Shown here piece after piece: positions 1 to 64,000 of a stretch of 64,000 nt of DNA. The translations under genes were made by a program, and so were the position numbers. Source of the DNA: Clostridia bacterium (GTDB lineage: Bacteria > Bacillota > Clostridia > Oscillospirales > CAG-272); assembly GCA_017482055.1 (NCBI GenBank), contig JAFUOH010000003.1:14222-78221 (forward strand), in the 5' to 3' direction. A model generated the notes under the pieces. That model ran no database searches, was not told the DNA's origin, and saw only the letters and a program-made list of their open reading frames with translations. The first letter of the stretch is position 1, and every line of letters begins with the position of its first letter.

Positions 1-255
1 CGGAACGGTATCTGTATCCGTTTCTGTATCCGTTTCTGTATCCGACTGTGTCTTCGACTCTTCGGTGTCGGTATCCGTCGGCACCGTTTCCGATTCATTA
101 ATCGTGTCATGGGGCTTATCATCGACAATCGGGTCGCTCGGAGCGTATATGATGCTGTCACCATTTACGGGCGTTTTGTCCTTGCTGCTGCATCCAACCG
201 TAAAAAGGCAGAGAAGCAGACAGAAAACAGCGATAAGGTTAATTCTTTTTACCAT
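1..255 (-). CDS. Lipoprotein, N-terminal part only (gene runs off the left edge); mature part is Thr/Asp/Glu-rich
   Basis: ATG at 255-253 (minus) preceded by an AAAGGAAAGG RBS. Translation MVKRINLIAVFCLLLCLFTVGCSSKDK... has a signal peptide ending in a lipobox Cys. The frame stays open to position 1. It is absent from the ORF track because no stop lies inside the window. Confidence 0.6.
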   Translation of the reverse strand, partial: MVKRINLIAVFCLLLCLFTVGCSSKDKTPVNGDSIIYAPSDPIVDDKPHDTINESETVPTDTDTEESKTQSDTETDTETDTDTVP

Positions 256-449
256 GAAGCACACCTTTCCTTTTATATATACAAAATTCATTATAATACG
301 AGCTTTCTGTGATATCAGTATAACAAATCATTATCTAATGCGTATGAATAAAATGTAAAATAATATCTGCCGCATTATTTTAAAAATTCCCAACCTTTTT
401 AAAAAACAGTGTCTGTATGGGTGAAGGATCTTCAAGGAGATGAAAACAA

Positions 450-2117
450 GTGAACAGACAGGAAGCTGAGAAAATCATAACCGAATATGTAAAGCCTATC
501 TTCGGCTTTGCGCTCAAACGCACAAAAAACCTGCACGACGCAGAGGACCTTTCGCAGGAAATCGTTCTGAAAGCTTTTCGTACGATGCTTTTAAAGGACG
601 ATATTTCCGACGCGGGAAAGTATATTTGGACGGTTGCGCACAATACGCTTGCAAACTATTACAGAGACTGTGCAAAAAGCATGATAGGCGTGTCTATCGA
701 CGAGGTAGCGGAGCTGATCGAGGATCCGGATTCCTCCGCCCAAGGCGATGAAACTGCGGAGTCGATCAATCGTATGCAGAGCGAAATAGCGTATCTGTCA
801 AAATTACAGCGTAAGATCGTGATCGCCTACTATTTTGAAAATAAAAAGCAGCAGACGATCGCAAAGGAGCTCGGTATACCGCTCGGTACTGTCAAATGGC
901 ACTTGTTTGAAGCCAAAAAAGAACTGAAACGAGGTATGGATACCATGAGAAAAGCAAGCGAGCTTAAATTCAACCCCATCAAATTCGAAAACTACGGTAT
1001 AAGCGGCGCCATCGGAACCAAGACGCTGGACACCTTCTTACGTTCGGCAATAGCGCAGAACATCTGCTACTGCGTGAGAAACGAGGCGATGACTGTGGGC
1101 GAGGTTGCCGACTGTCTGGGCGTTTCACCCGTGTATGTGGAAAGCGAAGCGGAATTTTTAGAGGAATACGGTTATCTTCGCAAGGTCGGTGATAAATACA
1201 TCGTCAACTTCATTATACACGAGCCCACCGCAGAGCTGTTGACCATGCAGAACGCGATGTACAGAAAAGCGGGCGCGCTGTTTGCAAACGCGCTGTACGA
1301 CGAGCTGACAAGTAGCGGTATACTCGATGACGCGGGAATTATCTGCAGTCAGACAGATGAGCCGATAAGCCTTACCGAGAGCCGTCGCGCGGACAAAAAC
1401 TATCTTCTGTGGACGCTGATACCCTATATCGCCGCACAATCGGGCGAGTCGCTGATAGAGGAGAAGATCACCTTTGACGAGGTCGCCACCCTACGTCCCG
1501 ACGGTGCGCACAACATCTGCAATGCAACGGTCATCACGGGGGACATGGTACTGCCCGATGACTATGTGTATGTAGAAAACTTGTGCGGTTCGAGCTGGTA
1601 CCGAGGCGATACCCATACACTGTGGCAGATCGACACCCGGTGGTCGGGCCGCAGAGTCAAGGTGGACAAAAGTTACTATGCTGAGTGTAGTCGCGTGCTT
1701 CATCTTTACGCTAAGGAGGATGATGGCATGCTTGACAAGGAGGATTACACCTGGCTTGCCGAGCGCGGCTTTGTCAAGACGAACGGCGACTTTGACGGAC
1801 ATTTCAAGTCCGCGTGGCAGGTGGTCACACTTGAAAACTCCGAGATCAAGAATAAACTGCTGGCAATCGGTACCGAAATCAAGAAAAAGTACAAGGAAGA
1901 ATTTGAAAAAATAAAGGCTCCGTACGTCGAAGCGATGTTGGCGTCGTACCCGGAGCACATGAAAAAGCAAAAGGCATACGAGCTGCAGTCTGTGTTCCAT
2001 TCCGACGGATGGTTCTTACTCCACTGCATAAACGCCCTGCTTGAAAACGGTAAGCTGAAGCCGCCGACGGAAAATCAGAAGCGAAGTGTGACAACGCTTA
2101 TATTCCCGAATAAGTAA
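450..2117 (+). CDS. Sigma-70 family (ECF-like) RNA polymerase sigma factor with a ~380-aa C-terminal extension
   Basis: 555-aa ORF with a GTG start 10 nt after AAGGAG. N-terminus has region-2-like sequence (DAEDLSQEIVLKAF...YIWTVAHNTLANYYR) and a region-4 HTH (QQTIAKELGIPLGTVKWHLFEAKKELKRG). A second HTH-like segment (MTVGEVADCLGVSPVYV) and a long uncharacterised tail follow. Confidence 0.8.
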   Translation: MNRQEAEKIITEYVKPIFGFALKRTKNLHDAEDLSQEIVLKAFRTMLLKDDISDAGKYIWTVAHNTLANYYRDCAKSMIGVSIDEVAELIEDPDSSAQGDETAESINRMQSEIAYLSKLQRKIVIAYYFENKKQQTIAKELGIPLGTVKWHLFEAKKELKRGMDTMRKASELKFNPIKFENYGISGAIGTKTLDTFLRSAIAQNICYCVRNEAMTVGEVADCLGVSPVYVESEAEFLEEYGYLRKVGDKYIVNFIIHEPTAELLTMQNAMYRKAGALFANALYDELTSSGILDDAGIICSQTDEPISLTESRRADKNYLLWTLIPYIAAQSGESLIEEKITFDEVATLRPDGAHNICNATVITGDMVLPDDYVYVENLCGSSWYRGDTHTLWQIDTRWSGRRVKVDKSYYAECSRVLHLYAKEDDGMLDKEDYTWLAERGFVKTNGDFDGHFKSAWQVVTLENSEIKNKLLAIGTEIKKKYKEEFEKIKAPYVEAMLASYPEHMKKQKAYELQSVFHSDGWFLLHCINALLENGKLKPPTENQKRSVTTLIFPNK

Positions 2118-2121
2118 AAAA

Positions 2122-2157
2122 ATATTGCCGAGGGCAAACGCTCTCGGCGATATTTTA
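2122..2157. terminator. Bidirectional rho-independent terminator between convergent genes
   Basis: Inverted repeat atattgccgag / ctcggcgatat (one G-T pair) flanked by an A-run on the left and a T-run on the right. It lies between the sigma stop (2117) and the uxaA stop (2160). Confidence 0.6.
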
Positions 2158-2159
2158 TG

Positions 2160-3530
2160 TTACAGCACGATTCCGTCCTTGAAAATGGAGATCTCGCGGT
2201 AATCGTTTTTCTCATTGGTGGTCTCCTTGCCCGAAGCAACGGAGATAATATAGTCGAAAAATTCCTCGGTCAGATCGTTTCCGTCAAGAATTGGGGAGGC
2301 ATCGAAGTCTATCCAGTTCTTCTTGACCGAAGCGAGGCGGGAATTGGTGGCAATCTTGACCGTAGGCACGGGGGCGCCTACAGGGGTGCCTCTGCCGGTG
2401 GTGAACAGCACCATGTGTACACCTGCCGCAGTGAGGTTGGTGATTGCGACGATATCGTTGCCGGGACCGTTCAAGAGTGACAGGCCGTTTTTCGACAGAG
2501 TGTCACCATAGTCAAGCACGTCCACCACCTCGGAAAGTCCGCCTTTTTGGATACAGCCGAGAGATTTTTCCTCAAGTGTGGTGATACCGCCCGCTTTATT
2601 GCCGGGAGAGGGATTTTCGTAGATCACTTGATCGTGTCTTGTGAAGTAGTCTTTAAAATCGTTAATAAGCGCCACTGTTTTGTCGAACAGCTCGCGTGTG
2701 CCGCAGCGCTTCATCAAAAGATGTTCCGCACCGAACATTTCGGGAACCTCGGTCAGCACACAGCTTCCTCCCAGGGAGATCAGCTTGTCGGAAAGTCTGC
2801 CCACAAGCGGATTTGCAGTGATGCCCGAAAAGCCGTCGCTGCCGCCGCATTTGAGTCCGAGCTTCAGCTTGGACACCGGGATGTGGACTCGTGTAAAGGT
2901 GTCGGCATATGCCTTTAATTCATCGATGAGCTTTACACCCTCGGCGATCTCATCATCAAAATCCTGACAGTTTAGGAACTTTACGCGCTTTTCGTTATAC
3001 GCGCCCAAAACCTTCTTAAATTCGCCGATGTTGTTATTCTCGCATCCGAGTCCAAGTACAAGTACGCCGCCCGCATTGGGATGGTTGACCAGACCCTTTA
3101 AAATGAGCTGCGTTTTTGCGTGGTCGTCGCCGAGCTGTGAGCAGCCGAAGGGGTGCTCAAATGCGTGTGCGCCCGTAAGCGCTGCGAGGCGCTTTGCAAC
3201 CTTGTTCACACATCCTACAGTGACGATTATCCAGACCTCATTGCGGATTCCAACATCTCCATTCTCGCGAACATAGCCCATGAAGGTCTTATCGGTGGGA
3301 ATGTGTACAGTTGGTGTATAATCGGGAGCGTATTCGTAGCTGATATTGCCCGAGAGGTTTGTTTTCATGTTGTGGCTGTGAACATGATCGCCGCATTTTA
3401 TATCCTCGGTAGCATGACCGATGGGGTTGCCGTATTTAATGATGTCCTCGCCCTTTTTAATATCCCGCAGCGCGTGCTTGTGACCGCTCGACAGATCGAC
3501 CTCGACATTGTCAAATTCGTGAATCCTCAT
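2160..3530 (-). CDS. uxaA: Altronate dehydratase (UxaA family, SAF N-terminal domain)
   Basis: 456-aa ORF with a GGAGGG RBS. The N-terminal SAF-like segment (ALRDIKKGEDIIKYGNPIGHATEDIKCGDHVHSHN) and the conserved core (GCENN, GLKCGGSDGFSGITANP, TGRGTP) are typical of UxaA/GarD-type dehydratases. Confidence 0.8.
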   Translation of the reverse strand: MRIHEFDNVEVDLSSGHKHALRDIKKGEDIIKYGNPIGHATEDIKCGDHVHSHNMKTNLSGNISYEYAPDYTPTVHIPTDKTFMGYVRENGDVGIRNEVWIIVTVGCVNKVAKRLAALTGAHAFEHPFGCSQLGDDHAKTQLILKGLVNHPNAGGVLVLGLGCENNNIGEFKKVLGAYNEKRVKFLNCQDFDDEIAEGVKLIDELKAYADTFTRVHIPVSKLKLGLKCGGSDGFSGITANPLVGRLSDKLISLGGSCVLTEVPEMFGAEHLLMKRCGTRELFDKTVALINDFKDYFTRHDQVIYENPSPGNKAGGITTLEEKSLGCIQKGGLSEVVDVLDYGDTLSKNGLSLLNGPGNDIVAITNLTAAGVHMVLFTTGRGTPVGAPVPTVKIATNSRLASVKKNWIDFDASPILDGNDLTEEFFDYIISVASGKETTNEKNDYREISIFKDGIVL

Positions 3531-3550
3531 TGTATGTTCCCTCCGATATC

Positions 3551-4837
3551 TTAAAGATACTTGGAAACTTCATCCGCGAGGAAAGAAAGATCCTCATCCC
3601 ACAGTGCCTTGTTTGCAAGGATGCTTTTAACGTCGGACTTTTTCATAAATTCCATTACCGCCGCGTCGTCATTCGGCATATCGGTCTTATAGAACGCGAT
3701 AAGCTTTGCAAAGGACATGATAAGGTTCTGCGGCATTTCTCCCTTGCGCTTGATGTATTCAAGCAGAGAGGGAAGCACACGAACCTTAAACTTGCTGACG
3801 GAGTTCAGCGATATAGAAGCGCAAAGATGTCTTATAAATGGGTTCTTGAAGCGCTCAAACACGTCGTCTGCGTAGTCAAGAAGCTCCTTTTCCGGAAGGT
3901 CAAGGGTGGGAATTATCTCCTCATACACACATTTCTTTACAAATGCGGACATTTTTTCGTTCTCCATGCAGTCGCCCACAGTCTCGATGCCTTCAAGCAT
4001 GGCGTAGGGGATCATAGAGGTGTGCGCACCGTTCAAGATGCGAACCTTGCGGGTTCTGTAGCGCTCAAGCTCGTCGGTGACGATTATATTGAGTCCGGCT
4101 TTATCGAACGGAAATTCCTTCACGATATCGCGGGGACCTTCGATGACCCAGAGATGGAACAGCTCACTGGTGTTAACCATGTTGTCCTCGTAGCCGAGGT
4201 CGATGACCTCATCCTTTGGGTAACCCGTAACGATACGGTCAACGAGGGTATTGCAGAATATGTTCTCACGCTCTACCCAGTTGGCAAACCCGTCGCCGAG
4301 CCCCCACAGCTTTGCGTAGTCGATTATGTACTTTTTAAGTGTGGAGCCGTTTTTGTCGATAAGCTCGCAGGGGAGAAAAATAAAACCGTGAAGTCCCAGA
4401 TCATATCGCTTTTTAAGCAACAGTGTTACCTTGGCGGGAAAGGTGACATTGGGAGCGTCCTCCGGCTTATCGTCGGCGGAAAACGCGATGCCCGCTTCGG
4501 TGGTGTTGGATACGATGAATCTGAAATCGGGATTTTCTGCAAGCTTGAGGTAAGCGGAAAAATCACGGTAAGGCTCAACACAACGGGAGATCACATCGAT
4601 TCGCTTTTTGTCAACGACGGGCTTACCATCGCGAAGCCCTCGCATGATGTGCGTGTACACGCAGTCCTGAGCCATCAGCTTATCGCACATACCCTTTTCG
4701 ATAGGCTGTACTATCACGACACTCGCATTGAAATCGGATGCTTCATTGGTGAGCTGTACTATCCAGTCAACGAAGCCGCGGAGAAATCCACCCTCGCCGA
4801 ATTGGATGATCTTTTCGATTCTTGTCGGTTTGTTCAT
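3551..4837 (-). CDS. uxaB: Tagaturonate reductase / altronate oxidoreductase (mannitol dehydrogenase family)
   Basis: 428-aa ORF with an AGAGG RBS. The N-terminal IQFGEGGFLRGFVDW motif and overall pattern are characteristic of UxaB. It ends 20 nt upstream of uxaA. Confidence 0.8.
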   Translation of the reverse strand: MNKPTRIEKIIQFGEGGFLRGFVDWIVQLTNEASDFNASVVIVQPIEKGMCDKLMAQDCVYTHIMRGLRDGKPVVDKKRIDVISRCVEPYRDFSAYLKLAENPDFRFIVSNTTEAGIAFSADDKPEDAPNVTFPAKVTLLLKKRYDLGLHGFIFLPCELIDKNGSTLKKYIIDYAKLWGLGDGFANWVERENIFCNTLVDRIVTGYPKDEVIDLGYEDNMVNTSELFHLWVIEGPRDIVKEFPFDKAGLNIIVTDELERYRTRKVRILNGAHTSMIPYAMLEGIETVGDCMENEKMSAFVKKCVYEEIIPTLDLPEKELLDYADDVFERFKNPFIRHLCASISLNSVSKFKVRVLPSLLEYIKRKGEMPQNLIMSFAKLIAFYKTDMPNDDAAVMEFMKKSDVKSILANKALWDEDLSFLADEVSKYL

Positions 4838-4910
4838 TAGTCTTTACCTCTTTTTTCTTAAATATATATACTACGATATATCGGCGGATGAACATACCGA
4901 CGGTATATCA

Positions 4911-5846
4911 TTATATATCGAACTGTGTCTTGTCAAGCTGCCAGTCTTCGCCCGCTCTGAAGGGCTTTCTGAATTTTTTCGTGAGCACGCCCTTTTGTTC
5001 AAGATGAATATAGCAGGCACGGTCACATGCCCTGCCGCAGATGGAGGAGCGGTAGGAATGCTTTGCGGGCGGATAGAAATAGGTGCTGTCCATTATCGAC
5101 TCGGCGGTCTCTCTGTCTGCCTTTACCTCGCCGTTTATGATCTCACGGCGGTTTTCAAAATCGCTGTACGCATTCGGAGGCATGAAAGGATTCTTTGCAC
5201 CGTTTGCGCCGTTATAGTAGACGGCACACTGCCAACGGTCGAGTTTTCCGCCGCTGGAAATCGCTTTACCGGGGCAGGCTTTGACACACTCTCCGCACTT
5301 GTCACAAAGGCTGTACTGCTCCTTCGGAGTAGGCTCTATCACCGCATCGGTCAGAATGAAGCAATAACGTATAAACGGACCGTATTCGCGGTTAATAATG
5401 CTTCCGCTGAGTCCGCGCTCGCCGATGCCGCATATCTCGGCAGTACGCTCGAAATCCATTTGCGCTTCGGGCACACCGCGCTTTATATCGGAATAGTCCA
5501 CCTCGGGATTTGTAGAATCAAGCTCGTTCATTATGGTCTGATGACGTCTTTGGGGAATGGCGATATAGTCCTCGTCCTCAAGCACCGATGCCGCACGCAG
5601 CATGGCAAAGGGCATTACCGTCTCTTCCAAGTTTTCCACGCCCATGGTGGTGTACTGATAATAGACCGTACCTTCCTCAACGCCGCGGTAAAGTCCGCGC
5701 AGTACGCGGAAACCGAGTGCAATGACGGTTTTTACTTCCGGGAATATCTTAAATATCGCATCATCCGAAGAAAACTCGGATGCACTTGTGAAGGTCACTA
5801 CATCGGCATCATGCTTTTTCGCGATAGCTGTTATCTTATCTCTCAT
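4911..5846 (-). CDS. RdhA/QueG-like double [4Fe-4S] protein, paralog C
   Basis: Internal ATG at 5846 has an AGAGGTG RBS and forms an ATGA overlap with the upstream stop. Motifs seen: INREYGPFIRYCFILTDA, CDKCGECVKACPG, WQCAVYY, CGRACDRAC. The track start at 5900 would overlap the upstream gene by 58 nt. Confidence 0.75.
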   Translation of the reverse strand: MRDKITAIAKKHDADVVTFTSASEFSSDDAIFKIFPEVKTVIALGFRVLRGLYRGVEEGTVYYQYTTMGVENLEETVMPFAMLRAASVLEDEDYIAIPQRRHQTIMNELDSTNPEVDYSDIKRGVPEAQMDFERTAEICGIGERGLSGSIINREYGPFIRYCFILTDAVIEPTPKEQYSLCDKCGECVKACPGKAISSGGKLDRWQCAVYYNGANGAKNPFMPPNAYSDFENRREIINGEVKADRETAESIMDSTYFYPPAKHSYRSSICGRACDRACYIHLEQKGVLTKKFRKPFRAGEDWQLDKTQFDI

Positions 5847-6745
5847 TTCGACACCTCTTTTCTGTGCTTTTCGCAGGCAAGCTCGCATTTCTTTGCACAT
5901 AAGCAGGGAACATATCCGAAATGGGTCGGTGGTAAGAAATTAAGCTTCGGATAAAGTGCTCTCGCGCTCTCTTTGTCAAAGCGCTTGGTGCCGTTTATGA
6001 TGTCCTCACGCTCGGGATCGTCCTTTAAGAAATCCTCGGTCATGAAGGGATTTGATTTGTGTGCGCCGCGGTAGTATACTGCGCACTGCCAGGTGTCAAC
6101 GCCGTCCTTCGATATGGCATTTCCGGGACATGCCTTGATGCACTCGCCGCAGCCATCGCACACCTCGCCTGTAAAGGGAGGATCGCATTCAAGCGGCGCA
6201 TCGGTCACGATGTACACAAATCGCAAAAACGTGCCGTATTCGGGGGTTATGACCTTGCCGTGGAGTCCGACCTTACCGAGTCCGCAGACCTCTGCGGCAA
6301 GATTTGTGTCGATTATTACCTCGGGGGCGGGCTTCCCGTCCTCAACGGGACTTGAAAACTCCAACTCGTATGTATCCTTTACCTCCGGATTGGTAGTAGG
6401 GTCACCTTTGACCTTCATGCCGGGGACATTGCGCTGCAGACAGGCATCGTAGCCCGCATTTTCTATAATTGCGCCGAGCTTTAAGAGAAAAATTTCCGCA
6501 AAGGTCTCGTCTATGTATTTTACGCCGAGACTGGTGTAAGTGTAATACTGATTCTTATTCTCCATCGCACGGTAAAGTCCCTTGGGAACTCGTATTGCAC
6601 AGCCAATAACGCATTTTGCGGCGGGGAGAATTGAAAACGGGTTATGGCGCGGATCTACATCACGGAAAAGCTCCGCGTCGCCGATACCGCACAGTACCGC
6701 GCCGAGCTCCAGCGCCTTTTCTTTTATAATTTTTGAAGTAAGCAT
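5843..6745 (-). CDS. RdhA/QueG-like double [4Fe-4S] protein, paralog B
   Basis: 300-aa ORF with an AAAGGA RBS inside the end of the cupin gene. Motifs seen: ITPEYGTFLRFVYIVTDAPLECD, CDGCGECIKACPGNA, WQCAVYY, CLCAKKCELAC. Confidence 0.8.
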   Translation of the reverse strand: MLTSKIIKEKALELGAVLCGIGDAELFRDVDPRHNPFSILPAAKCVIGCAIRVPKGLYRAMENKNQYYTYTSLGVKYIDETFAEIFLLKLGAIIENAGYDACLQRNVPGMKVKGDPTTNPEVKDTYELEFSSPVEDGKPAPEVIIDTNLAAEVCGLGKVGLHGKVITPEYGTFLRFVYIVTDAPLECDPPFTGEVCDGCGECIKACPGNAISKDGVDTWQCAVYYRGAHKSNPFMTEDFLKDDPEREDIINGTKRFDKESARALYPKLNFLPPTHFGYVPCLCAKKCELACEKHRKEVSK

Positions 6746-6746
6746 T

Positions 6747-7094
6747 TTATACGGTCATCCTTTCTGTATCTTCGGGGCGGAGTGCGGCGTTTTCCGCAAC
6801 TGCCAAAAAAGCGTCGCGGCTGATTGCAAGCGAATGCCACGTGGCTTTTTTCACACAGTAGACTTTGCCGTGCTCCATCGGTATCGCTTCGAGCGCTTTG
6901 CCGTCCTCCGTCGTGTAGAGGCAAGCCTCGCCGCGTACAAGCACAAACACCTCATCTGTGGTCATATGGCGGCTCAGCTTTTGATGGTTTTCTGCGCTGT
7001 ACTGCTCGGCGTATGTGATGGCGGCTATCTGCCAGCCCTCGGAACCGAAAAGCACGTCGAAGCCATCCTTTTGCGGAGTGTAAGCTTCTATCAT
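6747..7094 (-). CDS. Small cupin-like protein (about 115 aa)
   Basis: Start chosen at the ATG at 7094 (MIEAYTPQKDG...), which has a GGAGG RBS and an ATGA overlap with the upstream stop. The pattern HMTTDEVFVLVRGEACLY...KATWHSL looks like a small beta-barrel/cupin. The fold call is tentative. Confidence 0.6.
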   Translation of the reverse strand: MIEAYTPQKDGFDVLFGSEGWQIAAITYAEQYSAENHQKLSRHMTTDEVFVLVRGEACLYTTEDGKALEAIPMEHGKVYCVKKATWHSLAISRDAFLAVAENAALRPEDTERMTV

Positions 7095-8173
7095 CGGTCG
7101 AGCCTCCATGCCTTCTTTGTGCGAAGGGGTGCCTTGAAGCGACCTTCCATGCATCCGCCCTTCTTTTCGAGCATCGACACACAGGCGCGTATGCATCCGC
7201 CGCACTTTGCCATATTATAACCCACCCAGCTTGGAAAATACTTTTCAAGCGCAGTGTAGACCTTGACGACTTCCTTTTCATTTGCATCGTCGGTCACGCC
7301 CTCCAAAAGATCAAGGGTACCGTTTTCGTTTTTGTCAAAGACCTCTTTGGGTACAAAAGGATTGTAGTATCTGCCGCCGTGAGTGTAGAAGGCGTAACAG
7401 CGCCACATATCAATATCGCCCCACTCGCATTTTTTACCGTCGAGATCCACGGTGATCGTTTTGCCTGAGTTTATAGGCGGAATGCACCCACCGGGACATT
7501 CACGCACGCAGGCACCGCATTTTCTGCAAAGCGGCTCGCCGTTATACATCTCGTCGTACTCATCAAATTCCGCGTCGGTGAAGATAAACGCAACGCGCTG
7601 AAGCGGACCGAATTCTGGAGTCAGCAGCATCTTTGAGTAGCCGATCTCACCGAGTCCGCAGGCAACCGCCGCGAGTCTGAAATGAAACTGCAGATCCGGC
7701 GGCACTTTGCTTTCATCTACGGCACGAGTAAACTGTACGCTTCTGTGGTGCGCGGTCTTACCCTTGGCGTGCTTTGACACTTCTATCTGCTCCTCGGGGG
7801 AGAGGGAGTTGCCGGGAGAACCGTCCATATCGGATACAGCGCCGCGTGCGCCCGTGTTGCGGTAGATGAACGCCTCATAGCCCTCATCCTCGATAACGCG
7901 TCCCACATGGTGAAGCACTGCGGGAGCATAGATCTCGTTGATCCCGCCGTATGCCATGGATGGATACTGGTAGAACTGAGTACCCTCCTCTATACCGCGC
8001 TGTGTACCGCGCGGAATGCGGAACACAAAGCCGATGATGCTCTTTACTCCCGGAAAGAGGAAGTTAGGATCCATAACGTCGGGTGCGCCGCGCAGACGTG
8101 ATACGGGAGCGATACCGCAGGCATCTGCGCCCGCTTCCAGTGCGGCTTCTTTAATAAGCTTATTCTTTAGCAT
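7091..8173 (-). CDS. RdhA/QueG-like double [4Fe-4S] protein, paralog A (carries a ~60-aa insertion)
   Basis: 360-aa ORF with an AAGGAGG RBS. Motifs seen: LTPEFGPLQRVAFIFTDA, CRKCGACVRECPGG, WRCYAFY, CGGCIRAC. An extra segment (GARGAVSDMDGSPGN...PPDLQFHF) has no counterpart in paralogs B and C. Confidence 0.8.
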   Translation of the reverse strand: MLKNKLIKEAALEAGADACGIAPVSRLRGAPDVMDPNFLFPGVKSIIGFVFRIPRGTQRGIEEGTQFYQYPSMAYGGINEIYAPAVLHHVGRVIEDEGYEAFIYRNTGARGAVSDMDGSPGNSLSPEEQIEVSKHAKGKTAHHRSVQFTRAVDESKVPPDLQFHFRLAAVACGLGEIGYSKMLLTPEFGPLQRVAFIFTDAEFDEYDEMYNGEPLCRKCGACVRECPGGCIPPINSGKTITVDLDGKKCEWGDIDMWRCYAFYTHGGRYYNPFVPKEVFDKNENGTLDLLEGVTDDANEKEVVKVYTALEKYFPSWVGYNMAKCGGCIRACVSMLEKKGGCMEGRFKAPLRTKKAWRLDR

Positions 8174-8220
8174 ATACTGCCTCCTTTATATTATCTCATA
8201 TTACTTGGTTTGTGTCAATA

Positions 8221-9207
8221 CTAATTCGTGCCATTTTTTATGGGAAATGACCGTGTTTCAGAGTATACCAGCTTCTTTTCGCATATCGTGCCCGCAACGT
8301 CGCAGCCGGGAAAACCTGTAGGCTCAAACAGCGCGCTGTGGTTAGGTTCGAGCAGAGCGGTAAGATTTCCCGCCCACTTGCCTGTACAGTAGGCGCGGAG
8401 GATCTTTTCTGGCGCTTCGCTTACTCTTGTGGCAAGCTTCACATGGGTAAAATATTTTTCGTATAGGTGGATGTCCTCGGGCCGGACGAAGTTTGTGCAG
8501 TCAAGGAATCTTTTGCGGTTTCCTTCCTTCGAAAGAAAGCTCTTGCACACGCCCTCGAATGTGAAGGCGTTGTCCATTTTCACGATATCGTTTTCATGTG
8601 CCACCAAATTGTCATGGAACACATGGGCGGAGCAGTGGTTGAGACATCCGCTGTTGGCAAGCATGTGCAGGCGCTTGCCGTTTTCGCAGCACCAAGCCGT
8701 CAGCTCCTCTATTTTTGAAAAATCGCGGTTTAGCTCCCGCTTTAAATAAAAACCATCGAAGTGATCCGAGAGATATTCCATTCCCTCCACGGTGCCGATC
8801 TCCATATTTACGGAGGCGCGTACCGAGACACCCTCAAAATTGTTTTTTATGAATTTTGCGATTATTGGAGAGGTGGTGGTCACCGAATCTGTGCCGTAAG
8901 CCGATATGCAGTAGTCCAGCGTATCGCCGAGCTTATTATAAAATGCTCGCGACAGCGTATCCTCACCGTAGCACATGGCGTTGAGAAGCAGATTCATGGA
9001 AAAGCCGCATCCCGCAAGCTCGCGAAGCTCCGCATCCTGACGTACTGCGGCTTCGGCAGGTGAAAATCCGTCATTCCAGGAATCTCCTCTGCCATTCGGT
9101 ATACCGATGACCGAAAAATATATCTCACCGATCGAGTCACGGTATGTTTTTATTGCCTCCATAAAAGAGTCATTATCCGTCAGTCGGTATCCGACCGAAA
9201 ATTTCAT
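8221..9207 (-). CDS. Cys-rich protein, possibly peptidase-U32-like / TIM-barrel; first gene of the cluster
   Basis: 328-aa ORF with a GGAGGTG RBS. The N-terminus MKFSVGY...EIYFSVIGIPNGRG and the segment LANSGCLNHCSAHVFH resemble short U32-family (collagenase-like) proteins as I remember them. I cannot confirm the family assignment without an HMM search. Confidence 0.7.
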   Translation of the reverse strand: MKFSVGYRLTDNDSFMEAIKTYRDSIGEIYFSVIGIPNGRGDSWNDGFSPAEAAVRQDAELRELAGCGFSMNLLLNAMCYGEDTLSRAFYNKLGDTLDYCISAYGTDSVTTTSPIIAKFIKNNFEGVSVRASVNMEIGTVEGMEYLSDHFDGFYLKRELNRDFSKIEELTAWCCENGKRLHMLANSGCLNHCSAHVFHDNLVAHENDIVKMDNAFTFEGVCKSFLSKEGNRKRFLDCTNFVRPEDIHLYEKYFTHVKLATRVSEAPEKILRAYCTGKWAGNLTALLEPNHSALFEPTGFPGCDVAGTICEKKLVYSETRSFPIKNGTN

Positions 9208-9447
9208 ATATAATCACCTCCGTAAAGAGCTGTTGCAAATTCCCAATATAATTATACATAAAAATTGCGTCAGTAGTATAAGTAAACAAAGCCGAAATAT
9301 AATAAACCAAAGATAGAAATCGTAGTGTGTTGGCTTTATGTCTTTCGAGGCGATGCTTTGCCGTGGAAATAAAATGCTTATGGAGGCTTGGTTGTTAAAA
9401 CTAACTAATTACATTGTTACATTATTGTTAAATATGCTATGCAAATC

Positions 9448-9476
9448 TTGAAATAGAGCTGAATATGAGGTATAAT
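9448..9476 (+). promoter_or_regulatory. Sigma-A type promoter for the ABC exporter operon
   Basis: TTGAAA, a 17-nt spacer, then TATAAT, about 45 nt upstream of the start codon. The palindrome gttagg-tt-cctaac (9478-9491) lies at the predicted transcription start. Confidence 0.6.
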
Positions 9477-9521
9477 AGTTAGGTTCCTAACGATTTTCGG
9501 GAATATTATTTCGCAAAAGAG

Positions 9522-11273
9522 GTGTTACACTTGATAAAACGGCTTGCGGGCTGTATCAGAGAGTATAAGCTACCGTCGATACTTACACTTATCTTTATCG
9601 TAGGTGAAGCGGTCATCGAGACTTTTATCCCGTTTATTACCGTCGATCTTGTAAACAGTATCAAGGACGGCGTCGAGATGGACTCGATAATCAAAACCGG
9701 ATTATTGCTCGTTCTGATGGCGTGCCTGTCGCTTACCTGCGGTGGTGTTGCGGGCTTTACCTGTGCTAAAGCTTCTGCGGGATTTGCAAAAAATCTGCGC
9801 CACGATATCTTCCGCCGCATCCAAGCTTATTCCTTTGAGAATGTTGACAAATTTTCTTCAACGTCCCTTGTTACCCGTATGACAACGGATGTTACGAATG
9901 TGCAGATGGCGTATATGATGCTTATCCGCACGGCGATCCGCAGTCCGCTCATGTTTATTTTCTCAATAATCATGGCGTATGTTATGGGCGGAGCGCTTGC
10001 CACTACTTTTGTGGTCATCGTACCGTTCCTCATCTGTGGACTTCTGTTTGTCAGCCATAAGGCTATGCCTGCATTCAGAAGCGTGTTCCGCAAATACGAT
10101 AAGCTCAACGAATCCATTGAGGAAAATGTTCGCGCGATGCGCGTTGTAAAGGGCTATTCGCGTGAAGAGCACGAGAAGCGGAAGTTCGGTGCCGCGGCTG
10201 AAGATATCCGCCGCGATTTTACAAGAGCCGAGCGCATCGTTGCGCTGAACGGACCCATCATGCAGGTCTGCCTGTATTTTAACATGATCTTCGTACTGCT
10301 TGTGGGCTCCAAGATGATCATCACAAGCGGTGGTACCGAAATCTATGTGGGTCAGATCTCGGCAATGCTTACTTACGGTATGCAGATACTTATGTCCCTT
10401 ATGATGCTTTCCATGATCTATGTCATGCTTACCATGTCCTCGGAATCCATAAAGCGCATTTGCGAGGTTTTGGCAGAGGAGCCTGTACTCAAAAATCCAA
10501 AAAACGCAATAACCGAGGTAAAAGACGGCTCTATTGATTTTCGTGGTGTCAGCTTCAAATATTCTGCGAAGGCGGAAAAATATGCCCTTGCCGATATCGA
10601 ACTGCATATAAAATCGGGTATGACCGTAGGTATTCTCGGCGGTACCGGATCGGGCAAATCTACGCTGGTGCAGCTTATCCCGCGTCTTTACGATACTACC
10701 GAGGGAAGTGTCCGCGTGGGCGGCGCAGACGTGCGTGAGTACGATCTTGATACTCTTCGCGGCTCTGTTGCGATGGTACTTCAGAAGAATCTGCTGTTTT
10801 CCGGAACGATCAAAGAGAATCTCAGATGGGGCAACAAGGACGCCACCGACGAGGAGATCACCGAGGCATGCCGTCTTGCACAGGCGGATGAGTTCGTTCG
10901 CTCCTTCCCCGACGGATACAATACCATGATCGAACAGGGCGGTACCAATGTGTCGGGCGGTCAGAAGCAGCGCCTTTGTATCGCACGTGCGCTTCTTAAA
11001 AAGCCGAAGATACTCATCCTCGATGATTCCACAAGCGCTGTGGACACCAAGACCGACATGCTTATCCGCGAGGGCTTCAAGCGCTACATCCCCGAGACTA
11101 CCAAGATAATCATCGCACAGCGTGTGGCTTCCGTACAGGATGCGGACATGATCATTGTTATGGATAACGGAAGAATATCTGCCGCAGGTACTCATGACGA
11201 GCTGCTCACATCGAGTGAGATATACCGCGAGGTGTTCGCTCAGCAGACAAAGGGAGGTGACGGGAATGAGTAA
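9522..11273 (+). CDS. ABC exporter, fused permease/ATPase, subunit 1 (degenerate Walker B)
   Basis: 583-aa ORF. The TTG at 9531 is an alternative start with better spacing to AAAGAGG. It has a six-helix TMD followed by an NBD with Walker A GGTGSGKST, signature VSGGQKQR and Walker B ILILDDS (Asp where the catalytic Glu normally sits). Confidence 0.9.
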   Translation: MLHLIKRLAGCIREYKLPSILTLIFIVGEAVIETFIPFITVDLVNSIKDGVEMDSIIKTGLLLVLMACLSLTCGGVAGFTCAKASAGFAKNLRHDIFRRIQAYSFENVDKFSSTSLVTRMTTDVTNVQMAYMMLIRTAIRSPLMFIFSIIMAYVMGGALATTFVVIVPFLICGLLFVSHKAMPAFRSVFRKYDKLNESIEENVRAMRVVKGYSREEHEKRKFGAAAEDIRRDFTRAERIVALNGPIMQVCLYFNMIFVLLVGSKMIITSGGTEIYVGQISAMLTYGMQILMSLMMLSMIYVMLTMSSESIKRICEVLAEEPVLKNPKNAITEVKDGSIDFRGVSFKYSAKAEKYALADIELHIKSGMTVGILGGTGSGKSTLVQLIPRLYDTTEGSVRVGGADVREYDLDTLRGSVAMVLQKNLLFSGTIKENLRWGNKDATDEEITEACRLAQADEFVRSFPDGYNTMIEQGGTNVSGGQKQRLCIARALLKKPKILILDDSTSAVDTKTDMLIREGFKRYIPETTKIIIAQRVASVQDADMIIVMDNGRISAAGTHDELLTSSEIYREVFAQQTKGGDGNE

Positions 11274-13185
11274 GCCCCAAAATGATATGAAAACGCCGAA
11301 GCGCAGTCTTGATCTGCGCACACTCGGACGCGTCATAAAAATGCTCTTTGAAGCCTATCCCCGCCTTGTCCCGCTTACTGCGATATGCATTCTGTTTTCA
11401 GCCATAGTATCGGCGATACCGTCACTTTTCCAACAGAGAGTTCTGGCGGCAATTGAAAAATGGTATGTGCTCCGCGATTGGGAGAGTGCCAAGGAGGAGA
11501 TATTACCTCTTATATTTATCCTGATCGGTTTGTATATCCTTTCACTGGCGTCGATCACTCTGTATAATCAGCTTATGGCATATATCACCCAGGGCTTCCT
11601 CAGCAAGATGCGAATTAAAATGTTTGACGGCATGCAGGACTTGCCCATACGTTATTTTGACACCAACAAGCACGGTGACATCATGAGCCACTATACAAAC
11701 GATATTGACACGCTGCGACAGCTGGTATCGCAGTCGCTTCCCGCACTGCTCCAGTCGGTGGTCATTGTCGTAGTAGTGTTCTCCATTATGCTGTGGTACA
11801 GCATCCCCATGACGCTTATAGTTGTTCTCGGTGTTTTTGCTATGCTGTTTGTATCAAAAAAGATCGGCGGCGGTTCTGCGAAATATTTTATACGTCAGCA
11901 GATGGCGGTGGGTAAGACCGAGGGCTTTGTGCAGGAGATGATGAACGGTCAGAAGGTCATCAAGGTATTCTGCCACGAGGATGAGAGTAACGAGGACTTC
12001 GACAAGATCAACAATGCTCTCTATGAGGACAGCTACCGCGCAAACGCGTATGCAAACACCATGGGTCCCATTATCGGAAATATCGGCAATGTGCTCTATG
12101 TACTGCTTGCTACAATAGGTGCGCTTCTGCTTCTGTCGGGGGCGACCAATATCAGCATCTCGGGAATGGCGTTCAGCATCAGCATCATAGTGCCGTTCCT
12201 TAACATGACCAAGCAGTTCACGGGTAATATCAACCAGCTCTCTCAGCAGTTCAACTCCATTGCAATGGCGGGTGCAGGTGCAAAGCGAATCCTTGCGCTG
12301 ATGGATCGAGAGCCCGAGGCAGATGACGGATATGTTACCCTTGTCAATGCCAAGATCGACGAGAGCGGCAACATCACTGAGACCACCGAGCGCACAGGTA
12401 AGTGGGCATGGAAGCATCCCCACAGCGACGGCACTCTCACCTATACCGAGCTGCGCGGAGATGTACGGCTCAACGAAGTTGATTTCGGCTACGAGGATGA
12501 TAAGTTAGTGCTCCATGACGTGTCTGTCTACGCCGAACCCGGTCAGAAGGTGGCGTTTGTTGGCGCGACAGGTGCGGGCAAGACTACCATCACCAACCTT
12601 ATCAACCGCTTCTATGACATTGACGACGGTAAGATCCGCTACGACGGCATCAATATCAATAAGATAAAGAAGTCCGATCTGCGCCGCTCGCTTGGCATAG
12701 TTTTACAGGAGACCAACCTGTTCACGGGAACGGTAATGGATAATATCCGCTACGGACGCCTCGATGCCACCGATGCGGAGTGCATCGAAGCTGCGAAGCT
12801 TGCGGGCGCGGATGACTTCATAACCCGTCTGCCCGATGGCTACAACACCGAGCTCACCAACAATGGCGCCAATCTATCACAGGGACAGCGTCAGCTTATC
12901 GCAATCGCTCGTGCGGCTGTAGCCGATCCGCCCGTTATGATACTTGACGAGGCAACCTCCAGTATCGACACCCGCACTGAGGCGATAGTTCAGCGCGGTA
13001 TGGATAAGCTGATGGAGGGCAGAACAGTGTTCGTTATCGCTCACCGCCTTTCCACGGTCATGAACTCCGACGTTATCATGGTTCTTGACCATGGTCGTAT
13101 AATCGAGCGCGGCAATCATGAGAAGCTCATTGAAGAAAAGGGCACCTACTACCAGCTGTATACAGGTGCGTTTGAGCTTGAGTAA
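11266..13185 (+). CDS. ABC exporter, fused permease/ATPase, subunit 2 (canonical Walker B, degenerate signature)
   Basis: The ATG at 11266 (MSKPQNDMKTPKRS...) overlaps the upstream stop. Walker A is GATGAGKTT, the signature is LSQGQRQL and Walker B is VMILDEATS. The track start at 11155 lies inside the upstream gene. Confidence 0.9.
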   Translation: MSKPQNDMKTPKRSLDLRTLGRVIKMLFEAYPRLVPLTAICILFSAIVSAIPSLFQQRVLAAIEKWYVLRDWESAKEEILPLIFILIGLYILSLASITLYNQLMAYITQGFLSKMRIKMFDGMQDLPIRYFDTNKHGDIMSHYTNDIDTLRQLVSQSLPALLQSVVIVVVVFSIMLWYSIPMTLIVVLGVFAMLFVSKKIGGGSAKYFIRQQMAVGKTEGFVQEMMNGQKVIKVFCHEDESNEDFDKINNALYEDSYRANAYANTMGPIIGNIGNVLYVLLATIGALLLLSGATNISISGMAFSISIIVPFLNMTKQFTGNINQLSQQFNSIAMAGAGAKRILALMDREPEADDGYVTLVNAKIDESGNITETTERTGKWAWKHPHSDGTLTYTELRGDVRLNEVDFGYEDDKLVLHDVSVYAEPGQKVAFVGATGAGKTTITNLINRFYDIDDGKIRYDGININKIKKSDLRRSLGIVLQETNLFTGTVMDNIRYGRLDATDAECIEAAKLAGADDFITRLPDGYNTELTNNGANLSQGQRQLIAIARAAVADPPVMILDEATSSIDTRTEAIVQRGMDKLMEGRTVFVIAHRLSTVMNSDVIMVLDHGRIIERGNHEKLIEEKGTYYQLYTGAFELE

Positions 13186-13200
13186 TCACCGAATAAAAAT

Positions 13201-13240
13201 TATCGACCGTATCGGATGCATGCATCCTGTACGGTCGATA
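13201..13240. terminator. Bidirectional terminator hairpin
   Basis: Long near-perfect hairpin tatcgaccgta...ggatgcatgcatcc...tacggtcgata between the convergent ABC (stop 13185) and PPIase (stop 13246) genes. Confidence 0.7.
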
Positions 13241-13245
13241 TTGTA

Positions 13246-14697
13246 TCAGCCGGGAATCATATCAAGCACGGTATCGTCGAATATTACCGTGTACTGCATT
13301 GAGACTGCTTCAAGATAGGCATCAAAGCGCTCGGATATGATGTGCTCGGCCACATCAGCCTGCCATTCTTCGCTTCCTGCAGACTCAAAGAGCATCACAT
13401 GGACTCCGAGATCGGTCTCAATAATGTCTGTATCTCCAGCGCGGCGGTCGGGATCAAAGCACCATTCGTCAAAAGTGTCCACCATCTGCCCCTGCGTTAT
13501 GTTTTTATACATACCGCCGCTGTAATATGAGCCTTGATCCTCCGAATATTCAAGAACCAGCAGTGCGAAGTCATCGGAGTCCATTCCCTCGTTTTTGATT
13601 TGTGAGAGCAGCTCCTTCGCTTTTGCAGATGCTCCCTCGCGGCTTCCGTAAGTGGTGTCGGAGAGCAGAATATGGCGTACAGTCACAGTATCGGATTCAC
13701 TGCGGTAAGGCTCGGCGGTGAGCATATAGACGGTGTACATCGTATTCTCGGCATCATGAACGCTCAGCGTGTCTCCCACATTTGCGGAAAATGCCCACTC
13801 GGACACTTCACTGCCATCGCTCCATTTCGCGCCGATAGTTTTAAGCGATTGGAGTTTTGCCGTCATGTCATCCTCGCTTATGTCCGAGCCGTCCGAGCGC
13901 ATAAGCGCTTCTATGGCTTCAATAAAAGCTTTCTCGTTTTCGGATGCCGCGAGTTCTTCCGCTATGGCGATTATATCAGCTTCTGTATAACCCTCGGGGT
14001 CGTCGGCGGTTCCTTCGGTGTCATAGTAGAGCGAAAACGAATAATAGTCAACTGTCTGAAACTGCTTTGGGTCCTCGGCGAAGTATGCCGTGATCTCCGC
14101 CTCTGAGGGGGTGAGGTCGGCTTCCTTTATAATTCGGTACTTATAGGCGAGCGCTTCGAGCAATCTCGCATTATAGATGTCGTCGCTGTTGACTCCGCGC
14201 CCGTACAGACTCGCAACTGTACTGTCGGCGCGTTTTTTAATTGCGGCTTTTTCAGCTTCGGTCAGCGTGACGCCGTCATCTTTTGCGGCTTCATTGAGTG
14301 TGAGCACCGTTGTAACTGTGCTCTCAGCCGCGCTCATAAAATATTCAAACCAACTCTCGCCGTCGCTGAGCTCCTGATCCTTGAGAGAAATACTCGTATC
14401 AAGTCCGAAATATTCAAGATAGCTTCCGTAGTAATCCGTGAAGGTATGATAAATATCGCCGTAAAAATAGCTCATCACCGAGCCGTTAACGTCGATGTTC
14501 CTTGAGGATGCGGCGAGCTTACCGCGCAGATACTCACCGTTGTTAATCCTTGCGTTATACGCAGTAAGACCTGCGGTAATGACCACAGCTATGACAAGGA
14601 TGACCGATATTGTTGCAATAGCGGTGATCCTTCTGATCTTTTTTAGGGTTTGCCGATGTTCTTCACGTTCGGCTTCAAGCCGCTTAGCCTTTGACAT
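13246..14697 (-). CDS. Membrane-anchored parvulin-type peptidyl-prolyl isomerase (PrsA/SurA-like)
   Basis: 483-aa ORF with a GGAGGC RBS and an N-terminal TM anchor (ITAIATISVILVIAVVITAGL). The C-terminal PpiC/rotamase pattern is VRHILL...GGMYKNITQGQMVDTFDEWCF...DLGVHVMLF. Confidence 0.8.
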   Translation of the reverse strand: MSKAKRLEAEREEHRQTLKKIRRITAIATISVILVIAVVITAGLTAYNARINNGEYLRGKLAASSRNIDVNGSVMSYFYGDIYHTFTDYYGSYLEYFGLDTSISLKDQELSDGESWFEYFMSAAESTVTTVLTLNEAAKDDGVTLTEAEKAAIKKRADSTVASLYGRGVNSDDIYNARLLEALAYKYRIIKEADLTPSEAEITAYFAEDPKQFQTVDYYSFSLYYDTEGTADDPEGYTEADIIAIAEELAASENEKAFIEAIEALMRSDGSDISEDDMTAKLQSLKTIGAKWSDGSEVSEWAFSANVGDTLSVHDAENTMYTVYMLTAEPYRSESDTVTVRHILLSDTTYGSREGASAKAKELLSQIKNEGMDSDDFALLVLEYSEDQGSYYSGGMYKNITQGQMVDTFDEWCFDPDRRAGDTDIIETDLGVHVMLFESAGSEEWQADVAEHIISERFDAYLEAVSMQYTVIFDDTVLDMIPG

Positions 14698-14873
14698 ATA
14701 CTGCCTCCGAAAAAATTAAAGATATGTTTTTATAATATCACACTATTGTGGGCGAAACTTTAACAAGCTGTGAAAAATATTTGATTTTTACCCGCATATG
14801 TGGAATACATACCGCGTACGGCGTAATAATATAGCATGAGTGCTTATTTTTTTGTTTAAACGGGGGAAAACGC

Positions 14874-15956
14874 TTGGAAAAAAAGAAGAGCTTCCTTATT
14901 TCGGCGGTATATTATCTCACCATTGCCGCGATCATATTCCTTATTTTCAAATACGCCATTTTTATTGTGATGCCGTTTCTGATCGGATTTGCCATAGCGG
15001 CTATTCTCAACCCCACCGTTAGATTTTTCTGCGGCAAATTTGATATGAAGCGCCGACCGACGGCACTGCTTATATTGCTGATCTTTTATGCCACTATAGG
15101 AATGCTTGCGACTATCCTGGTGGTGAGGCTTGCGGTGATGATCGGAGATTTTTCGGGACGGCTCCCCTCGCTTTATGCTGATACTATTGAACCTGCGCTT
15201 GTAAAGGGGTTTGAATTTATAAACCGCTTGCTTTCAAGATTTGACGGACCGGAGGAAAGCGATTTTGCCGAGACCTTGGCGGGAATTTTTAACTCGATCA
15301 AAAACTCGCTTGGCGGTGCGGTGTCGGACATATCCGTAAGAGCGCTTGCATGGCTGTCGGGCTTTGCCGCCTCAATTCCGAAATTCGTGATCGAGCTTTT
15401 GTTTGCGGTGATATCCAGCTTTTTCTTTATTGTTGACTATGAAAAGCTGATATCCTTGGCAAAATCCCGACTGCCGAGGAGGGCAGTCGGGATAATGACG
15501 GATCTGAGAGACAGATTCTTTTCAACGGTGATAAAATACATCCGCTCCTACGCGCTTATAATGCTCATCACCTTCGCTGAGTTGTTTTTGGGGCTTATCA
15601 TTATCGGTACCGAAAACGCGGTGATGTATGCGCTGATCATCTCACTGCTTGATGTGCTTCCGGTAGTTGGAACGGGAGCCGTCATGATACCGTGGGCACT
15701 TGTTGAGTTGATACGCGGTCATGTAGGATATGCTGTAGGACTGCTTGCCATCTGGGGGGTCATCACCGTGGTGCGAAATATAATCGAGCCGAGGATCGTC
15801 GGCAAAGAGGTAGGACTTCATCCGTTGCTGACGCTTGCGGCAATGTTTGTGGGAAGCAAGCTGCTTGGTTTTATCGGATTGATCCTACTGCCTATCGGGC
15901 TGTCTATAATCATGTCCGTTCTTCGGGAGCGGGATCAATCGTCGTCGGGGATGTAG
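14874..15956 (+). CDS. AI-2E family transporter / sporulation integral membrane protein YtvI-like
   Basis: 360-aa polytopic membrane ORF with a TTG start after GGGGGAAAA. The C-terminal motif PVVGTGAVMIPWA...IIEPRIVGKEVGLHPL is typical of the PerM/AI-2E family. It ends in TAG at 15954-15956 and overlaps the convergent protease gene by 22 nt. Confidence 0.75.
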   Translation: MEKKKSFLISAVYYLTIAAIIFLIFKYAIFIVMPFLIGFAIAAILNPTVRFFCGKFDMKRRPTALLILLIFYATIGMLATILVVRLAVMIGDFSGRLPSLYADTIEPALVKGFEFINRLLSRFDGPEESDFAETLAGIFNSIKNSLGGAVSDISVRALAWLSGFAASIPKFVIELLFAVISSFFFIVDYEKLISLAKSRLPRRAVGIMTDLRDRFFSTVIKYIRSYALIMLITFAELFLGLIIIGTENAVMYALIISLLDVLPVVGTGAVMIPWALVELIRGHVGYAVGLLAIWGVITVVRNIIEPRIVGKEVGLHPLLTLAAMFVGSKLLGFIGLILLPIGLSIIMSVLRERDQSSSGM

Positions 15957-18808
15957 TGGGGATTCTTTATTCGCATGACGGTGGAATTTGCGGCGTAATC
16001 GAAAATGTCGATATAGATGTATTCGCCGAAAAGATCCGAAATGTCATAGAGCCCAACGTCGATAGCTGATGCCTCTGTCGAATCGCTGTCAACCACCGTT
16101 ATTCTCATGACCTTGTGATTATCCTCCGCCGCAACGATCAGCGCGGGCTTGTCGTCTACGGTTATGAATTCGGTGGATACAATGCTCGGAGCGGTGGTGT
16201 CGAGGAAAATATCGTAGGAAAAGCTGCTTCTTGTAAGCGATATGGGCTTTGCGTAGCTGACTGTCACAGTGTACATGCCGTCGGGATAAATATAAGATGC
16301 GTTATCGGCGGCTCTGCCGTTCCAAAGCGTGATCGAAGCAGTGGCAGGCATACCGGTGGCGGTGCTCACATAGGTGCGGGGGATGGTTCCGTAACTCACT
16401 TGCTCGATAAGATTGCCGCTTATGTCGGTCACCGTTACCGTGATGTCACTTACTGTGCGAAGCAGACCGAAGTTAAGCACCACAGCTGCGTTGTTTCGAT
16501 CGATTATCGGAGAAAATGCCAGGGCTGTCTTGTCATATTTTGTATCCTTGTATGGCTCGGAATGGGTGTCGGCTCCGAGGATCAGCGTACCGCTGTCCGT
16601 AACCTCGGAATCGTTAATATATCGGTATAGATAAATGCCGTCATACATCGCCTGTACGCCGCTGTAAAGGTCAGCGTCAAGGTATGGCGCTGCACCGAAA
16701 TTACCCGAATAGCCAAGGAAGGGTATGGACACTGTCTCATCGGTACTTGTAAGGCGTACGAAGCCTTCGATGAAGAAGCCGTTTGTGAAATGCTTCTTGT
16801 ATTCAAGATATGTTGCTTCATCAAGACAAACGATCACATCAAAGGTCTGACTCTCACCCGCGGCAAGGGTAAAGCTGTATGGTGAATAGTCGCGAGCCGC
16901 GGAATTGAGCTGATAATTAAGGCTTCCGAGCATTACCTGCGTCTGTGGAAACACGGTAAAATCGTTGGTAAATGCCAGTGTGTCCGCAGGATCGACTCCG
17001 AGGCGGGCATAAAGCGGATCATCGGAGTTTTCGATATCCAGCTCTGCATAGGTGTAAGCGCTGTAGCTGTCGGAGCCTACGATAGCATCAAGCGTGCATG
17101 CTTTGTCGGAATCAGACAGGTTTTCGGCGGTCACCTTAAACTGAACGAGACGGGTATGACCGTCGCCGAGCTCGATCTTACAGGAGCCATTCTGCGTGAG
17201 AAGCAGCTCGGAGGTGAGTGCGGCTTCGAGGCTGACAGCGCCGCCGCCCTGTACACGCGGCGAATAAGGGATAGCCTTGATCTGTTGAGTCATAAGCTCT
17301 GCCGAGCCGACAAGCAATGCTTTGATCCGCCGTGACATTTCATATGTGCCGAGGGGCGAAGCTTCATGTGTAAGCTTCTCTTTGACTATTGCACACATTC
17401 CTGCTGCTTTTGCCGCCGAGGCGGTGGTGGAGCTCATATAAGCATAGCTGCCGTCGATGGATGCGCACTGAACATTGGAGCCGACGACTGTGATATCGGG
17501 CTTGAGCCCCAACTCGGGAGTGGTACCGCTTGCGGAATAGGACGAAGGCGACGGAGTTTCACGGGTCTTTGTGACACATGTCACACCGCCTGTCAGCGTG
17601 AGGCGCTTGTCCTCGGCCAACTTTAATTGCTGACCGCTGTCGGAGGAAACGATTATTAGCGGGATGGGAGCTTCCGAAAGCTCCGCCTTTACACTGAGCG
17701 CAGAGTAGTTGTCGGGCTGAGTATCGGTGACGATAACACCGATAGCGCCGCATGCCGCGGCGTTTTTGGCCTTATCGTTAAAGCTTACCGTGCCGCGCCG
17801 CACGACTGCAAGCTTGCCTGCAAGCTCGCCCGCCGCGGCGAAGTCCTCGGGAGTACCATATCCGTCCACGATGACATATTCAAGCGTTTGTCCGTCAAAA
17901 TGCGAGGCGAAGGTCTTACCGCCCGTGACGGTGGTATAGAGGTAATTAGAGTCGCCGAAGGGTATCTGCTTGCCTCCCAATAAGGTGAAGTATTCGGACT
18001 CTACCGTATTTCCCTCGGCAGAGCCCACGGTCAGCACCGAATCAAGGGTGCCGGGCCATGCGATGGTACCTATATCCGGAATAGTTGCGGGCGGGTCGGA
18101 GGTCTCATATTCAAGTTCATAGATGCTCTCGTTTCCGTATTCAAGCACATCACCTGCAGGGCATACGACAATGACCCCCATCTCATCTGCTTTTGTTACG
18201 GCGGCGGTCAATTTTTCGGAGGAAAGGTCAAACTCCACTCCGCAAGGCTCGGCGAGAGCGATGAGTATTACATCCGCACCGAGGATTATCGCATCCTCGA
18301 TGGCGGATACCATAGCATCCTCGGTGACGGCTTCCCGTGTGTCCGAATACACCTTCATTGCGAGTATCTGTGCTTCGGGAGCAATACCCGTAGCGGCGGG
18401 ATTGGGAGATGAGAGAGTGGAGCCGTTGCCTGCCGCTATGGATACCATTGCGGTGCCGTGATAATCGTAACGCTCCTGAGACAGGTTGACATCTCCGTCA
18501 CCGTAGTCGTAGGCGAAGGGGATCTTTGCGTTTATATATAAGCTCTCCGGAGCGGATTCGGATGCTCCGACGAAAGTGGAAGCGAGCAGAGTGTCGCTTT
18601 TCTCCTTTGTCAGCTTGGGAGAGTCATTTGTAAGTACAAAGCTCTCATGTGTGAGGAAAAAGCCGTTGTCGAGTATAGCGATGCACATGCCCTCGCCGTT
18701 ATATTCCGCATGCGAGGCAGTCGCCTCGGGCACAGCTGCCGAGAGCGGAAACAACTGCAGCATCATGCCGCTGATAAGCGCGGAAATGATAAGATTTCGT
18801 TTTTTCAT
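15935..18808 (-). CDS. Secreted S8 subtilase-like protein with PA-domain insertion and Fn3-like C-terminal modules; catalytic Ser motif degenerate
   Basis: The ATG at 18808 (MKKRNLIISALISG...) has a GAGGTG RBS that overlaps the upstream stop. The track's GTG at 18817 is an alternative start. A signal peptide is present. The Asp box AILDNGF and His box YHGTAMVSIAAG are present, but the Ser box reads SSTTASAAKAAG instead of SGTSMAxPxxAG. Confidence 0.85.
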   Translation of the reverse strand: MKKRNLIISALISGMMLQLFPLSAAVPEATASHAEYNGEGMCIAILDNGFFLTHESFVLTNDSPKLTKEKSDTLLASTFVGASESAPESLYINAKIPFAYDYGDGDVNLSQERYDYHGTAMVSIAAGNGSTLSSPNPAATGIAPEAQILAMKVYSDTREAVTEDAMVSAIEDAIILGADVILIALAEPCGVEFDLSSEKLTAAVTKADEMGVIVVCPAGDVLEYGNESIYELEYETSDPPATIPDIGTIAWPGTLDSVLTVGSAEGNTVESEYFTLLGGKQIPFGDSNYLYTTVTGGKTFASHFDGQTLEYVIVDGYGTPEDFAAAGELAGKLAVVRRGTVSFNDKAKNAAACGAIGVIVTDTQPDNYSALSVKAELSEAPIPLIIVSSDSGQQLKLAEDKRLTLTGGVTCVTKTRETPSPSSYSASGTTPELGLKPDITVVGSNVQCASIDGSYAYMSSTTASAAKAAGMCAIVKEKLTHEASPLGTYEMSRRIKALLVGSAELMTQQIKAIPYSPRVQGGGAVSLEAALTSELLLTQNGSCKIELGDGHTRLVQFKVTAENLSDSDKACTLDAIVGSDSYSAYTYAELDIENSDDPLYARLGVDPADTLAFTNDFTVFPQTQVMLGSLNYQLNSAARDYSPYSFTLAAGESQTFDVIVCLDEATYLEYKKHFTNGFFIEGFVRLTSTDETVSIPFLGYSGNFGAAPYLDADLYSGVQAMYDGIYLYRYINDSEVTDSGTLILGADTHSEPYKDTKYDKTALAFSPIIDRNNAAVVLNFGLLRTVSDITVTVTDISGNLIEQVSYGTIPRTYVSTATGMPATASITLWNGRAADNASYIYPDGMYTVTVSYAKPISLTRSSFSYDIFLDTTAPSIVSTEFITVDDKPALIVAAEDNHKVMRITVVDSDSTEASAIDVGLYDISDLFGEYIYIDIFDYAANSTVMRIKNPHYIPDDD

Positions 18809-18818
18809 TTTGGACACC

Positions 18819-21800
18819 TCAATTTGCGAGGTCGGAAAGGGTGAGCTTGCCGACTGTGATGTTATAGGCGTTGTCGATTATCTCATAATACAGAGTATCG
18901 CCTGTGTACTTGCCGATATTGAAGGAGACCTCACTGCCGTGCTCAAGCAGGAAAAATGCGCCGTCACTGTCATTTTCGTAAATACTGATGACACGGACTC
19001 CGAATTCGTCCGAAGCGGTAAGCGACAGCGTGTCACCATCAAGTGTTACCGAGGAAAGGGTTGGGTCAACTGTGTCAATGATCACGGGATAAGTGTAGGT
19101 CTGTTTTACATCCTCACCGTAGTCGAGCGTATATTCGAGGCTTACGGTATATTTCCCGTCCGGAAGCTTGTAGCGGGAATACATACCGTCACTACCGTCC
19201 CAGTGGAAACGGAACACCGTTACTTCCTCCATCCCCACTGTTTTGCTGAAATACGGGAACTTTGAAGTATAGACGGTATTGCCTTCGGGATCGGTGATAG
19301 TCATTGAAGAACTCTTGCAGTTGCGTATGGCAGTGGCGCCGAAATTAATATCGTCGGCGTAATCGTCGCCATTAGGTGAAAAGGCGATGGTGTCGCGGTC
19401 GTATACATAGGTTTCGGCGAAAATATCCGCGCCTGCGGGGATATATTTGCCGTTTACCATAACGTAGAACTTAGTGCCGTCGAACATTTCCGTTTCACCG
19501 GCATATGCATCGCCGTCAAGCACGGGAGCGGCGCCCCAATCGCCTATGTAACCCATGTAAGGAAGCGAAACGGTGGCCCCCTCCGTCTCGCAGATGACAA
19601 AGCCCTCCGCAAAGTGACCGTTGGTGAAGATCTCGCCGAGTGTTTTGTGGTATGTGTCATCGAAATCAATGCTTACCGTGAGCGTACGCGCCTCACCCGC
19701 ATCAAGAGTGAGTGTAAGCGGCGTGTGATCATCGGCATAGCGGTTGAGGTTGCCGCTTGATCCGACAGTGATCTTCGATGCCCTGTCCGCCTCGGCAGTG
19801 AGGGTGCTGTAATATTCCTCCTTGCCGTCGAATTCGAGCAGCGTATATCCATCGCTCGTAAGAGTAACGCCGAGATCTACTTTGAGCGGTGCGTCGGTGA
19901 GATTTTTTAAGGTTATATCAAAGGCAGTGACATCCGTGAGCTTGTCGAACAGCTCGGCTTTTGCCTTGCCCGTAGCAGTATAGGTGAGCTCTAAACTTTG
20001 ATCGATCGCCCCTTCAAGGTCGATAAGTCCCGCGCCCTGTGCGCGTGGCGAATATTCGATGCCGTTTGCTTGAAGGATGGGTGAAGCGGTGTTCATAAGC
20101 GCGTTTTTTACATCTACCGCTAAGGCGGCGTTATCGGTGATACCGCTGTTGCGCGCTTTTTCTATAAGCAGTGCGCAGGCACCCGCGAGCTGAGGGGACG
20201 CCATGGAGGTGCCCGAGCTTGATGAGTATCCTCCGCCGACAACAGTGCTGAGCACGCTGCTGCCTATAGCGGAAATATCGGGCTTTAATGTGAGAGAGGG
20301 CGTAGTGCCATAGGACGAAAAGCTTGAAATAAGTCCCGCACCGTCGGTGTTCTCACGCCAGGTATAATTGTTGCCGAAGGTGAGCTTGCGGGCAGTTTCA
20401 TCTATAAGCGCGAGACCGTCCTCCAAGCTGATGGCAATGGCGGGGATAGCGGCGTCTGTGAGCTCCATATTGAAATATTCCTCGCCCTCGGTGTTATTGT
20501 ATACGATAACACCGACGGCTCCGTGCTTGGCGGCAATGTTTGCTTTGTCGGTAAACATTATTGTTCCGCGCGAGACGAGCGCTAATTTGCCTGTGACGTC
20601 GATACCATCATAGTCCTTTTCCTCTCCGACGCCGGGGATCACGGCGTATTCAAGGGTCTTGCCGCCGAAATATTCACCGAACGGCACGTCTATGACCTCG
20701 CTTGCCGCGTTTGTGTCGGTATACTCTATATAAAGCTCGTGATTTTCGGCGTGTTTAAAGTGGAGGGAATAGTAGATACCGTTATTGGCGCTTGCTACGG
20801 ACATTGCGTAGCTTGCGGCGGAGGGAGAGCTGAGCGTGCCGTAATCGGTGTAGCTTGCGAGGGGATACATGATCTCTGCCTCTTCATAAAGTCTGCTGCG
20901 TTGGGTGGTCACACTGTCATTACCTGCTGCGCCGATTATGATACATCCGCTTTGCTCGGCTTTTTCGATGAGAGAGGCGAGTCCCACGATCTCTGCGGGA
21001 TCGACCGAGCCCGAATAGTGACCGATGCTCAGATTGACTACATCCGCACCTAATTTGATAGCATCCTCAAGTGCCGCGATCAGCGCTTTGTCGGAGGCGG
21101 ATGTACCCTCGTCATTGAACACCTTCATTAAGAGCAGCTGTACACCCGGAGCGATTCCGTGCATGTCGCTGATTTCGGTTTCTGCGGCTCCTATGATGCC
21201 CGCTACGTGTGTTCCGTGATTTGAGGACTCTGTGGAGACGTCGGCGTCGTTATATGCGTAGTCGTACATGAACGGGATCTTTGAGCTATGGTAAAGCGGC
21301 GCGATATCATAAGAGTTTCGCAGTGCCGTTAAGCGATTGGAGCCGATCACCATTGAAAAGGCTTCAAGCTCCAGCGTTTCGGTGACTTGGACGTTAAACG
21401 CGGGATGGTTTATGTCAAAACCGCTGTCAAGCACGGCTACCTTTACACCATCGCCCGTAAGTCCGGCTTTTTCTGCGGCGCTAAGTCCGATCATTTCTGC
21501 GGCGGACATGTCTCCGGTACCCGCCTCGGCGGAAAGTGCTTCATATTCGGCACAGCGGTAGACTTTTTTTACAAAATCGTAATTTTCCAGCCGCCATATC
21601 GCTGTTTCGGGCAGCTCCGCGGAAAAACCGCACAGCAGAGTATCGTATATGTATCCGTATTCAAAATCGGAAAGCTTTCGATCAATGCTGTCTGCACAGT
21701 TCGCGGCAAATTCGGCTGGAGATGCACCATTTGGCGGCGACAGCTCGACTATTACATCGGTCGTGACAGGCTCCGCCGCAAGCACTGTGCCGCTGAGCGC

Positions 21801-21845
21801 CAATGCCTGCGAAAGCGCGAGCAGTAAGGGAAGAAATTTTTTCAT
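18819..21845 (-). CDS. Secreted S8 subtilase (C5a-peptidase / cell-envelope protease-like) with N-terminal propeptide-like region and PA domain
   Basis: Start chosen at ATG 21845 (MKKFLPLLLALSQALALSGTVLA, AAGGAA RBS). The canonical triad boxes are VAVLDSGF, NHGTHVAGIIGA and SGTSMASPQLAG. The track start at 21875 adds 10 residues with no RBS. Confidence 0.9.
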   Translation of the reverse strand: MKKFLPLLLALSQALALSGTVLAAEPVTTDVIVELSPPNGASPAEFAANCADSIDRKLSDFEYGYIYDTLLCGFSAELPETAIWRLENYDFVKKVYRCAEYEALSAEAGTGDMSAAEMIGLSAAEKAGLTGDGVKVAVLDSGFDINHPAFNVQVTETLELEAFSMVIGSNRLTALRNSYDIAPLYHSSKIPFMYDYAYNDADVSTESSNHGTHVAGIIGAAETEISDMHGIAPGVQLLLMKVFNDEGTSASDKALIAALEDAIKLGADVVNLSIGHYSGSVDPAEIVGLASLIEKAEQSGCIIIGAAGNDSVTTQRSRLYEEAEIMYPLASYTDYGTLSSPSAASYAMSVASANNGIYYSLHFKHAENHELYIEYTDTNAASEVIDVPFGEYFGGKTLEYAVIPGVGEEKDYDGIDVTGKLALVSRGTIMFTDKANIAAKHGAVGVIVYNNTEGEEYFNMELTDAAIPAIAISLEDGLALIDETARKLTFGNNYTWRENTDGAGLISSFSSYGTTPSLTLKPDISAIGSSVLSTVVGGGYSSSSGTSMASPQLAGACALLIEKARNSGITDNAALAVDVKNALMNTASPILQANGIEYSPRAQGAGLIDLEGAIDQSLELTYTATGKAKAELFDKLTDVTAFDITLKNLTDAPLKVDLGVTLTSDGYTLLEFDGKEEYYSTLTAEADRASKITVGSSGNLNRYADDHTPLTLTLDAGEARTLTVSIDFDDTYHKTLGEIFTNGHFAEGFVICETEGATVSLPYMGYIGDWGAAPVLDGDAYAGETEMFDGTKFYVMVNGKYIPAGADIFAETYVYDRDTIAFSPNGDDYADDINFGATAIRNCKSSSMTITDPEGNTVYTSKFPYFSKTVGMEEVTVFRFHWDGSDGMYSRYKLPDGKYTVSLEYTLDYGEDVKQTYTYPVIIDTVDPTLSSVTLDGDTLSLTASDEFGVRVISIYENDSDGAFFLLEHGSEVSFNIGKYTGDTLYYEIIDNAYNITVGKLTLSDLAN

Positions 21846-22022
21846 TATCCGTACCGTTCCTTGATTTTTTTGCAATATACTGCAATTATACCATCTTTTC
21901 GTGATAAAATCAATGGAATATTTATGTATAGTATGAAAAATAAATATTTTATCAAATTAGCGGTTAATGCAGAATAAGTTACATTTGCGCATATTCGGGT
22001 TACATTATGACATAAAACGTAC

Positions 22023-22051
22023 TTGACCGAAATGAAAACATCTGCTATAAT
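22023..22051 (+). promoter_or_regulatory. Sigma-A type promoter for the alpha-galactosidase gene
   Basis: TTGACC, a 17-nt spacer, then TATAAT, about 30 nt upstream of the ATG at 22083. Confidence 0.6.
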
Positions 22052-22082
22052 AAAAGCAGAAAAATTACATGGAGGATGTAAT

Positions 22083-24293
22083 ATGTCCATAATCTATAAC
22101 TCCGAGCTTCGCGTGTTCAAGCTCGACACACCCGATTCCACCTATGCCATCGAGGTAAGCCCTACGGGATATCTTCTTCATCTCTACTACGGTGCATCGG
22201 TACCGGATACTGATCTTCGCTATCTGCGCCGTATGATCGGCGTTTCGTCCACCAGTGCGCAGGTACAGGATGCCAAGGAAAATGGCATGTCCCTCGACAC
22301 GGTACATCTCGAATACCCCGCCGAGGGCGCGGGCGATATGCGTATCTCTGCGCTGTCCATACGCGGTGAGAACGGCTGTAACGCCACGGCTATCAAGTAT
22401 AAGTCCCACAAGATCTACAATGGCAAGCCTGCTATAAAAGGGCTTCCCGCTGTATATACAAATACCGATGATGAAGCGGATACGCTTGAGATAGTATGTG
22501 AAGATACGCTGACGGGTGCGGAGGTTACGCTTATCTATACCGCATTCACACAGCTTGACGCCATCACACGCAGTGTGCGAGTAAAGAATACCTCCGACAG
22601 GTCTTTCAGCATCGAGCGCGTCCATTCAACCGCGCTCGACCTCCCGGATATGAATTTCGAGATGATGCATCTGCAGGGACGCTGGGCAAAGGAGAGAACG
22701 CTGGTCAAGCGCCATCTCCAGTACGGTCTGCAGGGTATCCATTCCAAGCGCGGCACGTCCAGCCATCATAACAATCCCTTCCTCGCACTGGGGCGTGATG
22801 GCTATACCGAGGAAACAGGAGAGGTCTACGGCTTCTCGCTTGTATATTCAAGCAATTTCAAGGTCGAGATAGAAGTGGATTTCCTCGGCACCTCCCGTGT
22901 GCTCATGGGTATCAACCCCGATACCTTCGGCTGGTTGCTTGAACCGGGAGAAGAATTCGCGTCTCCCGAGGCGGTCATGGTATATTCCAACCATGGTGTG
23001 GGCGGCATGAGCCGCACCTATCACAAGCTGTACCGCTATAACCTCTGCCGCGGCGAATGGAAAACAAAGAAGCGCCCCATACTTATCAACAACTGGGAAG
23101 CTACCTACTTTGATTTCGATGATGATAAGCTTGTTGCCATTGCTAAGGATGCCTCCGAGCTCGGTATTGAGATGCTTGTAATGGATGACGGTTGGTTCGG
23201 CGTACGAAACAACGATAAATCCTCCCTCGGAGACTGGTATGTAAACGAAAGTAAGCTGAAAGGCGGTCTCGGAAAGCTTGTCGAGCGGGTAAATGCGCTC
23301 GGTATGAAGTTCGGCATTTGGTTTGAGCCCGAGATGATATCTCCCGACAGTGACCTGTACCGCGCCCATCCCGATTGGTGCATTAAAGTCGAGGGGCGTG
23401 AGATGTCCATCGGACGCACTCAGTATGTGCTCGATATGTCCAGAGCCGACGTGCGAGACAATATCTTCGATCAGATGTACAAGATACTTTCAAGTGCCAA
23501 CATAGAGTATGTAAAGTGGGATTTTAACCGCAATCTTACCGAGGTTGGAAGCGCACTTCTGCCGCATGAACGTCAGAAGGAGTTCTTCCATCGCTACATA
23601 CTGGGCGTGTATGAGCTGCTCGAACGTTTGCTCGCCGCTTTCCCGAAGCTGCTTCTTGAGGGCTGTGCGGGCGGAGGCGGTCGCTTCGACCCCGGTATGC
23701 TCTACTACAGCCCGCAGATATGGACGTCCGACGACACCGATGCCATGGAGCGCCTGGAGATACAGTACGGTACGTCCATGGTATACCCGCTGTCAAGCAT
23801 GAGTGCCCATGTTTCCGCTTGCCCCAACCATCAAACCAAGCGTGTTACGAGCTTCAAGACACGCGGTGACGTTGCAATGGGCGGCGCGTTCGGTTACGAG
23901 CTTGACATCACCACATTGAATGATGACGAGCGTGCGCTGGTACGCGAGCAGGTTGCTGCATATCACAAGTATTACAATGTTATCCAGAACGGAGACTATT
24001 ACCGTCTGATCAATCCCACCGAGGATAAGGCGAATTTCACCTGCGCTTCCGCGTGGGAATCGGTGTCGCAGGATAAGAACGAGGTACTGCTGACCTACGT
24101 TGTTATGCGTACTCAGCCGACTCTGCAGCGGTATATCCGTCTTGCAGGGCTTGATCCCGAAAAGGTCTACACCGACACTGCCACAGGTATAAAATATTCG
24201 GGCGCCCTTCTCATGAACGCGGGACTGAATATCTCCGGCAACTATACCGACGGCACAAGCCTTGTATGGCATTTTGTGGCGGATAACCGATAA
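22083..24293 (+). CDS. Alpha-galactosidase, glycoside hydrolase family 36
   Basis: The ATG at 22083 follows GGAGGA. GH36 hallmarks are present: NNWEATYFDF, VMDDGWF, KWDFNR, CAGGGGRFD and SDDTDA. Confidence 0.9.
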   Translation: MSIIYNSELRVFKLDTPDSTYAIEVSPTGYLLHLYYGASVPDTDLRYLRRMIGVSSTSAQVQDAKENGMSLDTVHLEYPAEGAGDMRISALSIRGENGCNATAIKYKSHKIYNGKPAIKGLPAVYTNTDDEADTLEIVCEDTLTGAEVTLIYTAFTQLDAITRSVRVKNTSDRSFSIERVHSTALDLPDMNFEMMHLQGRWAKERTLVKRHLQYGLQGIHSKRGTSSHHNNPFLALGRDGYTEETGEVYGFSLVYSSNFKVEIEVDFLGTSRVLMGINPDTFGWLLEPGEEFASPEAVMVYSNHGVGGMSRTYHKLYRYNLCRGEWKTKKRPILINNWEATYFDFDDDKLVAIAKDASELGIEMLVMDDGWFGVRNNDKSSLGDWYVNESKLKGGLGKLVERVNALGMKFGIWFEPEMISPDSDLYRAHPDWCIKVEGREMSIGRTQYVLDMSRADVRDNIFDQMYKILSSANIEYVKWDFNRNLTEVGSALLPHERQKEFFHRYILGVYELLERLLAAFPKLLLEGCAGGGGRFDPGMLYYSPQIWTSDDTDAMERLEIQYGTSMVYPLSSMSAHVSACPNHQTKRVTSFKTRGDVAMGGAFGYELDITTLNDDERALVREQVAAYHKYYNVIQNGDYYRLINPTEDKANFTCASAWESVSQDKNEVLLTYVVMRTQPTLQRYIRLAGLDPEKVYTDTATGIKYSGALLMNAGLNISGNYTDGTSLVWHFVADNR

Positions 24294-24298
24294 AAAAA

Positions 24299-24339
24299 TT
24301 GCCCGATCCGTTTTTGCACGGATCGGGCAAAGCTTTTTT
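24299..24339. terminator. Bidirectional rho-independent terminator
   Basis: Perfect 12-bp stem ttgcccgatccg / cggatcgggcaa with an A-run before it and a T-run after it, between the convergent aga and coaX genes. Confidence 0.8.
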
Positions 24340-25114
24340 ATTTGCGCTTTCGCATATTTTTTTTGTATATCTCCTTAAGACCGAGGAGCAGCAGTGTATC
24401 GTCGCTTTTGATGTTGTGAGCACACAGCGGAACTATGTCGGGGGCATCTTTGCCCGATGCGATGACTACTGCGTTTTCGCCTATCTCGCCCTCAATGCGG
24501 GTTATCATTCCGTCAAGCATTGCCACACTGCCGTATATACAACCGCTCTGCATACTTTCCATTGTGTTGGTGCCGATACATTTTTTCGGTTCCGTTCTGG
24601 CAAAATGCGGGAGCAGACTGGTGCCGTTGCTCAGCGCCTCTGCGGACAAGGTCACACCGGGAGCGATCACACATCCCATAAAGGCTCCATTTTTGTCAAG
24701 TACCGAGAAGGTTGCGGCGGTGCCGAGGTCGATAAGTATCAGTGGTGGCGTATATTTTGAAAGTGCGCCCACCGCGGCGGCAACGAGATCGCTGCCAAGC
24801 TGAGTTGGGTCATCGGTGAGTATGTTGAGCCCCGTTTTGGTGCCCACACCCAGTACATGCGGACGGAAGCCAAGCAGCTTTTCAAGCGCCGAGCGTACCG
24901 TTTCGGTCATTGTCGGCACCACGGATGAGCCAATAGCTCCCTCAAACGCCGACGGCGCAAGCCCGTTAAAATCAAGCAGTCCTTTAAAAATACAGGCGTA
25001 CTCGTCGGAGGTGCGGTTTGTATCGTTTGATACGGAAACGGTGCCGCAAAGTTCGTCGCCCTCAAAGAAGCCGAGCTGTATACTGTCGTTTCCGATATTA
25101 TATGCTAAAAGCAT
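24338..25114 (-). CDS. coaX: Type III pantothenate kinase
   Basis: 258-aa ORF with an AGAGGA RBS. N-terminus is MLLAYNIGNDSIQLG, and the DLGTAATF and GTNT motifs of the CoaX/acetate-sugar kinase fold are present. Confidence 0.85.
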   Translation of the reverse strand: MLLAYNIGNDSIQLGFFEGDELCGTVSVSNDTNRTSDEYACIFKGLLDFNGLAPSAFEGAIGSSVVPTMTETVRSALEKLLGFRPHVLGVGTKTGLNILTDDPTQLGSDLVAAAVGALSKYTPPLILIDLGTAATFSVLDKNGAFMGCVIAPGVTLSAEALSNGTSLLPHFARTEPKKCIGTNTMESMQSGCIYGSVAMLDGMITRIEGEIGENAVVIASGKDAPDIVPLCAHNIKSDDTLLLLGLKEIYKKNMRKRK

Positions 25115-25124
25115 AATGTTCCTC

Positions 25125-25733
25125 TTATCTCATTCTTTTATTGTAGTAATCGACCACACGGGTGATTACGGTACCAAGGGCGATGTTTACCAAAAATTCC
25201 ACGATGAAGTTGATGCCGATCCAGGAGAGGAACAGCATACCGAGCGGTGATTGACCCTCGGGAGCATTTCCTGCGAGAAATCCGTAGAAGATGGTCATCA
25301 TAGCCAAGGCAAAAAGTCCTGTGTTGGTGATGGGCGCCAGTGCGCTTGAAACCATGGTAGCCGCAACCGATGACTTCTTTTGAAGCGCATTGAAAACAAA
25401 TCCCGCAACGGCTCCTGCGGCTGTCCCCTTGAAAAGGCAGATGAATGTGGTGCCGACTGCACTGTAATTCATCATCATGTTGATAAATCCACCGTCATAG
25501 CCCATGAGTCCCGTGATATAAACTACTGCGCTGAACACAAAGCCGAGCAGCGCACCGCATTTGGGACCGTAGATCGCTGCGCCGACGATGATGGGCGTGA
25601 GTGCCAGTGTAATTGAAAAAGGCCCGAATTTTATGAACGTACAAACAAGCTGAAGCGCGATAACTATCGCTGTCAGAATTGCGTACATGGTCATTTTCCG
25701 AACCTTTTCGTGAGAGTTTGTGCGAGTATTCAT
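25125..25733 (-). CDS. ECF transporter S component (substrate-binding membrane subunit); pantothenate specificity is only guessed from coupling to coaX
   Basis: 202-aa ORF with a GGAGGA RBS and about six TM helices with Gly/Ala-rich packing typical of ECF S components. It ends 10 nt upstream of coaX. Confidence 0.7.
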   Translation of the reverse strand: MNTRTNSHEKVRKMTMYAILTAIVIALQLVCTFIKFGPFSITLALTPIIVGAAIYGPKCGALLGFVFSAVVYITGLMGYDGGFINMMMNYSAVGTTFICLFKGTAAGAVAGFVFNALQKKSSVAATMVSSALAPITNTGLFALAMMTIFYGFLAGNAPEGQSPLGMLFLSWIGINFIVEFLVNIALGTVITRVVDYYNKRMR

Positions 25734-25807
25734 AATTTCCTCCTGCTGCCGCTCCCGCTCAGCGGGATACAGCGCATAATATTTCCGAGCTTGTGTCGGA
25801 TGACACC

Positions 25808-25836
25808 ATTATATCACCGGGAGCCATTCTTGTCAA
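25808..25836 (-). promoter_or_regulatory. Consensus sigma-A promoter for the ECF-S/coaX operon
   Basis: The minus strand reads TTGACA, a 17-nt spacer, then TATAAT (both hexamers perfect). A leader of about 75 nt with two short hairpins follows. Confidence 0.7.
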
Positions 25837-26013
25837 GGAGAATTTTGCACAATAAATCAGATAAAACTTTTGCCCTCATTAATTTATCTATTAATTTTCC
25901 GACTTTTTCGTTGGTTTGTGGCTGTTTTCGGTTGACAAATCGCCAAAAGTGCGATATAATTAATATATATGCCCAAAATCAGACGTATCCTATATGGAAA
26001 GGAACATGAGAAC

Positions 26014-26907
26014 ATGATACGCAGTATGACTGCGTTCGGAAGAGCTGTCAAAAGCGGTACTCCGGACGGTAAAAATATTACGGTTGAATTGAAGAGCGTG
26101 AATAACCGCTACCTTGACTGCACGGTCAAGATCTCCCGCATCTACGGCTTTTTGGAGGACCGCATTCGCCAGTATGTGCAGGCAAACGGCATAGCTCGCG
26201 GTAAGCTTGATGTATATGTGGGTGTGGAAGTGGTCGAGAATGTAGGTATGACCGTGGATATCGACCGTGCGCTTGCCAAAAGCTACATTGATGCATTGAA
26301 GACACTGCGTGATGAGTTTTCTCTCACCGACGATATTTCGGTTATGACGGTGGCGCAGAACCGTGATATTTTCAATATCACAAAGCCCGAGGAGGATGCC
26401 GAGCGTGATTGGCTTACAATAAAGCCCGTGCTTGATGAAGCTATCGCCGCGTTCCTGCGTGTCCGCGAGGCGGAGGGTGAACGGCTCAAGGCGGATATTC
26501 TTGAAAAGCTTGTCAAGATCGAGGGAATAGTTGCAAACATCAAGGCGCGTTCCGAGGAAGAGATCTCTAACTACAGAGTGAAATTTGAGACAAGACTCAA
26601 AGCACTGCTTGCGGATAATGCGGTTGAGCTTAACCCGAACATGGTGCTCACCGAGTGCGCCATATATGCCGACCGCGTGGCGATCGATGAGGAGATAGTG
26701 CGCTTAGGCTGTCACTTCGACGCAATGCGCGAGATATTCACCTCAAACGAACCGGTCGGTCGTAAGCTCGACTTCCTTATGCAGGAGATGAACCGCGAGA
26801 CCAATACCATCGGCTCTAAGGTGAGCAATGCCGAGATCGCTGCGATGGTGGTGGAAATCAAGAGCGAGCTTGAAAAGATTCGCGAACAGCTTCAGAATAT
26901 CGAATAA
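26014..26907 (+). CDS. YicC-family stress-induced protein (B. subtilis YloC-like)
   Basis: The ATG at 26014 ([11 protein letters not shown]) follows GGAAAGGAA. The C-terminal motif [19 protein letters not shown] is typical of YicC. Confidence 0.85.
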
Positions 26908-26921
26908 GCCGAGGTGCAGAG

Positions 26922-27197
26922 ATGAAATTTATTAACATAGGCTTCGGAAACATGGTAGCCGCTGAGCGTGTCGTGGCTGTGGTCAGTCCCGACAGCGCGC
27001 CGATCAAGCGCCTTATACAGGATGCAAAGGACAGCGGTCGTGCCATCGATGTTACTTGCGGTAAGCGTACACGCGCCGCGATCATAACCGACAGCGAACA
27101 TGTGATCCTGTCGGCATTCCAGTCCGAGACGATTTCCAATCGTCTCTCCGACCGTGACGAATGTGAAGATGAGGAGGAAACGGAAGAGCCCGATTGA
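26922..27197 (+). CDS. remA: Extracellular matrix/biofilm regulator RemA (DUF370)
   Basis: 91-aa ORF reading [52 protein letters not shown], which closely matches the RemA/YlzA pattern. Confidence 0.85.
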
Positions 27198-27219
27198 TGC
27201 GGACTTCCTGAAATTAACT

Positions 27220-27834
27220 ATGAAAAAAGGAATACTTATCGTGATCTCCGGTCCCTCGGGCAGCGGAAAGGGTACCGTCATAAAGCGCTTGATGGAGACC
27301 TCCGACAGCTTCGTGTATTCGGTTTCCGCCACCACCCGCGCGCCGCGCGTGGGAGAGAAGCACGGTGTCAACTATTATTTTATCGACAAGGCAGATTTTG
27401 AGAGCCGCATTGCTTCGGACATGATGCTTGAGCACGCGGAATACTGCGGTAATTATTACGGCACTCCCAAAAAAGAAGTAAACGATAATCTTGCCGCGGG
27501 TCGGAACGTTATTCTTGAAATCGAGGTCGCAGGTGCGATGCAGATAAAGGAAAAGTGCCCCGACGCGGTAATGCTCATGATAACCCCGCCGGACTTCGCA
27601 ACTCTTGAAGCAAGGCTTCGCGGCAGAGGCGATAATGTTTCGGAGGAGGTCATCAGAAAACGGCTCGAAACCGCAAAGTTTGAGCTTTCTCATCTGTCAA
27701 AATACGATTACATCGTAGTAAACGGTGACAACATGGTGGATGAAGCGGTTCGCGACATAATCGGAGTCGTGGAAGCCGAAAAGCACCGCGTGACCCGCGC
27801 CGAGGATTTTACAAAGAAATTTTTTGCCGAATAA
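27220..27834 (+). CDS. gmk: Guanylate kinase
   Basis: Starts at ATG 27220 (MKKGILIVISGPSGSGKGTV P-loop). The TTRAPRVGEKHGVNYYF motif is present. The track start at 27154 overlaps remA. Confidence 0.9.
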   Translation: MKKGILIVISGPSGSGKGTVIKRLMETSDSFVYSVSATTRAPRVGEKHGVNYYFIDKADFESRIASDMMLEHAEYCGNYYGTPKKEVNDNLAAGRNVILEIEVAGAMQIKEKCPDAVMLMITPPDFATLEARLRGRGDNVSEEVIRKRLETAKFELSHLSKYDYIVVNGDNMVDEAVRDIIGVVEAEKHRVTRAEDFTKKFFAE

Positions 27835-27879
27835 AAACGGTATACGGACACTGTCCGACATAAAGAAAGAGGTATTACA

Positions 27880-28215
27880 ATGATTTATCCTTCCGTAGAA
27901 GAACTCAGCCAAAACGGCAAATACAACCGCTATATGCTCTGCATCGCTACCGCTAAATGTGCAAGAATAGTAACCGACGAATATGTTCATCAGCGCGAGC
28001 AGGCGGAAAAGCTTATTGCCAACAAGGAGACCGACAAGAGTCTCGCGTCTATGATCAAGCGCGATATCCGTGATGAAAAGGCTGTCAAGAACGCTATCAA
28101 CCGTATCTATCAAGGTGAGTATAAGATCAGCGAGGCAAAGCCCGAGGTCGAGATCGCTGCTGTGGAAGTACCCGTTGAAACCGCAGAAGCCTTGGAAGCA
28201 AAGGAAGAAAACTAA
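27880..28215 (+). CDS. rpoZ: DNA-directed RNA polymerase subunit omega
   Basis: 111-aa ORF with N-terminus MIYPSVEELSQNGKYNRYMLCIATAKCARIV, in the conserved position after gmk. Confidence 0.8.
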   Translation: MIYPSVEELSQNGKYNRYMLCIATAKCARIVTDEYVHQREQAEKLIANKETDKSLASMIKRDIRDEKAVKNAINRIYQGEYKISEAKPEVEIAAVEVPVETAEALEAKEEN

Positions 28216-30470
28216 TGTGTGACGGCTCGGCTTCGCCTGCCATTGCGCGTGTGAGGATACTCGAGCTGCCCCTCTCTGCCGACAGATGCTACGATTATGT
28301 GATACCGCCCGAGCTTATCGGGCGGGTACACAAGGGGTCGCTTGTATCAGTCGGCTTCGGTGCCGATAAACACGGCGGAGTGCGCAGATGCGCTCTTGTG
28401 GAGGAGCTTTGCACCGACTCGGAATATGAAAAGCTGAAACCCGTGCTGGCGGTCGCCGATGACCGATTCTCGCTTTCCGAGGAGCTGCTCGGGTTATGCG
28501 CTTTTTTAAGAGACCGCACCTTCTGTTCCACGGGAGAGGCGGTGCAGACGATTCTGCCCGGCGGTGCGCTTGGTTCATTATTTCGTGTGAAGCGTGACCC
28601 GACAGAGCGGTTCTACCGTGTAATATGCGATCTTACCTCCATTCGCCTCGGTGCTGCTGAGAAGCGTGCGACAGAGTTTATTGCAGACGGCGAACGTTCG
28701 GCGACCGAGCTTCGCGACACGGCCAAGGTATCCCCTGCGACACTGAAAAACATGGTCGCCAAGGGCATACTTTCGGTGCGTGAATGCGAGGTATTCCGCA
28801 ACCCATACGCGGGGCGCGGAAGGGTTGCCGACGGGAATGTGCTGAGCCGAGAGCAGCAGTCCGCATGCGATACGCTGTCCGAACTTGCAACCTCCAAAAA
28901 AGCTTGCGCGGCACTGCTTTGGGGCGTCACGGGAAGTGGCAAGACCCGAGTCATAAAGTCGATCATTGACCGTGTTATCGCCGACGGACGTTCGGTCATC
29001 GTGCTGGTGCCCGAAATATCACTGACGGGACAGACAGTTGACCTGTTCTGCGGATTTTTCGGCGAGCGTGTGGCGGTCATACATTCCTCACTGTCGGAAG
29101 GCGAAAAGTCCGATGCATGGAAGCGCATACGCGCTCATGAGGTCGATGTGGTCATAGGTACCCGTTCGGCTATTTTTGCACCGCTCGATAATCTCGGCAT
29201 GATAGTCATCGACGAGGAGCAGGAGCATACCTACAAATCGGATATGAATCCGAAGTATCATACACGCGACGTGGCACGTTACCGTGCGGCGAAAAATAAC
29301 GCATTGATGCTGCTTGCATCGGCAACTCCGTCGCTTGAATCCTTTTACCGTGCGAAGGAAGGCATTTATACATTGGTAACGCTCAGTGAGCGCTACGGTG
29401 CCTCGGTGCTGCCCGAAGTAAAGATCGCCGACCTGCGCGTGGATTCTATCAAGGGGCAGATAACACCGCTCGGAGGTGTGCTTCGTGAGGAGATCGAAAA
29501 AAATCTTGTCCGCGGCGAGCAGACTATTTTGTTTGTCAGCAGGCGCGGATATAATAACTTTGTAAGCTGTTTGAAATGCGGAGAGGTCATCACCTGTCCC
29601 AACTGCTCGGTATCTCTGACCTATCACCGCTTGTTTGACGGTGATCATCTGAAGTGCCACTACTGCGGCTATACGCAGACTGTGCCCGAGGCATGTCCTA
29701 AATGCGGCTCGGAGCATATGAGCCGCAAGGGATTCGGTACACAGCTTGTCGCTGAGGAGCTTCACGGGCTTTATCCCGATGCTCGCATACTGCGGCTCGA
29801 TGCCGATGCCACGGGAGCGAAATTTTCCCATGAGGCGATACTTTCACAGTTCAGAGCACATGAGGCGGATATACTTATCGGCACACAGATGGTGACAAAG
29901 GGACATAATTTCCCCGATGTGACCTTGGTGGGTGTTATTAACGCCGACAGTGCGTTGTATCTTGATGATTTTCGCGCTACCGAACGCACATTTGCGCTGC
30001 TGACTCAAGTTATCGGCAGGGCAGGGCGTGCAGATAAGCCGGGACGTGCGGTCATACAGACATACAATCCGGACCATGAGGTAATCAATCTTGCGGCTAA
30101 GCAGGATTACGCGGGATTTTACGGAAGTGCCATAAAGCTGCGCCGACAGCTGGGATTTCCGCCGTTCTGCGAGTTTTTGCTTCTCGGCATTCACGGCGAT
30201 GACGAAAAATCGGTGCTCGAATTGACCCTTCAGCTGGATACAAAGCTGAGAGAATACACGGCGGGGGAATTTTCGGATATTCCGATGTATATTTTCGGTC
30301 CTTTTGAAGCGCCTATCTATAAGGTGAACAATATTTACAGAATGCGTATCATAATAAAATGTCAGGTCACAAAACGTGTGCGGGAGCTGACTCTGCGGCT
30401 GCTTGCGGATTTTCCGAGGGCGAGCGCCAAGGCGGCGATATCGGTGGATGTCGGTCCCGCTTCGATGTGA
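28215..30470 (+). CDS. priA: Primosomal protein N' (replication restart helicase PriA)
   Basis: 751-aa ORF with Walker A GVTGSGKT and DEEQE. The Cys-rich zinc-binding insertion is CLKCGEVITCPNCSVSLTYH...CHYCGY...CPKCGS. Confidence 0.9.
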   Translation: MCDGSASPAIARVRILELPLSADRCYDYVIPPELIGRVHKGSLVSVGFGADKHGGVRRCALVEELCTDSEYEKLKPVLAVADDRFSLSEELLGLCAFLRDRTFCSTGEAVQTILPGGALGSLFRVKRDPTERFYRVICDLTSIRLGAAEKRATEFIADGERSATELRDTAKVSPATLKNMVAKGILSVRECEVFRNPYAGRGRVADGNVLSREQQSACDTLSELATSKKACAALLWGVTGSGKTRVIKSIIDRVIADGRSVIVLVPEISLTGQTVDLFCGFFGERVAVIHSSLSEGEKSDAWKRIRAHEVDVVIGTRSAIFAPLDNLGMIVIDEEQEHTYKSDMNPKYHTRDVARYRAAKNNALMLLASATPSLESFYRAKEGIYTLVTLSERYGASVLPEVKIADLRVDSIKGQITPLGGVLREEIEKNLVRGEQTILFVSRRGYNNFVSCLKCGEVITCPNCSVSLTYHRLFDGDHLKCHYCGYTQTVPEACPKCGSEHMSRKGFGTQLVAEELHGLYPDARILRLDADATGAKFSHEAILSQFRAHEADILIGTQMVTKGHNFPDVTLVGVINADSALYLDDFRATERTFALLTQVIGRAGRADKPGRAVIQTYNPDHEVINLAAKQDYAGFYGSAIKLRRQLGFPPFCEFLLLGIHGDDEKSVLELTLQLDTKLREYTAGEFSDIPMYIFGPFEAPIYKVNNIYRMRIIIKCQVTKRVRELTLRLLADFPRASAKAAISVDVGPASM

Positions 30471-30489
30471 TGTATTACGGAGGTGCCAA

Positions 30490-30960
30490 ATGGCAAAGCT
30501 AAACATAGTCAAGGACGGAGATCCGATCCTTCGCAAAAAGAGCCGTCCCGTCGAGGTCATCGACGAGCGTATCAAAACATTGGCGGCGGATATGGTTGAA
30601 ACGATGCGCGCTGCCAACGGATGCGGACTTGCCGCCGTACAGGTGGGGAAGCTCAGACGTATGGTAGTCGTTGAGGTTGAAGAAAACAAGCCTTATATCA
30701 TGATCAATCCGGTGATAATTAAAAAAGAGGGCAATCAGCAGGAGGTAGAAGGCTGCCTTTCCGTGCCGAATCAGTGGGGCATCACCGACCGTCCCATGAC
30801 CGTTACAGTCCGCTATACCGGTCTTGACGGAAAGGAGCACACCGTTACCGGCTCGGGACTCGCAGGCAGAGCCTTTTGCCATGAGCTCGATCATTTGGAG
30901 GGCGTACTTTTTACCGACAATGTTATAAGGATGCTTGATCCCGACGAGGTGGAGAACTGA
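30490..30960 (+). CDS. def: Peptide deformylase
   Basis: The ATG at 30490 follows GGAGGTG. Motifs GCGLAAVQVG, EGCLSVP and HELDHL are present. Confidence 0.9.
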   Translation: MAKLNIVKDGDPILRKKSRPVEVIDERIKTLAADMVETMRAANGCGLAAVQVGKLRRMVVVEVEENKPYIMINPVIIKKEGNQQEVEGCLSVPNQWGITDRPMTVTVRYTGLDGKEHTVTGSGLAGRAFCHELDHLEGVLFTDNVIRMLDPDEVEN

Positions 30961-30961
30961 T

Positions 30962-31918
30962 ATGAACTCGAAGATCCTTTTTATGGGTACCCCCGATTTT
31001 GCAAAGGTACAGCTTGAAGCGCTTATCGGAGCGGGCGCGGACGTTATCGGTGTTGTGACTCAGCCCGATAAGCCCAAGGGGCGCAAGATGATATTAACTC
31101 CCCCGCCCGTCAAGGTGTGCGCCGAGGAGCATGGTATACCGGTCTATCAGCCCAAGACACTGCGCGGCGAGGAATTTGCCGCACAGCTTGATCTGATCGC
31201 TCCCGAACTTATAGTAGTTGCCGCTTACGGAAAGATTCTACCCGAGAACGTCATCAACTATCCGAAGCTTGGCTGTATCTGTGTTCACGGCTCCCTACTT
31301 CCGAGATACCGCGGCGCGGCACCTATTCAGCGCGCCATTATCGACGGCGAGCAGGAGACGGGCATTACGATCATGTATATGGATGCGGGGATCGACACGG
31401 GCGACATGATCTCAAAGTCTGTAGTTCCGATCGAGATATTTGACGACTTTGAAACGCTTCATGACAAAATGGCTGAGGCGGGCGCTAAGCTACTTGTTGA
31501 GACGGTCGAAGCAATCGAAAACGGTACAGCATGCCGCGAAAAGCAGGATGATCTGAAGTCAAACTACGCGGCGAAGATCGAAAACGCCGACTGTGTACTT
31601 GATTTTGACGCGGATGCGACCGCCGTATATAACCGTATACGCGGGCTATCGCCGTTCCCGTTGACGGTAGTGTCTCATAATGACCGTGCTCTCAAAATAA
31701 TTCGTGCGGAGCTTGTCGATACTGTTAAGGAGCACAAAAATCCCGGTGAGGTGTTAAAGTGCGATGCGCACGCAAACCGTATCGAGGTTGCATGTCGTAC
31801 AGGTTCTGTTGCTATAACAAATCTTCTTCCCGAAGGGAAGAATCGCATGGCGGCGGCGGACTACATCAACGGTAGACGGATCGCCGAGGGTGACAAGCTT
31901 ACCAAATATTCAAAATAA
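30962..31918 (+). CDS. fmt: Methionyl-tRNA formyltransferase
   Basis: Starts at ATG 30962 (MNSKILFMGTPDFA). Motifs VVTQPDKPKGR and HGSLLPRYRGAAPIQ are present. Confidence 0.9.
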   Translation: MNSKILFMGTPDFAKVQLEALIGAGADVIGVVTQPDKPKGRKMILTPPPVKVCAEEHGIPVYQPKTLRGEEFAAQLDLIAPELIVVAAYGKILPENVINYPKLGCICVHGSLLPRYRGAAPIQRAIIDGEQETGITIMYMDAGIDTGDMISKSVVPIEIFDDFETLHDKMAEAGAKLLVETVEAIENGTACREKQDDLKSNYAAKIENADCVLDFDADATAVYNRIRGLSPFPLTVVSHNDRALKIIRAELVDTVKEHKNPGEVLKCDAHANRIEVACRTGSVAITNLLPEGKNRMAAADYINGRRIAEGDKLTKYSK

Positions 31919-31938
31919 TAAAACAGTGAGGTCGAGAT

Positions 31939-32634
31939 ATGTACTTTTTCGGCTTGGATGCCACATATCTTTTTCTGGTACTGCCCGCAGTGCTTTTGGC
32001 ATTCTGGGCACAGGCAAACGTTAAATCCACATTTGCGAAATATTCAAAGGTCGCGTCAAAGCGCGGAATGACCGGCTTTGATGCCGCAAGACACATACTC
32101 GATGCGAACGGGCTTCGCCATGTGCGTATAGCTCAGGTACAAGGTGATCTTACCGACCATTTCAATCCGAAGGACAACACCGTGTACCTTTCCGATACGG
32201 TTCATTCTGTTGCCAGTACGGCGGCAGTGGGCGTTGCGGCACATGAGGCGGGACACGCGGTACAGTACGCGGTCGGCTACACGCCTATGAAAATTCGCTC
32301 CGCTATCATACCGATTACCAATATCGGCTCGAATTTAGCAATGCCGCTGGTTCTGCTGGGTATCCTGCTTGGTTTTGAAGCGATAGCTTATCTCGGCGTT
32401 GCGGCGTTCGGACTTTCGACACTGTTTCAGCTTGTGACGCTTCCCGTGGAGTTTAACGCAAGCTCCCGCGCCATGGCGGCGCTTGAAGGAGCCGGGCTCG
32501 ACAGTGAAGAATTAAAAGCCTCACGCAAGGTGCTGACTGCGGCGGCGCTGACCTATGTGGCGGCACTGGCGGTTTCCCTTGCCAACCTCATAAGAATATT
32601 GCTCATCGCAAAACGCGGGAGCAGACGGAGATAA
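31939..32634 (+). CDS. Membrane zinc metallopeptidase (YugP-like, Zn_peptidase_2 type)
   Basis: 231-aa ORF with an N-terminal TM helix, an HEAGHAVQ zinc motif and C-terminal TM helices. Confidence 0.75.
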   Translation: MYFFGLDATYLFLVLPAVLLAFWAQANVKSTFAKYSKVASKRGMTGFDAARHILDANGLRHVRIAQVQGDLTDHFNPKDNTVYLSDTVHSVASTAAVGVAAHEAGHAVQYAVGYTPMKIRSAIIPITNIGSNLAMPLVLLGILLGFEAIAYLGVAAFGLSTLFQLVTLPVEFNASSRAMAALEGAGLDSEELKASRKVLTAAALTYVAALAVSLANLIRILLIAKRGSRRR

Positions 32635-33966
32635 ATGGACAAAAACAGATTTACCGCACGTTCGGCTGCATACCGTTCGCTGATGCTCTGTGAGCGGGAT
32701 AAAAAATATTCAAATCTCGAGATAGATTCGGCAATACGTCGCTTTCGTCTCGAGGGGGCGGAGAAGGGGCTTTACACCGCGCTGGTTTACGGCGTGATCG
32801 AGCGCCGTATCACCCTTGATCATATTATCGGGAAGCTGTCCTCAAAGCCTGTCGAGTCACTTGATGCCGAGGTCATGACACTGCTCAGACTGGGACTTTA
32901 TCAGATGATATACCTCGATCGCATACCCGACAGTGCCGCTGTAAATGAAACGGTTAATCTGTCAAAGCAGAATGTTCCACGTGCGGCATCCTTCATAAAT
33001 GCCGTACTGAGGGGATTTTTGCGCACAGCCGACAAGGACAAGCTGTTCTGTCCCGATATGGGCGATCGCAGACACTATCTGTCGGTTCGCTATTCCTGCG
33101 GTATGGATGTACTCGACGTGCTCATGGGATCCTTTGTCGATGCGGAGCCCATACTTGCAGCGTTTTCGGAGCATTCCGATGTGACACTGCGGGTAAACAC
33201 GCTGAAAACGGATCGAGATGAGCTTTTGGCACAGCTTGCCGGAAAAGGCATCGCCGCAGAGGCGACGCAATACTCGCCTTATGGCGTAAAACTGACAAAA
33301 AAGACGATATCTTCCGAGATATCGGAACTTCTTTCGCGCGGATACGTCTATATACAGGACGAGGCTTCACAAATTGCCTCTATTGCCGCTGATCCAAAGC
33401 CCGAAACGGTGCTTATCGACACCTGCGCATGCCCCGGAGGCAAAAGCTTTTCGGCGGCGATACTTATGGAAAACCGCGGCGAGGTCAAAAGCTTTGACTT
33501 GCACAAAAACAAGCTGTCGCTGATCGAATCCGGAGCAAAGCGACTTGGCATCGACATTATAACCACCACCGAGAAAAACGGTTCGGTAACGGACGCGTCA
33601 CTTCTCGACTGCGCCGATACGGTAATCTGCGATGTGCCATGCTCGGGGCTGGGCGTAATTGCAAAAAAGCCCGAGATACGTTATAAATCCCGTGCGGAGA
33701 TAGATCGACTTCCCGAGATACAGTATTCGATACTTGAAACGGCGGCGAAATATGTTAAGCGCGGCGGGGTGCTCTGCTATTCCACATGTACACTTAACAA
33801 AGCAGAAAACGAATCGGTGGTACAAAGGTTTTTGGAATATACCGACGAGTATGTGCCCGAGGACTTTTCCGTTGGGGGGATAAGCTCGGAGGGCGGAATG
33901 CTTACATTGCTGCCGCAAATTCACGGGACCGACGGATTTTTTATCGCCAAACTAAGACGAAAATAA
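32635..33966 (+). CDS. rsmB: 16S rRNA (cytosine967-C5)-methyltransferase
   Basis: 443-aa ORF with a NusB-like N-terminal domain. SAM-methyltransferase motifs DTCACPGGKS, DVPCSGLG and YSTCT are present. Confidence 0.85.
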   Translation: MDKNRFTARSAAYRSLMLCERDKKYSNLEIDSAIRRFRLEGAEKGLYTALVYGVIERRITLDHIIGKLSSKPVESLDAEVMTLLRLGLYQMIYLDRIPDSAAVNETVNLSKQNVPRAASFINAVLRGFLRTADKDKLFCPDMGDRRHYLSVRYSCGMDVLDVLMGSFVDAEPILAAFSEHSDVTLRVNTLKTDRDELLAQLAGKGIAAEATQYSPYGVKLTKKTISSEISELLSRGYVYIQDEASQIASIAADPKPETVLIDTCACPGGKSFSAAILMENRGEVKSFDLHKNKLSLIESGAKRLGIDIITTTEKNGSVTDASLLDCADTVICDVPCSGLGVIAKKPEIRYKSRAEIDRLPEIQYSILETAAKYVKRGGVLCYSTCTLNKAENESVVQRFLEYTDEYVPEDFSVGGISSEGGMLTLLPQIHGTDGFFIAKLRRK

Positions 33967-33975
33967 GGATTTATT

Positions 33976-35064
33976 ATGCTGACACTTAACGGCAAAGCCG
34001 ACCTTCTTTCAATGAATATTCCCGAGCTTGAGGAGTTTCTCATTACGCTTGGTGAGCCGAAATACCGTGCAAAGCAAATATTTGCCTGGATGCATCGCGG
34101 CGTAGGTATCGACGGTATGACCGATATCTCGAAAAAGCTGCGTGAAAAATTGCATGAGACGGCGGTAGTGGATCTTCCGACTATTGAAGAGAAGCTCGTA
34201 TCAAAGCTCGACGGTACCGTTAAGTACTTGTTCGGGCTTCACGACGGCAATGTGATCGAGAGCGTGTTTATGCGCTACAAGCACGGGAACACTATCTGCA
34301 TTTCCAGCGAGGTCGGGTGCCCTATGGGGTGTAAGTTCTGCGCCTCCACCATCGGCGGACTTGTGAGAAAATTGCGTCCTGCGGAGCTGCTCGGTCAGGT
34401 CATTGCCGCCGAGCACGATATAGGCGAGCGTATATCCAACATCGTCATGATGGGTATCGGTGAGCCGCTGGATAATTACGATAATACATTAAAATTTCTG
34501 TCGTTGGTCGGAGACCCTGCAGGGCTTAATATCGGAAGCCGTCATATCTCGCTTTCAACCTGCGGACTTGTGGATAAGATCGACGAGCTGGCAAAATGTG
34601 ATCTCCAGATCACACTGTCCATATCACTCCATGCGGCAGACGACGAGACTCGCTCATCCATAATGCCGATCAACAATAAGTGGAAGATATCGGAGCTGCT
34701 TGATGCCTGCCGCCGCTACTTCGCGGTGACAGGTCGGCGTATTTCCTTCGAATATACGCTTATAGCAGGCAAAAACGATTCACCGGAATATGCGCGCCGC
34801 CTTGCACATACCTTAAAGCAAGGTCTGTACCGCGGCTCAAAGCCCTTTCCGATACATGTCAACCTGATTCCTGTCAACGAGGTGGAGGAGAGCGGCTTCT
34901 CGCGTTCAAGCAATGATGCGGTAAAGCGTTTTTCGGACACGCTGAACTCGCTCGGTGTAAACGCTACTGTCAGACGCAAGCTCGGCGGGGACATAAACGC
35001 TTCCTGCGGTCAGCTTCGCCGCGCGAAGCTTAAAGCGGCACAGGAAAAAATCGCCGAAAACTGA
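33976..35064 (+). CDS. rlmN: 23S rRNA (adenine2503-C2)-methyltransferase, radical SAM
   Basis: 362-aa ORF with KYRAKQIFAWMH, the radical-SAM cluster motif CPMGCKFC, and GEPL. Confidence 0.9.
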   Translation: MLTLNGKADLLSMNIPELEEFLITLGEPKYRAKQIFAWMHRGVGIDGMTDISKKLREKLHETAVVDLPTIEEKLVSKLDGTVKYLFGLHDGNVIESVFMRYKHGNTICISSEVGCPMGCKFCASTIGGLVRKLRPAELLGQVIAAEHDIGERISNIVMMGIGEPLDNYDNTLKFLSLVGDPAGLNIGSRHISLSTCGLVDKIDELAKCDLQITLSISLHAADDETRSSIMPINNKWKISELLDACRRYFAVTGRRISFEYTLIAGKNDSPEYARRLAHTLKQGLYRGSKPFPIHVNLIPVNEVEESGFSRSSNDAVKRFSDTLNSLGVNATVRRKLGGDINASCGQLRRAKLKAAQEKIAEN

Positions 35065-35206
35065 GCTTTGTTCAAATTTTTTTGAAATTTAATTCTTTTT
35101 CGTGCCATATATATGTAATATAATAAAAGTAACTTGAAGTAATCGAGCCTTTTAGATAATGAGAGCCGGGAGCAGCGCTCCCAAAAACGAGAGGAAGATT
35201 GTGCAG

Positions 35207-36013
35207 ATGAACTTTTTCGGAAAAAGCGATATGGGCAAGATGCGCACGGCGAACCAGGACAGCTATATGATCCGTCCGGTGTGCAAAAATGCCACGCTCT
35301 GTGTCGTCTGTGACGGTATGGGCGGCGCCAAAAGCGGCAATGTTGCCAGCGAGTGCGCCATTGATACCTTTACAGAGCGTATTTTAAAATATACATCATC
35401 GAAGATAAACCGCGAGGGTATACTTGCGCTTACCAGCGATGAGGCATGCGTTGTGCTTGACGATGCCGCTCATGATGCAAATCAGGCGGTATTCAAAATG
35501 GCGCAGAGCTCTCCCGATTACCAGGGAATGGGTACAACGCTTGTCGCGGCGCTTTTCTGCGATGACATGGTCTATGTCGTCAATGTGGGAGACAGCCGTC
35601 TTTACCTTATTTCCGATAATACCATAACACAGATAACTCATGACCATTCGTATGTTCAGCATCTCATCGACAGCGGCTCTCTGTCGGTGGAGGATGCCAG
35701 AAACCATCCGTACCGCAACCGCATCACAAGAGCGGTCGGCATCAATCATGAGCTTGAGGTGGACATCTTCTCGGTGGATCTTGCAAGCCTTGAGGTCTGC
35801 TACTTACTTCTCTGCTCGGACGGACTGTCGGGTCAGCTCCTTCCCGAGGATATATATTCGATCATTTCATCCGATCTTGACATTGACGTTGTTACCGATA
35901 TTGAGTCGGAGCTCAGCGACAAGACCGACAGTTTGATAAATGCCGCAAATGAAGCAGGTGGACCCGACAATATTACTGCGGTGCTTGTCAAGTATGTAAA
36001 GGAGCTTGAATGA
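35207..36013 (+). CDS. PP2C-family Ser/Thr protein phosphatase (Stp/PrpC)
   Basis: Starts at ATG 35207 (MNFFGKSDMGKMRTANQDS). Motifs CDGMGG, GMGTT and the terminal GGPDNITAV are present. Its end overlaps the kinase start (ATGA). Confidence 0.85.
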   Translation: MNFFGKSDMGKMRTANQDSYMIRPVCKNATLCVVCDGMGGAKSGNVASECAIDTFTERILKYTSSKINREGILALTSDEACVVLDDAAHDANQAVFKMAQSSPDYQGMGTTLVAALFCDDMVYVVNVGDSRLYLISDNTITQITHDHSYVQHLIDSGSLSVEDARNHPYRNRITRAVGINHELEVDIFSVDLASLEVCYLLLCSDGLSGQLLPEDIYSIISSDLDIDVVTDIESELSDKTDSLINAANEAGGPDNITAVLVKYVKELE

Positions 36014-37788
36014 TGGATTCGTTTGAAAAATATGTAGGTCAGGTATTTGACAAGCGCTATAGGATCATTAAAGTTATCGGCATCGGTGGTATGGCGGTGG
36101 TATTTGAAGCTGCGGATCTTCTGATGCGCCGCAATGTGGCAGTGAAGATGCTCAAGGATGACATCAACAACGACGTACAGGCGGTCAAGCGTTTCATCAA
36201 CGAGAGTAAGGCAGTCGCCATGCTCTCTCACCCGAACATCGTCAACATCTACGATGTTTCGGTGAAGGACAACCTTAAATATATTGTAATGGAGCTTGTG
36301 GAGGGCATCACGCTGAAGAATTATATCCTCAAAAAAGGTGTGCTTGGCTTCCATGAGATGATAAATATTACCGAGCAAATATTGCTTGCACTGGATCACG
36401 CACATCAAAAGGGAATCGTTCACCGCGATATAAAGCCGCAGAATATAATGATGCTCAAAAACGGCGTTATCAAGGTGGCGGATTTCGGTATTGCAAAGCT
36501 TCCCAACGCTGAGACGGTAACCATGACCGATAAAGCCATTGGAACGGTGTTCTACATCAGTCCGGAGCAGGCGAGCGGTAAGCAGATCGACCGTCGGAGC
36601 GATATTTATTCTCTCGGTGTTACCATGTACGAAATGGCGACGGGGAAGCTTCCCTTTGTGGCAGACAGTCCCGTTACGGTTGCCATAATGCAGGTCAAGA
36701 ACCGTCCGCGTCCGCCCCGTGAGATAAATCCGCAGCTTCCCATCGGACTTGAGCAGATAATCATGGGGGCTATGGAGAAAAATCCCGACAACCGCTTCCA
36801 GAGCGCGGCGCAGATGCTCCGCCATGTGGGACAGGTCAAAAACAATCCGCGCACGGTGTTCAAAATGCCCAAGACCGATACCTCTTCCGACGGCGGAAGC
36901 ACGGGTCAGCAAAATATGCCCTCCAACGTTAAAAAGCTTACACCTCCATCCCGTGCGAGCCGCTCCATGTTCCCCGTGATCGCAGGAGTTGCCAGTGCGT
37001 TTCTCATTGTATGCTGTATCAGCGCGGTGGTGGTGTTAAACCGACTCTTCGCGGTGACGGCTACCGACAACTCAAAGCAGATCGTCGTTCCCGAATATGT
37101 GGGACTTATCTACAGCGAGGAGTTTGAGGCGTCTCTTGAAGCTCAGCATTACATCGTCGAGGTGGAGTACAGCTACGACGCAAAGTACGACCGAAACGTC
37201 ATAATCGCTCAGGATCCGCTTCCCAAGGCACAACGAAAGGTAAACCCCGAAAAGGGGCAGTACTGTGAGCTTACTCTCACGGTCTGCTGGGGCGCCGAGA
37301 CTTGCGAGCTGCCCGATCTTGCCTACGATGATGCCCGCGATGCGATGATCGACCTGCGCACCAACTACGGTCTTATCCCCGTGGAGGTCAAGGAGCAGCA
37401 TGAATACATCAGCGAAGGCTATGTTATCCGTACCGATCCCGCGCCCGGCACCACGCTTAAGGTGGGTGACACGGTAACGCTTTTCGTAAGCTCGGGGCAG
37501 GAGATCGAGTATGTGGAAATGCCCGACTTCTACAAGTGTGACGAAGGAGCGGTCATGAAGATGCTCGAATGGAACAAGCTGGAGCTTGGCAACGTTACCC
37601 GCGAGTATAATGATGAGGTCAATGTGGGCTGTGTTATCAGTCAGAGCCGTGCGTACGGCGCAAAGACTCCCGCAGGTACTAAGGTGGATTTTGTAATGAG
37701 TCTCGGTCCGAAGCCCGCAGAAACTACTGCGGCGCAGACGGACGATACGACAGATGAAACCGAAGCTGTTAATAACGACGAGCAGTAA
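36010..37788 (+). CDS. prkC: Ser/Thr protein kinase with extracellular PASTA repeats (PrkC/PknB-like)
   Basis: 592-aa ORF with kinase motifs GIGGMAVVF, HRDIKPQN and DFGIA. A TM helix follows, then repeated PASTA-like modules (VPEYVGL..., LPDLAYD..., MPDFYKC...). Confidence 0.9.
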   Translation: MMDSFEKYVGQVFDKRYRIIKVIGIGGMAVVFEAADLLMRRNVAVKMLKDDINNDVQAVKRFINESKAVAMLSHPNIVNIYDVSVKDNLKYIVMELVEGITLKNYILKKGVLGFHEMINITEQILLALDHAHQKGIVHRDIKPQNIMMLKNGVIKVADFGIAKLPNAETVTMTDKAIGTVFYISPEQASGKQIDRRSDIYSLGVTMYEMATGKLPFVADSPVTVAIMQVKNRPRPPREINPQLPIGLEQIIMGAMEKNPDNRFQSAAQMLRHVGQVKNNPRTVFKMPKTDTSSDGGSTGQQNMPSNVKKLTPPSRASRSMFPVIAGVASAFLIVCCISAVVVLNRLFAVTATDNSKQIVVPEYVGLIYSEEFEASLEAQHYIVEVEYSYDAKYDRNVIIAQDPLPKAQRKVNPEKGQYCELTLTVCWGAETCELPDLAYDDARDAMIDLRTNYGLIPVEVKEQHEYISEGYVIRTDPAPGTTLKVGDTVTLFVSSGQEIEYVEMPDFYKCDEGAVMKMLEWNKLELGNVTREYNDEVNVGCVISQSRAYGAKTPAGTKVDFVMSLGPKPAETTAAQTDDTTDETEAVNNDEQ

Positions 37789-37807
37789 ATTTACGGAGTG
37801 ACGATCA

Positions 37808-38830
37808 ATGGAGCTTAAACTTAACGGTAAGATCATAAAGGGTGTGGGCGGTCTCTATGAAATACGCATCGCCCGCTCCGATGCCGACATGCTCCGCGGA
37901 GTCGGAATGAAGATTGAAAACGATACGGTGCTGTGCAAGGCGCGCGGCGTATTCCGCCATGAGAAGCTGACGCTTCTCGTGGGTGACGACGTTGTGCTGC
38001 GTGTTGACACCGAGCTTGCGTTGGCATCCGATGCGGATGCACGAGAGAATCATAAACGCGGCGATGAAGCAATGGGCGGCGTAATGATCGAGGAAGCGCT
38101 TCCAAGACGCAACGAGCTTATACGTCCGCCGATGGCAAATCTCGATATAATTTTCGCGGTGTTTGCCGCTGCGAAGCCCGAGCCTGCACTGACCACTGTG
38201 GACAAGCTTATTACCATAGCGGAGTACAAGGAGATCGAGCCGGTAGTGATCATCACAAAAGCCGATCTTGCTCCCGATGCCGCAGAGCATTACGCCGATA
38301 TTTACAGACGGTGCGGCTTTCGAGTGTTTATCGAGGGGCTCGGTATTGATGGCGGTGAGCTTGAAGGGTATATACGTGAGAACGCAGACCGCGTGTCCGT
38401 GTTTGCGGGCGCATCAGGAGTGGGTAAATCAACGCTGATGAATCGACTGTTTCCCTCGCTTGGACTTGCTACAGGAGAGATCAGTCAAAAGACACAGCGC
38501 GGCAGGCATACCACCCGTCATATTGAGCTGTATCCGCTGGATCGTCAGTTTGGCGACTCGGTAATGGGGTGCATTGCCGATACGCCGGGCTTTGGAATGC
38601 TGGATTTCGTACAGTTCGATTTTTACACAAAAGCCGATTTGCCATATGTGTTCCGCGAGTTCGAGCCGTATATCGGCTCCTGCCGTTATACGAAGTGTAC
38701 GCATACAAAAGAGGACGGCTGTGCACTGCTTGAAGCGGTCAAAAACGGCGAGATACCCGAGGAGCGGCATAAGAGCTATCTTGAATTTTACGAGGTGCTT
38801 AAAAACAAGCACGAATGGGACAAAAAATGA
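37808..38830 (+). CDS. rsgA: Ribosome small-subunit-dependent GTPase A
   Basis: 340-aa ORF with circularly permuted GTPase motifs ITKADL and GASGVGKSTLMN. The zinc-finger end is CRYTKCTHTKEDGCA. Confidence 0.85.
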   Translation: MELKLNGKIIKGVGGLYEIRIARSDADMLRGVGMKIENDTVLCKARGVFRHEKLTLLVGDDVVLRVDTELALASDADARENHKRGDEAMGGVMIEEALPRRNELIRPPMANLDIIFAVFAAAKPEPALTTVDKLITIAEYKEIEPVVIITKADLAPDAAEHYADIYRRCGFRVFIEGLGIDGGELEGYIRENADRVSVFAGASGVGKSTLMNRLFPSLGLATGEISQKTQRGRHTTRHIELYPLDRQFGDSVMGCIADTPGFGMLDFVQFDFYTKADLPYVFREFEPYIGSCRYTKCTHTKEDGCALLEAVKNGEIPEERHKSYLEFYEVLKNKHEWDKK

Positions 38831-39486
38831 GTCGTGACTTTTATATTTTCACAGGCGGCACGGTATATGCCGACACTCTTTCCGAGCTTTCGCTCTCACT
38901 GTGTGAGAGCGATTTCGTCATTGCGGCTGACAGCGGCTACCGTACGGCAAAAAGACTTGCGGTGAAGCCCGATATGCTGCTCGGCGACCTTGATTCGCTT
39001 GACCGCTCATCACTCTCCGAGTCGGAGCTTGCCGAGATGGAGAAGATACTCGTGTCGCCCATCAAGGATGACACCGATACACAGCTTGCCGTTGACACCG
39101 CGATATCCCGCGGAGCAGAGAACATCTATATTATCGGCGGACTCGGCGGACGGCTTGACCATACGATGTCAAGCGTTTTTCTGCTTGAATATATTGCCGA
39201 ACACGGCGTGGAATGCGTTATGACCGACGGGAAAAATCGTGTACGCATCCTGTATGCGGACGGTGGCAGGCATACGCTTGTCGTAGAGCGCGGGTATAAG
39301 TATCTGTCGCTTATCTCTCTTACTGACAAGTGCGAGGAGGTATCAATATCGGGGGTGTATTATCCGCTTAATTGCGTGGAGTTGACGCGCAGATATTCAT
39401 ATGCGGTCAGCAACGAGATCATCGCCGACCGTGCCGAAATATCACTGCGGCGCGGAGTGATGCTGATCGTCGAGAGCCGAGATTAA
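38827..39486 (+). CDS. Thiamine diphosphokinase
   Basis: The ATG at 38827 forms an ATGA overlap with the rsgA stop. Motifs GDLDS, KDDTDTQLA and GGLGGRLDH are present. Confidence 0.85.
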   Translation: MSRDFYIFTGGTVYADTLSELSLSLCESDFVIAADSGYRTAKRLAVKPDMLLGDLDSLDRSSLSESELAEMEKILVSPIKDDTDTQLAVDTAISRGAENIYIIGGLGGRLDHTMSSVFLLEYIAEHGVECVMTDGKNRVRILYADGGRHTLVVERGYKYLSLISLTDKCEEVSISGVYYPLNCVELTRRYSYAVSNEIIADRAEISLRRGVMLIVESRD

Positions 39487-39560
39487 CAAATCCCCAAAAG
39501 TATGCATATGCTTTAATGAGCCGTTAAAAACAGCTTATTAATTGGAAGGAACGTGTACTT

Positions 39561-39638
39561 ATGAAAGTTGTAGTTGTCAAGTCTCCGAGACTGTTTGTGC
39601 CGTTTTTGCGCAAGCTGTTCGGTATTAGTAAGAAGTGA
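39561..39638 (+). CDS. spoVM: Stage V sporulation protein M (25-aa amphipathic micro-protein)
   Basis: Too short for the ORF track. ATG at 39561 follows GGAAGGA. The product MKVVVVKSPRLFVPFLRKLFGISKK resembles B. subtilis SpoVM (MKFYTIKLPKFLGGIVRAMLGSFRKD) in length, charge pattern and genomic position after thiN. A strong terminator follows. Confidence 0.75.
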   Translation: MKVVVVKSPRLFVPFLRKLFGISKK

Positions 39639-39643
39639 TACAT

Positions 39644-39686
39644 AGAGCCGCATCACGGTGCTTTGTGATGCGGCTCTGCTTTTTTA
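39644..39686 (+). terminator. Rho-independent terminator after spoVM
   Basis: Perfect 12-bp stem agagccgcatca / tgatgcggctct followed by gcttttttac. Confidence 0.8.
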
Positions 39687-39705
39687 CAAAAAAATTTTAA
39701 AAAAC

Positions 39706-39768
39706 TACTCCGATAGTATTGACAAATCCGTACTATTGTGATAGAATATATATACTACCGCGATAGTA
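39706..39768 (+). promoter_or_regulatory. Promoter with three BlaI/MecI-type operator-like repeats
   Basis: TTGACA (39719-39724), a 17-nt spacer, then TAGAAT (39742-39747). Three related dyads occur: tactccgatagta (39706-39718), tactattgtgataga (from 39731) and tactaccgcgatagta (39753-39768). They flank and overlap the promoter. Confidence 0.6.
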
Positions 39769-39829
39769 TGGTGCGGAACGCGTGAGTGCGCACGATCGCG
39801 TGATGCGCCGAAATAAAGGAGAAAATCAT

Positions 39830-40189
39830 ATGACTGTAAAATTATTCGATTCCGAACTCAAGGTCATGAACGTTTTGTGGAAAAACGGCGATACTACTGC
39901 CAAACGCATTGCCGAGATACTCGGCGGCGAGGTGGGGTGGAATGTTAACACCACATATACGGTCATCAAGAAGTGCATTGCCAAGGGAGCCATTGAAAGA
40001 AGCGAGCCGAATTTTCTTTGCCACGCTATGATCTCACAGCGCGAGGCGCAGGAAAGCGAGACTGCCGAGCTTATAGACAAGCTCTATGAGGGAGCGGCGG
40101 ACAAGTTAGTTGCCTGCCTTCTTGATTCGAAGCGTCTTACGGCGGAGGAGATCGCACGGCTTCGTGCGATGGTGGAGGAGTTAAAATGA
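39830..40189 (+). CDS. BlaI/MecI/CopY family transcriptional repressor
   Basis: The ATG at 39830 follows AAGGAG. The product starts MTVKLFDSELKVMNVLWKNGDTTAKRIAEIL... with a winged helix. Its end overlaps the sensor gene by ATGA. Confidence 0.85.
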   Translation: MTVKLFDSELKVMNVLWKNGDTTAKRIAEILGGEVGWNVNTTYTVIKKCIAKGAIERSEPNFLCHAMISQREAQESETAELIDKLYEGAADKLVACLLDSKRLTAEEIARLRAMVEELK

Positions 40190-41640
40190 TACATGCGGCT
40201 ATCTGCGGGAGTGTGATGATCGCACTCACCGTATTGCTGAGGCTGTTATTTTTGAATCGTCTGCCAAAGCAGAGCTTTCGCATTTTGTGGCTGCTTTGCG
40301 CACTCAGACTGCTTGTACCGTTTTCATTTACCTTTGAGGTGGAGGTGGAGCCGACCGCCGGGCAGGATATGCAGACAGTGGTCATCGGCTCTTATGACAC
40401 GGTCTACACGGAATTGCCTGACGATACCGCTAAGGAAGCGGTACCGCGCTTTGACGTGTCAAAGCTGATTTCTGCCGTATTGCCTCTCGGAACGATTATC
40501 ATCGGAGGAGTGTTTATTGTTGCGTACAGACGAATGCGCAAAATAGCCGTACGGGCAAAAGCACTGTGGAACGATGCTGATGTTCGTGCGGGTGACGGCG
40601 CGGAGTCGCCGTTTTCCTGCGGCGTTATACGTCCGATCATATTTATCCCGAAAAATATGCTGACACTCGGTGAAGGAAAGCTCGAATATATCATCGCACA
40701 TGAGCGCCAACACATAAAAAGCGGCGATCAGCTTGTAAAATGGCTGCTCGCGGCGGCGGTATGCATTAACTGGTATAATCCGTTTGTGTGGATCATGTGG
40801 CGGTATGCCAACCGTGACATTGAGCTTGCTTGCGATGAGGCGGTAGTGCGCCGCGGCGGGACTGCAGCCGATTACGCGCTTTGCCTTATCGAAGCCGCAG
40901 AAAGATATTCGGATCTTGCACATACGGCTGTCTGCTCATTCGGTACGCACAAAATGTTCGGTGCGAAAGCACTAAATGAAAGGATCGAATGTATTATGAA
41001 GGCAAAAAGACTCACAGTGTGCGGCTTTATCTCTGCCGCACTGATACTTGCGGCAATGTCCGCGTTCTTTATTCAGGTCACCGCAAAGGAAGCTGAGGAT
41101 ACCGAGGTGAAAAATGAGACCGAGGAAACCGTATCGGCAGATACCGAGAGCGATAATGTCATCTATGAGGTGATCGAGCCCGATGTCACATATGAGATCG
41201 TCGGCGATGTAATAGCGGAGGAGGACTCCGAAGCTGTTGATCTTACCGAGAATGCTGTAGAATTTGTTGCGCCGATCGTTGATTATGAGCTTATCTCTGC
41301 AGGGTTCGGTTACAACAATCCCATTCGTACGGAGGATTTTCACAGCGGCATCGATCTTGCAGCCGAGGAAGGCACAGAGATATATGCCGCGGCTTCGGGA
41401 ACCGTGATCGTGGCGGACTATAATTATGAAAATGGAAATTATGTGATCATTGACCACGGAGACGAGCTTGCTACTGCATATTATCATTGCTCGGAGCTGT
41501 TATGCGAGGAGGGAGATGAAGTCGAAGCAGGCGATCGGATCGCTGCCGTCGGTTCTACAGGATTTGCGACGGGACCCCATCTCCATTTTGAGATTAGGGA
41601 CGGCGAGGTTTATGTCTCGCCTGCCGAGCTTTTCGAATAA
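40186..41640 (+). CDS. BlaR1/MecR1-type M56 metalloprotease sensor fused to a C-terminal M23 (LytM) peptidase domain
   Basis: 484-aa ORF with N-terminal TM helices and the M56 core AHERQHIKSGD...ELACDEAVV. A further TM helix and an acidic linker follow. The M23 motifs are HSGIDLAA, GNYVIIDHG, YYHCSEL and GPHLHFEIR. Confidence 0.85.
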   Translation: MIHAAICGSVMIALTVLLRLLFLNRLPKQSFRILWLLCALRLLVPFSFTFEVEVEPTAGQDMQTVVIGSYDTVYTELPDDTAKEAVPRFDVSKLISAVLPLGTIIIGGVFIVAYRRMRKIAVRAKALWNDADVRAGDGAESPFSCGVIRPIIFIPKNMLTLGEGKLEYIIAHERQHIKSGDQLVKWLLAAAVCINWYNPFVWIMWRYANRDIELACDEAVVRRGGTAADYALCLIEAAERYSDLAHTAVCSFGTHKMFGAKALNERIECIMKAKRLTVCGFISAALILAAMSAFFIQVTAKEAEDTEVKNETEETVSADTESDNVIYEVIEPDVTYEIVGDVIAEEDSEAVDLTENAVEFVAPIVDYELISAGFGYNNPIRTEDFHSGIDLAAEEGTEIYAAASGTVIVADYNYENGNYVIIDHGDELATAYYHCSELLCEEGDEVEAGDRIAAVGSTGFATGPHLHFEIRDGEVYVSPAELFE

Positions 41641-41647
41641 GCAAACT

Positions 41648-41673
41648 GCCCCGACAGCGTCTGCTGTCGGGGC
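41648..41673. terminator. Bidirectional terminator hairpin
   Basis: gccccgacagc / gctgtcggggc perfect 11-bp stem between convergent genes. Confidence 0.7.
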
Positions 41674-41679
41674 ATCGCT

Positions 41680-42117
41680 TTATAAAAATCTTGCTAAATT
41701 TTCGGCGGTGCTCTTTTCGAATTTCAGTATATCCTCGGCGAGAGCGCGTGCTTCACCTGTGGGCTTTGCGGAGTTTAACTGTTTTTCGATATTGATGATA
41801 CCCATGGTGGCGCCGTTTATCATCATTTCGGCGATGTGGGAGGTGGTAGTGTCAAGCATGGTGTTGAATGCCATCCCCATTTTGCTTCCCGCCTTTGCCA
41901 TCATGCCGGGCTCCTCGGGCTTGAGACCGCGCTCGGCGAGCAATGCGGCGGCACGGTTTGAGTATTCGCGATACTTTTCAAGCTCACGGGTCATTTCCGA
42001 GCGCATTTTTGGGTCTTGCGCCTTATCCATAAGGTCAATGAGGGCGTCACCGCCCATGGTGGTGTTTTTGTAAAGCTCGTTTAAGAGCGTCTCGTTTTTA
42101 TCCATTATTTTGCCCAT
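41680..42117 (-). CDS. Hypothetical helical protein (four-helix-bundle-like)
   Basis: 145-aa ORF with codon usage like its neighbours and a helical heptad-like sequence. No motif I can name and no clear RBS. Terminators lie on both sides. Confidence 0.55.
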   Translation of the reverse strand: MGKIMDKNETLLNELYKNTTMGGDALIDLMDKAQDPKMRSEMTRELEKYREYSNRAAALLAERGLKPEEPGMMAKAGSKMGMAFNTMLDTTTSHIAEMMINGATMGIINIEKQLNSAKPTGEARALAEDILKFEKSTAENLARFL

Positions 42118-42140
42118 CCATTTCTAACGGTTATGAAAAA

Positions 42141-42170
42141 ATGATACCGTGGGAAGTCCCACGGTATCAT
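42141..42170 (-). terminator. Rho-independent terminator of metA
   Basis: 14-bp stem atgataccgtggga / tcccacggtatcat. On the minus strand it is followed by a T-run. Confidence 0.75.
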
Positions 42171-42195
42171 TATTTGCGGAAGTGTGTTAGAATAT

Positions 42196-43119
42196 TTATG
42201 ATCTGTTTAAGTCCTCAAGATCATATGGGGTATTCTGGTAAACAAAATAGTTGAGCCAGTTTGAAAACATGAGATTTGCGTGACCGCGCCAGAGATTCGG
42301 CGGGCGCTTTGCGGGGTTGTTGTCGGGGAAGTAGTTGTAAGGCACCTCGATCTCAAGTCCCTTGTCTACATCTCGGAAATATTCCTTGGAAAGTGTATCA
42401 TAGTCATACTCGGAATGTCCGGTGACAAACAGCATGCGGGAATCCTTGGCGGCGATGATATATGGACCTGCCATGTCGCTTCTTGCGATAAGCTCAAGCT
42501 CGCTGACCTTTGAGATTTCCTCCTCGGAGATTCCCGTATGACGGGAATGCGGAGCGTAGAAATACTCATCAAAGCCGCGCACGATGGGATGATTGGGACG
42601 CAGGGCATAATGCTTGAACACGCCGAACATTTTTTTGTTAAGCGAATGCTTCTTGACACCGTAATGGTAGTAAAGTCCGGCCTGCGCTGCCCAACAGATG
42701 TGCAGAGTAGAAAAAACATGCTTCTTCGACCATTCCATGATGCCGCAGAGCTCATCCCAGTATGTAACATCGTGGAAATCGAGATTTTCCACGGGTGCTC
42801 CCGTGATGATCAGTCCGTCAAATTTTTCGTCCTTTATGTCATCGAAGTTTTTGTAGAACGCCTCCATATGCTCGGCGGGAGTGTGCTTGGAACGGTGAGT
42901 TGCGGTCTGTAGAAGCGTAAATTCGATCTGTAGAGAGCTGTTGGAAAGCAGGCGAATAAGCTGAGTCTCTGTGGTTATTTTTGTGGGCATCAGATTGAGC
43001 GCCGCGATCTTTAAGGGACGGATGTCCTGGTGCTCGGCGCGAAAATCGTTCATAACGAATATATTTTCACGCTCTAATGTTTCGCGGGCGGGCAGCCCTT
43101 CGGGTATTTTTATCGGCAT
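42196..43119 (-). CDS. metA: Homoserine O-acyltransferase (MetA family)
   Basis: Start chosen at ATG 43119 ([23 protein letters not shown]), which has a GGAGGAAA RBS. Motifs [16 protein letters not shown] and [10 protein letters not shown] are typical of MetA. Confidence 0.9.
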
Positions 43120-43370
43120 TGCGGTTTCCTCCGTAATATTTATTGTAAAGCGCACCGCGTTTCGGATGCTTTGGTGACACAATTATATATATTATAGCAC
43201 AAATTTTTGAACAACACAACAGAATATCAAAAAAATATATGGATATCAACAAGATTTTGTGTACCTGCAAAAAATGTTGTTAAATTTTCAAAAAAGTATA
43301 TCATTTAAAGAAATTTTATGTTATAATATAATTATACTGCTATAACTGCCGGATACGGAGGCGATTCTTC

Positions 43371-46300
43371 ATGAAAAAAGCAAAATTAACAAAGATATTT
43401 GCCTGTGCTTTTATATGTGTGGCTGTGTTTTTTTCACTGCCGTGCCTTGCCGCCGATCCTGTGGATGAGGAAAAGTATATTATTGAGTCGTTTGACTATG
43501 AGGTCGGAGACTTCGATGCCGGTGAAAATGTAAAAAATGTTGCGCTTCAAAAGCTGTCAACCGACATTGACGGTACGGTTGATACCCGTTCCTGCCTTGA
43601 GGTTGTCGGAAGCTACAGCGATATCGGTGTTCTGCGCAGTACTGTGGCGAGCTTTTCGGAGGCTATTGATCTTACCGAATACCGAAAGGTGGCATATGAC
43701 ATATATGTGCCGATCTACGAAGCCGATCCCGAGGCGGTATATTACACAAGACTCACGCTCTTTTCTTCCGACGGAAGCAGTACCGAGAACCTTGTAAGTG
43801 TTGAGAGCGGACAGTGGTGCCATATCGAAGCCGATATCGGTACATGGGACAGCCGCGGCGATATAGTGTCGGCGGAGATCGCCTATGTGGTGGATACCGT
43901 ACATACCGGATATATGTGGAGCGGCTTTTATGTTGATGATATCTACGCTTATGACAAGGTAGACCGTGAGCTTGCCGCGAGGTTCCTATTTGACAAATTC
44001 GAGTCGGACGGAGCAAATGCCGCTTTGTCGCGCGACAATACCATGCTTACGCTCGTATCGGAGTCCTTTGACAGCTTCTCGCTGAGCGCGTCGGTATTTA
44101 TGCCCGAGACACAGTATGATGTTAACTGCTTGCGTATAAAGCTTGCCAACAATACGCCGAGTGATACACTGACATTGCATTATACAACATTTGACACTCA
44201 GGCAAACAGTGAGGATAAAACTGTCTCCATACCGATAGTGCCGATGTCGAAAGCGGATTATTATTACGCATATGTAGGTGATGCTTCCATGCTCCGCAGT
44301 ATTGAGCTGATATTTGACGAGGGCGGCGGAAGTGTTGAGATCTATTCATTGAGTGCTATCTCATCTTATAAGGCGGATGAATATGATGTGTGCGGCAGTG
44401 TAAATATATGTCGGCTTAACGATGACCTCACATCAGTCAACTTCTACGGCGAGATCAACCGTGAAGTGGCACTCGATCATCAGGACAGCAGGATTGCTAT
44501 ATATACATACGAAGCCGACACGCTTCCGACAGAGGATGAGCTTGCTGCCCTTGAACCTATCGTTACGGGCGATATGACAACACGCTTTGAGCTTAATTGG
44601 CAGATGCCCGCCGACAACCCTTATGCCTGCTACAGCCGATACCTTGCGGCGGTAGTCCATTCGGACGGCAGCTACACGCTTATCGCTCCGCCCTTCTATA
44701 TCGATAATCCGGGTCGCCGTGCCGATGACGGCAAAGGCTTTACATCGGATGTCAAAGGCTTTGCGGCGGATGATATCTCCCTTATCGGTGAGACCGACAG
44801 TGGGATAACACAGCTTACGCTGGATACACGACGTGCATTCACTTCGAAGGATGCGGGTGAGCAGTTCATTTACAACGGCTGTGTATATTATCTTAATTCC
44901 GAGTATCTCGGACAGCTTTCGAAGCAGATCTCTGTGCTTCATGGCAGTGGAGTGAGCGTGCTTCTGCGCTATTCCGGTTGGGATCGTGCATACAAAGACG
45001 AGCTGATGCTTGCGGATAGTACGAATATTACCGCAAACTATATAAATAATACGAACGCTTCTGCCGGAAGTGATTTCATAGGTGCGCTGAGTGCATATAC
45101 TGCGAAAACCTGGTGTGCTGACGGCAGTGTGGTGGGCGTGATCTTTGGTGAAGGTGAGAATATCATTCCCGTGGGTGAGACCTCGGTTTCCGAAATGATC
45201 GCATACACCGCAAGAGAGCTTTGCAAGATATATTTTAACCTTTCGTCGGCGAATTCCGAGGCGAAAGTGTACATTTCGGTAACGGATCTGTACGATACAG
45301 ATCCTGCCACAAATGTTCGTGAGCTTCCGCTTAATGAATATCTTCCCGCCTTTATTTCCGAAGCGGCGCAGTATGGTAATTACGGTTGGGAGATCGCTGT
45401 TGAGGTCATAGAGCGCGACAAAAGCTTTGAGGCGGATCGGATAACCGTCAACGACTGTGCGCGTCTGACGGAGCTGCTTTATGAGCTTGGCTGCAGTGAA
45501 AAGCATCTGATATTCTGTGACGGCACATATGCAGGCTCAACAGAGCGACTGAGTGCGCTTATAAAGCAGTATGTAGTCGGATATTATTCTGCATATTTTA
45601 ATGACAGCATTGATGCTTACATAGCCATAGCGGGAGAAAAAGCGGCATCCATTTCAGAAACGGTCAGATATATAGATACGACCGAAGCATCTGTCATCTC
45701 TGCGACCGCGCTTTTGACGCTCAGAATAGACAGTCTCGCCGATATTATAGACGGCTATGACGAAAGCAAGCTGCCTCGGCGCAGACTCAGCTATGCCGAA
45801 GCGCTTTATGAAGCACCGACAGGTATTAAGGGCGCGTATAATTACTTTGTTTTTGACAGCGCTTCAAATCTCGGCAGTGTAGAGGCAGGATATTACTGCG
45901 GTGACATGCAGATAGTGCGGGACGGCACCACTGCCATGTCGGTACAGCTCGACTCGAAACTGTACGGCGGCGAAGTCTCGGGCAACTGGCTTGGTATCAT
46001 GCACCGCTTTGAGTACACCGAAAATCTTGAACATACTCCCATAATCGCCGTGACCATGAGGATCGAAAATACAGTTCCTGCCGTTGTCTCGGAGGTGCCT
46101 GTGAAGCTGGTACTGCGCTCGGAGAATGAACGTTTTGAATCAATTGGTGAGCTCATAACCTCTGATTGGGTAACACTGTACTTTGATATCGGTGAATTTG
46201 GCGGTATTGAGGATACGGAAATGCTTCAGCTCCTTGTCGGTGACGGAGAGCTCGAGTCGGCAACGCTTCTGATAAAGGATATAAAGGGCTTGTCCCGCGA

Positions 46301-46478
46301 ATACAACGACGAATCCCTTGAAAGCGTTATTGCCGAGGAACGGCTCAAAAAGCGCACTCCCGATGAGGATTCCGGTTACAGCGCATATATTTGGGTTGGC
46401 GGAGCTGTGCTTGTGGTGGCAGCTACAATAATCATCGTGGCACTTCTCAGCCGCAAGAAGGGTGATGCGCGTGAGTAA
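43371..46478 (+). CDS. Large secreted, C-terminally membrane-anchored protein of unknown function
   Basis: 1035-aa ORF with a GGAGG RBS and the signal peptide MKKAKLTKIFACAFICVAVFFSLPCLAADP. A single C-terminal TM helix (AYIWVGGAVLVVAATIIIVALL) is followed by RKKGDARE. No catalytic motif recognised. Confidence 0.85.
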   Translation: MKKAKLTKIFACAFICVAVFFSLPCLAADPVDEEKYIIESFDYEVGDFDAGENVKNVALQKLSTDIDGTVDTRSCLEVVGSYSDIGVLRSTVASFSEAIDLTEYRKVAYDIYVPIYEADPEAVYYTRLTLFSSDGSSTENLVSVESGQWCHIEADIGTWDSRGDIVSAEIAYVVDTVHTGYMWSGFYVDDIYAYDKVDRELAARFLFDKFESDGANAALSRDNTMLTLVSESFDSFSLSASVFMPETQYDVNCLRIKLANNTPSDTLTLHYTTFDTQANSEDKTVSIPIVPMSKADYYYAYVGDASMLRSIELIFDEGGGSVEIYSLSAISSYKADEYDVCGSVNICRLNDDLTSVNFYGEINREVALDHQDSRIAIYTYEADTLPTEDELAALEPIVTGDMTTRFELNWQMPADNPYACYSRYLAAVVHSDGSYTLIAPPFYIDNPGRRADDGKGFTSDVKGFAADDISLIGETDSGITQLTLDTRRAFTSKDAGEQFIYNGCVYYLNSEYLGQLSKQISVLHGSGVSVLLRYSGWDRAYKDELMLADSTNITANYINNTNASAGSDFIGALSAYTAKTWCADGSVVGVIFGEGENIIPVGETSVSEMIAYTARELCKIYFNLSSANSEAKVYISVTDLYDTDPATNVRELPLNEYLPAFISEAAQYGNYGWEIAVEVIERDKSFEADRITVNDCARLTELLYELGCSEKHLIFCDGTYAGSTERLSALIKQYVVGYYSAYFNDSIDAYIAIAGEKAASISETVRYIDTTEASVISATALLTLRIDSLADIIDGYDESKLPRRRLSYAEALYEAPTGIKGAYNYFVFDSASNLGSVEAGYYCGDMQIVRDGTTAMSVQLDSKLYGGEVSGNWLGIMHRFEYTENLEHTPIIAVTMRIENTVPAVVSEVPVKLVLRSENERFESIGELITSDWVTLYFDIGEFGGIEDTEMLQLLVGDGELESATLLIKDIKGLSREYNDESLESVIAEERLKKRTPDEDSGYSAYIWVGGAVLVVAATIIIVALLSRKKGDARE

Positions 46479-46740
46479 ATATCGTATCATTGGAATAATA
46501 CTTGCGCTCCTGCTGCTCATATTTGCGCTTACAGCGAAAACTGTGGGCGGCGAAGTTGCGGAGGGTATCATTCTTCCCTTGCTTGCAATGATGTGTGCCG
46601 TACTGTTAGTTATTGAAATCGTCACATACAGAAAATGTAAAGACGAGCAGGAGCCGACAAGGTTGATCGTGCGAATGATAACTCTCGCTGTTATGGAGGT
46701 ACTGCTTACCGCCGCAATAATCTATAAACTTGTAAACTAA
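46462..46740 (+). CDS. Small three-TM membrane protein
   Basis: 92-aa ORF overlapping the end of the 1035-aa gene. The start is ambiguous (GTG 46462, ATG 46465 or GTG 46471). Three hydrophobic helices. Confidence 0.55.
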   Translation: MMRVSKYRIIGIILALLLLIFALTAKTVGGEVAEGIILPLLAMMCAVLLVIEIVTYRKCKDEQEPTRLIVRMITLAVMEVLLTAAIIYKLVN

Positions 46741-46750
46741 AGGAAATATA

Positions 46751-47296
46751 ATGCTTCAAAGAAATTTTTCATCATCGGAGCCTATCGAAGAGCTTCCGAT
46801 AAGACTTTTCGGCGTTGTCCGCGAATCCATCGTGGACGGACCGAGACTCAGATATGTGATATTCACTCAGGGCTGTCCGCATAAATGCTATGGGTGTCAC
46901 AACCCCGAGTCCCATGCGTACGGTGGCGGCAAGCTGACCACCACCTCAAAGCTGTGGAACGATATAAAGAAGAATCCGCTTATCAAGGGCATCACCTTCA
47001 GCGGCGGTGAACCGTTTTTGTGGGGACACGAGCTGTATGTGATCGCCAAAAGAGCGGTGGAACACGGGCTTGACATTATGACCTACAGCGGATTTACCTA
47101 TGAACAGCTTTTAAAAAAGTGCGAGACTGAGCCGTCGGTGCATGAGCTTTTATCCGTAACCAATTATCTTGTGGACGGACGGTATGTGGATGCCGAGCGG
47201 GACTTGAATCTAAAATTCCGCGGCAGTACAAATCAGCGCATTCTGGATGTTACCTGTTACCCCAATTCAACAGAGGCATCGATTATTGAATTGTAA
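46751..47296 (+). CDS. nrdG: Anaerobic ribonucleoside-triphosphate reductase activating protein (radical SAM)
   Basis: 181-aa ORF with VDGPRLRYVIFTQGCPHKCYGCHNPES (CxxxCxxC cluster) and GITFSGGEP. Confidence 0.8.
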   Translation: MLQRNFSSSEPIEELPIRLFGVVRESIVDGPRLRYVIFTQGCPHKCYGCHNPESHAYGGGKLTTTSKLWNDIKKNPLIKGITFSGGEPFLWGHELYVIAKRAVEHGLDIMTYSGFTYEQLLKKCETEPSVHELLSVTNYLVDGRYVDAERDLNLKFRGSTNQRILDVTCYPNSTEASIIEL

Positions 47297-47328
47297 AAAA
47301 ATACTTAATCAAAAGGAGAAAATAAACA

Positions 47329-48495
47329 ATGTCCGAAGCATATTTATCTCGCGGCGTTTCCGCGACCAAGGATGAGGTACACAGCGCAATAAAAAAGCAG
47401 GATAAAGGCGTATTTGCGGGCGCATTCTGTAAGATAATCCCCGATCCCTGCGGAGATCCTGATTACTGTGCGGCAATGCACGCAGATGGTGCGGGCACTA
47501 AGTCCTCGCTTGCTTACATCAAATACAAGGAAACGGGCGATCTTTCCGCATTCTACAATATCGCCCAGGATTCCGTGGTCATGAACCTTGACGACCTGCT
47601 CTGTATCGGTGCTACCGACGGCTTCGTGCTTTCAAACACTATCGGAAGAAACGCACATCGTGTAAACGGCGAGGCTATCAAATCGGTTATCGACGGCTAC
47701 ACCGAGTTCTGCGAGATGCTGGGCAAGTACGGTGTTAACATTACCATGTCGGGCGGCGAGACCGCAGATGTGGGCGACCTTGTGTCCACACTTATAGTGG
47801 ACTCAACCTTCTTTGTAAGACTCAAGCGCAGTGACGTCATTGACTGCGACAACATTAAGCCGGGCGATGTTATCGTGGGTCTGTCCTCCTACGGAAAGGC
47901 GACCTATGAAAAGGCATATAACGCGGGCATGGGTTCCAACGGTCTGACCGCGGCGCGCCATCTTATGCTCTCTCACGAATATGCTAAGAAGTACCCCGAG
48001 ACTTATTCTAACACCATCGACGAGTCTAAGGTTTATTGCGGCACTTACGGTGTGAATGACATTCTTCCCGGTACCGACGTGTCGGTAGTGGATGCGATCC
48101 TTTCGCCTACTCGTACGTATGCGCCGATTATCAAGGAGATCCTTGATAACAAGCGTTCTGCGGTTCATGGTATGATCCACTGCACCGGCGGCGGACAGGC
48201 TAAGTGCAAGAATTTCGGAAACGGTATCCATTATATCAAGGACAACCTGTTCGACACTCCTCCGCTGTTTGCGGCAATTTGGAAGAATGCGGATATTGAA
48301 GATCGCGAAATGTATCAGGTATTCAATATGGGTCACCGTATGGAGCTTTACTGCGATGCGGCTGATGCACAGTATATGATAGATACTGCAAAGAAATACG
48401 GTGTTGAAGCGAAGATCGTAGGTCGCTGCGAAGCGGCTGCCGACGGAAAGAATAAGGTTACCATTACAGATAAGGGCAATACTTACGAATATTAA
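47329..48495 (+). CDS. AIR synthase-related (PurM superfamily) protein
   Basis: 388-aa ORF with an AAGGAG RBS. N-terminus YLSRGVSATKDEVHSAI...FCKIIPD...HADGAGTKS resembles the long PurM-like form seen in Bacteroidetes and Clostridia. Confidence 0.7.
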   Translation: MSEAYLSRGVSATKDEVHSAIKKQDKGVFAGAFCKIIPDPCGDPDYCAAMHADGAGTKSSLAYIKYKETGDLSAFYNIAQDSVVMNLDDLLCIGATDGFVLSNTIGRNAHRVNGEAIKSVIDGYTEFCEMLGKYGVNITMSGGETADVGDLVSTLIVDSTFFVRLKRSDVIDCDNIKPGDVIVGLSSYGKATYEKAYNAGMGSNGLTAARHLMLSHEYAKKYPETYSNTIDESKVYCGTYGVNDILPGTDVSVVDAILSPTRTYAPIIKEILDNKRSAVHGMIHCTGGGQAKCKNFGNGIHYIKDNLFDTPPLFAAIWKNADIEDREMYQVFNMGHRMELYCDAADAQYMIDTAKKYGVEAKIVGRCEAAADGKNKVTITDKGNTYEY

Positions 48496-48517
48496 TATCT
48501 AAGGAGGAAGCCGTGTT

Positions 48518-49453
48518 ATGAAAAAAAGAGTTCTTGTTGTCAGCAGTGCCAACATGGATTTTGTGATGAAGGTCAGAAAAATTCCTGATGGCGGTCAAAC
48601 CGTCATTGAAAAGCGAGGATACGATTATATTCCGGGCGGAAAGGGTGCTAACTCTGCTCTTGCGCTTGCCAAACTCGGTGCCGACAGTGTGTTCTGCACA
48701 AGACTCGGATGCGATAATCACGGTCAGAAACTGAAGGCTCTTTACAGCGACAGCGGAATTGATACCCGATTTATTGTCAGCGATAGAAATGCTCCTACGG
48801 GTCTTGCTTCGATTATTGTTGAGGAAAACGGACAGAATCGAATAATCGTATACCCGGGTGCAAACGAGCGCATCACTGCTGAGGACGTTGAGGATGCAAT
48901 GACTTGTCTGCCCGATGCGGTCTTTATGCATTTTGAAGTGCCCTTTGCAGCGGTCGTCGCAGCGACGGAGTTTGCAAACAAGAAGAAGATTCCAGTGTTT
49001 ATTGATGCGGGACCTGCGAGTTCGGACTATCCGCTTGAAAAGTTGGGACGACTCGAGGTTATCTCGCCGAACGAGAGTGAGACTTTGGCGCTTACAGGTA
49101 TACTTCCCAACAACGCTGACAATTGTCTTCGCGCATCGTATGAGCTTATGAAGCGTGTGGATACCAAGTATGTGGTCATCAAGCTGGGCGGACGCGGTGC
49201 GTATATTTACGACGGTACCTATGCCAAGCTTTTGACTACTTATGAGGGCCCCGTTGTGGATACCACTGCGGCAGGCGACGCCTTTACGGCGGCGCTGACC
49301 CTTGAATATCTCCGCTCCGGAGACATTGTACGTGCGGTCAAGTACGCAAATGCGGTCGGAACGCTGGTCGTCGGTCGTGAGGGAGCATCAAGCTCGCTTC
49401 CGACATCGGCTCAGGTCGATGAATTTATCCGTGCCAACGGTATTGTACTTTAA
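48518..49453 (+). CDS. rbsK: Ribokinase (PfkB family)
   Basis: 311-aa ORF with an AAGGAGG RBS. Motifs GGKGANSALALAKLG, NESE and DTTAAGDAFTAAL are present. Confidence 0.8.
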   Translation: MKKRVLVVSSANMDFVMKVRKIPDGGQTVIEKRGYDYIPGGKGANSALALAKLGADSVFCTRLGCDNHGQKLKALYSDSGIDTRFIVSDRNAPTGLASIIVEENGQNRIIVYPGANERITAEDVEDAMTCLPDAVFMHFEVPFAAVVAATEFANKKKIPVFIDAGPASSDYPLEKLGRLEVISPNESETLALTGILPNNADNCLRASYELMKRVDTKYVVIKLGGRGAYIYDGTYAKLLTTYEGPVVDTTAAGDAFTAALTLEYLRSGDIVRAVKYANAVGTLVVGREGASSSLPTSAQVDEFIRANGIVL

Positions 49454-49462
49454 GAGGTGGTT

Positions 49463-49879
49463 ATGGCGGAAAGAATACTCGGAGTTGATTTCGGCGACAC
49501 CCGTACGGGACTTGCGGTAAGCGATCTCCTCGGTATGCTGGCAAACGGTATCGGGTATGTAAACTCGAACTATATGCCCAAGACCGTGGATATGGTGGCT
49601 GAAAAAGCCAAGGAATACGGTGTTTCAAAAATAGTAGTTGGTCTGCCCATCAATATGAACGGTACCTACGGTCCTCGCGCGGAGCATGCGAGGGAATTTG
49701 CCGATATGCTGAAGGAAAAAACGAACCTGCCTGTGGAAATGTTCGACGAGCGGTGCAGTACCATGGCGGCGCATCAGATACTCAATCTGACCGACACTCG
49801 AGGCAAAAAGCGCAAAGCGGTAGTGGACACGCTGTCCGCACAGATAATTCTGCAGAATTATCTTGACAGCAAGAGATAA
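49463..49879 (+). CDS. ruvX: Holliday junction resolvase-like / pre-16S rRNA nuclease YqgF
   Basis: ILGVDFGDTRTGLAVSD N-terminal motif. ATG at 49463 follows AGAGGTGG; the track's GTG at 49457 is also possible. Confidence 0.85.
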   Translation: MAERILGVDFGDTRTGLAVSDLLGMLANGIGYVNSNYMPKTVDMVAEKAKEYGVSKIVVGLPINMNGTYGPRAEHAREFADMLKEKTNLPVEMFDERCSTMAAHQILNLTDTRGKKRKAVVDTLSAQIILQNYLDSKR

Positions 49880-49933
49880 ACAAAAACTCCCGGGCGATGA
49901 TAACATCTCCCGGGAATATCCTATATTTGACCA

Positions 49934-50983
49934 TTAGGGTGTAAATACCACATTTCCATCGGCGGCGGGCTCGGTGTAGTACTCAGTGCCCTCCGACTCC
50001 TCCGGCACGATCGTGCGGGTGTTGTCATAGGCTTCTGTGTCCACAATGTGGGTACGATAAAAATCCGCAAGTTGCTTGTAAGAGCTTATCTGCAAATGTA
50101 TACCGTCCGAAGCATGGGCGGGATCAAGGGTGCCGTCCTCTAAACTGAACATACCCGTTGGGTCAAGACAAAACAGCTCCAGCTCGGCGGCGGCGTTTCT
50201 CAAATATGCATTGAACACCACGGCTTTATCATTGGTGATGCCAAACTGAGTGGTTTCGGAGGCTTTTTGGGTGACGGGCATGATAAGCTGTAGATAGATA
50301 GGCACATCCGTGATCTTACGGATATTCGCGATAAGCTCTCTGAAGGTTATATCGAATTTGTCGAGCTTCCAGCCAAGCTCATTGAGTCCCAGCGCTATGT
50401 AGATCGTTTTATAATTGCCGCTCTCTCGTTCAAGCGCTTCAAACAACGTGTAGTTCTGGAGCTCGCCGTTTTCATCTTCCATACGGATAAAGGCTTTGGT
50501 CTGAACCGTTCCGACATTGGTGCCTACCGAGGAAAAATCATAGGGCGTCAACTCGGTGTACATGATAAGCCCCTTAGTGCGCGAATCCCCGATGAACACA
50601 GTGTCATTGAAATAATCGTATCCGACGGCGGGACTTTCGGGGACAGGAAGTGTGAAATCGTAGTAGATAGGCACATATACGGGTGCGGGAATGTCCGCTT
50701 CATTTGCCATATCGGATGGCTCGGCGGCAGGACTCGCATCCATTAAAGTCGGTGAGACGGTGTTTATATATGTATGCGTATATTCTGTGAAAAGCGAGAA
50801 TGTGAGCATTGATGCGGTGGTAAGCGCAAGCAGAGCGAGTATCAGCTCGAATATAAGGACCCATATGGGAAGCGGCGGCTTTTCGTACGTCGGCTCGCTT
50901 GGTGAATCCGCCGTATATTTGTACTTATCTGTACGCGGATCTGCCTTGATCGGATATATTTTGGTCGTCTCGCGTTCGCTCAT
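49934..50983 (-). CDS. Membrane-anchored SGNH/GDSL-family hydrolase
   Basis: Start chosen at ATG 50983 (MSERETTKIY), which has a GGAGGTG RBS. One TM helix is present. SGNH blocks seen: FIGDSRT, GLNELG and DGIHL. The track start at 51157 has no RBS and crosses the queH start. Confidence 0.75.
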   Translation of the reverse strand: MSERETTKIYPIKADPRTDKYKYTADSPSEPTYEKPPLPIWVLIFELILALLALTTASMLTFSLFTEYTHTYINTVSPTLMDASPAAEPSDMANEADIPAPVYVPIYYDFTLPVPESPAVGYDYFNDTVFIGDSRTKGLIMYTELTPYDFSSVGTNVGTVQTKAFIRMEDENGELQNYTLFEALERESGNYKTIYIALGLNELGWKLDKFDITFRELIANIRKITDVPIYLQLIMPVTQKASETTQFGITNDKAVVFNAYLRNAAAELELFCLDPTGMFSLEDGTLDPAHASDGIHLQISSYKQLADFYRTHIVDTEAYDNTRTIVPEESEGTEYYTEPAADGNVVFTP

Positions 50984-51073
50984 GCACTCACCTCCCGTTT
51001 TCGTTCTTTGACCACATATAATAATTATACCACAAAAACGCATTAACTGCAATATATAAACGGAAATTAAATT

Positions 51074-51703
51074 ATGAAAATAAATTACCAAGCCGAGCTT
51101 GAAAAGGTGCTTTGCCAAATAAGTGCGGAAAATACTCCTCCGAAGCTGCTGCTTCACGCCTGCTGTGCGCCCTGTTCAAGCTATGTACTCGAATATCTGA
51201 CCGAATATTTTGATATCACGGTCTATTTTTACAATCCCAACATCACGGATGCAGCGGAATATAAAAAACGCGCCGAGGAGCTGTCGCGGCTCATATCTTT
51301 GATGCCGCATAAGAATTCTATCGGGCTTATAATATGCGATCACTCGCCTGAGTGCTTCTATGACATCACCCGCGGGCTTGAAAAATTACCTGAGGGCAGT
51401 GTGCGCTGCTTTGGCTGTTATAAACAGCGGCTGGATGCCACGGCGAGGTACATGAAGGATCATGTGGGCGACTATGACTATTTTGCCACCACGCTTACTG
51501 TCAGCCCGCATAAAAATGCCGCGAAGTTAAACGAGCTCGGTGCCGAGCTTGCGGACGAATACGGTGTCAAATATCTGCCATCGGACTTTAAAAAGCGAGA
51601 AGGCTATAAGCGCTCCATTGAGCTGTCGCGGGAGTATTCACTGTACCGTCAGGATTTCTGCGGCTGTGAATTTTCACGGGATTACAAGTATGGAAACAGT
51701 TGA
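51074..51703 (+). CDS. queH: Epoxyqueuosine reductase QueH (DUF208)
   Basis: 209-aa ORF with the LLLHACCAPCSSYV motif, FYNPNI and a C-terminal YRQDFCGC, characteristic of QueH. Confidence 0.8.
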   Translation: MKINYQAELEKVLCQISAENTPPKLLLHACCAPCSSYVLEYLTEYFDITVYFYNPNITDAAEYKKRAEELSRLISLMPHKNSIGLIICDHSPECFYDITRGLEKLPEGSVRCFGCYKQRLDATARYMKDHVGDYDYFATTLTVSPHKNAAKLNELGAELADEYGVKYLPSDFKKREGYKRSIELSREYSLYRQDFCGCEFSRDYKYGNS

Positions 51704-52388
51704 ATTCGGCGGTATAACCTGTTTTGTAAAGCGTTCGTCGCGCAGAACCGTCTGCCTGCGAGTGCGTGATGACGGCGAGGCGGAAATACTTGCTCCGCGC
51801 AAGGCTTCTGCAGCGGAGATAGTGCGACTGCTTGAAGGATATGCTCCGAAAATTGCTGCGGAATGTGAGAAGAACAGACAGCTTGCCGCGAAAAGGGAAG
51901 CATTTGCGCTTGACTACGGTTCACGTGTGCGATTTCTCGGAGGTGAACGCGTGATACGGGCAGGAGAGCACGGATATGTTGGCTATGACAGCACGGATTT
52001 CTACGTGCCGCCGTCTCTGTCGGACGATGGCATACGTGCGGCGGTGGTTGCGGCGTACAAGCAGGCGGCGAGAGATTATCTTAACGCACGTGTGACGGTG
52101 ATTTCCGATAAAATGGGACTTGAGCCGCTTGCCGTGAAGGTCAATTCCGCGATCTCTCACTGGGCGAGCTGTTCAAAGAAAAGTTCGCTTAATTTTTCCT
52201 TCTACTGCATGATGGCAGAACCTGAAGCGGTGGATTATATAATCATCCACGAGCTGTGTCATATGCGTGAATTTAACCATTCACGGAAGTTTTGGGCGGA
52301 GGTAGAGAAGTATTGTCCGGATTATAAACGGTACCGCATGTACCTGCGCGATCTGTGGCGGGAGATACGCACGGAAAAGTGGGAATAA
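51690..52388 (+). CDS. YgjP-like (DUF45/M48 family) metal-dependent hydrolase
   Basis: Starts at ATG 51690 (METVEFGGITCFVKRSSRRT), overlapping the queH end. The HELCHMRE zinc motif is present. The track start at 51540 lies inside queH. Confidence 0.75.
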   Translation: METVEFGGITCFVKRSSRRTVCLRVRDDGEAEILAPRKASAAEIVRLLEGYAPKIAAECEKNRQLAAKREAFALDYGSRVRFLGGERVIRAGEHGYVGYDSTDFYVPPSLSDDGIRAAVVAAYKQAARDYLNARVTVISDKMGLEPLAVKVNSAISHWASCSKKSSLNFSFYCMMAEPEAVDYIIIHELCHMREFNHSRKFWAEVEKYCPDYKRYRMYLRDLWREIRTEKWE

Positions 52389-52392
52389 ATAC

Positions 52393-52430
52393 AAGGAGGC
52401 TGTTGGCAAAACAGCCTCCTTTGTGTTTGG
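52393..52430. terminator. Terminator hairpin between convergent genes
   Basis: 12-bp stem aaggaggctgtt / aacagcctcctt followed by a T-rich tract. Confidence 0.7.
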
Positions 52431-52455
52431 TGTGGGTGATGAGTTGACGTTTTGA

Positions 52456-53613
52456 TCACATATACTTCTTGATATCGCCGCACTCGTCGAGAACTGCCAT
52501 GATCATATAGAAGCGCGGAATATGGAAGGGACCCTTGAAAATATTGCCCTTCAAGGTGTTGGAAACGGTGTTATCATAGTGGAGGTAGCCATACCATTCG
52601 CCGTGCTTGTCGTCAACAAAGTATTTGGAAACATATTCCTTAAGCTCCTCGTATACGGCGTTATACTTTTCGTCGCCGAACAGGATATATGCAAGACGTG
52701 ATGCGATCATAGCCTCGCACTGCGGCCACCACAGCTTCATATCCCATTCAAGCTGTACGGGAGGCTTACCATCAACGTCGGTGAAAGAGATAAAGCCGCC
52801 ATACTTCTTGTCAAGACCAAGGGGAAGGGTGATGTCGATGATATGCTTGCCTGTGTAGATGGCTTCCTTGTTGCCTGTCATGATACCCTCGAGCATAATA
52901 AACCATGCCATTTCCATGGAGTGACCGGGATTCACGATTCTGCCGGTGGGAGTGTCAACAAATTTTCCGTCGGTGCTGACGCTTTCCATAAGCGCCCTTT
53001 CGGTGAGCAGCCCGGACTTCATGAAGCTTTCAAGCGTCTCACAACCGATTTTTTCATATCTTGCACGATTTTCGGTATCCACCTCACGGAGTACCTGATT
53101 TGTGGAGAGCAGCATCATAATGGGAGAAAGTCCCACGGTTTTTACGGTTTCGGGGTTATACTTGGGCGTATTCTTGCGCACACCTTTGCAGCACTCGTAG
53201 AATACGTCGAAATATTTTCTCGCGTTTGCAAGCGCGCCCTTGTCGCCTGTTGCTTGGTAGTATTCCGCACAGCCGATAGCGGCGAAGCATTCGGAGAAGA
53301 AGTAGCGCCTCTTCTGAATCTCACGGCCGTCACGGGTGACGGTGAAAAACATTCTGCCGTCGGTGTCGGTACACTTCGGAAGAAAATCATAAATACACTT
53401 TGCCGCTTCAAGGTATTTCGGATTCTTGTCGATGAGGTTGTATGCCTTTGAAAATGTCCACAGCGCACGTCCCTGGAACCACACGCTCTTTTCCTCGCCG
53501 TACAGATTGCCCTCCTCGTCGAGACAGGTCATGATTCCGCCGTATTTCTTGTCGATGGCATCCTCAAGCCAAAAGGGCAGTATCTTTTCGATCAGATCAT
53601 TTCTGTAATTCAT
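52456..53613 (-). CDS. N-acylglucosamine 2-epimerase (AGE) family epimerase/isomerase, copy 1
   Basis: 385-aa ORF with an (alpha/alpha)6-barrel AGE pattern: ILPFWL, WFQGRALWTFSKAY, NPGHSMEMAWF, KLWWPQCEA and GEWYGYL. Confidence 0.85.
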   Translation of the reverse strand: MNYRNDLIEKILPFWLEDAIDKKYGGIMTCLDEEGNLYGEEKSVWFQGRALWTFSKAYNLIDKNPKYLEAAKCIYDFLPKCTDTDGRMFFTVTRDGREIQKRRYFFSECFAAIGCAEYYQATGDKGALANARKYFDVFYECCKGVRKNTPKYNPETVKTVGLSPIMMLLSTNQVLREVDTENRARYEKIGCETLESFMKSGLLTERALMESVSTDGKFVDTPTGRIVNPGHSMEMAWFIMLEGIMTGNKEAIYTGKHIIDITLPLGLDKKYGGFISFTDVDGKPPVQLEWDMKLWWPQCEAMIASRLAYILFGDEKYNAVYEELKEYVSKYFVDDKHGEWYGYLHYDNTVSNTLKGNIFKGPFHIPRFYMIMAVLDECGDIKKYM

Positions 53614-53632
53614 AGTGGTGCTCCTTTCGTTT

Positions 53633-54790
53633 TTACATGTATTTTGTTATATCTCCGCACTCGTCGAGCACGGTCATTATCATATAGAAGCGCGGGATGT
53701 GGAATGGACCCTTGAAAACGTTGCCCTTCAAGGTGTTCGCGACAGTATTATCGTAATGTAGATAACCGTACCACTCGCCGTGCTCCTTGTCTACGAAATG
53801 CTTTTCCACGTATTTAAGCAGCTCCTCGTAGATTTTTTTGTATTTTTCGTCCCCGAACATTATGTATGCAAGGCGCATGGCTATCAAGGTCTCGCACTGC
53901 GGCCACCACAGCTTCATATCCCATTCAAGCTGCATCGGGGGCTTGCCGTCAGCGTCGGTGAAGGCGATGATTCCGCCATGCTTTTTGTCAAGACCCAGAG
54001 GAAGGGTGATATCGATGATCTTCTTTGCGATCTCGATAGCTTCGCGATTATCCGTGAGAGCTCCCTCCATCATCATGAACCATGCCATCTCTAACGAGTG
54101 ACCGGGATTCACTATCCGTCCGTCGGGAGTGTCGCGGAATTCACCCTCCACGGACACGCTTTCAAGCAGCGCCTTGTCGGTGAGAAGCCCGGACGTCAAA
54201 AAGCTGTCAACGCACGCCTTGCAGATACCCGCATATCGCTCGCTGTACTCGGTGTCGATGGCACGCATTACCTGTGCTGTCCACAGCATACTCATAACCT
54301 CGGAAAGCCCATAGGTCTTTCGGGTCTCGGGGTTGTATTTCGGAGTAGTCGGATACTTACCCGTGTGCAGGTCGCAGACAAGGTTAAAATACTTTCTCGC
54401 GTTAAGAAGCGCGGTTTTATCACCGCTTGCCTTGTAATATTCCGCACAGCCCATGACTGCGAACTTCTCCGCACCGAAGTAACGTCGCTGCTGTATGACC
54501 CTGCCGTTGCGGGTCATGAGAAATGCCATTCTGCCGTCGGGAGCCGAGGTCCTTATGAGAAAATCGTAGATACGCTTTGCCGCATCGAGATATTTTGGGT
54601 TTTTGTCAATTAGGTTATACGCCTTAGAAAATGTCCACAGCGCACGTCCCTGGAACCATCCGCTCTTTTCCTCGCCGTAAACATTGCCTTCTCTGTCAAG
54701 GCAGGTAAAGATACCGCCCTCCTCGTTATCAATGGCGTTATCGAGCCAGAAAGGCAGGATATTTTCAATAAGATCCTTCTTAAAATTCAT
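53633..54790 (-). CDS. N-acylglucosamine 2-epimerase (AGE) family epimerase/isomerase, copy 2
   Basis: Start chosen at ATG 54790 (MNFKKDLIENILPFWL), which has an AAGGAG RBS. This gives 385 aa, colinear with copy 1. The track start at 54823 adds 11 residues. Confidence 0.85.
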   Translation of the reverse strand: MNFKKDLIENILPFWLDNAIDNEEGGIFTCLDREGNVYGEEKSGWFQGRALWTFSKAYNLIDKNPKYLDAAKRIYDFLIRTSAPDGRMAFLMTRNGRVIQQRRYFGAEKFAVMGCAEYYKASGDKTALLNARKYFNLVCDLHTGKYPTTPKYNPETRKTYGLSEVMSMLWTAQVMRAIDTEYSERYAGICKACVDSFLTSGLLTDKALLESVSVEGEFRDTPDGRIVNPGHSLEMAWFMMMEGALTDNREAIEIAKKIIDITLPLGLDKKHGGIIAFTDADGKPPMQLEWDMKLWWPQCETLIAMRLAYIMFGDEKYKKIYEELLKYVEKHFVDKEHGEWYGYLHYDNTVANTLKGNVFKGPFHIPRFYMIMTVLDECGDITKYM

Positions 54791-54918
54791 ACGAATACTC
54801 CTTACATAAACTATTTCCGACATATTATCGGATGCTTATATCTAATTATACCATGTATCACGGCTTTTGCACAGTGCGAAAATTGCTGTTTGACAGTACA
54901 TTTTTTGCTGTATTTTTA

Positions 54919-55785
54919 TTAAATGAGCTTTCGGTATTGTCCGGGTGTAATACCGTTTATCCGTTTGAAGAAGGTATTGAAATAATACTCGTTGGCAAAA
55001 CCCAACTGTTCACTTACGGCCTTTAATGACAATGTTTTGTCACGGAGCAGCTCTTCGGCATATTTGATCTTTTGCTTGTGGATATATGCAAGCAATGTCA
55101 TACCCGTATGGAGTTTGAACAGACGTCCCAGGTATTTTTCGTTGAAGTGACATTGGCGTGAGACTTCGCGGCAGGTGAGCATACGGTCGCGGTTATCGAG
55201 AATGTACGTACAGGCACGTTTAATAGCGGCTTCGCTACCCGCGTTAATGTCAACAGACATACCGCAGTGCTCGTTTATGCCGATACTGCGGCAGATATCG
55301 CAGATCAGGTCAAATATCCGTGTGCGGATTATGGCATGAGACAACAACCCTCCATACTCCGCTTCGCGCAAAATGTCCTCAAAGCGCGAAAGCATCATAT
55401 CGGAAAGCGCAAACCGCACAGAGGGCTTTGCAGACAGCTCACCGTAAAGCTCACTTTCCGCATCGGGTAGAAATGTCAGACTCAACCGTGCGCAGTCGGC
55501 GGATAACACCGTGTGGTGGACACCCGGGGTGCTCAACAGACATTCGCCCTCGCAAAGCGCATATTTCGTGCCGTCTCCAATTAAGTAACCTGATTTTCCC
55601 GACAGAATAAAATGTACTTCAAAGAAAGTGTGATGATGTATATTTTTTGTGATAAACGCGGGACGCTCGTGAGCAAGATGACAGGACAGCCAGTTTATGC
55701 TGATGTGACAGGGCTCGGTGAGCTCGCCGATTTTGAGCCCCGTCAAAAGGCGGGCGCGGCGGGGCGTAAGTGATGGAAGCAGCAT
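54919..55785 (-). CDS. AraC family transcriptional regulator (cupin sensor + HTH)
   Basis: Start chosen at ATG 55785, which has a GGAGGA RBS. The C-terminal double HTH is YILDNRDRMLTCREVSRQCHFNEKYLGRLFK...FANEYYFNTFFKRINGITPGQYR. Confidence 0.85.
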   Translation of the reverse strand: MLLPSLTPRRARLLTGLKIGELTEPCHISINWLSCHLAHERPAFITKNIHHHTFFEVHFILSGKSGYLIGDGTKYALCEGECLLSTPGVHHTVLSADCARLSLTFLPDAESELYGELSAKPSVRFALSDMMLSRFEDILREAEYGGLLSHAIIRTRIFDLICDICRSIGINEHCGMSVDINAGSEAAIKRACTYILDNRDRMLTCREVSRQCHFNEKYLGRLFKLHTGMTLLAYIHKQKIKYAEELLRDKTLSLKAVSEQLGFANEYYFNTFFKRINGITPGQYRKLI

Positions 55786-56001
55786 TATGTATCCTCCAAT
55801 AGCGGGTATAGGTATATTATACATTATCAAATCAGGATTATCAAGTGTCAAGTGTCAAATTTATAAAATTTTGTATCCGATTTGAATTGTAAAGTACCGC
55901 GTTAAATGTTAAAATATTTCCACATATCTCACCTTTTTGCTTTCGGAAAGGTGAAAAAATTATAATTTCTGATCGGAAGTCAGAAAGGAATATTTAATAC
56001 C

Positions 56002-57405
56002 ATGAAAAAGCCCATGACCTGGAGCTACGCTCCCTACCGCTATCCCTTCGACAGCGTTGGTGATATCTACATCTGCCGCATCGTCCCTACCGACACCGAA
56101 ATAAGCTTCGATTTTCTTGACATCGGAGCCGCGGAGTACAGCGTATATTACCGTCTGCGCAGCATCGGAAAGTATACCCTCGCGGGTACCGTAAAGCCAA
56201 ATGTCACACGCGATGTCACGTACACTATCGGCGGACTTACTATAGGAAATGAGTACGAGTTCTACGTGGAGGCGGACGGAAAAAAGAGCCGTGTGCGCCT
56301 TGCCAAGTGCGGACACTTCGACTGCGAGTCCATAATAAACTATCTCCATCCCGACGATGAGGCTTATGCGTTTTCGGGACGCTATCTCTGCTCGCCGTCC
56401 ATAATTCACCATCCCGATGGGCATCTCTTATCTTCGATGGACGTTTTCGCGGGCAATCATCCGCAGAACCTTACACTCATCTACCGTTCCGATGACAACG
56501 GTAAGACCTGGCACTATGCCTGCGAGCTGTTTCCCTGCTTCTGGGGCAAGATGTTCATACACAAGGGCGAATTATATATGTTCGGCTGTTCCACCGAGTA
56601 TGGTGATATGCTGATCGGCAAGTCCACCGACGGCGGATATTCCTTCTGTGAGCCAACCATACTCTATCGCGGCAGCAACGGTAAGAACGGCAATGCGGGT
56701 ATGCACCGCAATCCCGAGCCTGTGGTGGAGCATTCGGGGCGTATCTGGAACACTGTGGAGTGGGGCACATGGTCAAAAGGATATCACGCGGTTATGGCAG
56801 TATCCGCGCCTGTGGACGCAGACCTGCTGGATTCACAGTCCTGGGAATTTTCCGAGCCTGTGAAGTATCGGGAGTGGGAGGGACTTCCCAAGGGCAAGAG
56901 CGCGGGCAACATCGAGGGGTGTCTCGTCATCGGACGTGACGGCAACCTCTATTCAATGATGCGCTATGATATGTCCAAGCTGACCCCAAATTACGGTCTT
57001 GCAATGCTGTATAAGATCAACACCAAAGACCCCGCAGCGCCCATGAGGTTTGTGAAGCCAATAAAATTCGAGGCAAACCACTCCAAATTCGAGGTGGCAT
57101 GGGACGAGGAGTAGGGTCACTACTGGTCGCTTGCCAGTCGCATAATTGATTCCGAGCACGCAAACGGATGCCGCAACCTGTTGTCGCTTATGAAGTCGCC
57201 CGATCTCGACAACTGGATGGTCGCAGCAGATATTCTCGATTACCTTGATTCTGATCCCAAGTACGTGGGCTTCCAGTACGTCGACTTCTTCATTGAGGGT
57301 GACGACATACTGTTCCAAAGCCGTACCGCTATCAACGGCGCCCACAATTTCCACGATGCCAATTACGCGACATTCCATGTGATAAGAGATTTCAGAAAGC
57401 TGTAA
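56002..57405 (+). pseudogene. BNR/Asp-box (sialidase-like beta-propeller) glycosidase gene interrupted by one in-frame TAG at 57112-57114
   Basis: ORF 56002-57114 carries Asp-boxes RSDDNGKTW and KSTDGGYSF. The same reading frame continues without another stop from 57115 to 57405 (GHYWSLASRI...NFHDANYATFHVIRDFRKL). The track's 57181-57405 ORF is in the identical frame. Confidence 0.7.
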
Positions 57406-57410
57406 ACAAA

Positions 57411-57441
57411 GATCTCCCGCGAGCCTGCTCGCGGGAGATTT
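57411..57441. terminator. Bidirectional terminator hairpin
   Basis: 13-bp stem atctcccgcgagc / gctcgcgggagat followed by a short T tract (tttt), between convergent genes. Confidence 0.75.
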
Positions 57442-57449
57442 TGCGTAAA

Positions 57450-58742
57450 TTAAAGATTGAATGCGATCTCGATGTCTTTTACTTCATCCGGTTTGATGTT
57501 GACGATCGCCTTACCGAGCACTGCGGTGTCGATAACGGACTTTGCGCTGTACTCCATGACCTCCAGGCGGTCAAAAGCGTTAAGCAGCGAGGTACCGCCG
57601 CAGATCACGCAGTCGTTTTCGATGATGCAGACCGGATTCTTAATGGAAATTTCATTTGCAAGCAGTGCGGGCTGCATGAAAGAGGAGCCGAAGGGAAACT
57701 TTCTTACATTTTTAAGGGCGATGTAGCTCTCGGGGATGAGGCGTGCATCGAACTTGCTGTCGGTGATGGCAAATGCCATGATGTGCGGAGGATGAGCGAC
57801 GATGATGCTTTGGATCTCGGGGTGCTTCTCGTATATTGCCATGTGGAGTCCCACCGAGCGGGAGGGATTCTTGCCGTGCTCCTTCATACCGTTCTCGATG
57901 CGCACAAGGTCAGCGGGCTCAAGATACTTTCTGTCCATCGCGTAGGGCGTGATGATGAACGAGCCGTCGGAAAGACGCTTTGAGAAGGTGCCTTGAGAGC
58001 TGGTGAACAGCTGATTGTCGTAGGCTCTGTGAATAAGATTACACATCTCGCGGCGGGTATCAAGCTCTTCGCTTGTATGTATGCGGGGAATGAATTCATC
58101 CATTGCAGGCGCGTTTTTCTGCTTGTAGATATCCATATGCTTTTCGGAGAGGGCGATAGGCTCCTTTCCGAGAGTGCGGGCGTTGATCTCCAGACGCGCA
58201 CAGTAGTCGAGGGTCTCGAATTTCATGAACGCATTGAAGAGATCGTCTGCACCGATGACCACGCCGTGGTTTTCCAGCATTACGGTGTTGACGCCGCCTG
58301 CAAATTCAGCCGCGATACGCTCGCCGAGCAGCTTGCTTCCGGGAAGTGCGTATTCAGCCATGGTGATGTCACCGCAAATAAACTTGGCGTGGGGAATGAT
58401 GGCGGTGTTGGGTATCTCACGTACGAGGCTGAAGCCAACAAGTGCCGGAGGATGCGCGTGCAGCACTGCCTTTAAGTCGGGACGTGCGGCGTATATCGCC
58501 AGATGGAAGGGATACTCAACCGAGGGCTTGTGAGGACCGACGATGGTGCCGTCGGGATATATCTGCATAATATCCTCGCGGCGAAGGGAGCCCTTGTCAA
58601 CTCCCGAGGGGCTGATCCACACAACGCCGTCGGGATCGCATATGGAAAGGTTGCCGCCCGAGGTGGTGGTCATTCCGTAGTTATATATACGGTTCATTAT
58701 CGTAACGATTCGGTCAGCGGGATGCATCATTTCAAAATTCAT
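57450..58742 (-). CDS. Tandem-domain class II aldolase/adducin-family protein
   Basis: Start chosen at ATG 58742 (MNFEMMHPADR), 8 nt after GGAGA. Two aldolase_II-like halves are present. The first has SVEYPFH and LHAHP. The second has SRSVGLH and IVAHP. Confidence 0.8.
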   Translation of the reverse strand: MNFEMMHPADRIVTIMNRIYNYGMTTTSGGNLSICDPDGVVWISPSGVDKGSLRREDIMQIYPDGTIVGPHKPSVEYPFHLAIYAARPDLKAVLHAHPPALVGFSLVREIPNTAIIPHAKFICGDITMAEYALPGSKLLGERIAAEFAGGVNTVMLENHGVVIGADDLFNAFMKFETLDYCARLEINARTLGKEPIALSEKHMDIYKQKNAPAMDEFIPRIHTSEELDTRREMCNLIHRAYDNQLFTSSQGTFSKRLSDGSFIITPYAMDRKYLEPADLVRIENGMKEHGKNPSRSVGLHMAIYEKHPEIQSIIVAHPPHIMAFAITDSKFDARLIPESYIALKNVRKFPFGSSFMQPALLANEISIKNPVCIIENDCVICGGTSLLNAFDRLEVMEYSAKSVIDTAVLGKAIVNIKPDEVKDIEIAFNL

Positions 58743-58787
58743 AATCATATCTCCGTTTATGTACATAGGTTTATCTTATGTAACTTA

Positions 58788-58817
58788 ATTATACAACAAT
58801 TGTTATATTTCTGTCAA
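58788..58817 (-). promoter_or_regulatory. Promoter of the aldolase gene with a palindrome in the spacer
   Basis: The minus strand reads TTGACA, an 18-nt spacer, then TATAAT. The spacer contains the 10-bp perfect palindrome aacaattgtt (58795-58804). Confidence 0.55.
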
Positions 58818-58969
58818 GCAATATTCTGCACAAATATCACACAGTAGTGCGGCATATATGTTTACTTTAACATCAAAAATGTTAATCAAGCTGCTTAATA
58901 ACATCAAATCGAACAAGCAAAAGGCGTATTGCACAATAAAGAGTGCGTGAATTTATCGAAATTGCCAAG

Positions 58970-60565
58970 CTACTTAAGCGGGATCCAAACGGTATAATCA
59001 TCGGCGGAGGCATAATCGCAAAGCTCAACATCGCACGCTGAAAATCCGAGCAGTGCGCCGTCTCGGGGAGCGGAGCGAATGAGAGGCAGTGTATCAAGAT
59101 TGAGCACGGAGCCTTCCTTTGCCGCGAGCAGGATACAGCCGTATGTAAGTGCCGCATATTCTTTGCCGGCAATATTTCCAAGCTCCACCGAAACGATATT
59201 TTCCAAGGTAAGCACGATCTCGGCGCTCGTCCCGGCAGTAAGCTGTATTATTATATAGCCATTGTCGGATTTGATGCTGTGTGGCTGACTGTTTACTGTG
59301 AGAGTTTTTGCTTCGGTGTTTTTAGGTATTCGCAGTTTTAACGTTTTTTGTTTTTTTGTTGTTACATTGAGGGCAATGATTGTATCGAATGGATATTCTG
59401 TGCGCATTTCGAGCTTTACGGCATCCGAATTATAGCTGAATGAGGTGTACAGCATGGGGATGACGGTATATTCGTCCTCAAAGCAAAGTATATCGCTCAT
59501 ATATGTGAAAAGAGTGAAGCCGCGATAACGGCAGCATTTATAGTAACCGTTCATTGCGCGCACCTTTTTGCCGAAATTGGGCTGGTAGTAAGCGAAATCG
59601 CTGCCATCCTCGGCGATTGACGCAAGGATATGGTTGTACAGAGTTTTGTCAATTGCATCAAGATATTTCTTATCCTGCGTGTGATAAAACAGAGAAAGTG
59701 AAAGCTCACACCAACCTACAGCGACACAGGTCTCGTTGGGGCGTGACTGCGCATCGAGAAGCATACACCCGCTGCCTCCCTCGGTAAATACCTCAAATAT
59801 AGTACCACAGCCTGTATTTCGTATCTGTGTGTCTGCGACCTGCTGCCAATATTTTTCGACAGAGGCTACGGTTGCCGTATCACCTGTTATATCCGCATAT
59901 TTTAGTAATCCCATGAGGATAACGAAATTTTCGATTCCTTTTTTGGAGCGGAGCTCCATAATACTGTCAAATTCAAAAAAATTCAGGTCAGAGCTTTTTA
60001 TGCTCTCGACAATGAAACTTATGTATCCAAGATGTTTTTCACTTTTTGTAATACTGTAAATTCCGCACAGCGGCGCAAGTATGGATATATGCTGCGTACC
60101 GTTATTTGGCGCGTCAAGTATGTCTGCACCGCCGATGAAATGCTCCATCACAAATTCAGCGCATTTTACTGCCGCATTCAGCGCCGCTTTTCTGCCTGTT
60201 GCGTGGTAATACGATGTTAAGCCGAGAATGGTGAAGGCTTGATTCCACACACTGAAATTTTTGTATTCCAGTCCACGTCGAAGACATCCGAGGTAACCGT
60301 CCTCGCGTTGGTTTTCAATTATGCTGTCCGCGACGATATTCGCATTGTGCAGTGCGTCGGGATTTCCGGTTGTACGGTATATTTTTGTACACAGATCAAG
60401 ATATTTGCCTGTGAATTCGGGCTCTGCGTAATTATCCGGATGCTCAATGCTTGCATATGTATCGGCATGAACGCGGGGATCCACGGTGTAAAGCAAAGTA
60501 TGCTCCACCTTTTTGGCATATTCGTAAAGCGTACCCGAAATAAGTTCAGCGGTTATATCATTCAT
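58970..60565 (-). CDS. Glycoside hydrolase family 127-like (beta-L-arabinofuranosidase/DUF1680-type) protein
   Basis: 531-aa ORF with an AAGGAG RBS. The N-terminal (alpha/alpha)6 region pattern (EFTGKYLDLC..., REDGYLGC, WNQAFTILGL, ETCVAVGW) resembles DUF1680/GH127. The family call is from memory only. Confidence 0.65.
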   Translation of the reverse strand: MNDITAELISGTLYEYAKKVEHTLLYTVDPRVHADTYASIEHPDNYAEPEFTGKYLDLCTKIYRTTGNPDALHNANIVADSIIENQREDGYLGCLRRGLEYKNFSVWNQAFTILGLTSYYHATGRKAALNAAVKCAEFVMEHFIGGADILDAPNNGTQHISILAPLCGIYSITKSEKHLGYISFIVESIKSSDLNFFEFDSIMELRSKKGIENFVILMGLLKYADITGDTATVASVEKYWQQVADTQIRNTGCGTIFEVFTEGGSGCMLLDAQSRPNETCVAVGWCELSLSLFYHTQDKKYLDAIDKTLYNHILASIAEDGSDFAYYQPNFGKKVRAMNGYYKCCRYRGFTLFTYMSDILCFEDEYTVIPMLYTSFSYNSDAVKLEMRTEYPFDTIIALNVTTKKQKTLKLRIPKNTEAKTLTVNSQPHSIKSDNGYIIIQLTAGTSAEIVLTLENIVSVELGNIAGKEYAALTYGCILLAAKEGSVLNLDTLPLIRSAPRDGALLGFSACDVELCDYASADDYTVWIPLK

Positions 60566-60636
60566 TTTTTGTCTCCTTTTTTGATTCTGCCGATTATATT
60601 ATACCCCATATTTATGATATAAATCAATATCAAGAT

Positions 60637-60697
60637 TGCAGATAATCTGCAGATACACGATATAAATATTGACATAATATATCATAAATGATATAAT
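60637..60697 (+). promoter_or_regulatory. rpiR promoter plus upstream palindrome
   Basis: TTGACA (60669-60674), a 17-nt spacer, then TATAAT (60692-60697). The palindrome tgcaga-taa-tctgca lies at 60637-60651. gatataaat-type direct repeats surround it. Confidence 0.55.
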
Positions 60698-60729
60698 ATA
60701 AATAAATTCCGGGAACGCGGAGGCGTGAT

Positions 60730-61596
60730 ATGATAAACTCGTTTTCCATAGTAAAACTCAAAAGCTTGAAAAATCGCTCGAATCTCGCTGAAGGACGATT
60801 GATCGACTATTTGACCGAGCACACATCCGAGGCTGCGGATATGACCATAAGCGTGCTGGCAGAGCGAGCGGATGTGAGCTACGCCACGGTTTGCCGACTT
60901 GTGAAACGACTCGGATTTGAGGGCTTCAAGGAATTTAAGCGGACGCTTCGTGAGGAGCTGTCCGAGGATGACAGAGGGATGGAGCAGCTTGACACCCGTA
61001 TGAGTAGGGAGAGATCGGTTACCGAGATCATCGGCAATGTATGCGGGCTTTCAATTTCGATAGCAAAAAGCTGTAAAAACACTGTCAGTCCCAAAGCGCT
61101 TGAAGAGGTAGCGGCAAAGATAAGCAACGCCGGATTCATATATTTTGTCGGCTTCGGCACTGCTGCCGTCACCGCTCATTACGCCTGTACAAAGCTGTTT
61201 CGCTTAAAAGTACCGTGTGCATATGACAGTGACATAATCATTGCCAAAATGAAGGTTTCACTGCTTAAAAAGGGGGATGCGCTTTTTGCCATATCCTCGT
61301 CGGGCAGAACCAGGGGCATTATAGAGCTTGCTAAGCCTGCAAAGGAAAGCGGTATCACAGTGGTATCTCTTTCGGATTTTGTGGGAACGCCGCTGTCGAA
61401 ATATTCGGATATATCATTCTGCACTACTGCCTGTGATTCGGGAAAATATGTGGATGAGGATTTCCCGCTGATCCAGGGGCAGATCAATATAATCGACATG
61501 ATCTACAACTGCTGCTTCAATTCTATTTCAGATTCGAGCTATGTGTTTGAAAAAACCAAGAGTACGGTCAGAAGCGAAAAGAGCATGGAAATATGA
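60730..61596 (+). CDS. MurR/RpiR family transcriptional regulator (HTH + SIS domain)
   Basis: 288-aa ORF with an N-terminal HTH (ISVLAERADVSYATVCRLVKRLGFEGFKEFK) and a SIS-like sugar-phosphate binding domain (FVGFGTAAVTAHY...AISSSGRT). Confidence 0.85.
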   Translation: MINSFSIVKLKSLKNRSNLAEGRLIDYLTEHTSEAADMTISVLAERADVSYATVCRLVKRLGFEGFKEFKRTLREELSEDDRGMEQLDTRMSRERSVTEIIGNVCGLSISIAKSCKNTVSPKALEEVAAKISNAGFIYFVGFGTAAVTAHYACTKLFRLKVPCAYDSDIIIAKMKVSLLKKGDALFAISSSGRTRGIIELAKPAKESGITVVSLSDFVGTPLSKYSDISFCTTACDSGKYVDEDFPLIQGQINIIDMIYNCCFNSISDSSYVFEKTKSTVRSEKSMEI

Positions 61597-61711
61597 GAAT
61601 GTAGAGAAATGAATAAATTTTTTTGGAAAAATACGATTTCCTCTTTATTTAATGCGAAATGTGTGATATAATGTTAGTATAATGCTATAAGTATGATCGC
61701 AGAGGATGTAT

Positions 61712-63325
61712 ATGAATAATAACCGTCAGCCAAATAACGGATGGCAGAACCGTCCAAACGGCAACAACGTTAATAATACACAAAATACACAGAGAGGTCA
61801 GCAGAGCGGTTCACGACAGAATGGGGCATATGCTCAGTCTCAGCAAAACAGGAACGCCGGCAGGCGTACTGCAGGGACGCAGAATAATCGTCCTCAGCAG
61901 CCTCGTCAGCAGACGCATTCTGCACAGTCGAGGCGTTCAGTCAACGGCTCGTCCATGAGCCGCATAACAAGCCAGACTCCCAATCAGCGCCGCTCTGAGC
62001 GTGACCGTGTAAAGCTCACTGCCGAGCAGATCGAGATAAACAGAGTTAATCGTCAAAGGGAAAAGTATTACATAAAAAAACGACGTTCGGCGCGTATCAA
62101 GACATATTTTTCGAGATTCGTGCTGTTCCTTGTGGTGTTTGCCGTAATGGCAGGACTCTGCGCCGCGCTGCTGTTTGTTGATCTTACCCGCGTGGATTCC
62201 ACAGATTCCTCGCGATACAGCTATGTTATCGGAGACGAGAAGTATTCGCTTCCCTATACCAAAGCCGTGCGCGGCGGACGTGTATATGTCAGCTTTACCG
62301 ATATCGCCGAGATGCTTGACCTTGCGGTGACGGGCTCGGTGGAGGATATGAAATATGTCATCAAGGGCGATGAGGCAGAGACTATTCGATTTGTTACCGA
62401 CTCTCGCGTTGTCTATGTGAACGATGTGGAAACAAGACTGGGTGCGGAGTGCTATTTTGAGGATGACGAGCTGTATGTGCCTGTGGATTTTGTCAGCACC
62501 TACTTTAAGGGACTGAGCACCACCGTGGATGAGCGTGCTCATAAGGTTACGGTGGAGCGCGAGATCACCAATCTTAATGAAAATGGTAAGCTCGATAAAA
62601 ATACAGAACCCGAGTACGCCGAGCTGTCATTTTTACTGCAGTCGCCCTTCGGACTGGATCCGCTTGACGAAGAAGAGGAAGCAATGGCAAGTCTGCCTGA
62701 TCTTGGGTTTGTCACCAATCTTACGGTGTACGAGGATTATATGAATCCCGGCAATACCACCGAGTTTTTGACACTTGTTAATATTAACAATAAGCTCGGC
62801 TCGGACTATACGCCGCAGGACCTTATGTCGGTGTCGGCGACCCGTGACGACGGCAGAGCCATGCAGCAGCTTCGCGAAAATGCGGCGATGGCGCTTGAAG
62901 CGCTGTTCCGTGAGATGAAGGCGGCAGGCTATGAGGACGTCACGGTGACCAGCGCATACCGAAGCTATGCTTATCAGGAATATCTGTACAATTATTATCT
63001 CGATATCTACAAGGATCCCGACTATGTGGCATCCATTTCGAATCCTCCGGGATCAAGCGAGCATCAGACGGGACTTGCACTGGATATGCACAATCTTGAC
63101 TCGGCAGATATTGCGTTCGGCAATACAGATGTCTTCAAGTGGTTAAAGGAAAACTGCTGGAAATTCGGTTTTATCCTGCGCTATCCGCAGGACAAGGTGG
63201 ATATCACGGGTATTTCATGGGAGCCATGGCACTACCGCTATGTGGGACGCTACCACGCACAGCGCATGTATCAGATGAACATGTGCCTTGAGGAGTATGT
63301 GGAATACATAGGCAGTGATAGTTGA
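61712..63325 (+). CDS. Membrane-anchored D-alanyl-D-alanine carboxypeptidase (VanY/M15B family) with an N/Q-rich cytoplasmic tail
   Basis: The ATG at 61712 lies 7 nt after AGAGG; the track's ATG at 61706 is too close to the RBS. A tail of about 100 aa rich in N, Q and R is followed by a TM helix (FVLFLVVFAVMAGLCAALLFV). The C-terminal VanY motifs are SAYRSYAYQ, SEHQTGLALD and EPWHYRYVG. Confidence 0.85.
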   Translation: MNNNRQPNNGWQNRPNGNNVNNTQNTQRGQQSGSRQNGAYAQSQQNRNAGRRTAGTQNNRPQQPRQQTHSAQSRRSVNGSSMSRITSQTPNQRRSERDRVKLTAEQIEINRVNRQREKYYIKKRRSARIKTYFSRFVLFLVVFAVMAGLCAALLFVDLTRVDSTDSSRYSYVIGDEKYSLPYTKAVRGGRVYVSFTDIAEMLDLAVTGSVEDMKYVIKGDEAETIRFVTDSRVVYVNDVETRLGAECYFEDDELYVPVDFVSTYFKGLSTTVDERAHKVTVEREITNLNENGKLDKNTEPEYAELSFLLQSPFGLDPLDEEEEAMASLPDLGFVTNLTVYEDYMNPGNTTEFLTLVNINNKLGSDYTPQDLMSVSATRDDGRAMQQLRENAAMALEALFREMKAAGYEDVTVTSAYRSYAYQEYLYNYYLDIYKDPDYVASISNPPGSSEHQTGLALDMHNLDSADIAFGNTDVFKWLKENCWKFGFILRYPQDKVDITGISWEPWHYRYVGRYHAQRMYQMNMCLEEYVEYIGSDS

Positions 63326-63462
63326 CGGTATTTTTGTCACGTAAAATGTTAACTGCGCAGAATGCTCACGATTTAGTCTGTTAAAATGTACACATAGCAC
63401 GGCAGGTTTTTGCCTCTTCGCTGTCAACGATTACGAATTTTTTGAAAAGAGCCGCGTTTCAC

Positions 63463-63491
63463 TTGACAAAATGCGGCTTTTTTCATATAAT
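63463..63491 (+). promoter_or_regulatory. Consensus sigma-A promoter for aspartate kinase
   Basis: TTGACA, a 17-nt spacer, then TATAAT, about 57 nt upstream of the GTG start. Confidence 0.6.
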
Positions 63492-63548
63492 ATATTATAT
63501 GTACATTTATTTCGACGATCAAATTCATAATAGATAGAGGTAATTAAC

Positions 63549-64000
63549 GTGCTGAAAGTTGTAAAATTCGGCGGCAGTTCGCTTGCGGATGCCGCACAGT
63601 TTAAAAAAGTTGCAAATATCATCAAGGCGGAGCCCGAGCGTCGTTATGTGGTGCCCTCCGCCCCCGGCAAGCGCCATAAAAACGATACCAAGGTCACCGA
63701 TATGCTTTACGCATGCTATGAGCTTGCGGCAAAGGGTGAGGATATCTCCAAATGCTTCAGCGAGATAGAGGATCGATATAACGGTATCATCAAGGAGCTT
63801 GAGCTTGATTTCTCCTTAGAGGAGGATTTCCACCTTATCAAGAACGCGTTCATCCACAAGGCAGGACGTGATTTCGCGGCAAGCCGCGGCGAGTACCTCA
63901 ACGGTAAGATTCTCGCAAAGTATCTTGATTTTGCATTCATCGACGCGGCAGAAGTGATCTTCTTCAACGATAACGGTAAGTTTGATTCGGAGCGTACTAA
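63549..64000 (+). CDS. Aspartate kinase (N-terminal part; runs off the right edge)
   Basis: GTG at 63549 follows AGAGG. The product starts LKVVKFGGSSLADAAQFKKV...VVPSAPGK..., the amino acid kinase N-terminal signature. The frame stays open to the window end. Confidence 0.8.
   Translation, partial: MLKVVKFGGSSLADAAQFKKVANIIKAEPERRYVVPSAPGKRHKNDTKVTDMLYACYELAAKGEDISKCFSEIEDRYNGIIKELELDFSLEEDFHLIKNAFIHKAGRDFAASRGEYLNGKILAKYLDFAFIDAAEVIFFNDNGKFDSERT

Follow-up and report, generated by a model that had tools for sequence, protein, structure and literature searches.

The locus described here raises the question of what five tightly packed genes, encoding a U32-like protein (U32L), three iron-sulfur paralogs (A, B, and C) resembling epoxyqueuosine reductase QueG and reductive dehalogenase RdhA, and a cupin, are doing ahead of uxaB and uxaA, and whether they serve the hexuronate (Ashwell) pathway. 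The genes lie in a 64,000-nucleotide stretch of a Clostridia bacterium genome (the window; contig JAFUOH010000003.1, positions 14,222 to 78,221), arranged as follows:

9208..9521, minus strand: 5' leader and promoter region of the module (sequence read)
8221..9207, minus strand: U32L, U32-like TIM-barrel protein, 328 aa, candidate [4Fe-4S] protein
8174..8220, minus strand: U32L/A gap, 47 nt, with promoter-like site and strong ribosome-binding site
7091..8173, minus strand: paralog A, 360 aa, QueG/RdhA-fold, two [4Fe-4S] motifs
6747..7094, minus strand: cupin, 115 aa from an internal ATG (the mechanical ORF reaches 7205)
5843..6745, minus strand: paralog B, 300 aa, QueG/RdhA-fold, two [4Fe-4S] motifs
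4911..5846, minus strand: paralog C, 311 aa from the ATG overlapping the B stop (the mechanical ORF reaches 5900)
4838..4910, minus strand: C/uxaB gap, 73 nt, without terminator (sequence read)
3551..4837, minus strand: uxaB, tagaturonate reductase, 428 aa
2160..3530, minus strand: uxaA-type altronate/galactarate dehydratase family protein, 456 aa
2114..2148, minus strand: intrinsic-terminator-like hairpin and T-run 3' of uxaA (scan and sequence read)

A sequence-only reading had placed seven minus-strand genes at these coordinates, and its ORFs, overlaps, and gaps were all borne out when the junctions were read base by base. The stop of A overlaps the cupin start as ATGA (7091-7094), as does the stop of B the start of C (5843-5846); 1 nt (6746) separates the cupin from B and 20 nt separate uxaB from uxaA. 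Shine-Dalgarno-like sequences precede the starts of A (AAGGAGG), B (AGAAAGGA), C and uxaB (both AAGAGG), and uxaA (GGAGGG). A scan of the minus strand found no terminator-like site between 9207 and 2160, and the hairpin after uxaA, matched as TTGCCCTCGGCAA then TATTTTTTTA at 2137-2125 and read as GCCGAG...CTCGGC followed by a T-run, is the sole such site downstream of 9207. The AT-rich leader, common to the module and divergent ABC-exporter genes, carries a promoter-like CTGACG-17-TATATT (9273-9245), has no Rfam match, and, unlike in most other species, holds no AraC gene. Another promoter-like site in the U32L/A gap (TTGACA-17-GATAAT with an upstream TG, 11/12 matches, 8218-8190) may be due to chance, because the equivalent gap of the relative L081 has no plus-strand promoter-like site.

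The tight packing of the module genes is not fortuitous, as the order U32L-A-(cupin)-B-C and its strand are kept in 54 of 80 loci surveyed from 80 other species of gut and rumen Clostridia. All four core genes (U32L, A, B, and C) are present in about 63 of these loci, and a divergent AraC-family gene lies ~113 nt upstream of U32L in 67. The cupin is an optional member: 23 loci have it between A and B, and several others have it at another place in the locus. Nor is the partnership of U32L with A, B, and C obligatory, because none of the three lies close to U32L in seven loci, in at least two of which the reason is a contig that ends right after it. Gene fusions also occur: U32L carries a large additional domain in L068, and B and C form a single 612-aa ORF in L077. 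Every named copy of the module proteins in public databases is a 'hypothetical protein', except that two carry an automatic 'QueG' label and one is labelled 'ferredoxin'. The five upstream genes are thus one conserved, widespread, and unnamed module, in agreement with the earlier proposal of an uncharacterised five-gene unit.

In other species the module keeps company with carbohydrate-active genes. In 24 loci the co-directional gene downstream of it encodes a Gfo/Idh/MocA protein, a family seen in 28 loci altogether, and in 10 a DUF5696 protein, seen in 15, the former DgpA/GH109-like and the latter GH129-like, with DgpA (E=2.5e-16), GH109, and the GH129 alpha-GalNAc-ase (E=6e-18) as nearest solved relatives. 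Further neighbours include GH3, GH31, GH38, GH28, a GH101-like protein, rhamnosidase, heparinase II/III-like proteins, and esterases, and nine loci carry a radical-SAM/SPASM 'metalloenzyme maturase'-like gene. Since many flanking genes are housekeeping, the glycan neighbours are enriched rather than universal. The Gfo/Idh/MocA gene, the commonest after C, has weak NCBIfam matches, far under equivalog cut-offs, to glycoside/disaccharide 3-dehydrogenases and levoglucosan dehydrogenase, recalling the glycoside 3-dehydrogenase pathways of DgpA, the BT_2158/BT_2159 families, and levoglucosan dehydrogenase. To our knowledge, these oxidative glycoside-cleavage pathways use xylose-isomerase-like lyases and no Fe-S proteins. 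The window itself lacks the usual AraC and Gfo/Idh/MocA partners.

Profile and structure searches upheld the family calls of the sequence-only reading for all seven proteins (U32-like, three QueG/RdhA-like Fe-S paralogs, cupin, UxaB, and UxaA). U32L is the most remote: it has no Pfam or NCBIfam match at E<=0.01, and Peptidase_U32 stays sub-threshold (13.2 bits, cut-off 22.4), though this is the commonest sub-threshold match and the only recurrent weak Pfam match, found in 10 of 24 orthologs (best E=5e-4). The U32 family includes the Fe-S 'U32 oxidases' UbiU/UbiV, TrhP, and RlhA and the peptidase domain Mk0906. The AF2 model of U32L (pLDDT 86) is closest to U32 peptidase Mk0906 (5d88), the best Foldseek match (E=6.5e-10, TM 0.66), with other TIM barrels next at E>=7.6e-5; the model thus portrays U32L as a remote U32-fold TIM barrel. 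Conservation reaches at least 97% of 80 sequences for C79, C173, C188, C192, C221, H195, H198, and H204, and many polar residues are invariant. The invariant C173-X14-C188-X3-C192 is similar to the final three Cys (CX15CX3C) of the U32 oxidase motif CX6CX15CX3C (PMC11574389), whereas the first Cys of CX6C is missing and the invariant C79 and C221 may substitute; U32L likely holds a [4Fe-4S] site. Characterised U32 Fe-S enzymes are all O2-independent hydroxylases (PMC11574389, PMC10990095) and hence oxidative, so the chemistry of the module may run in either direction. U32L sits in a catabolic, AraC-regulated setting with QueG/RdhA-like partners, a combination that the literature we found reports for no U32 enzyme. 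The cupin scores below cut-off for Cupin_2 (16.1 bits, cut-off 27.2) and the WbuC-family cupin TIGR04366 (22 bits, cut-off 42), and its R42, H43, E48, and H87 are conserved.

By sequence, A, B, and C are true paralogs (pairwise identity 31-39%, 39% between B and C; phmmer E=1e-38 to 1e-61). Each matches both QueG TIGR00276 and RDH TIGR02486 far below the cut-offs of 200 and 160 bits (22.9 and 33.9 bits for A, 50.9 and 49.1 for B, 48.5 and 37.3 for C). QueG (B. subtilis 5d08, S. thermophilus 5d6s) is the best match in structure and sequence, with collinear domains, an N-terminal CblC-like alpha-beta-alpha domain and then a ferredoxin-like domain, at about 14-17% identity in structural alignment. 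Paralog B matches 5d08 at E=1.1e-8 as a single sequence and 5.8e-12 as a profile, and Foldseek matches of its AF2 model (pLDDT 83) comprise only QueG (E~1e-8), RdhA enzymes, and then CblC/CblD. Each of the eight Cys ligands of QueG clusters A and B (PMC5175355) has a conserved counterpart in all three paralogs, and C has nine Cys conserved in 67 sequences. The module nonetheless differs from QueG in a longer insert between cluster motifs, in an invariant Cys replacing the Ala of the QueG 'ERAGIG' loop, and in having three paralogs encoded alongside a U32-like protein and controlled by AraC; moreover, the last cluster Cys of B lies 9 residues from the C-terminus, leaving no HEAT/tRNA domain. 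With RdhA (PceA 4uqu, NpRdhA 4ras, RDH complex 8q4h; Foldseek E=1e-7 to 1e-5, profile E=4e-11) the paralogs share fold class, cluster arrangement, and the core motif 'GLG...G...ITPE(Y/F)G...R', but they lack a TAT leader and an N-terminal region of about 140-175 aa, reach only 34-49 bits with TIGR02486, adjoin no rdhB membrane anchor, and occur in a gut glycan-catabolic setting rather than organohalide respiration.

Paralog A is by far the most conserved subunit, with a median identity of 84% to orthologs in 70 species, compared with 51-65% for U32L, B, and C (51% for U32L), and with conservation of at least 97% at 162 of 360 positions, R166 and 12 Cys among them. It has the exact CX2CX3C spacing of QueG, and its invariant R166 aligns with QueG Arg141, which sits beneath the corrin (PMC5175355); B and C lack an Arg at this position. 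Judging from this one aligned Arg, subunit A may bind a corrinoid; it has no other sequence signature for corrinoid binding, and the window contains no cobalamin riboswitch or B12 gene.

The sequence-only reading tentatively suggested that the module acts ahead of the altronate branch; in its full form, the five genes would be a dedicated front end of the Ashwell altronate branch, converting a decorated uronate or sugar acid to tagaturonate or altronate for UxaB and UxaA, and all seven genes would form one functional operon. Co-directional, tightly spaced genes with no terminator-like site before the end of uxaA agree with this, as do the same arrangement in the nearest relative L081, GH28 and a weak ulvan-lyase-like match adjoining the module in the close relative L086, a heparinase II/III-like protein (a uronate-polysaccharide context) in L082, and UxaB occupying the slot held elsewhere by an NAD-dependent sugar dehydrogenase. 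We nevertheless consider it unlikely, since no homolog of either enzyme lies within 10 kb of the module in any of the 80 other species, a pattern that the sequence-only reading had itself named as refuting, and relatives whose B is 80-83% identical carry AraC and/or Gfo/Idh/MocA instead. The gene directly after C is uxaB only in the window and in L081 (93% identical), and the proposed coupling of the module to the altronate branch is a lineage-specific juxtaposition. Even there the C/uxaB gap is not conserved, the 133 nt of L081 not being alignable with the 73 nt of the window. Since L081 has a perfect sigma-70 promoter (TTGACA-17-TATAAT) in this gap and the window a TTGACA-18-AATGAT at the same place (4936-4907, spanning the end of C), uxaBA probably has its own promoter. 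Both genes are ordinary: UxaB has Mannitol_dh and Mannitol_dh_C domains and passes the tagaturonate reductase model NF002969 (547 bits, cut-off 359), and UxaA has both GD_AH domains (GD_AH_second E=1.6e-43, GD_AH_C E=9.7e-101) but stays under the cut-off of galactarate dehydratase TIGR03248 (244 bits, cut-off 731). The 25 Pfam families most frequent in the remaining ORFs of the window include no uxaC, and the textbook Ashwell pathway, as far as we know, needs no Fe-S reductase module.

Other readings place the chemistry or the substrate elsewhere. U32L could itself perform the catalysis as an O2-independent hydroxylase or oxidase of the UbiU/V, TrhP, and RlhA kind, on a substrate that is either sugar-derived or aromatic, with A, B, and C merely an electron-accepting Fe-S wire and a net oxidative chemistry. 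This would suit the hydroxylase precedent, the CX14CX3C motif with its many invariant polar residues, and the loci in which U32L stands alone or is fused; it is improbable given that A is more constrained than U32L, which would be unusual for a mere wire, and that U32L scores too low for the Pfam U32 model and has no counterpart of the first oxidase-motif Cys. A somewhat more doubtful idea is that the module dehydroxylates, dehalogenates, or otherwise reduces the ring of an aromatic aglycone from plant polyphenol glycosides or xenobiotics. RdhA and U32 enzymes act on aromatic or heteroaromatic rings (RdhA on halophenols), the habitat is gut and rumen, and the neighbours include GH3 beta-glucosidases and rhamnosidase, which are typical of flavonoid deglycosylation, and a relative of DgpA, an enzyme of C-glycoside deglycosylation. 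However, the GH129-like, GH101-like, GH28, GH38, and heparinase-like neighbours, together with uxaBA here, indicate glycans rather than polyphenols, and the neighbourhood surveys contained no known polyphenol-pathway genes. Housekeeping RNA modification, combining QueG-like epoxyqueuosine reduction with U32-type tRNA/rRNA hydroxylation, is highly improbable, even though both protein types have RNA-modifying enzymes as their closest characterised relatives and two JGI entries name B homologs 'epoxyqueuosine reductase QueG': QueG equivalog scores are only 23-51 bits, QueG extends ~130 residues further past its last cluster Cys into the C-terminal HEAT tRNA-binding domain that the paralogs lack, and three paralogs, AraC-type regulation, and a patchy distribution among catabolic genes would be unexpected for housekeeping tRNA enzymes.

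The reading that best accounts for the whole, to which we assign slightly less than even odds (roughly 0.45), is a conserved operon for an Fe-S oxidoreductase acting on a sugar-derived small molecule. Its support comes from the conserved gene order, from signs of coupling (the ATGA overlaps, the 1-nt gap, and the B-C fusion in L077), and from the folds, the cluster ligands, the sugar-related neighbours, and the maturase-like gene of nine loci. We propose that the five genes (8221-9207, 7091-8173, 6747-7094, 5843-6745, and 4911-5846) form one operon for a cytoplasmic, oxygen-sensitive enzyme whose subunits would assemble into a complex: a U32-type TIM barrel that likely holds a [4Fe-4S] site, three QueG/RdhA-fold paralogs with two [4Fe-4S] clusters apiece, and, optionally, a small metal-binding cupin. 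Given its conservation and the Arg at the QueG Arg141 position, A is the likely catalytic subunit and may bind a corrinoid, while B and C would most likely act as electron relay or scaffold. QueG reduces an epoxide to an alkene and RdhA reduces C-X bonds; by analogy, low-potential electrons would travel through the chain of clusters and drive the cleavage or reduction of a C-O bond, or one like it, in a small molecule freed during glycan breakdown. A neighbouring redox step may be carried out by a flanking NAD-dependent sugar oxidoreductase, in most species the DgpA/GH109-like Gfo/Idh/MocA protein. In the lineage of the window, where AraC and this gene are missing, uxaB-uxaA downstream are a recent local arrangement that may or may not take the module product into the altronate-to-KDG route. 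The neighbours in other genomes agree with the broader proposal of an anaerobic Fe-S module linked to sugar metabolism, and in these gut and rumen Clostridia the module probably represents a redox enzyme with multiple Fe-S clusters that serves the catabolism of glycans or sugars.

The ORF table and a reading of all junctions confirmed that seven co-directional minus-strand ORFs lie at the coordinates the sequence-only reading had assigned to them.

Genes of the block and its flanks
450-2117, plus strand: ECF-sigma gene, flanking the block and convergent with uxaA
2160-3530, minus strand: uxaA, 456 aa
3551-4837, minus strand: uxaB, 428 aa
4911-5846, minus strand: paralog C, 311 aa
5843-6745, minus strand: paralog B, 300 aa
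6747-7094, minus strand: cupin, 115 aa
7091-8173, minus strand: paralog A, 360 aa
8221-9207, minus strand: U32L (U32-like TIM-barrel protein), 328 aa
9522-13185, plus strand: two tandem ABC exporter genes (ABC_membrane and ABC_tran), divergent from the module

Within the module, formed by U32L, the three paralogous Fe-S proteins and the cupin, ATGA overlaps join A to the cupin (7091-7094) and B to C (5843-5846), and a single base (6746) separates the cupin from B. The remaining gaps are 47 nt (U32L/A), 73 nt (C/uxaB) and 20 nt (uxaB/uxaA), and each start that was read has a purine-rich ribosome-binding sequence ahead of it. A scan of the minus strand from 9207 to 2160 found no terminator-like site, and a hairpin with a T-run follows uxaA at ~2148-2114 (minus). 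The U32L/A gap contains a promoter-like, near-consensus extended -10 site (TTGACA-17-TG-GATAAT, 8190-8218, minus); because no counterpart was seen in L081, the locus of the window's nearest relative, we give an internal promoter little weight. Rfam searches found no riboswitch or cobalamin element, either in the whole window at gathering threshold or in 2000-9700 at E<=1. As for the flanking genes, ECF-type sigma regions 2 and 4 occupy residues 1-165 of the product of 450-2117 (+), and the ~390 aa fused C-terminally to them show no clear domain; the mechanically called exporter ORFs (583 and 676 aa) overlap by ~120 nt. The exporter pair fills the place that an AraC regulator holds in most species, and the same pair occurs in L081.

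Profile matches, together with fold matches for U32L and B, bore out the family calls made from sequence alone, as remote superfamily membership. A, B and C are paralogs (31-39% identity; phmmer E=1e-38 to 1e-61) whose sole family matches, at 23-51 bits, are QueG TIGR00276 and RDH TIGR02486. Scores against the QueG equivalog TIGR00276 were 22.9 (A), 50.9 (B) and 48.5 bits (C), all under the curated cut-off of 200 bits and covering the core alone, roughly model positions 94-211 of 337; those against TIGR02486 were 33.9, 49.1 and 37.3 bits, under the curated 160.35. The best PDB-sequence match was QueG (E=1.1e-8 with B alone, 5.8e-12 with a profile), with PceA-type dehalogenases next, and a Foldseek search of the PDB with the AF2 model of B (pLDDT 83) retrieved solely QueG and RdhA enzymes, followed by the B12 chaperones CblC/CblD, so that the fold agrees with that of the QueG/RdhA class III cobalamin enzymes. 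We know of no sequence motif that defines the base-off cobalamin binding of these enzymes, which involves an N-terminal CblC-like domain.

In QueG of B. subtilis the [4Fe-4S] ligands are C188-X2-C191-X2-C194-X3-C198...C214...C240-X2-C243-X3-C247, Arg141 lies 4 Å under the corrin, and a C-terminal HEAT domain (residues 257-385) binds tRNA (PMC5175355). These reference points were mapped via a HMMER alignment (chain numbering offset by 28) and a second alignment. Each of the eight cluster cysteines has a counterpart in A (C216/219/222/226/259/324/327/331), in B (C196/199/202/206/221/283/287/291) and in C (C181/184/187/191/207/270/274/278) that is kept by at least 97% of the orthologs, and the three proteins together hold complete ligand sets for six predicted [4Fe-4S] clusters. 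The position of Arg141 is occupied by the invariant Arg166 in A, by Asn in B and by Glu in C; residues ~57-147 of B, the region of the QueG catalytic Asp134/His106 pair, gave no HMMER alignment to QueG. Six residues past the Arg141 position, and outside the eight cluster ligands, an invariant Cys (C172 in A, C154 in B, C139 in C) replaces the Ala of the QueG 'ERAGIG' loop.

The module shares folds and predicted cofactor sites with QueG, RdhA and Peptidase_U32, yet it falls outside each of these systems. From QueG it is separated both by score and by the tRNA domain: the HEAT-like domain (QueG Leu257-Leu385) is absent from A, B and C, in which ~29, 9 and ~33 residues, respectively, follow the last cluster Cys. 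From respiratory RdhA it is separated by score, by the TAT leader and by RdhB. The paralog N-termini MLKNKLIKEAALEAG, MLTSKIIKEKALELG and MRDKITAIAKKHD contain no RR motif of a TAT signal (in the profile alignments, position 4 corresponds to PceA residue 146 and position 6 to residue 178 of RDH 8q4h), and the ORF table shows no gene for an rdhB-type small membrane protein in the block. On these grounds, and on the subthreshold scores, organohalide respiration was rejected.

U32L had no match in Pfam or NCBIfam at E<=0.01 and likewise stands outside Pfam Peptidase_U32 by score (PF01136: 13.2 bits, E=0.053; gathering cut-off 22.4 bits), a family that nevertheless recurs as a weak match in 10 of 24 U32L orthologs (best E=5.4e-4). 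For its AF2 model (pLDDT 86) the top match is 5d88, a U32 structure (E=6.5e-10, target-normalised TM 0.66), the next matches being generic TIM barrels five orders of magnitude weaker, and U32L is accordingly modelled as a U32-type (beta-alpha)8 barrel. The four-Cys motif that binds [4Fe-4S] in U32 oxidases is CX6CX15CX3C (PMC11574389). Given its resemblance to C173-X14-C188-X3-C192 of U32L, kept in at least 97% of sequences, three of the four motif cysteines are roughly in register; no Cys lies 7 residues ahead of C173. U32L also keeps C79 and C221, both invariant, and several His, and one of these two cysteines could be the source of the fourth cluster ligand. A further Fe-S site in U32L, beyond the six clusters of the paralogs, is probable. 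The cupin scores below threshold against Cupin_2 PF07883 (16.1 bits, cut-off 27.2) and the WbuC family, and keeps the candidate metal ligands H43, E48 and H87 in all 37 sequences.

To place the module in other genomes, we scanned 185,579 species genomes, one genome per species, and confirmed at least 565 U32L relatives among 599 pattern matches. The best 80 of these were kept, one locus from each of 80 other species, all of them Clostridia metagenome-assembled genomes and from gut or rumen wherever a source was named. The order U32L-A-B-C is found in 31 of the 80 loci and U32L-A-cupin-B-C in 23; C-B-A is divergent from U32L in four, U32L stands alone in seven (in at least two of them explained by a contig end just past U32L), and the other loci are truncated or variant. 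Given this synteny, chance adjacency was rejected. In three of the U32L-alone loci (L006, L040 and L069), inspected for substitute partners, the neighbours (ZnuABC-type transporter, esterase, VanY, citrate transporter, LRR/TIR protein) were uninformative. Database clusters of U32L (3,567) and B (1,968) are nearly all unnamed, with the rare names 'hypothetical protein', 'QueG' or 'ferredoxin'; a cluster look-up of nine proteins returned just 'hypothetical protein' or 'ferredoxin'. We found no published description of the module in the full-text literature of an incomplete paper collection.

Several loci depart from this architecture. Locus L077 holds a single 612-aa ORF (11436-13274) in which residues 43-301 resemble B and residues 305-608 resemble C; the two genes may be genuinely fused, or the assembly may be wrong by 1 nt where they meet at ATGA. 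At L068 (2766-5924) the U32L ortholog is fused to a ~720-aa C-terminal extension with 'NNT/NNS'-like repeats and a beta-helix look but no match in Pfam or NCBIfam; the fusion adjoins an AraC gene and a DUF5696 gene, and A, B and C were not found on the 7-kb contig. On the complete MAG chromosome CP091729.1 (L035, 11989-15738) the module seems to be broken up, A into two ORFs and C into three, through either pseudogenisation or long-read indel errors.

Partial Pfam surveys of mechanically called ORFs served to annotate the neighbours. In 67 of 80 loci a divergent gene for an AraC-family regulator (cupin and HTH_18) precedes U32L, ~113 nt upstream of it. The commonest co-directional gene after C, in 24 loci, encodes a Gfo/Idh/MocA oxidoreductase of ~420 aa, a family seen in 28 loci altogether, with DgpA as its nearest solved relative (E=2.5e-16) and GH109 also matched. 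Next comes a DUF5696 protein of ~560 aa (10 loci; present in 15), whose nearest solved relative is a GH129 alpha-N-acetylgalactosaminidase (E=6e-18). Further genes 3' of C or beyond the AraC gene encode GH3, GH31, GH38, GH101-like/DUF6259 and rhamnosidase proteins, and heparinase II/III-like proteins, beta-lactamase-fold and GDSL esterases and sugar ABC permeases also flank the module; beyond the AraC gene the content is heterogeneous, with some CAZymes and many housekeeping genes. In most species, then, the module is accompanied by AraC control and glycan-catabolic neighbours. Nine loci, among them L034 (5139-6131), have a radical-SAM/SPASM gene like those of 'metalloenzyme maturases' next to the module or within it, which hints at a maturation step in some species. 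Its closest model is the 'tungsten cofactor oxidoreductase radical SAM maturase' TIGR04317 (241 bits, cut-off 380).

UxaB passes tagaturonate reductase NF002969 (547.1 bits, cut-off 359, residues 4-420), and UxaA belongs to the altronate/galactarate dehydratase family (GD_AH_second E=1.6e-43, GD_AH_C E=9.7e-101), scoring 244 bits against galactarate dehydratase TIGR03248 (cut-off 731). The sequence-only reading had coupled the module to these two genes. That claim is largely unsupported by the co-occurrence of the five-gene block with uxaA/uxaB in other Clostridia: in 80 other species a phmmer search of all ORFs of the loci (E<1e-5) detected neither a UxaA nor a UxaB homolog less than 10 kb away. 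The sequence-only reading had itself named the block's presence elsewhere without nearby hexuronate genes as an outcome that would refute it. Only L081 (U32L 77%, B 91% identical) repeats the window layout, with ABC exporters, module and then a gene 93% identical to uxaB, and relatives at a slightly greater distance (B 80-83% identical) carry the usual partners: L085 has the module with Gfo/Idh/MocA, and L086 has AraC and the module adjoining GH28, two Amidohydro_2, an FGGY kinase and a weak ulvan-lyase-like match. The C-uxaB gap of L081 (133 nt) cannot be aligned to the window's 73 nt and contains a perfect TTGACA-17-TATAAT, and the window carries TTGACA-18-AATGAT at 4936-4907. Taken together, these observations indicate that the adjacency is young and that uxaBA is probably transcribed from a promoter of its own; transcripts of the module may still run on into uxaBA, since no terminator lies between.

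Elsewhere in the window, the survey revealed a second glycan-utilisation cluster (52456-60565) and further large ORFs.

Other features of the window
15935-21875, minus strand: tandem pair of very large ORFs (960 and 1018 aa), presumably the two S8 subtilases with PA and Fn3-like domains seen in the window survey
22023-24293: GH36 melibiase
52456-53613 and 53633-54823: two tandem genes of the GlcNAc 2-epimerase (AGE) family
54919-55851: AraC-family regulator
56002-57114: 370-aa protein with no Pfam match
57450-58766: class II aldolase-family protein, 438 aa
58970-60565: GH127-like protein

The gene set is thus conserved and translationally coupled, with U32 and QueG/RdhA folds, and we consider it to form one conserved Fe-S enzyme system (probability roughly 0.85). 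A role in carbohydrate or glycoside catabolism is somewhat favoured by us, and reductive chemistry with a corrinoid in A is a tentative suggestion. To our knowledge, dehalogenation and epoxyqueuosine reduction are the only chemistries established for B12/Fe-S enzymes of the QueG/RdhA class. The module proteins would assemble into a single cytoplasmic complex, in which the clusters may relay electrons to A. The catalytic site of A, perhaps a corrinoid bound in the manner of QueG, would reductively cleave a C-O or similar bond of a sugar-derived compound, and the neighbouring NAD-dependent dehydrogenase might perform an adjacent step.

Other explanations draw on parts of the same evidence. Were the module an RNA modification system, the QueG matches would find a ready place, and the missing tRNA-binding domain and the glycan-catabolic neighbours would not. 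As a uronate front end, the earlier proposal, it would account for uxaBA in the window and for the GH28 and heparinase-like neighbours of some relatives; the 80 loci speak against it, and the residual link to uronate polymers is weak. An aromatic aglycone could be the substrate, a reading to which the DgpA-like Gfo/Idh/MocA neighbour may belong; other neighbours, such as the GH28, GH38, GH101-like and heparinase-like proteins, point to glycans. An oxidative reaction centred on U32L would follow the characterised Fe-S members of the U32 family, all of which perform O2-independent hydroxylation (PMC11574389, PMC10990095). Against this can be set the striking conservation of A: orthologs from 70 species share a median of 84% identity with the window's copy, and at least 97% conservation is seen at 162 of 360 positions; median identities are 65% for B, 62% for C, 51% for U32L and 40% for the cupin.

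What is new is that three QueG/RdhA-fold proteins and a U32-like barrel are joined in one order-conserved module in most of 80 other species, and annotation of the module should not rest on its adjacency to uxaAB. We speculatively propose an undescribed class of enzyme complex, a hetero-oligomer of QueG/RdhA paralogs with at least one corrinoid and a U32-type Fe-S TIM barrel, with which Clostridia of gut and rumen might act on a substrate derived from carbohydrate, in a step that is either reductive or an O2-independent oxygen transfer. If true, it would extend the QueG/RdhA superfamily to sugars for the first time and give the U32 family its first catabolic enzyme. The module combines proteins of known kinds, and there is a real chance that its chemistry is new; identification of its substrate could reveal a new anaerobic reaction in the breakdown of dietary or host glycans, and also a new use of corrinoids in the gut.

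Follow-up and report, generated by a model that had tools for sequence, protein, structure and literature searches.

The genome of an uncultured gut Clostridia bacterium (GCA_017482055.1), analyzed here in a window of 64,000 nucleotides (JAFUOH010000003.1:14222-78221), raises the question of what three diverged relatives of the epoxyqueuosine reductase QueG and the reductive dehalogenases (RdhA) do side by side in one operon. To our knowledge, just two reactions have been established for cobalamin enzymes of class III: they dehalogenate reductively or reduce epoxyqueuosine, in either case as single catalytic subunits. The cassette considered here, encoding a U32-like protein (U32L), paralog A, a cupin and paralogs B and C, is best explained by one cytoplasmic, oxygen-independent multi-subunit redox enzyme of class III type, which we regard as probable though far from certain. 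A literature search did not reveal any published description of it.

A preliminary description of the window had recognized three homologous full-length ORFs in one run on the minus strand, and these were recovered: paralogs A (7091..8173, 360 aa), B (5843..6745, 300 aa, with two predicted [4Fe-4S] sites) and C (4911..5846, 311 aa) are arranged head to tail and share 31–40% identity. However, the span 4911-8173 holds four genes instead of three, as a 115-aa cupin ORF between A and B (6747..7094, minus strand) had been overlooked, and C starts at 5846 (MRDK...), not at 5900. The cupin, an optional cassette member, gives a weak WbuC-family match (21 bits) and has the uncharacterised CA_C3497 as best PDB fold match (3d0j, E 2.6e-6). 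The proposed translational coupling is evident for B–C and A–cupin, the starts of C and of the cupin (ATG) each overlapping the preceding stop codon as ATGA. The operon proved larger than the three-gene unit initially described: the co-directional run starts one gene before A, at U32L (8221..9207, minus strand; 328 aa, a distant U32-family TIM-barrel protein), and continues past C into genes for a uxaB-type tagaturonate reductase (3551..4837, minus strand; NF002969, 547 bits vs. cut-off 359), 73 nt downstream, and a uxaA-type altronate/galactarate-family dehydratase (2160..3530, minus strand; PF20629 and PF04295). No terminator-like site was found between C and uxaB, and a terminator-like hairpin with T-run (2137..2125, minus strand) lies after uxaA, which closes the run. 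A putative, near-consensus sigma-70-like promoter (8190..8218, minus strand; TTGACA-17-TG-GATAAT, 11/12) lies in the 47 nt that separate U32L from A, this being a consensus match only. The stretch is present in only four sequencing runs, all of them DNA gut-metagenome runs and none RNA. Outside the cassette, the presence of queH at 51074..51703 (plus strand; PF02677, 213.7 bits vs. cut-off 23.5, E 2.6e-63), encoding the non-orthologous epoxyqueuosine reductase, was confirmed as context.

In BLASTP comparisons, A aligns with B at 31% identity over 332 aa (E 1.5e-45) and with C at 31% (E 2.6e-43), while B and C are 40% identical (E 3e-65). The motifs quoted previously are present, i.e., CxxCxxCxxxCP, W-x-C, NPF and TPE(F/Y)G...R...TDA, except that B departs from one block, showing PKG...ENKNQYYTY instead of RG...EEGT-x-YYQY; the distal Cys clusters differ exactly as quoted (CGGCIRAC in A, CLCAKKCELAC in B, CGRACDRAC in C). 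The single insertion of about 60 aa ascribed to A alone resolves into extra residues at three places, a loop of ~16 aa in the N-domain, a hairpin of ~18 aa in the ferredoxin part and a C-terminal tail of ~25 aa, the latter being shared by C. The structure predicted for A by AF2 (pLDDT 82.6) ends in one helix followed by coil, and its top 46 Foldseek PDB matches are all QueG, PceA, the RDH complex or NpRdhA (E 6e-8 to 4e-6), with CblD and CblC next (E 0.01–0.03); TM-scores against the class III enzymes reach only about 0.4. The family profile matches 8q4h, 5d08 and 4uqu (E 4e-15 to 1e-13) over the junction of the Cbl and ferredoxin domains. By these fold and profile matches, the class III layout is present, in which a 2x[4Fe-4S] ferredoxin domain is joined to a cofactor domain of nitroreductase type. 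A, B and C form an old clade of their own within the class III cobalamin/[4Fe-4S] superfamily of QueG and RdhA.

The same gene order, U32L-A-(cupin)-B-C, is found in 37 loci of gut genomes from three phyla (Clostridia, Opitutales and Lentisphaeria), with A, B and C co-occurring 1:1:1 in fixed order, and U32L is found upstream of A in 33 related loci. Start and stop of C and B overlap in 22 of 33 loci, and U32L is coupled to A in half of the loci (15/30); the cupin gene lies between A and B in 9/37 loci and overlaps A in all nine. Identity across genomes amounts to 74–89% for A (34 genomes), 59–74% for B and 53–70% for C. In a tree calculated without QueG and RdhA outgroups, the relation to which was judged by family cut-off scores, each paralog forms a separate clade with 100/100 support, C being the sister clade of B, and an environmental locus with two paralogs plus U32L (L077) branches off before the B/C split. 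Recent duplication, against which the preliminary description had asked the paralogs to be checked, is not what the sequences support; the three copies are old and conserved to different degrees. With E < 1e-30, the A/B/C profile retrieves about 200 clusters formed at 50% identity; homologs of B alone fill about 2000 clusters at 90% identity, and environmental relatives of 750–800 aa bear three tandem domain copies. The metagenome search for the fused relatives used an alignment as query; a single fused protein (P0154) as query gave no match, and relatives of A were not found on plasmids. Within the class III cobalamin superfamily, the cassette marks out a large and still unnamed branch, built as obligate triplets or three-domain fusions, in gut, rumen and environmental anaerobes.

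The preliminary description had suggested a heteromer or a three-step relay rather than redundancy. Of the two, the heteromer is the best reading given the fixed 1:1:1 co-occurrence and order in the 37 loci and the natural three-domain fusions, and it is from this gene arrangement that we infer complex formation. That paralogs of this fold can form heteromers has a precedent in CblC–CblD (MMACHC–MMADHC), in which only one partner binds B12 catalytically. This system has the nitroreductase-like fold in common with A, B and C, albeit at weak similarity, but lacks a ferredoxin domain, is eukaryotic and functions in cofactor processing. Alternatively, A, B and C might be independent monomeric reductases, with different substrate specificities, either a set kept together by co-regulation alone, comparable to the multiple rdhA paralogs of organohalide respirers, or an uncomplexed relay of three steps on one substrate. 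All three retain the 25 invariant columns of the family, so each looks cofactor-binding and catalytic, and this retention of the full cofactor and pocket invariants gives no choice between a heteromer and a three-step relay; moreover, QueG and NpRdhA function in monomeric form (PMC5175355). Against independent action stand the strict stoichiometry, the fixed order and the frequent B>C overlap over three phyla, the existence of homologs as three-domain fusions, and a conservation of A well above that of B and C, which together with an Arg residue found only in A (R166) points to division of labor. In dehalogenating bacteria, moreover, sets of rdhA paralogs vary in number, each gene with its own rdhB. 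Independent monomers are accordingly considered unlikely.

Each paralog combines a cofactor domain of nitroreductase type with two predicted [4Fe-4S] clusters, paired as in QueG. Eight Cys residues (in A: 216, 219, 222, 226/259/324, 327, 331) do not vary in any of the 89 sequences of A, B and C, and this 4+1+3 pattern is that of the ligands for both clusters of StQueG (C184, 187, 190, 194/C210/C236, 239, 243; PMC4646009). Besides these Cys, the 25 invariant columns kept in A, B and C include Y70, an acidic residue at 160, C172, NPE and NPF. Equivalences to QueG residues were derived from HMM alignment and topology, not from superposition. On this basis, Y70 starts a long helix like the QueG Tyr, although it resides within (F/Y)YQY lacking the Asp and His, the acidic D/E160 (D160 in A) aligns one position from Asp134 of the B. 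subtilis enzyme, and R166 aligns with Arg141 (PMC5175355). R166 is invariant only in A (34/34). At least A probably holds a corrinoid: no other copy evolves as slowly or has an invariant Arg where QueG carries Arg141 under the corrin; B and C keep every pocket invariant and hence need not be mere electron-transfer subunits. The idea of one Arg-bearing domain per triplet was not borne out uniformly in the fused relatives, where the Arg is usual in domain 3 and present in domain 1 in about one third of cases.

C172, found in the motif A-x-x-C-G-L-G, is invariant and family-specific, Ala being present there in the aligned sequences of QueG and PceA; it could mean another cofactor arrangement. The scaffold might then work without corrinoid, using flavin, the cofactor of the ancestral nitroreductase fold, or a metal site at C172, and form a six-cluster electron module serving U32L as the actual catalyst. 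This would agree with the modest structural similarity to class III enzymes (TM ~0.4), with the frequent coupling of U32L to A, and with the absence of B12-related features: an Rfam search of the 64-kb window returned zero matches, so no B12 riboswitch, and neither the window nor 126 genes flanking related loci include any gene for cobalamin uptake or synthesis. In addition, little is known about the electron partners of U32 enzymes, which are Fe-S proteins (PMC11574389). On the other hand, all three paralogs keep the junction of cofactor and ferredoxin domains, which is their best-conserved segment relative to QueG and RdhA and all that these two functionally unrelated enzymes have in common, a Tyr and an acidic residue at QueG active-site positions would be needless for pure electron transfer, A is far better conserved than U32L (74–89% vs. 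45–57% identity across genomes), and U32L is near only 5 of about 69 environmental loci, many of which have none nearby. We therefore hold an electron module without corrinoid to be still less likely than independent monomers.

Among the named systems, QueG (TIGR00276; 5d08, 5t8y, 5d6s) is the best sequence and fold match of the paralogs. They resemble each other in the cofactor domain and the Cys pattern and, by alignment, in the residues described above, and both are cytoplasmic without signal peptide. Yet identity to QueG is merely 13–17%, and the family invariants C172, NPE and NPF are without QueG counterpart. Unlike QueG, the paralogs come as three obligate copies with a U32-like partner under a sugar-type regulator. 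In agreement with the earlier statement that they are unlikely to be redundant tRNA-queuosine enzymes, a role as extra epoxyqueuosine reductases or in another nucleic-acid modification system is very unlikely, despite QueG 5d08 being the top PDB sequence match (E 1e-8) and some sources labelling B orthologs ‘epoxyqueuosine reductase QueG’, since TIGR00276 scores only 22.9 (A), 50.9 (B) and 48.4 bits (C) against a cut-off of 200 with matches limited to ~60–120 residues around the first Fe-S motif, the stretch past the last cluster Cys, 9 residues long in B, 29 in A and 33 in C, leaves no room in any of the three for the C-terminal HEAT-like tRNA-binding domain that follows the ferredoxin domain in QueG (~130 aa; PMC5175355), (F/Y)YQY replaces the QueG motif D-Y-H, QueH is already encoded, and regulators and neighbors relate to sugar catabolism.

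RdhA enzymes (PceA 4uqu, RDH complex 8q4h and catabolic NpRdhA 4ras/6zxu; TIGR02486) belong to the same fold class, give the best profile E-values of all (4e-15 for 8q4h) and share with the paralogs the junction ‘GLGE.G....TPEFGP..R....TD’ ahead of the first CxxCxxCxxxCP. Scores for TIGR02486/PF13486, however, are only 34–49 bits compared to a cut-off of 160, and the active-site Tyr/Arg/Lys arrangement of RdhA is not recognizable. The N-termini (MLKNKLIKEAA, MLTSKIIKEKA and MRDKITAIAK) show neither a twin-arginine nor a hydrophobic stretch and thus no TAT signal, a small membrane-protein gene such as the rdhB anchor gene is absent from the cassette in every locus, and the paralogs do not have a fused NAD(P)H reductase module. 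The context likewise differs, organohalide for RdhA and carbohydrate for the paralogs.

The lead gene product U32L does not match any Pfam or NCBIfam entry at E 0.01 or better, PF01136 included, and its profile finds 5d88 among PDB sequences only at E 2.3. Its AF2 model (pLDDT 88.5), however, is best matched by the U32 peptidase Mk0906 (5d88, E 2.4e-10, TMt 0.67), other TIM barrels following about six orders of magnitude behind (1.5e-4 or worse), so that U32L shares its fold with Mk0906 and the U32 oxidases UbiU/UbiV, TrhP and RlhA. Four Cys residues invariant in an alignment of 32 sequences (C79, C188, C192 and C221) could hold a [4Fe-4S] cluster as in U32 proteins. Their spacing, C-x108-C-x3-C-x28-C, differs from the canonical U32 motif CX6CX15CX3/4C and from CXnCX12CX3C of UbiV (PMC6747719, PMC11574389). 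In addition, the partners of U32L are RdhA/QueG-like proteins instead of UbiT, and there is no evident tie to prephenate, quinone or RNA substrates. UbiU and UbiV themselves act as a heteromer of paralogs. At 90% identity, U32L has at least 4900 homologous clusters, every one labelled ‘hypothetical’.

For the multi-subunit enzyme that we favor, A, B and C would most likely assemble 1:1:1 with up to six clusters, at least A probably binding a base-off corrinoid and low-potential electrons coming from ferredoxin or a similar donor. The predicted reaction is the reductive cleavage of a C-O or C-X bond; its substrate would be a small molecule derived from sugar, not tRNA, and may be released by the neighboring glycoside-processing enzymes. 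The U32-like Fe-S barrel could represent a fourth subunit or a coupled step. More tentatively, U32L-A-B-C might constitute a four-subunit metalloenzyme of an undescribed kind, in which a heterotrimer of class III B12-type subunits, carrying one to three corrinoids and as many as six [4Fe-4S] clusters, is coupled to the U32 barrel. In gut anaerobes it would deoxygenate or dehydroxylate a metabolite derived from a sugar or glycoside, and outside the gut the environmental three-domain fusions would take the corresponding part in sugar catabolism as a single chain. If true, this reductive C-O cleavage would be a third class III reaction class beside dehalogenation and epoxide reduction. Once identified, the substrate would probably lead to an anaerobic reaction new to the breakdown of glycans or plant glycosides; this would furthermore add a cobamide-dependent function explaining B12 demand in gut communities and give a U32-type Fe-S protein its first functional partner outside quinone and RNA hydroxylation.

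The carbohydrate context had been overlooked initially. An AraC regulator, usually divergent, accompanies 30 of 41 loci, and would turn the cassette on in most genomes. Further flanking genes encode GFO_IDH_MocA (7), DUF5696/GH101-like (5) and PF12831 FAD oxidoreductase proteins (4) as well as GH3, GH4 and a beta-lactamase-like hydrolase; apart from AraC, they differ among genomes and point to no particular pathway. Similarly, the fused environmental relatives adjoin IclR, LacI, ROK and AraC regulators, GFO_IDH_MocA, PF12831 and ABC sugar permeases. In the genome studied here, the usual divergent AraC regulator is absent from the cassette, and no remnants of it or of the usual accessory genes occur within the window. 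An AraC gene at 54919-55851 was considered as relocated cassette regulator and rejected, the match being confined to the HTH domain (31% over 84 aa). Here, a strong promoter-like site lies ahead of A, and uxaB and uxaA follow the cassette; among the related loci, uxaB as cassette neighbor is shared only with one other (L003).

The three RdhA/QueG-like paralogs on the minus strand of the window, A (7091-8173, 360 aa), B (5843-6745, 300 aa) and C (4911-5846, 311 aa), are full-length homologs, with BLASTP identities of 31% between A and B (E 1.5e-45), 31% between A and C (E 2.6e-43) and 40% between B and C (E 3e-65). The shared motifs listed in the preliminary description are present in the paralogs, except that B deviates in the EEGT block, and the extra length of A, ascribed there to a single insertion of about 60 aa, is in fact split over three places. 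In Pfam, only generic 4Fe-4S motifs are matched. Scores with the NCBIfam models for the epoxyqueuosine reductase QueG (TIGR00276, 23-51 bits) and for reductive dehalogenases (TIGR02486, 34-49 bits) lie below the respective cut-offs of 200 and 160 bits, the matches being confined to the region surrounding the first CxxCxxCxxxCP. Among PDB sequences, B finds QueG (5d08, E 1e-8), PceA (4uqu, 1e-6) and NpRdhA (4e-4), and a profile built from 89 A, B and C sequences matches 8q4h (RDH complex), 5d08 and 4uqu at E 4e-15 to 1e-13. A PDB fold search with an AlphaFold2 model of A (pLDDT 82.6, pTM 0.85) retrieved, at modest TM-scores of about 0.4, only QueG, PceA, the RDH complex and NpRdhA as the top 46 matches, followed by CblD and CblC. 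Hence, considering the sub-cut-off NCBIfam scores together with the profile and fold matches to PDB entries, A, B and C belong to the fold class of the class III cobalamin enzymes, yet stand outside both the QueG and RdhA families. In contrast to QueG, the 9-33 residues following the last cluster cysteine leave no room for the HEAT tRNA-binding domain (limits according to PMC5175355) and, unlike RdhA, the paralogs lack a TAT signal and have no rdhB-like gene in their vicinity.

Residue equivalences to QueG and PceA were inferred from alignments (numbering of A). Eight cysteines are invariant in 89/89 A, B and C sequences. Y70, located at the N-terminus of a long helix in the model of A, is likewise invariant and lies where the D-Y-H motif is found in QueG. 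An acidic residue, D/E160, is kept in all three groups and aligned one position off Asp134 of the Bacillus subtilis enzyme (BsQueG). R166 aligns with BsQueG Arg141, the residue beneath the corrin (PMC5175355), and is invariant in 34/34 A orthologs, whereas this position is G/N in B and L/E in C. Invariants of the family's own, present in all three paralogs, are C172, NPE, W257, Y263 and NPF; the aligned QueG and PceA sequences carry Ala at the C172 position. Judging from this conservation pattern, none of the three is a decayed, simple ferredoxin, and A is set apart from B and C at one corrinoid-relevant position.

Upstream of A, the U32-like protein U32L is encoded (8221-9207, minus strand, 328 aa), for which no Pfam or NCBIfam match was obtained. 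The best fold match to its model (pLDDT 88.5) is the U32 peptidase Mk0906 (5d88; E 2.4e-10, TMt 0.67), well ahead of other TIM barrels. The invariant cysteines C79, C188, C192 and C221 are spaced differently from the canonical U32 (CX6CX15CX3/4C) and UbiV (CXnCX12CX3C) patterns (PMC6747719, PMC11574389). At 90% identity, the U32L family falls into at least 4925 clusters, and for the best 120 matches every source name shown is 'hypothetical protein'.

Together with a cupin gene between A and B (6747-7094, 115 aa) and genes for a uxaB-type tagaturonate reductase (3551-4837, 428 aa) and a uxaA-type dehydratase (2160-3530, 456 aa) directly downstream of the cassette, these genes form a run of seven, all on the minus strand (2160-9207). 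ATGA overlaps join the stop of A to the cupin ATG and the stop of B to the ATG of C, and 4 nt separate the cupin stop from the start of B. With C beginning at this ATG (MRDK...), the longer reading frame from 5900 that had been proposed is unlikely. No terminator-like site was found between C and uxaB, and one is present 3' of uxaA. Within the window, neither uxaC, kdgK and kdgA nor a transporter gene was found around uxaB/uxaA. L003 is the only other cassette locus with uxaB/uxaA downstream; there, a GH4 gene and a second AraC gene intervene.

A scan with one genome per species yielded 37 cassette loci, all in gut or rumen MAGs from Clostridia (Oscillospiraceae, Lachnospiraceae, Christensenellaceae, Acutalibacteraceae), one Opitutales and one Lentisphaeria member. 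The gene order is U32L-A-(cupin)-B-C on every contig of sufficient length. Compared with the window proteins, A is 74-89% identical (59% in one outlier, L040), B 59-74%, C 53-70% and U32L 45-57%. Genes overlap at 22/33 B>C, 15/30 U32L>A and 9/9 A>cupin junctions, and distances are at most 20 nt at 31/33, 23/30 and 9/9, respectively. A>B junctions never overlap, their gaps spanning 1-130 nt, mostly 10-20 (at most 20 nt in 19/26). Recurrent families in 126 flanking genes are GFO_IDH_MocA (7), DUF5696/GH101-like (5), the FAD oxidoreductase PF12831 (4), GH3 (3), beta-lactamase-like (3) and GH4 (2); cobalamin genes were not found among them. In some genomes, the DUF5696 gene lies inside or directly before the cassette (L015:6880-8607, where it separates U32L from A, and L030:1916-3673); a literature search found no paper mentioning DUF5696.

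An AraC-family regulator is encoded divergently upstream in 30/41 loci. In the genome studied here this regulator is absent, the divergent neighbor being an ABC exporter. The sole AraC gene in the window (54919-55851) was dismissed as cassette regulator, being unrelated to it beyond the HTH domain; at 52456-55851 (minus strand) it adjoins two tandem N-acyl-D-glucosamine 2-epimerase-like paralogs (both about 291 bits, cut-off 600). While U32L and A overlap in half of the related loci, the 47-nt gap between them here contains a near-consensus promoter-like site of the extended -10 type (TTGACA-17-TG-GATAAT, 8190-8218, minus strand). As the usual regulator is missing, this genome may thus express A-cupin-B-C separately.

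In a maximum-likelihood tree, A, B and C each form a 100/100 clade on a long stem, with B and C as sisters (99/94). On the environmental metagenome contig L077 (4023-7026), U32L is followed by a sister of A and then by a paralog that diverged prior to the split of B from C; this cassette with two paralogs looks like an evolutionary intermediate. Because of these clades and the L077 arrangement, the copies are old and differentially constrained rather than recent duplicates. Next to the two-paralog form are an IclR regulator and a relative with three fused domains. Elsewhere, in P0122 (461 aa, representative library), a B-like protein and the N-terminal portion of a C-like one are joined in a single frame, which reflects either a natural fusion or a frameshift where the two genes usually meet at ATGA.

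Searching 1.8 billion representative proteins with the profile gave 200 clusters at E < 1e-30 and 1285 at E < 1e-10. Many wider-family members have 750-800 aa and three tandem domain copies, the middle one lacking the Fe-S motif. In 80 environmental loci, an IclR regulator typically precedes the fusions (16 loci), with one or two single-domain paralogs coming after them; neighbors include GFO_IDH_MocA, PF12831, LacI/ROK/AraC regulators and ABC sugar permeases. Strong U32L homologs occur in five environmental loci (E 1e-74 to 1e-126). Given these fused relatives and their neighbors, triplet organization and carbohydrate context are general properties of this RdhA/QueG-like branch. Some fused proteins (P0154, P0173, P0175, P0186, P0196; loci L042-L098), all unnamed, reach 75-126 bits with the RDH model, under its cut-off.

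The best reading is that A, B and C would constitute a hetero-oligomeric, cytoplasmic Fe-S reductase, probably corrinoid-containing, with A as the most constrained and most QueG-like subunit, and that this enzyme and the U32-type Fe-S barrel would together act on a compound derived from sugar. Less probable alternatives are that the paralogs act as three independent or sequential enzymes, or that they form a corrinoid-free electron module serving U32L. Involvement in queuosine synthesis is very unlikely; the queH gene reported at 51074-51703 was borne out (PF02677, 213.7 bits).

Apart from the reductase cassette, the window encodes a sigma-70 family protein (450-2117) with regions 2 and 4 in its first ~160 residues and ~390 remaining residues matching no family, and a 1035-aa protein (43371-46478) whose sole family match is a weak one to DUF5722 (47 bits).
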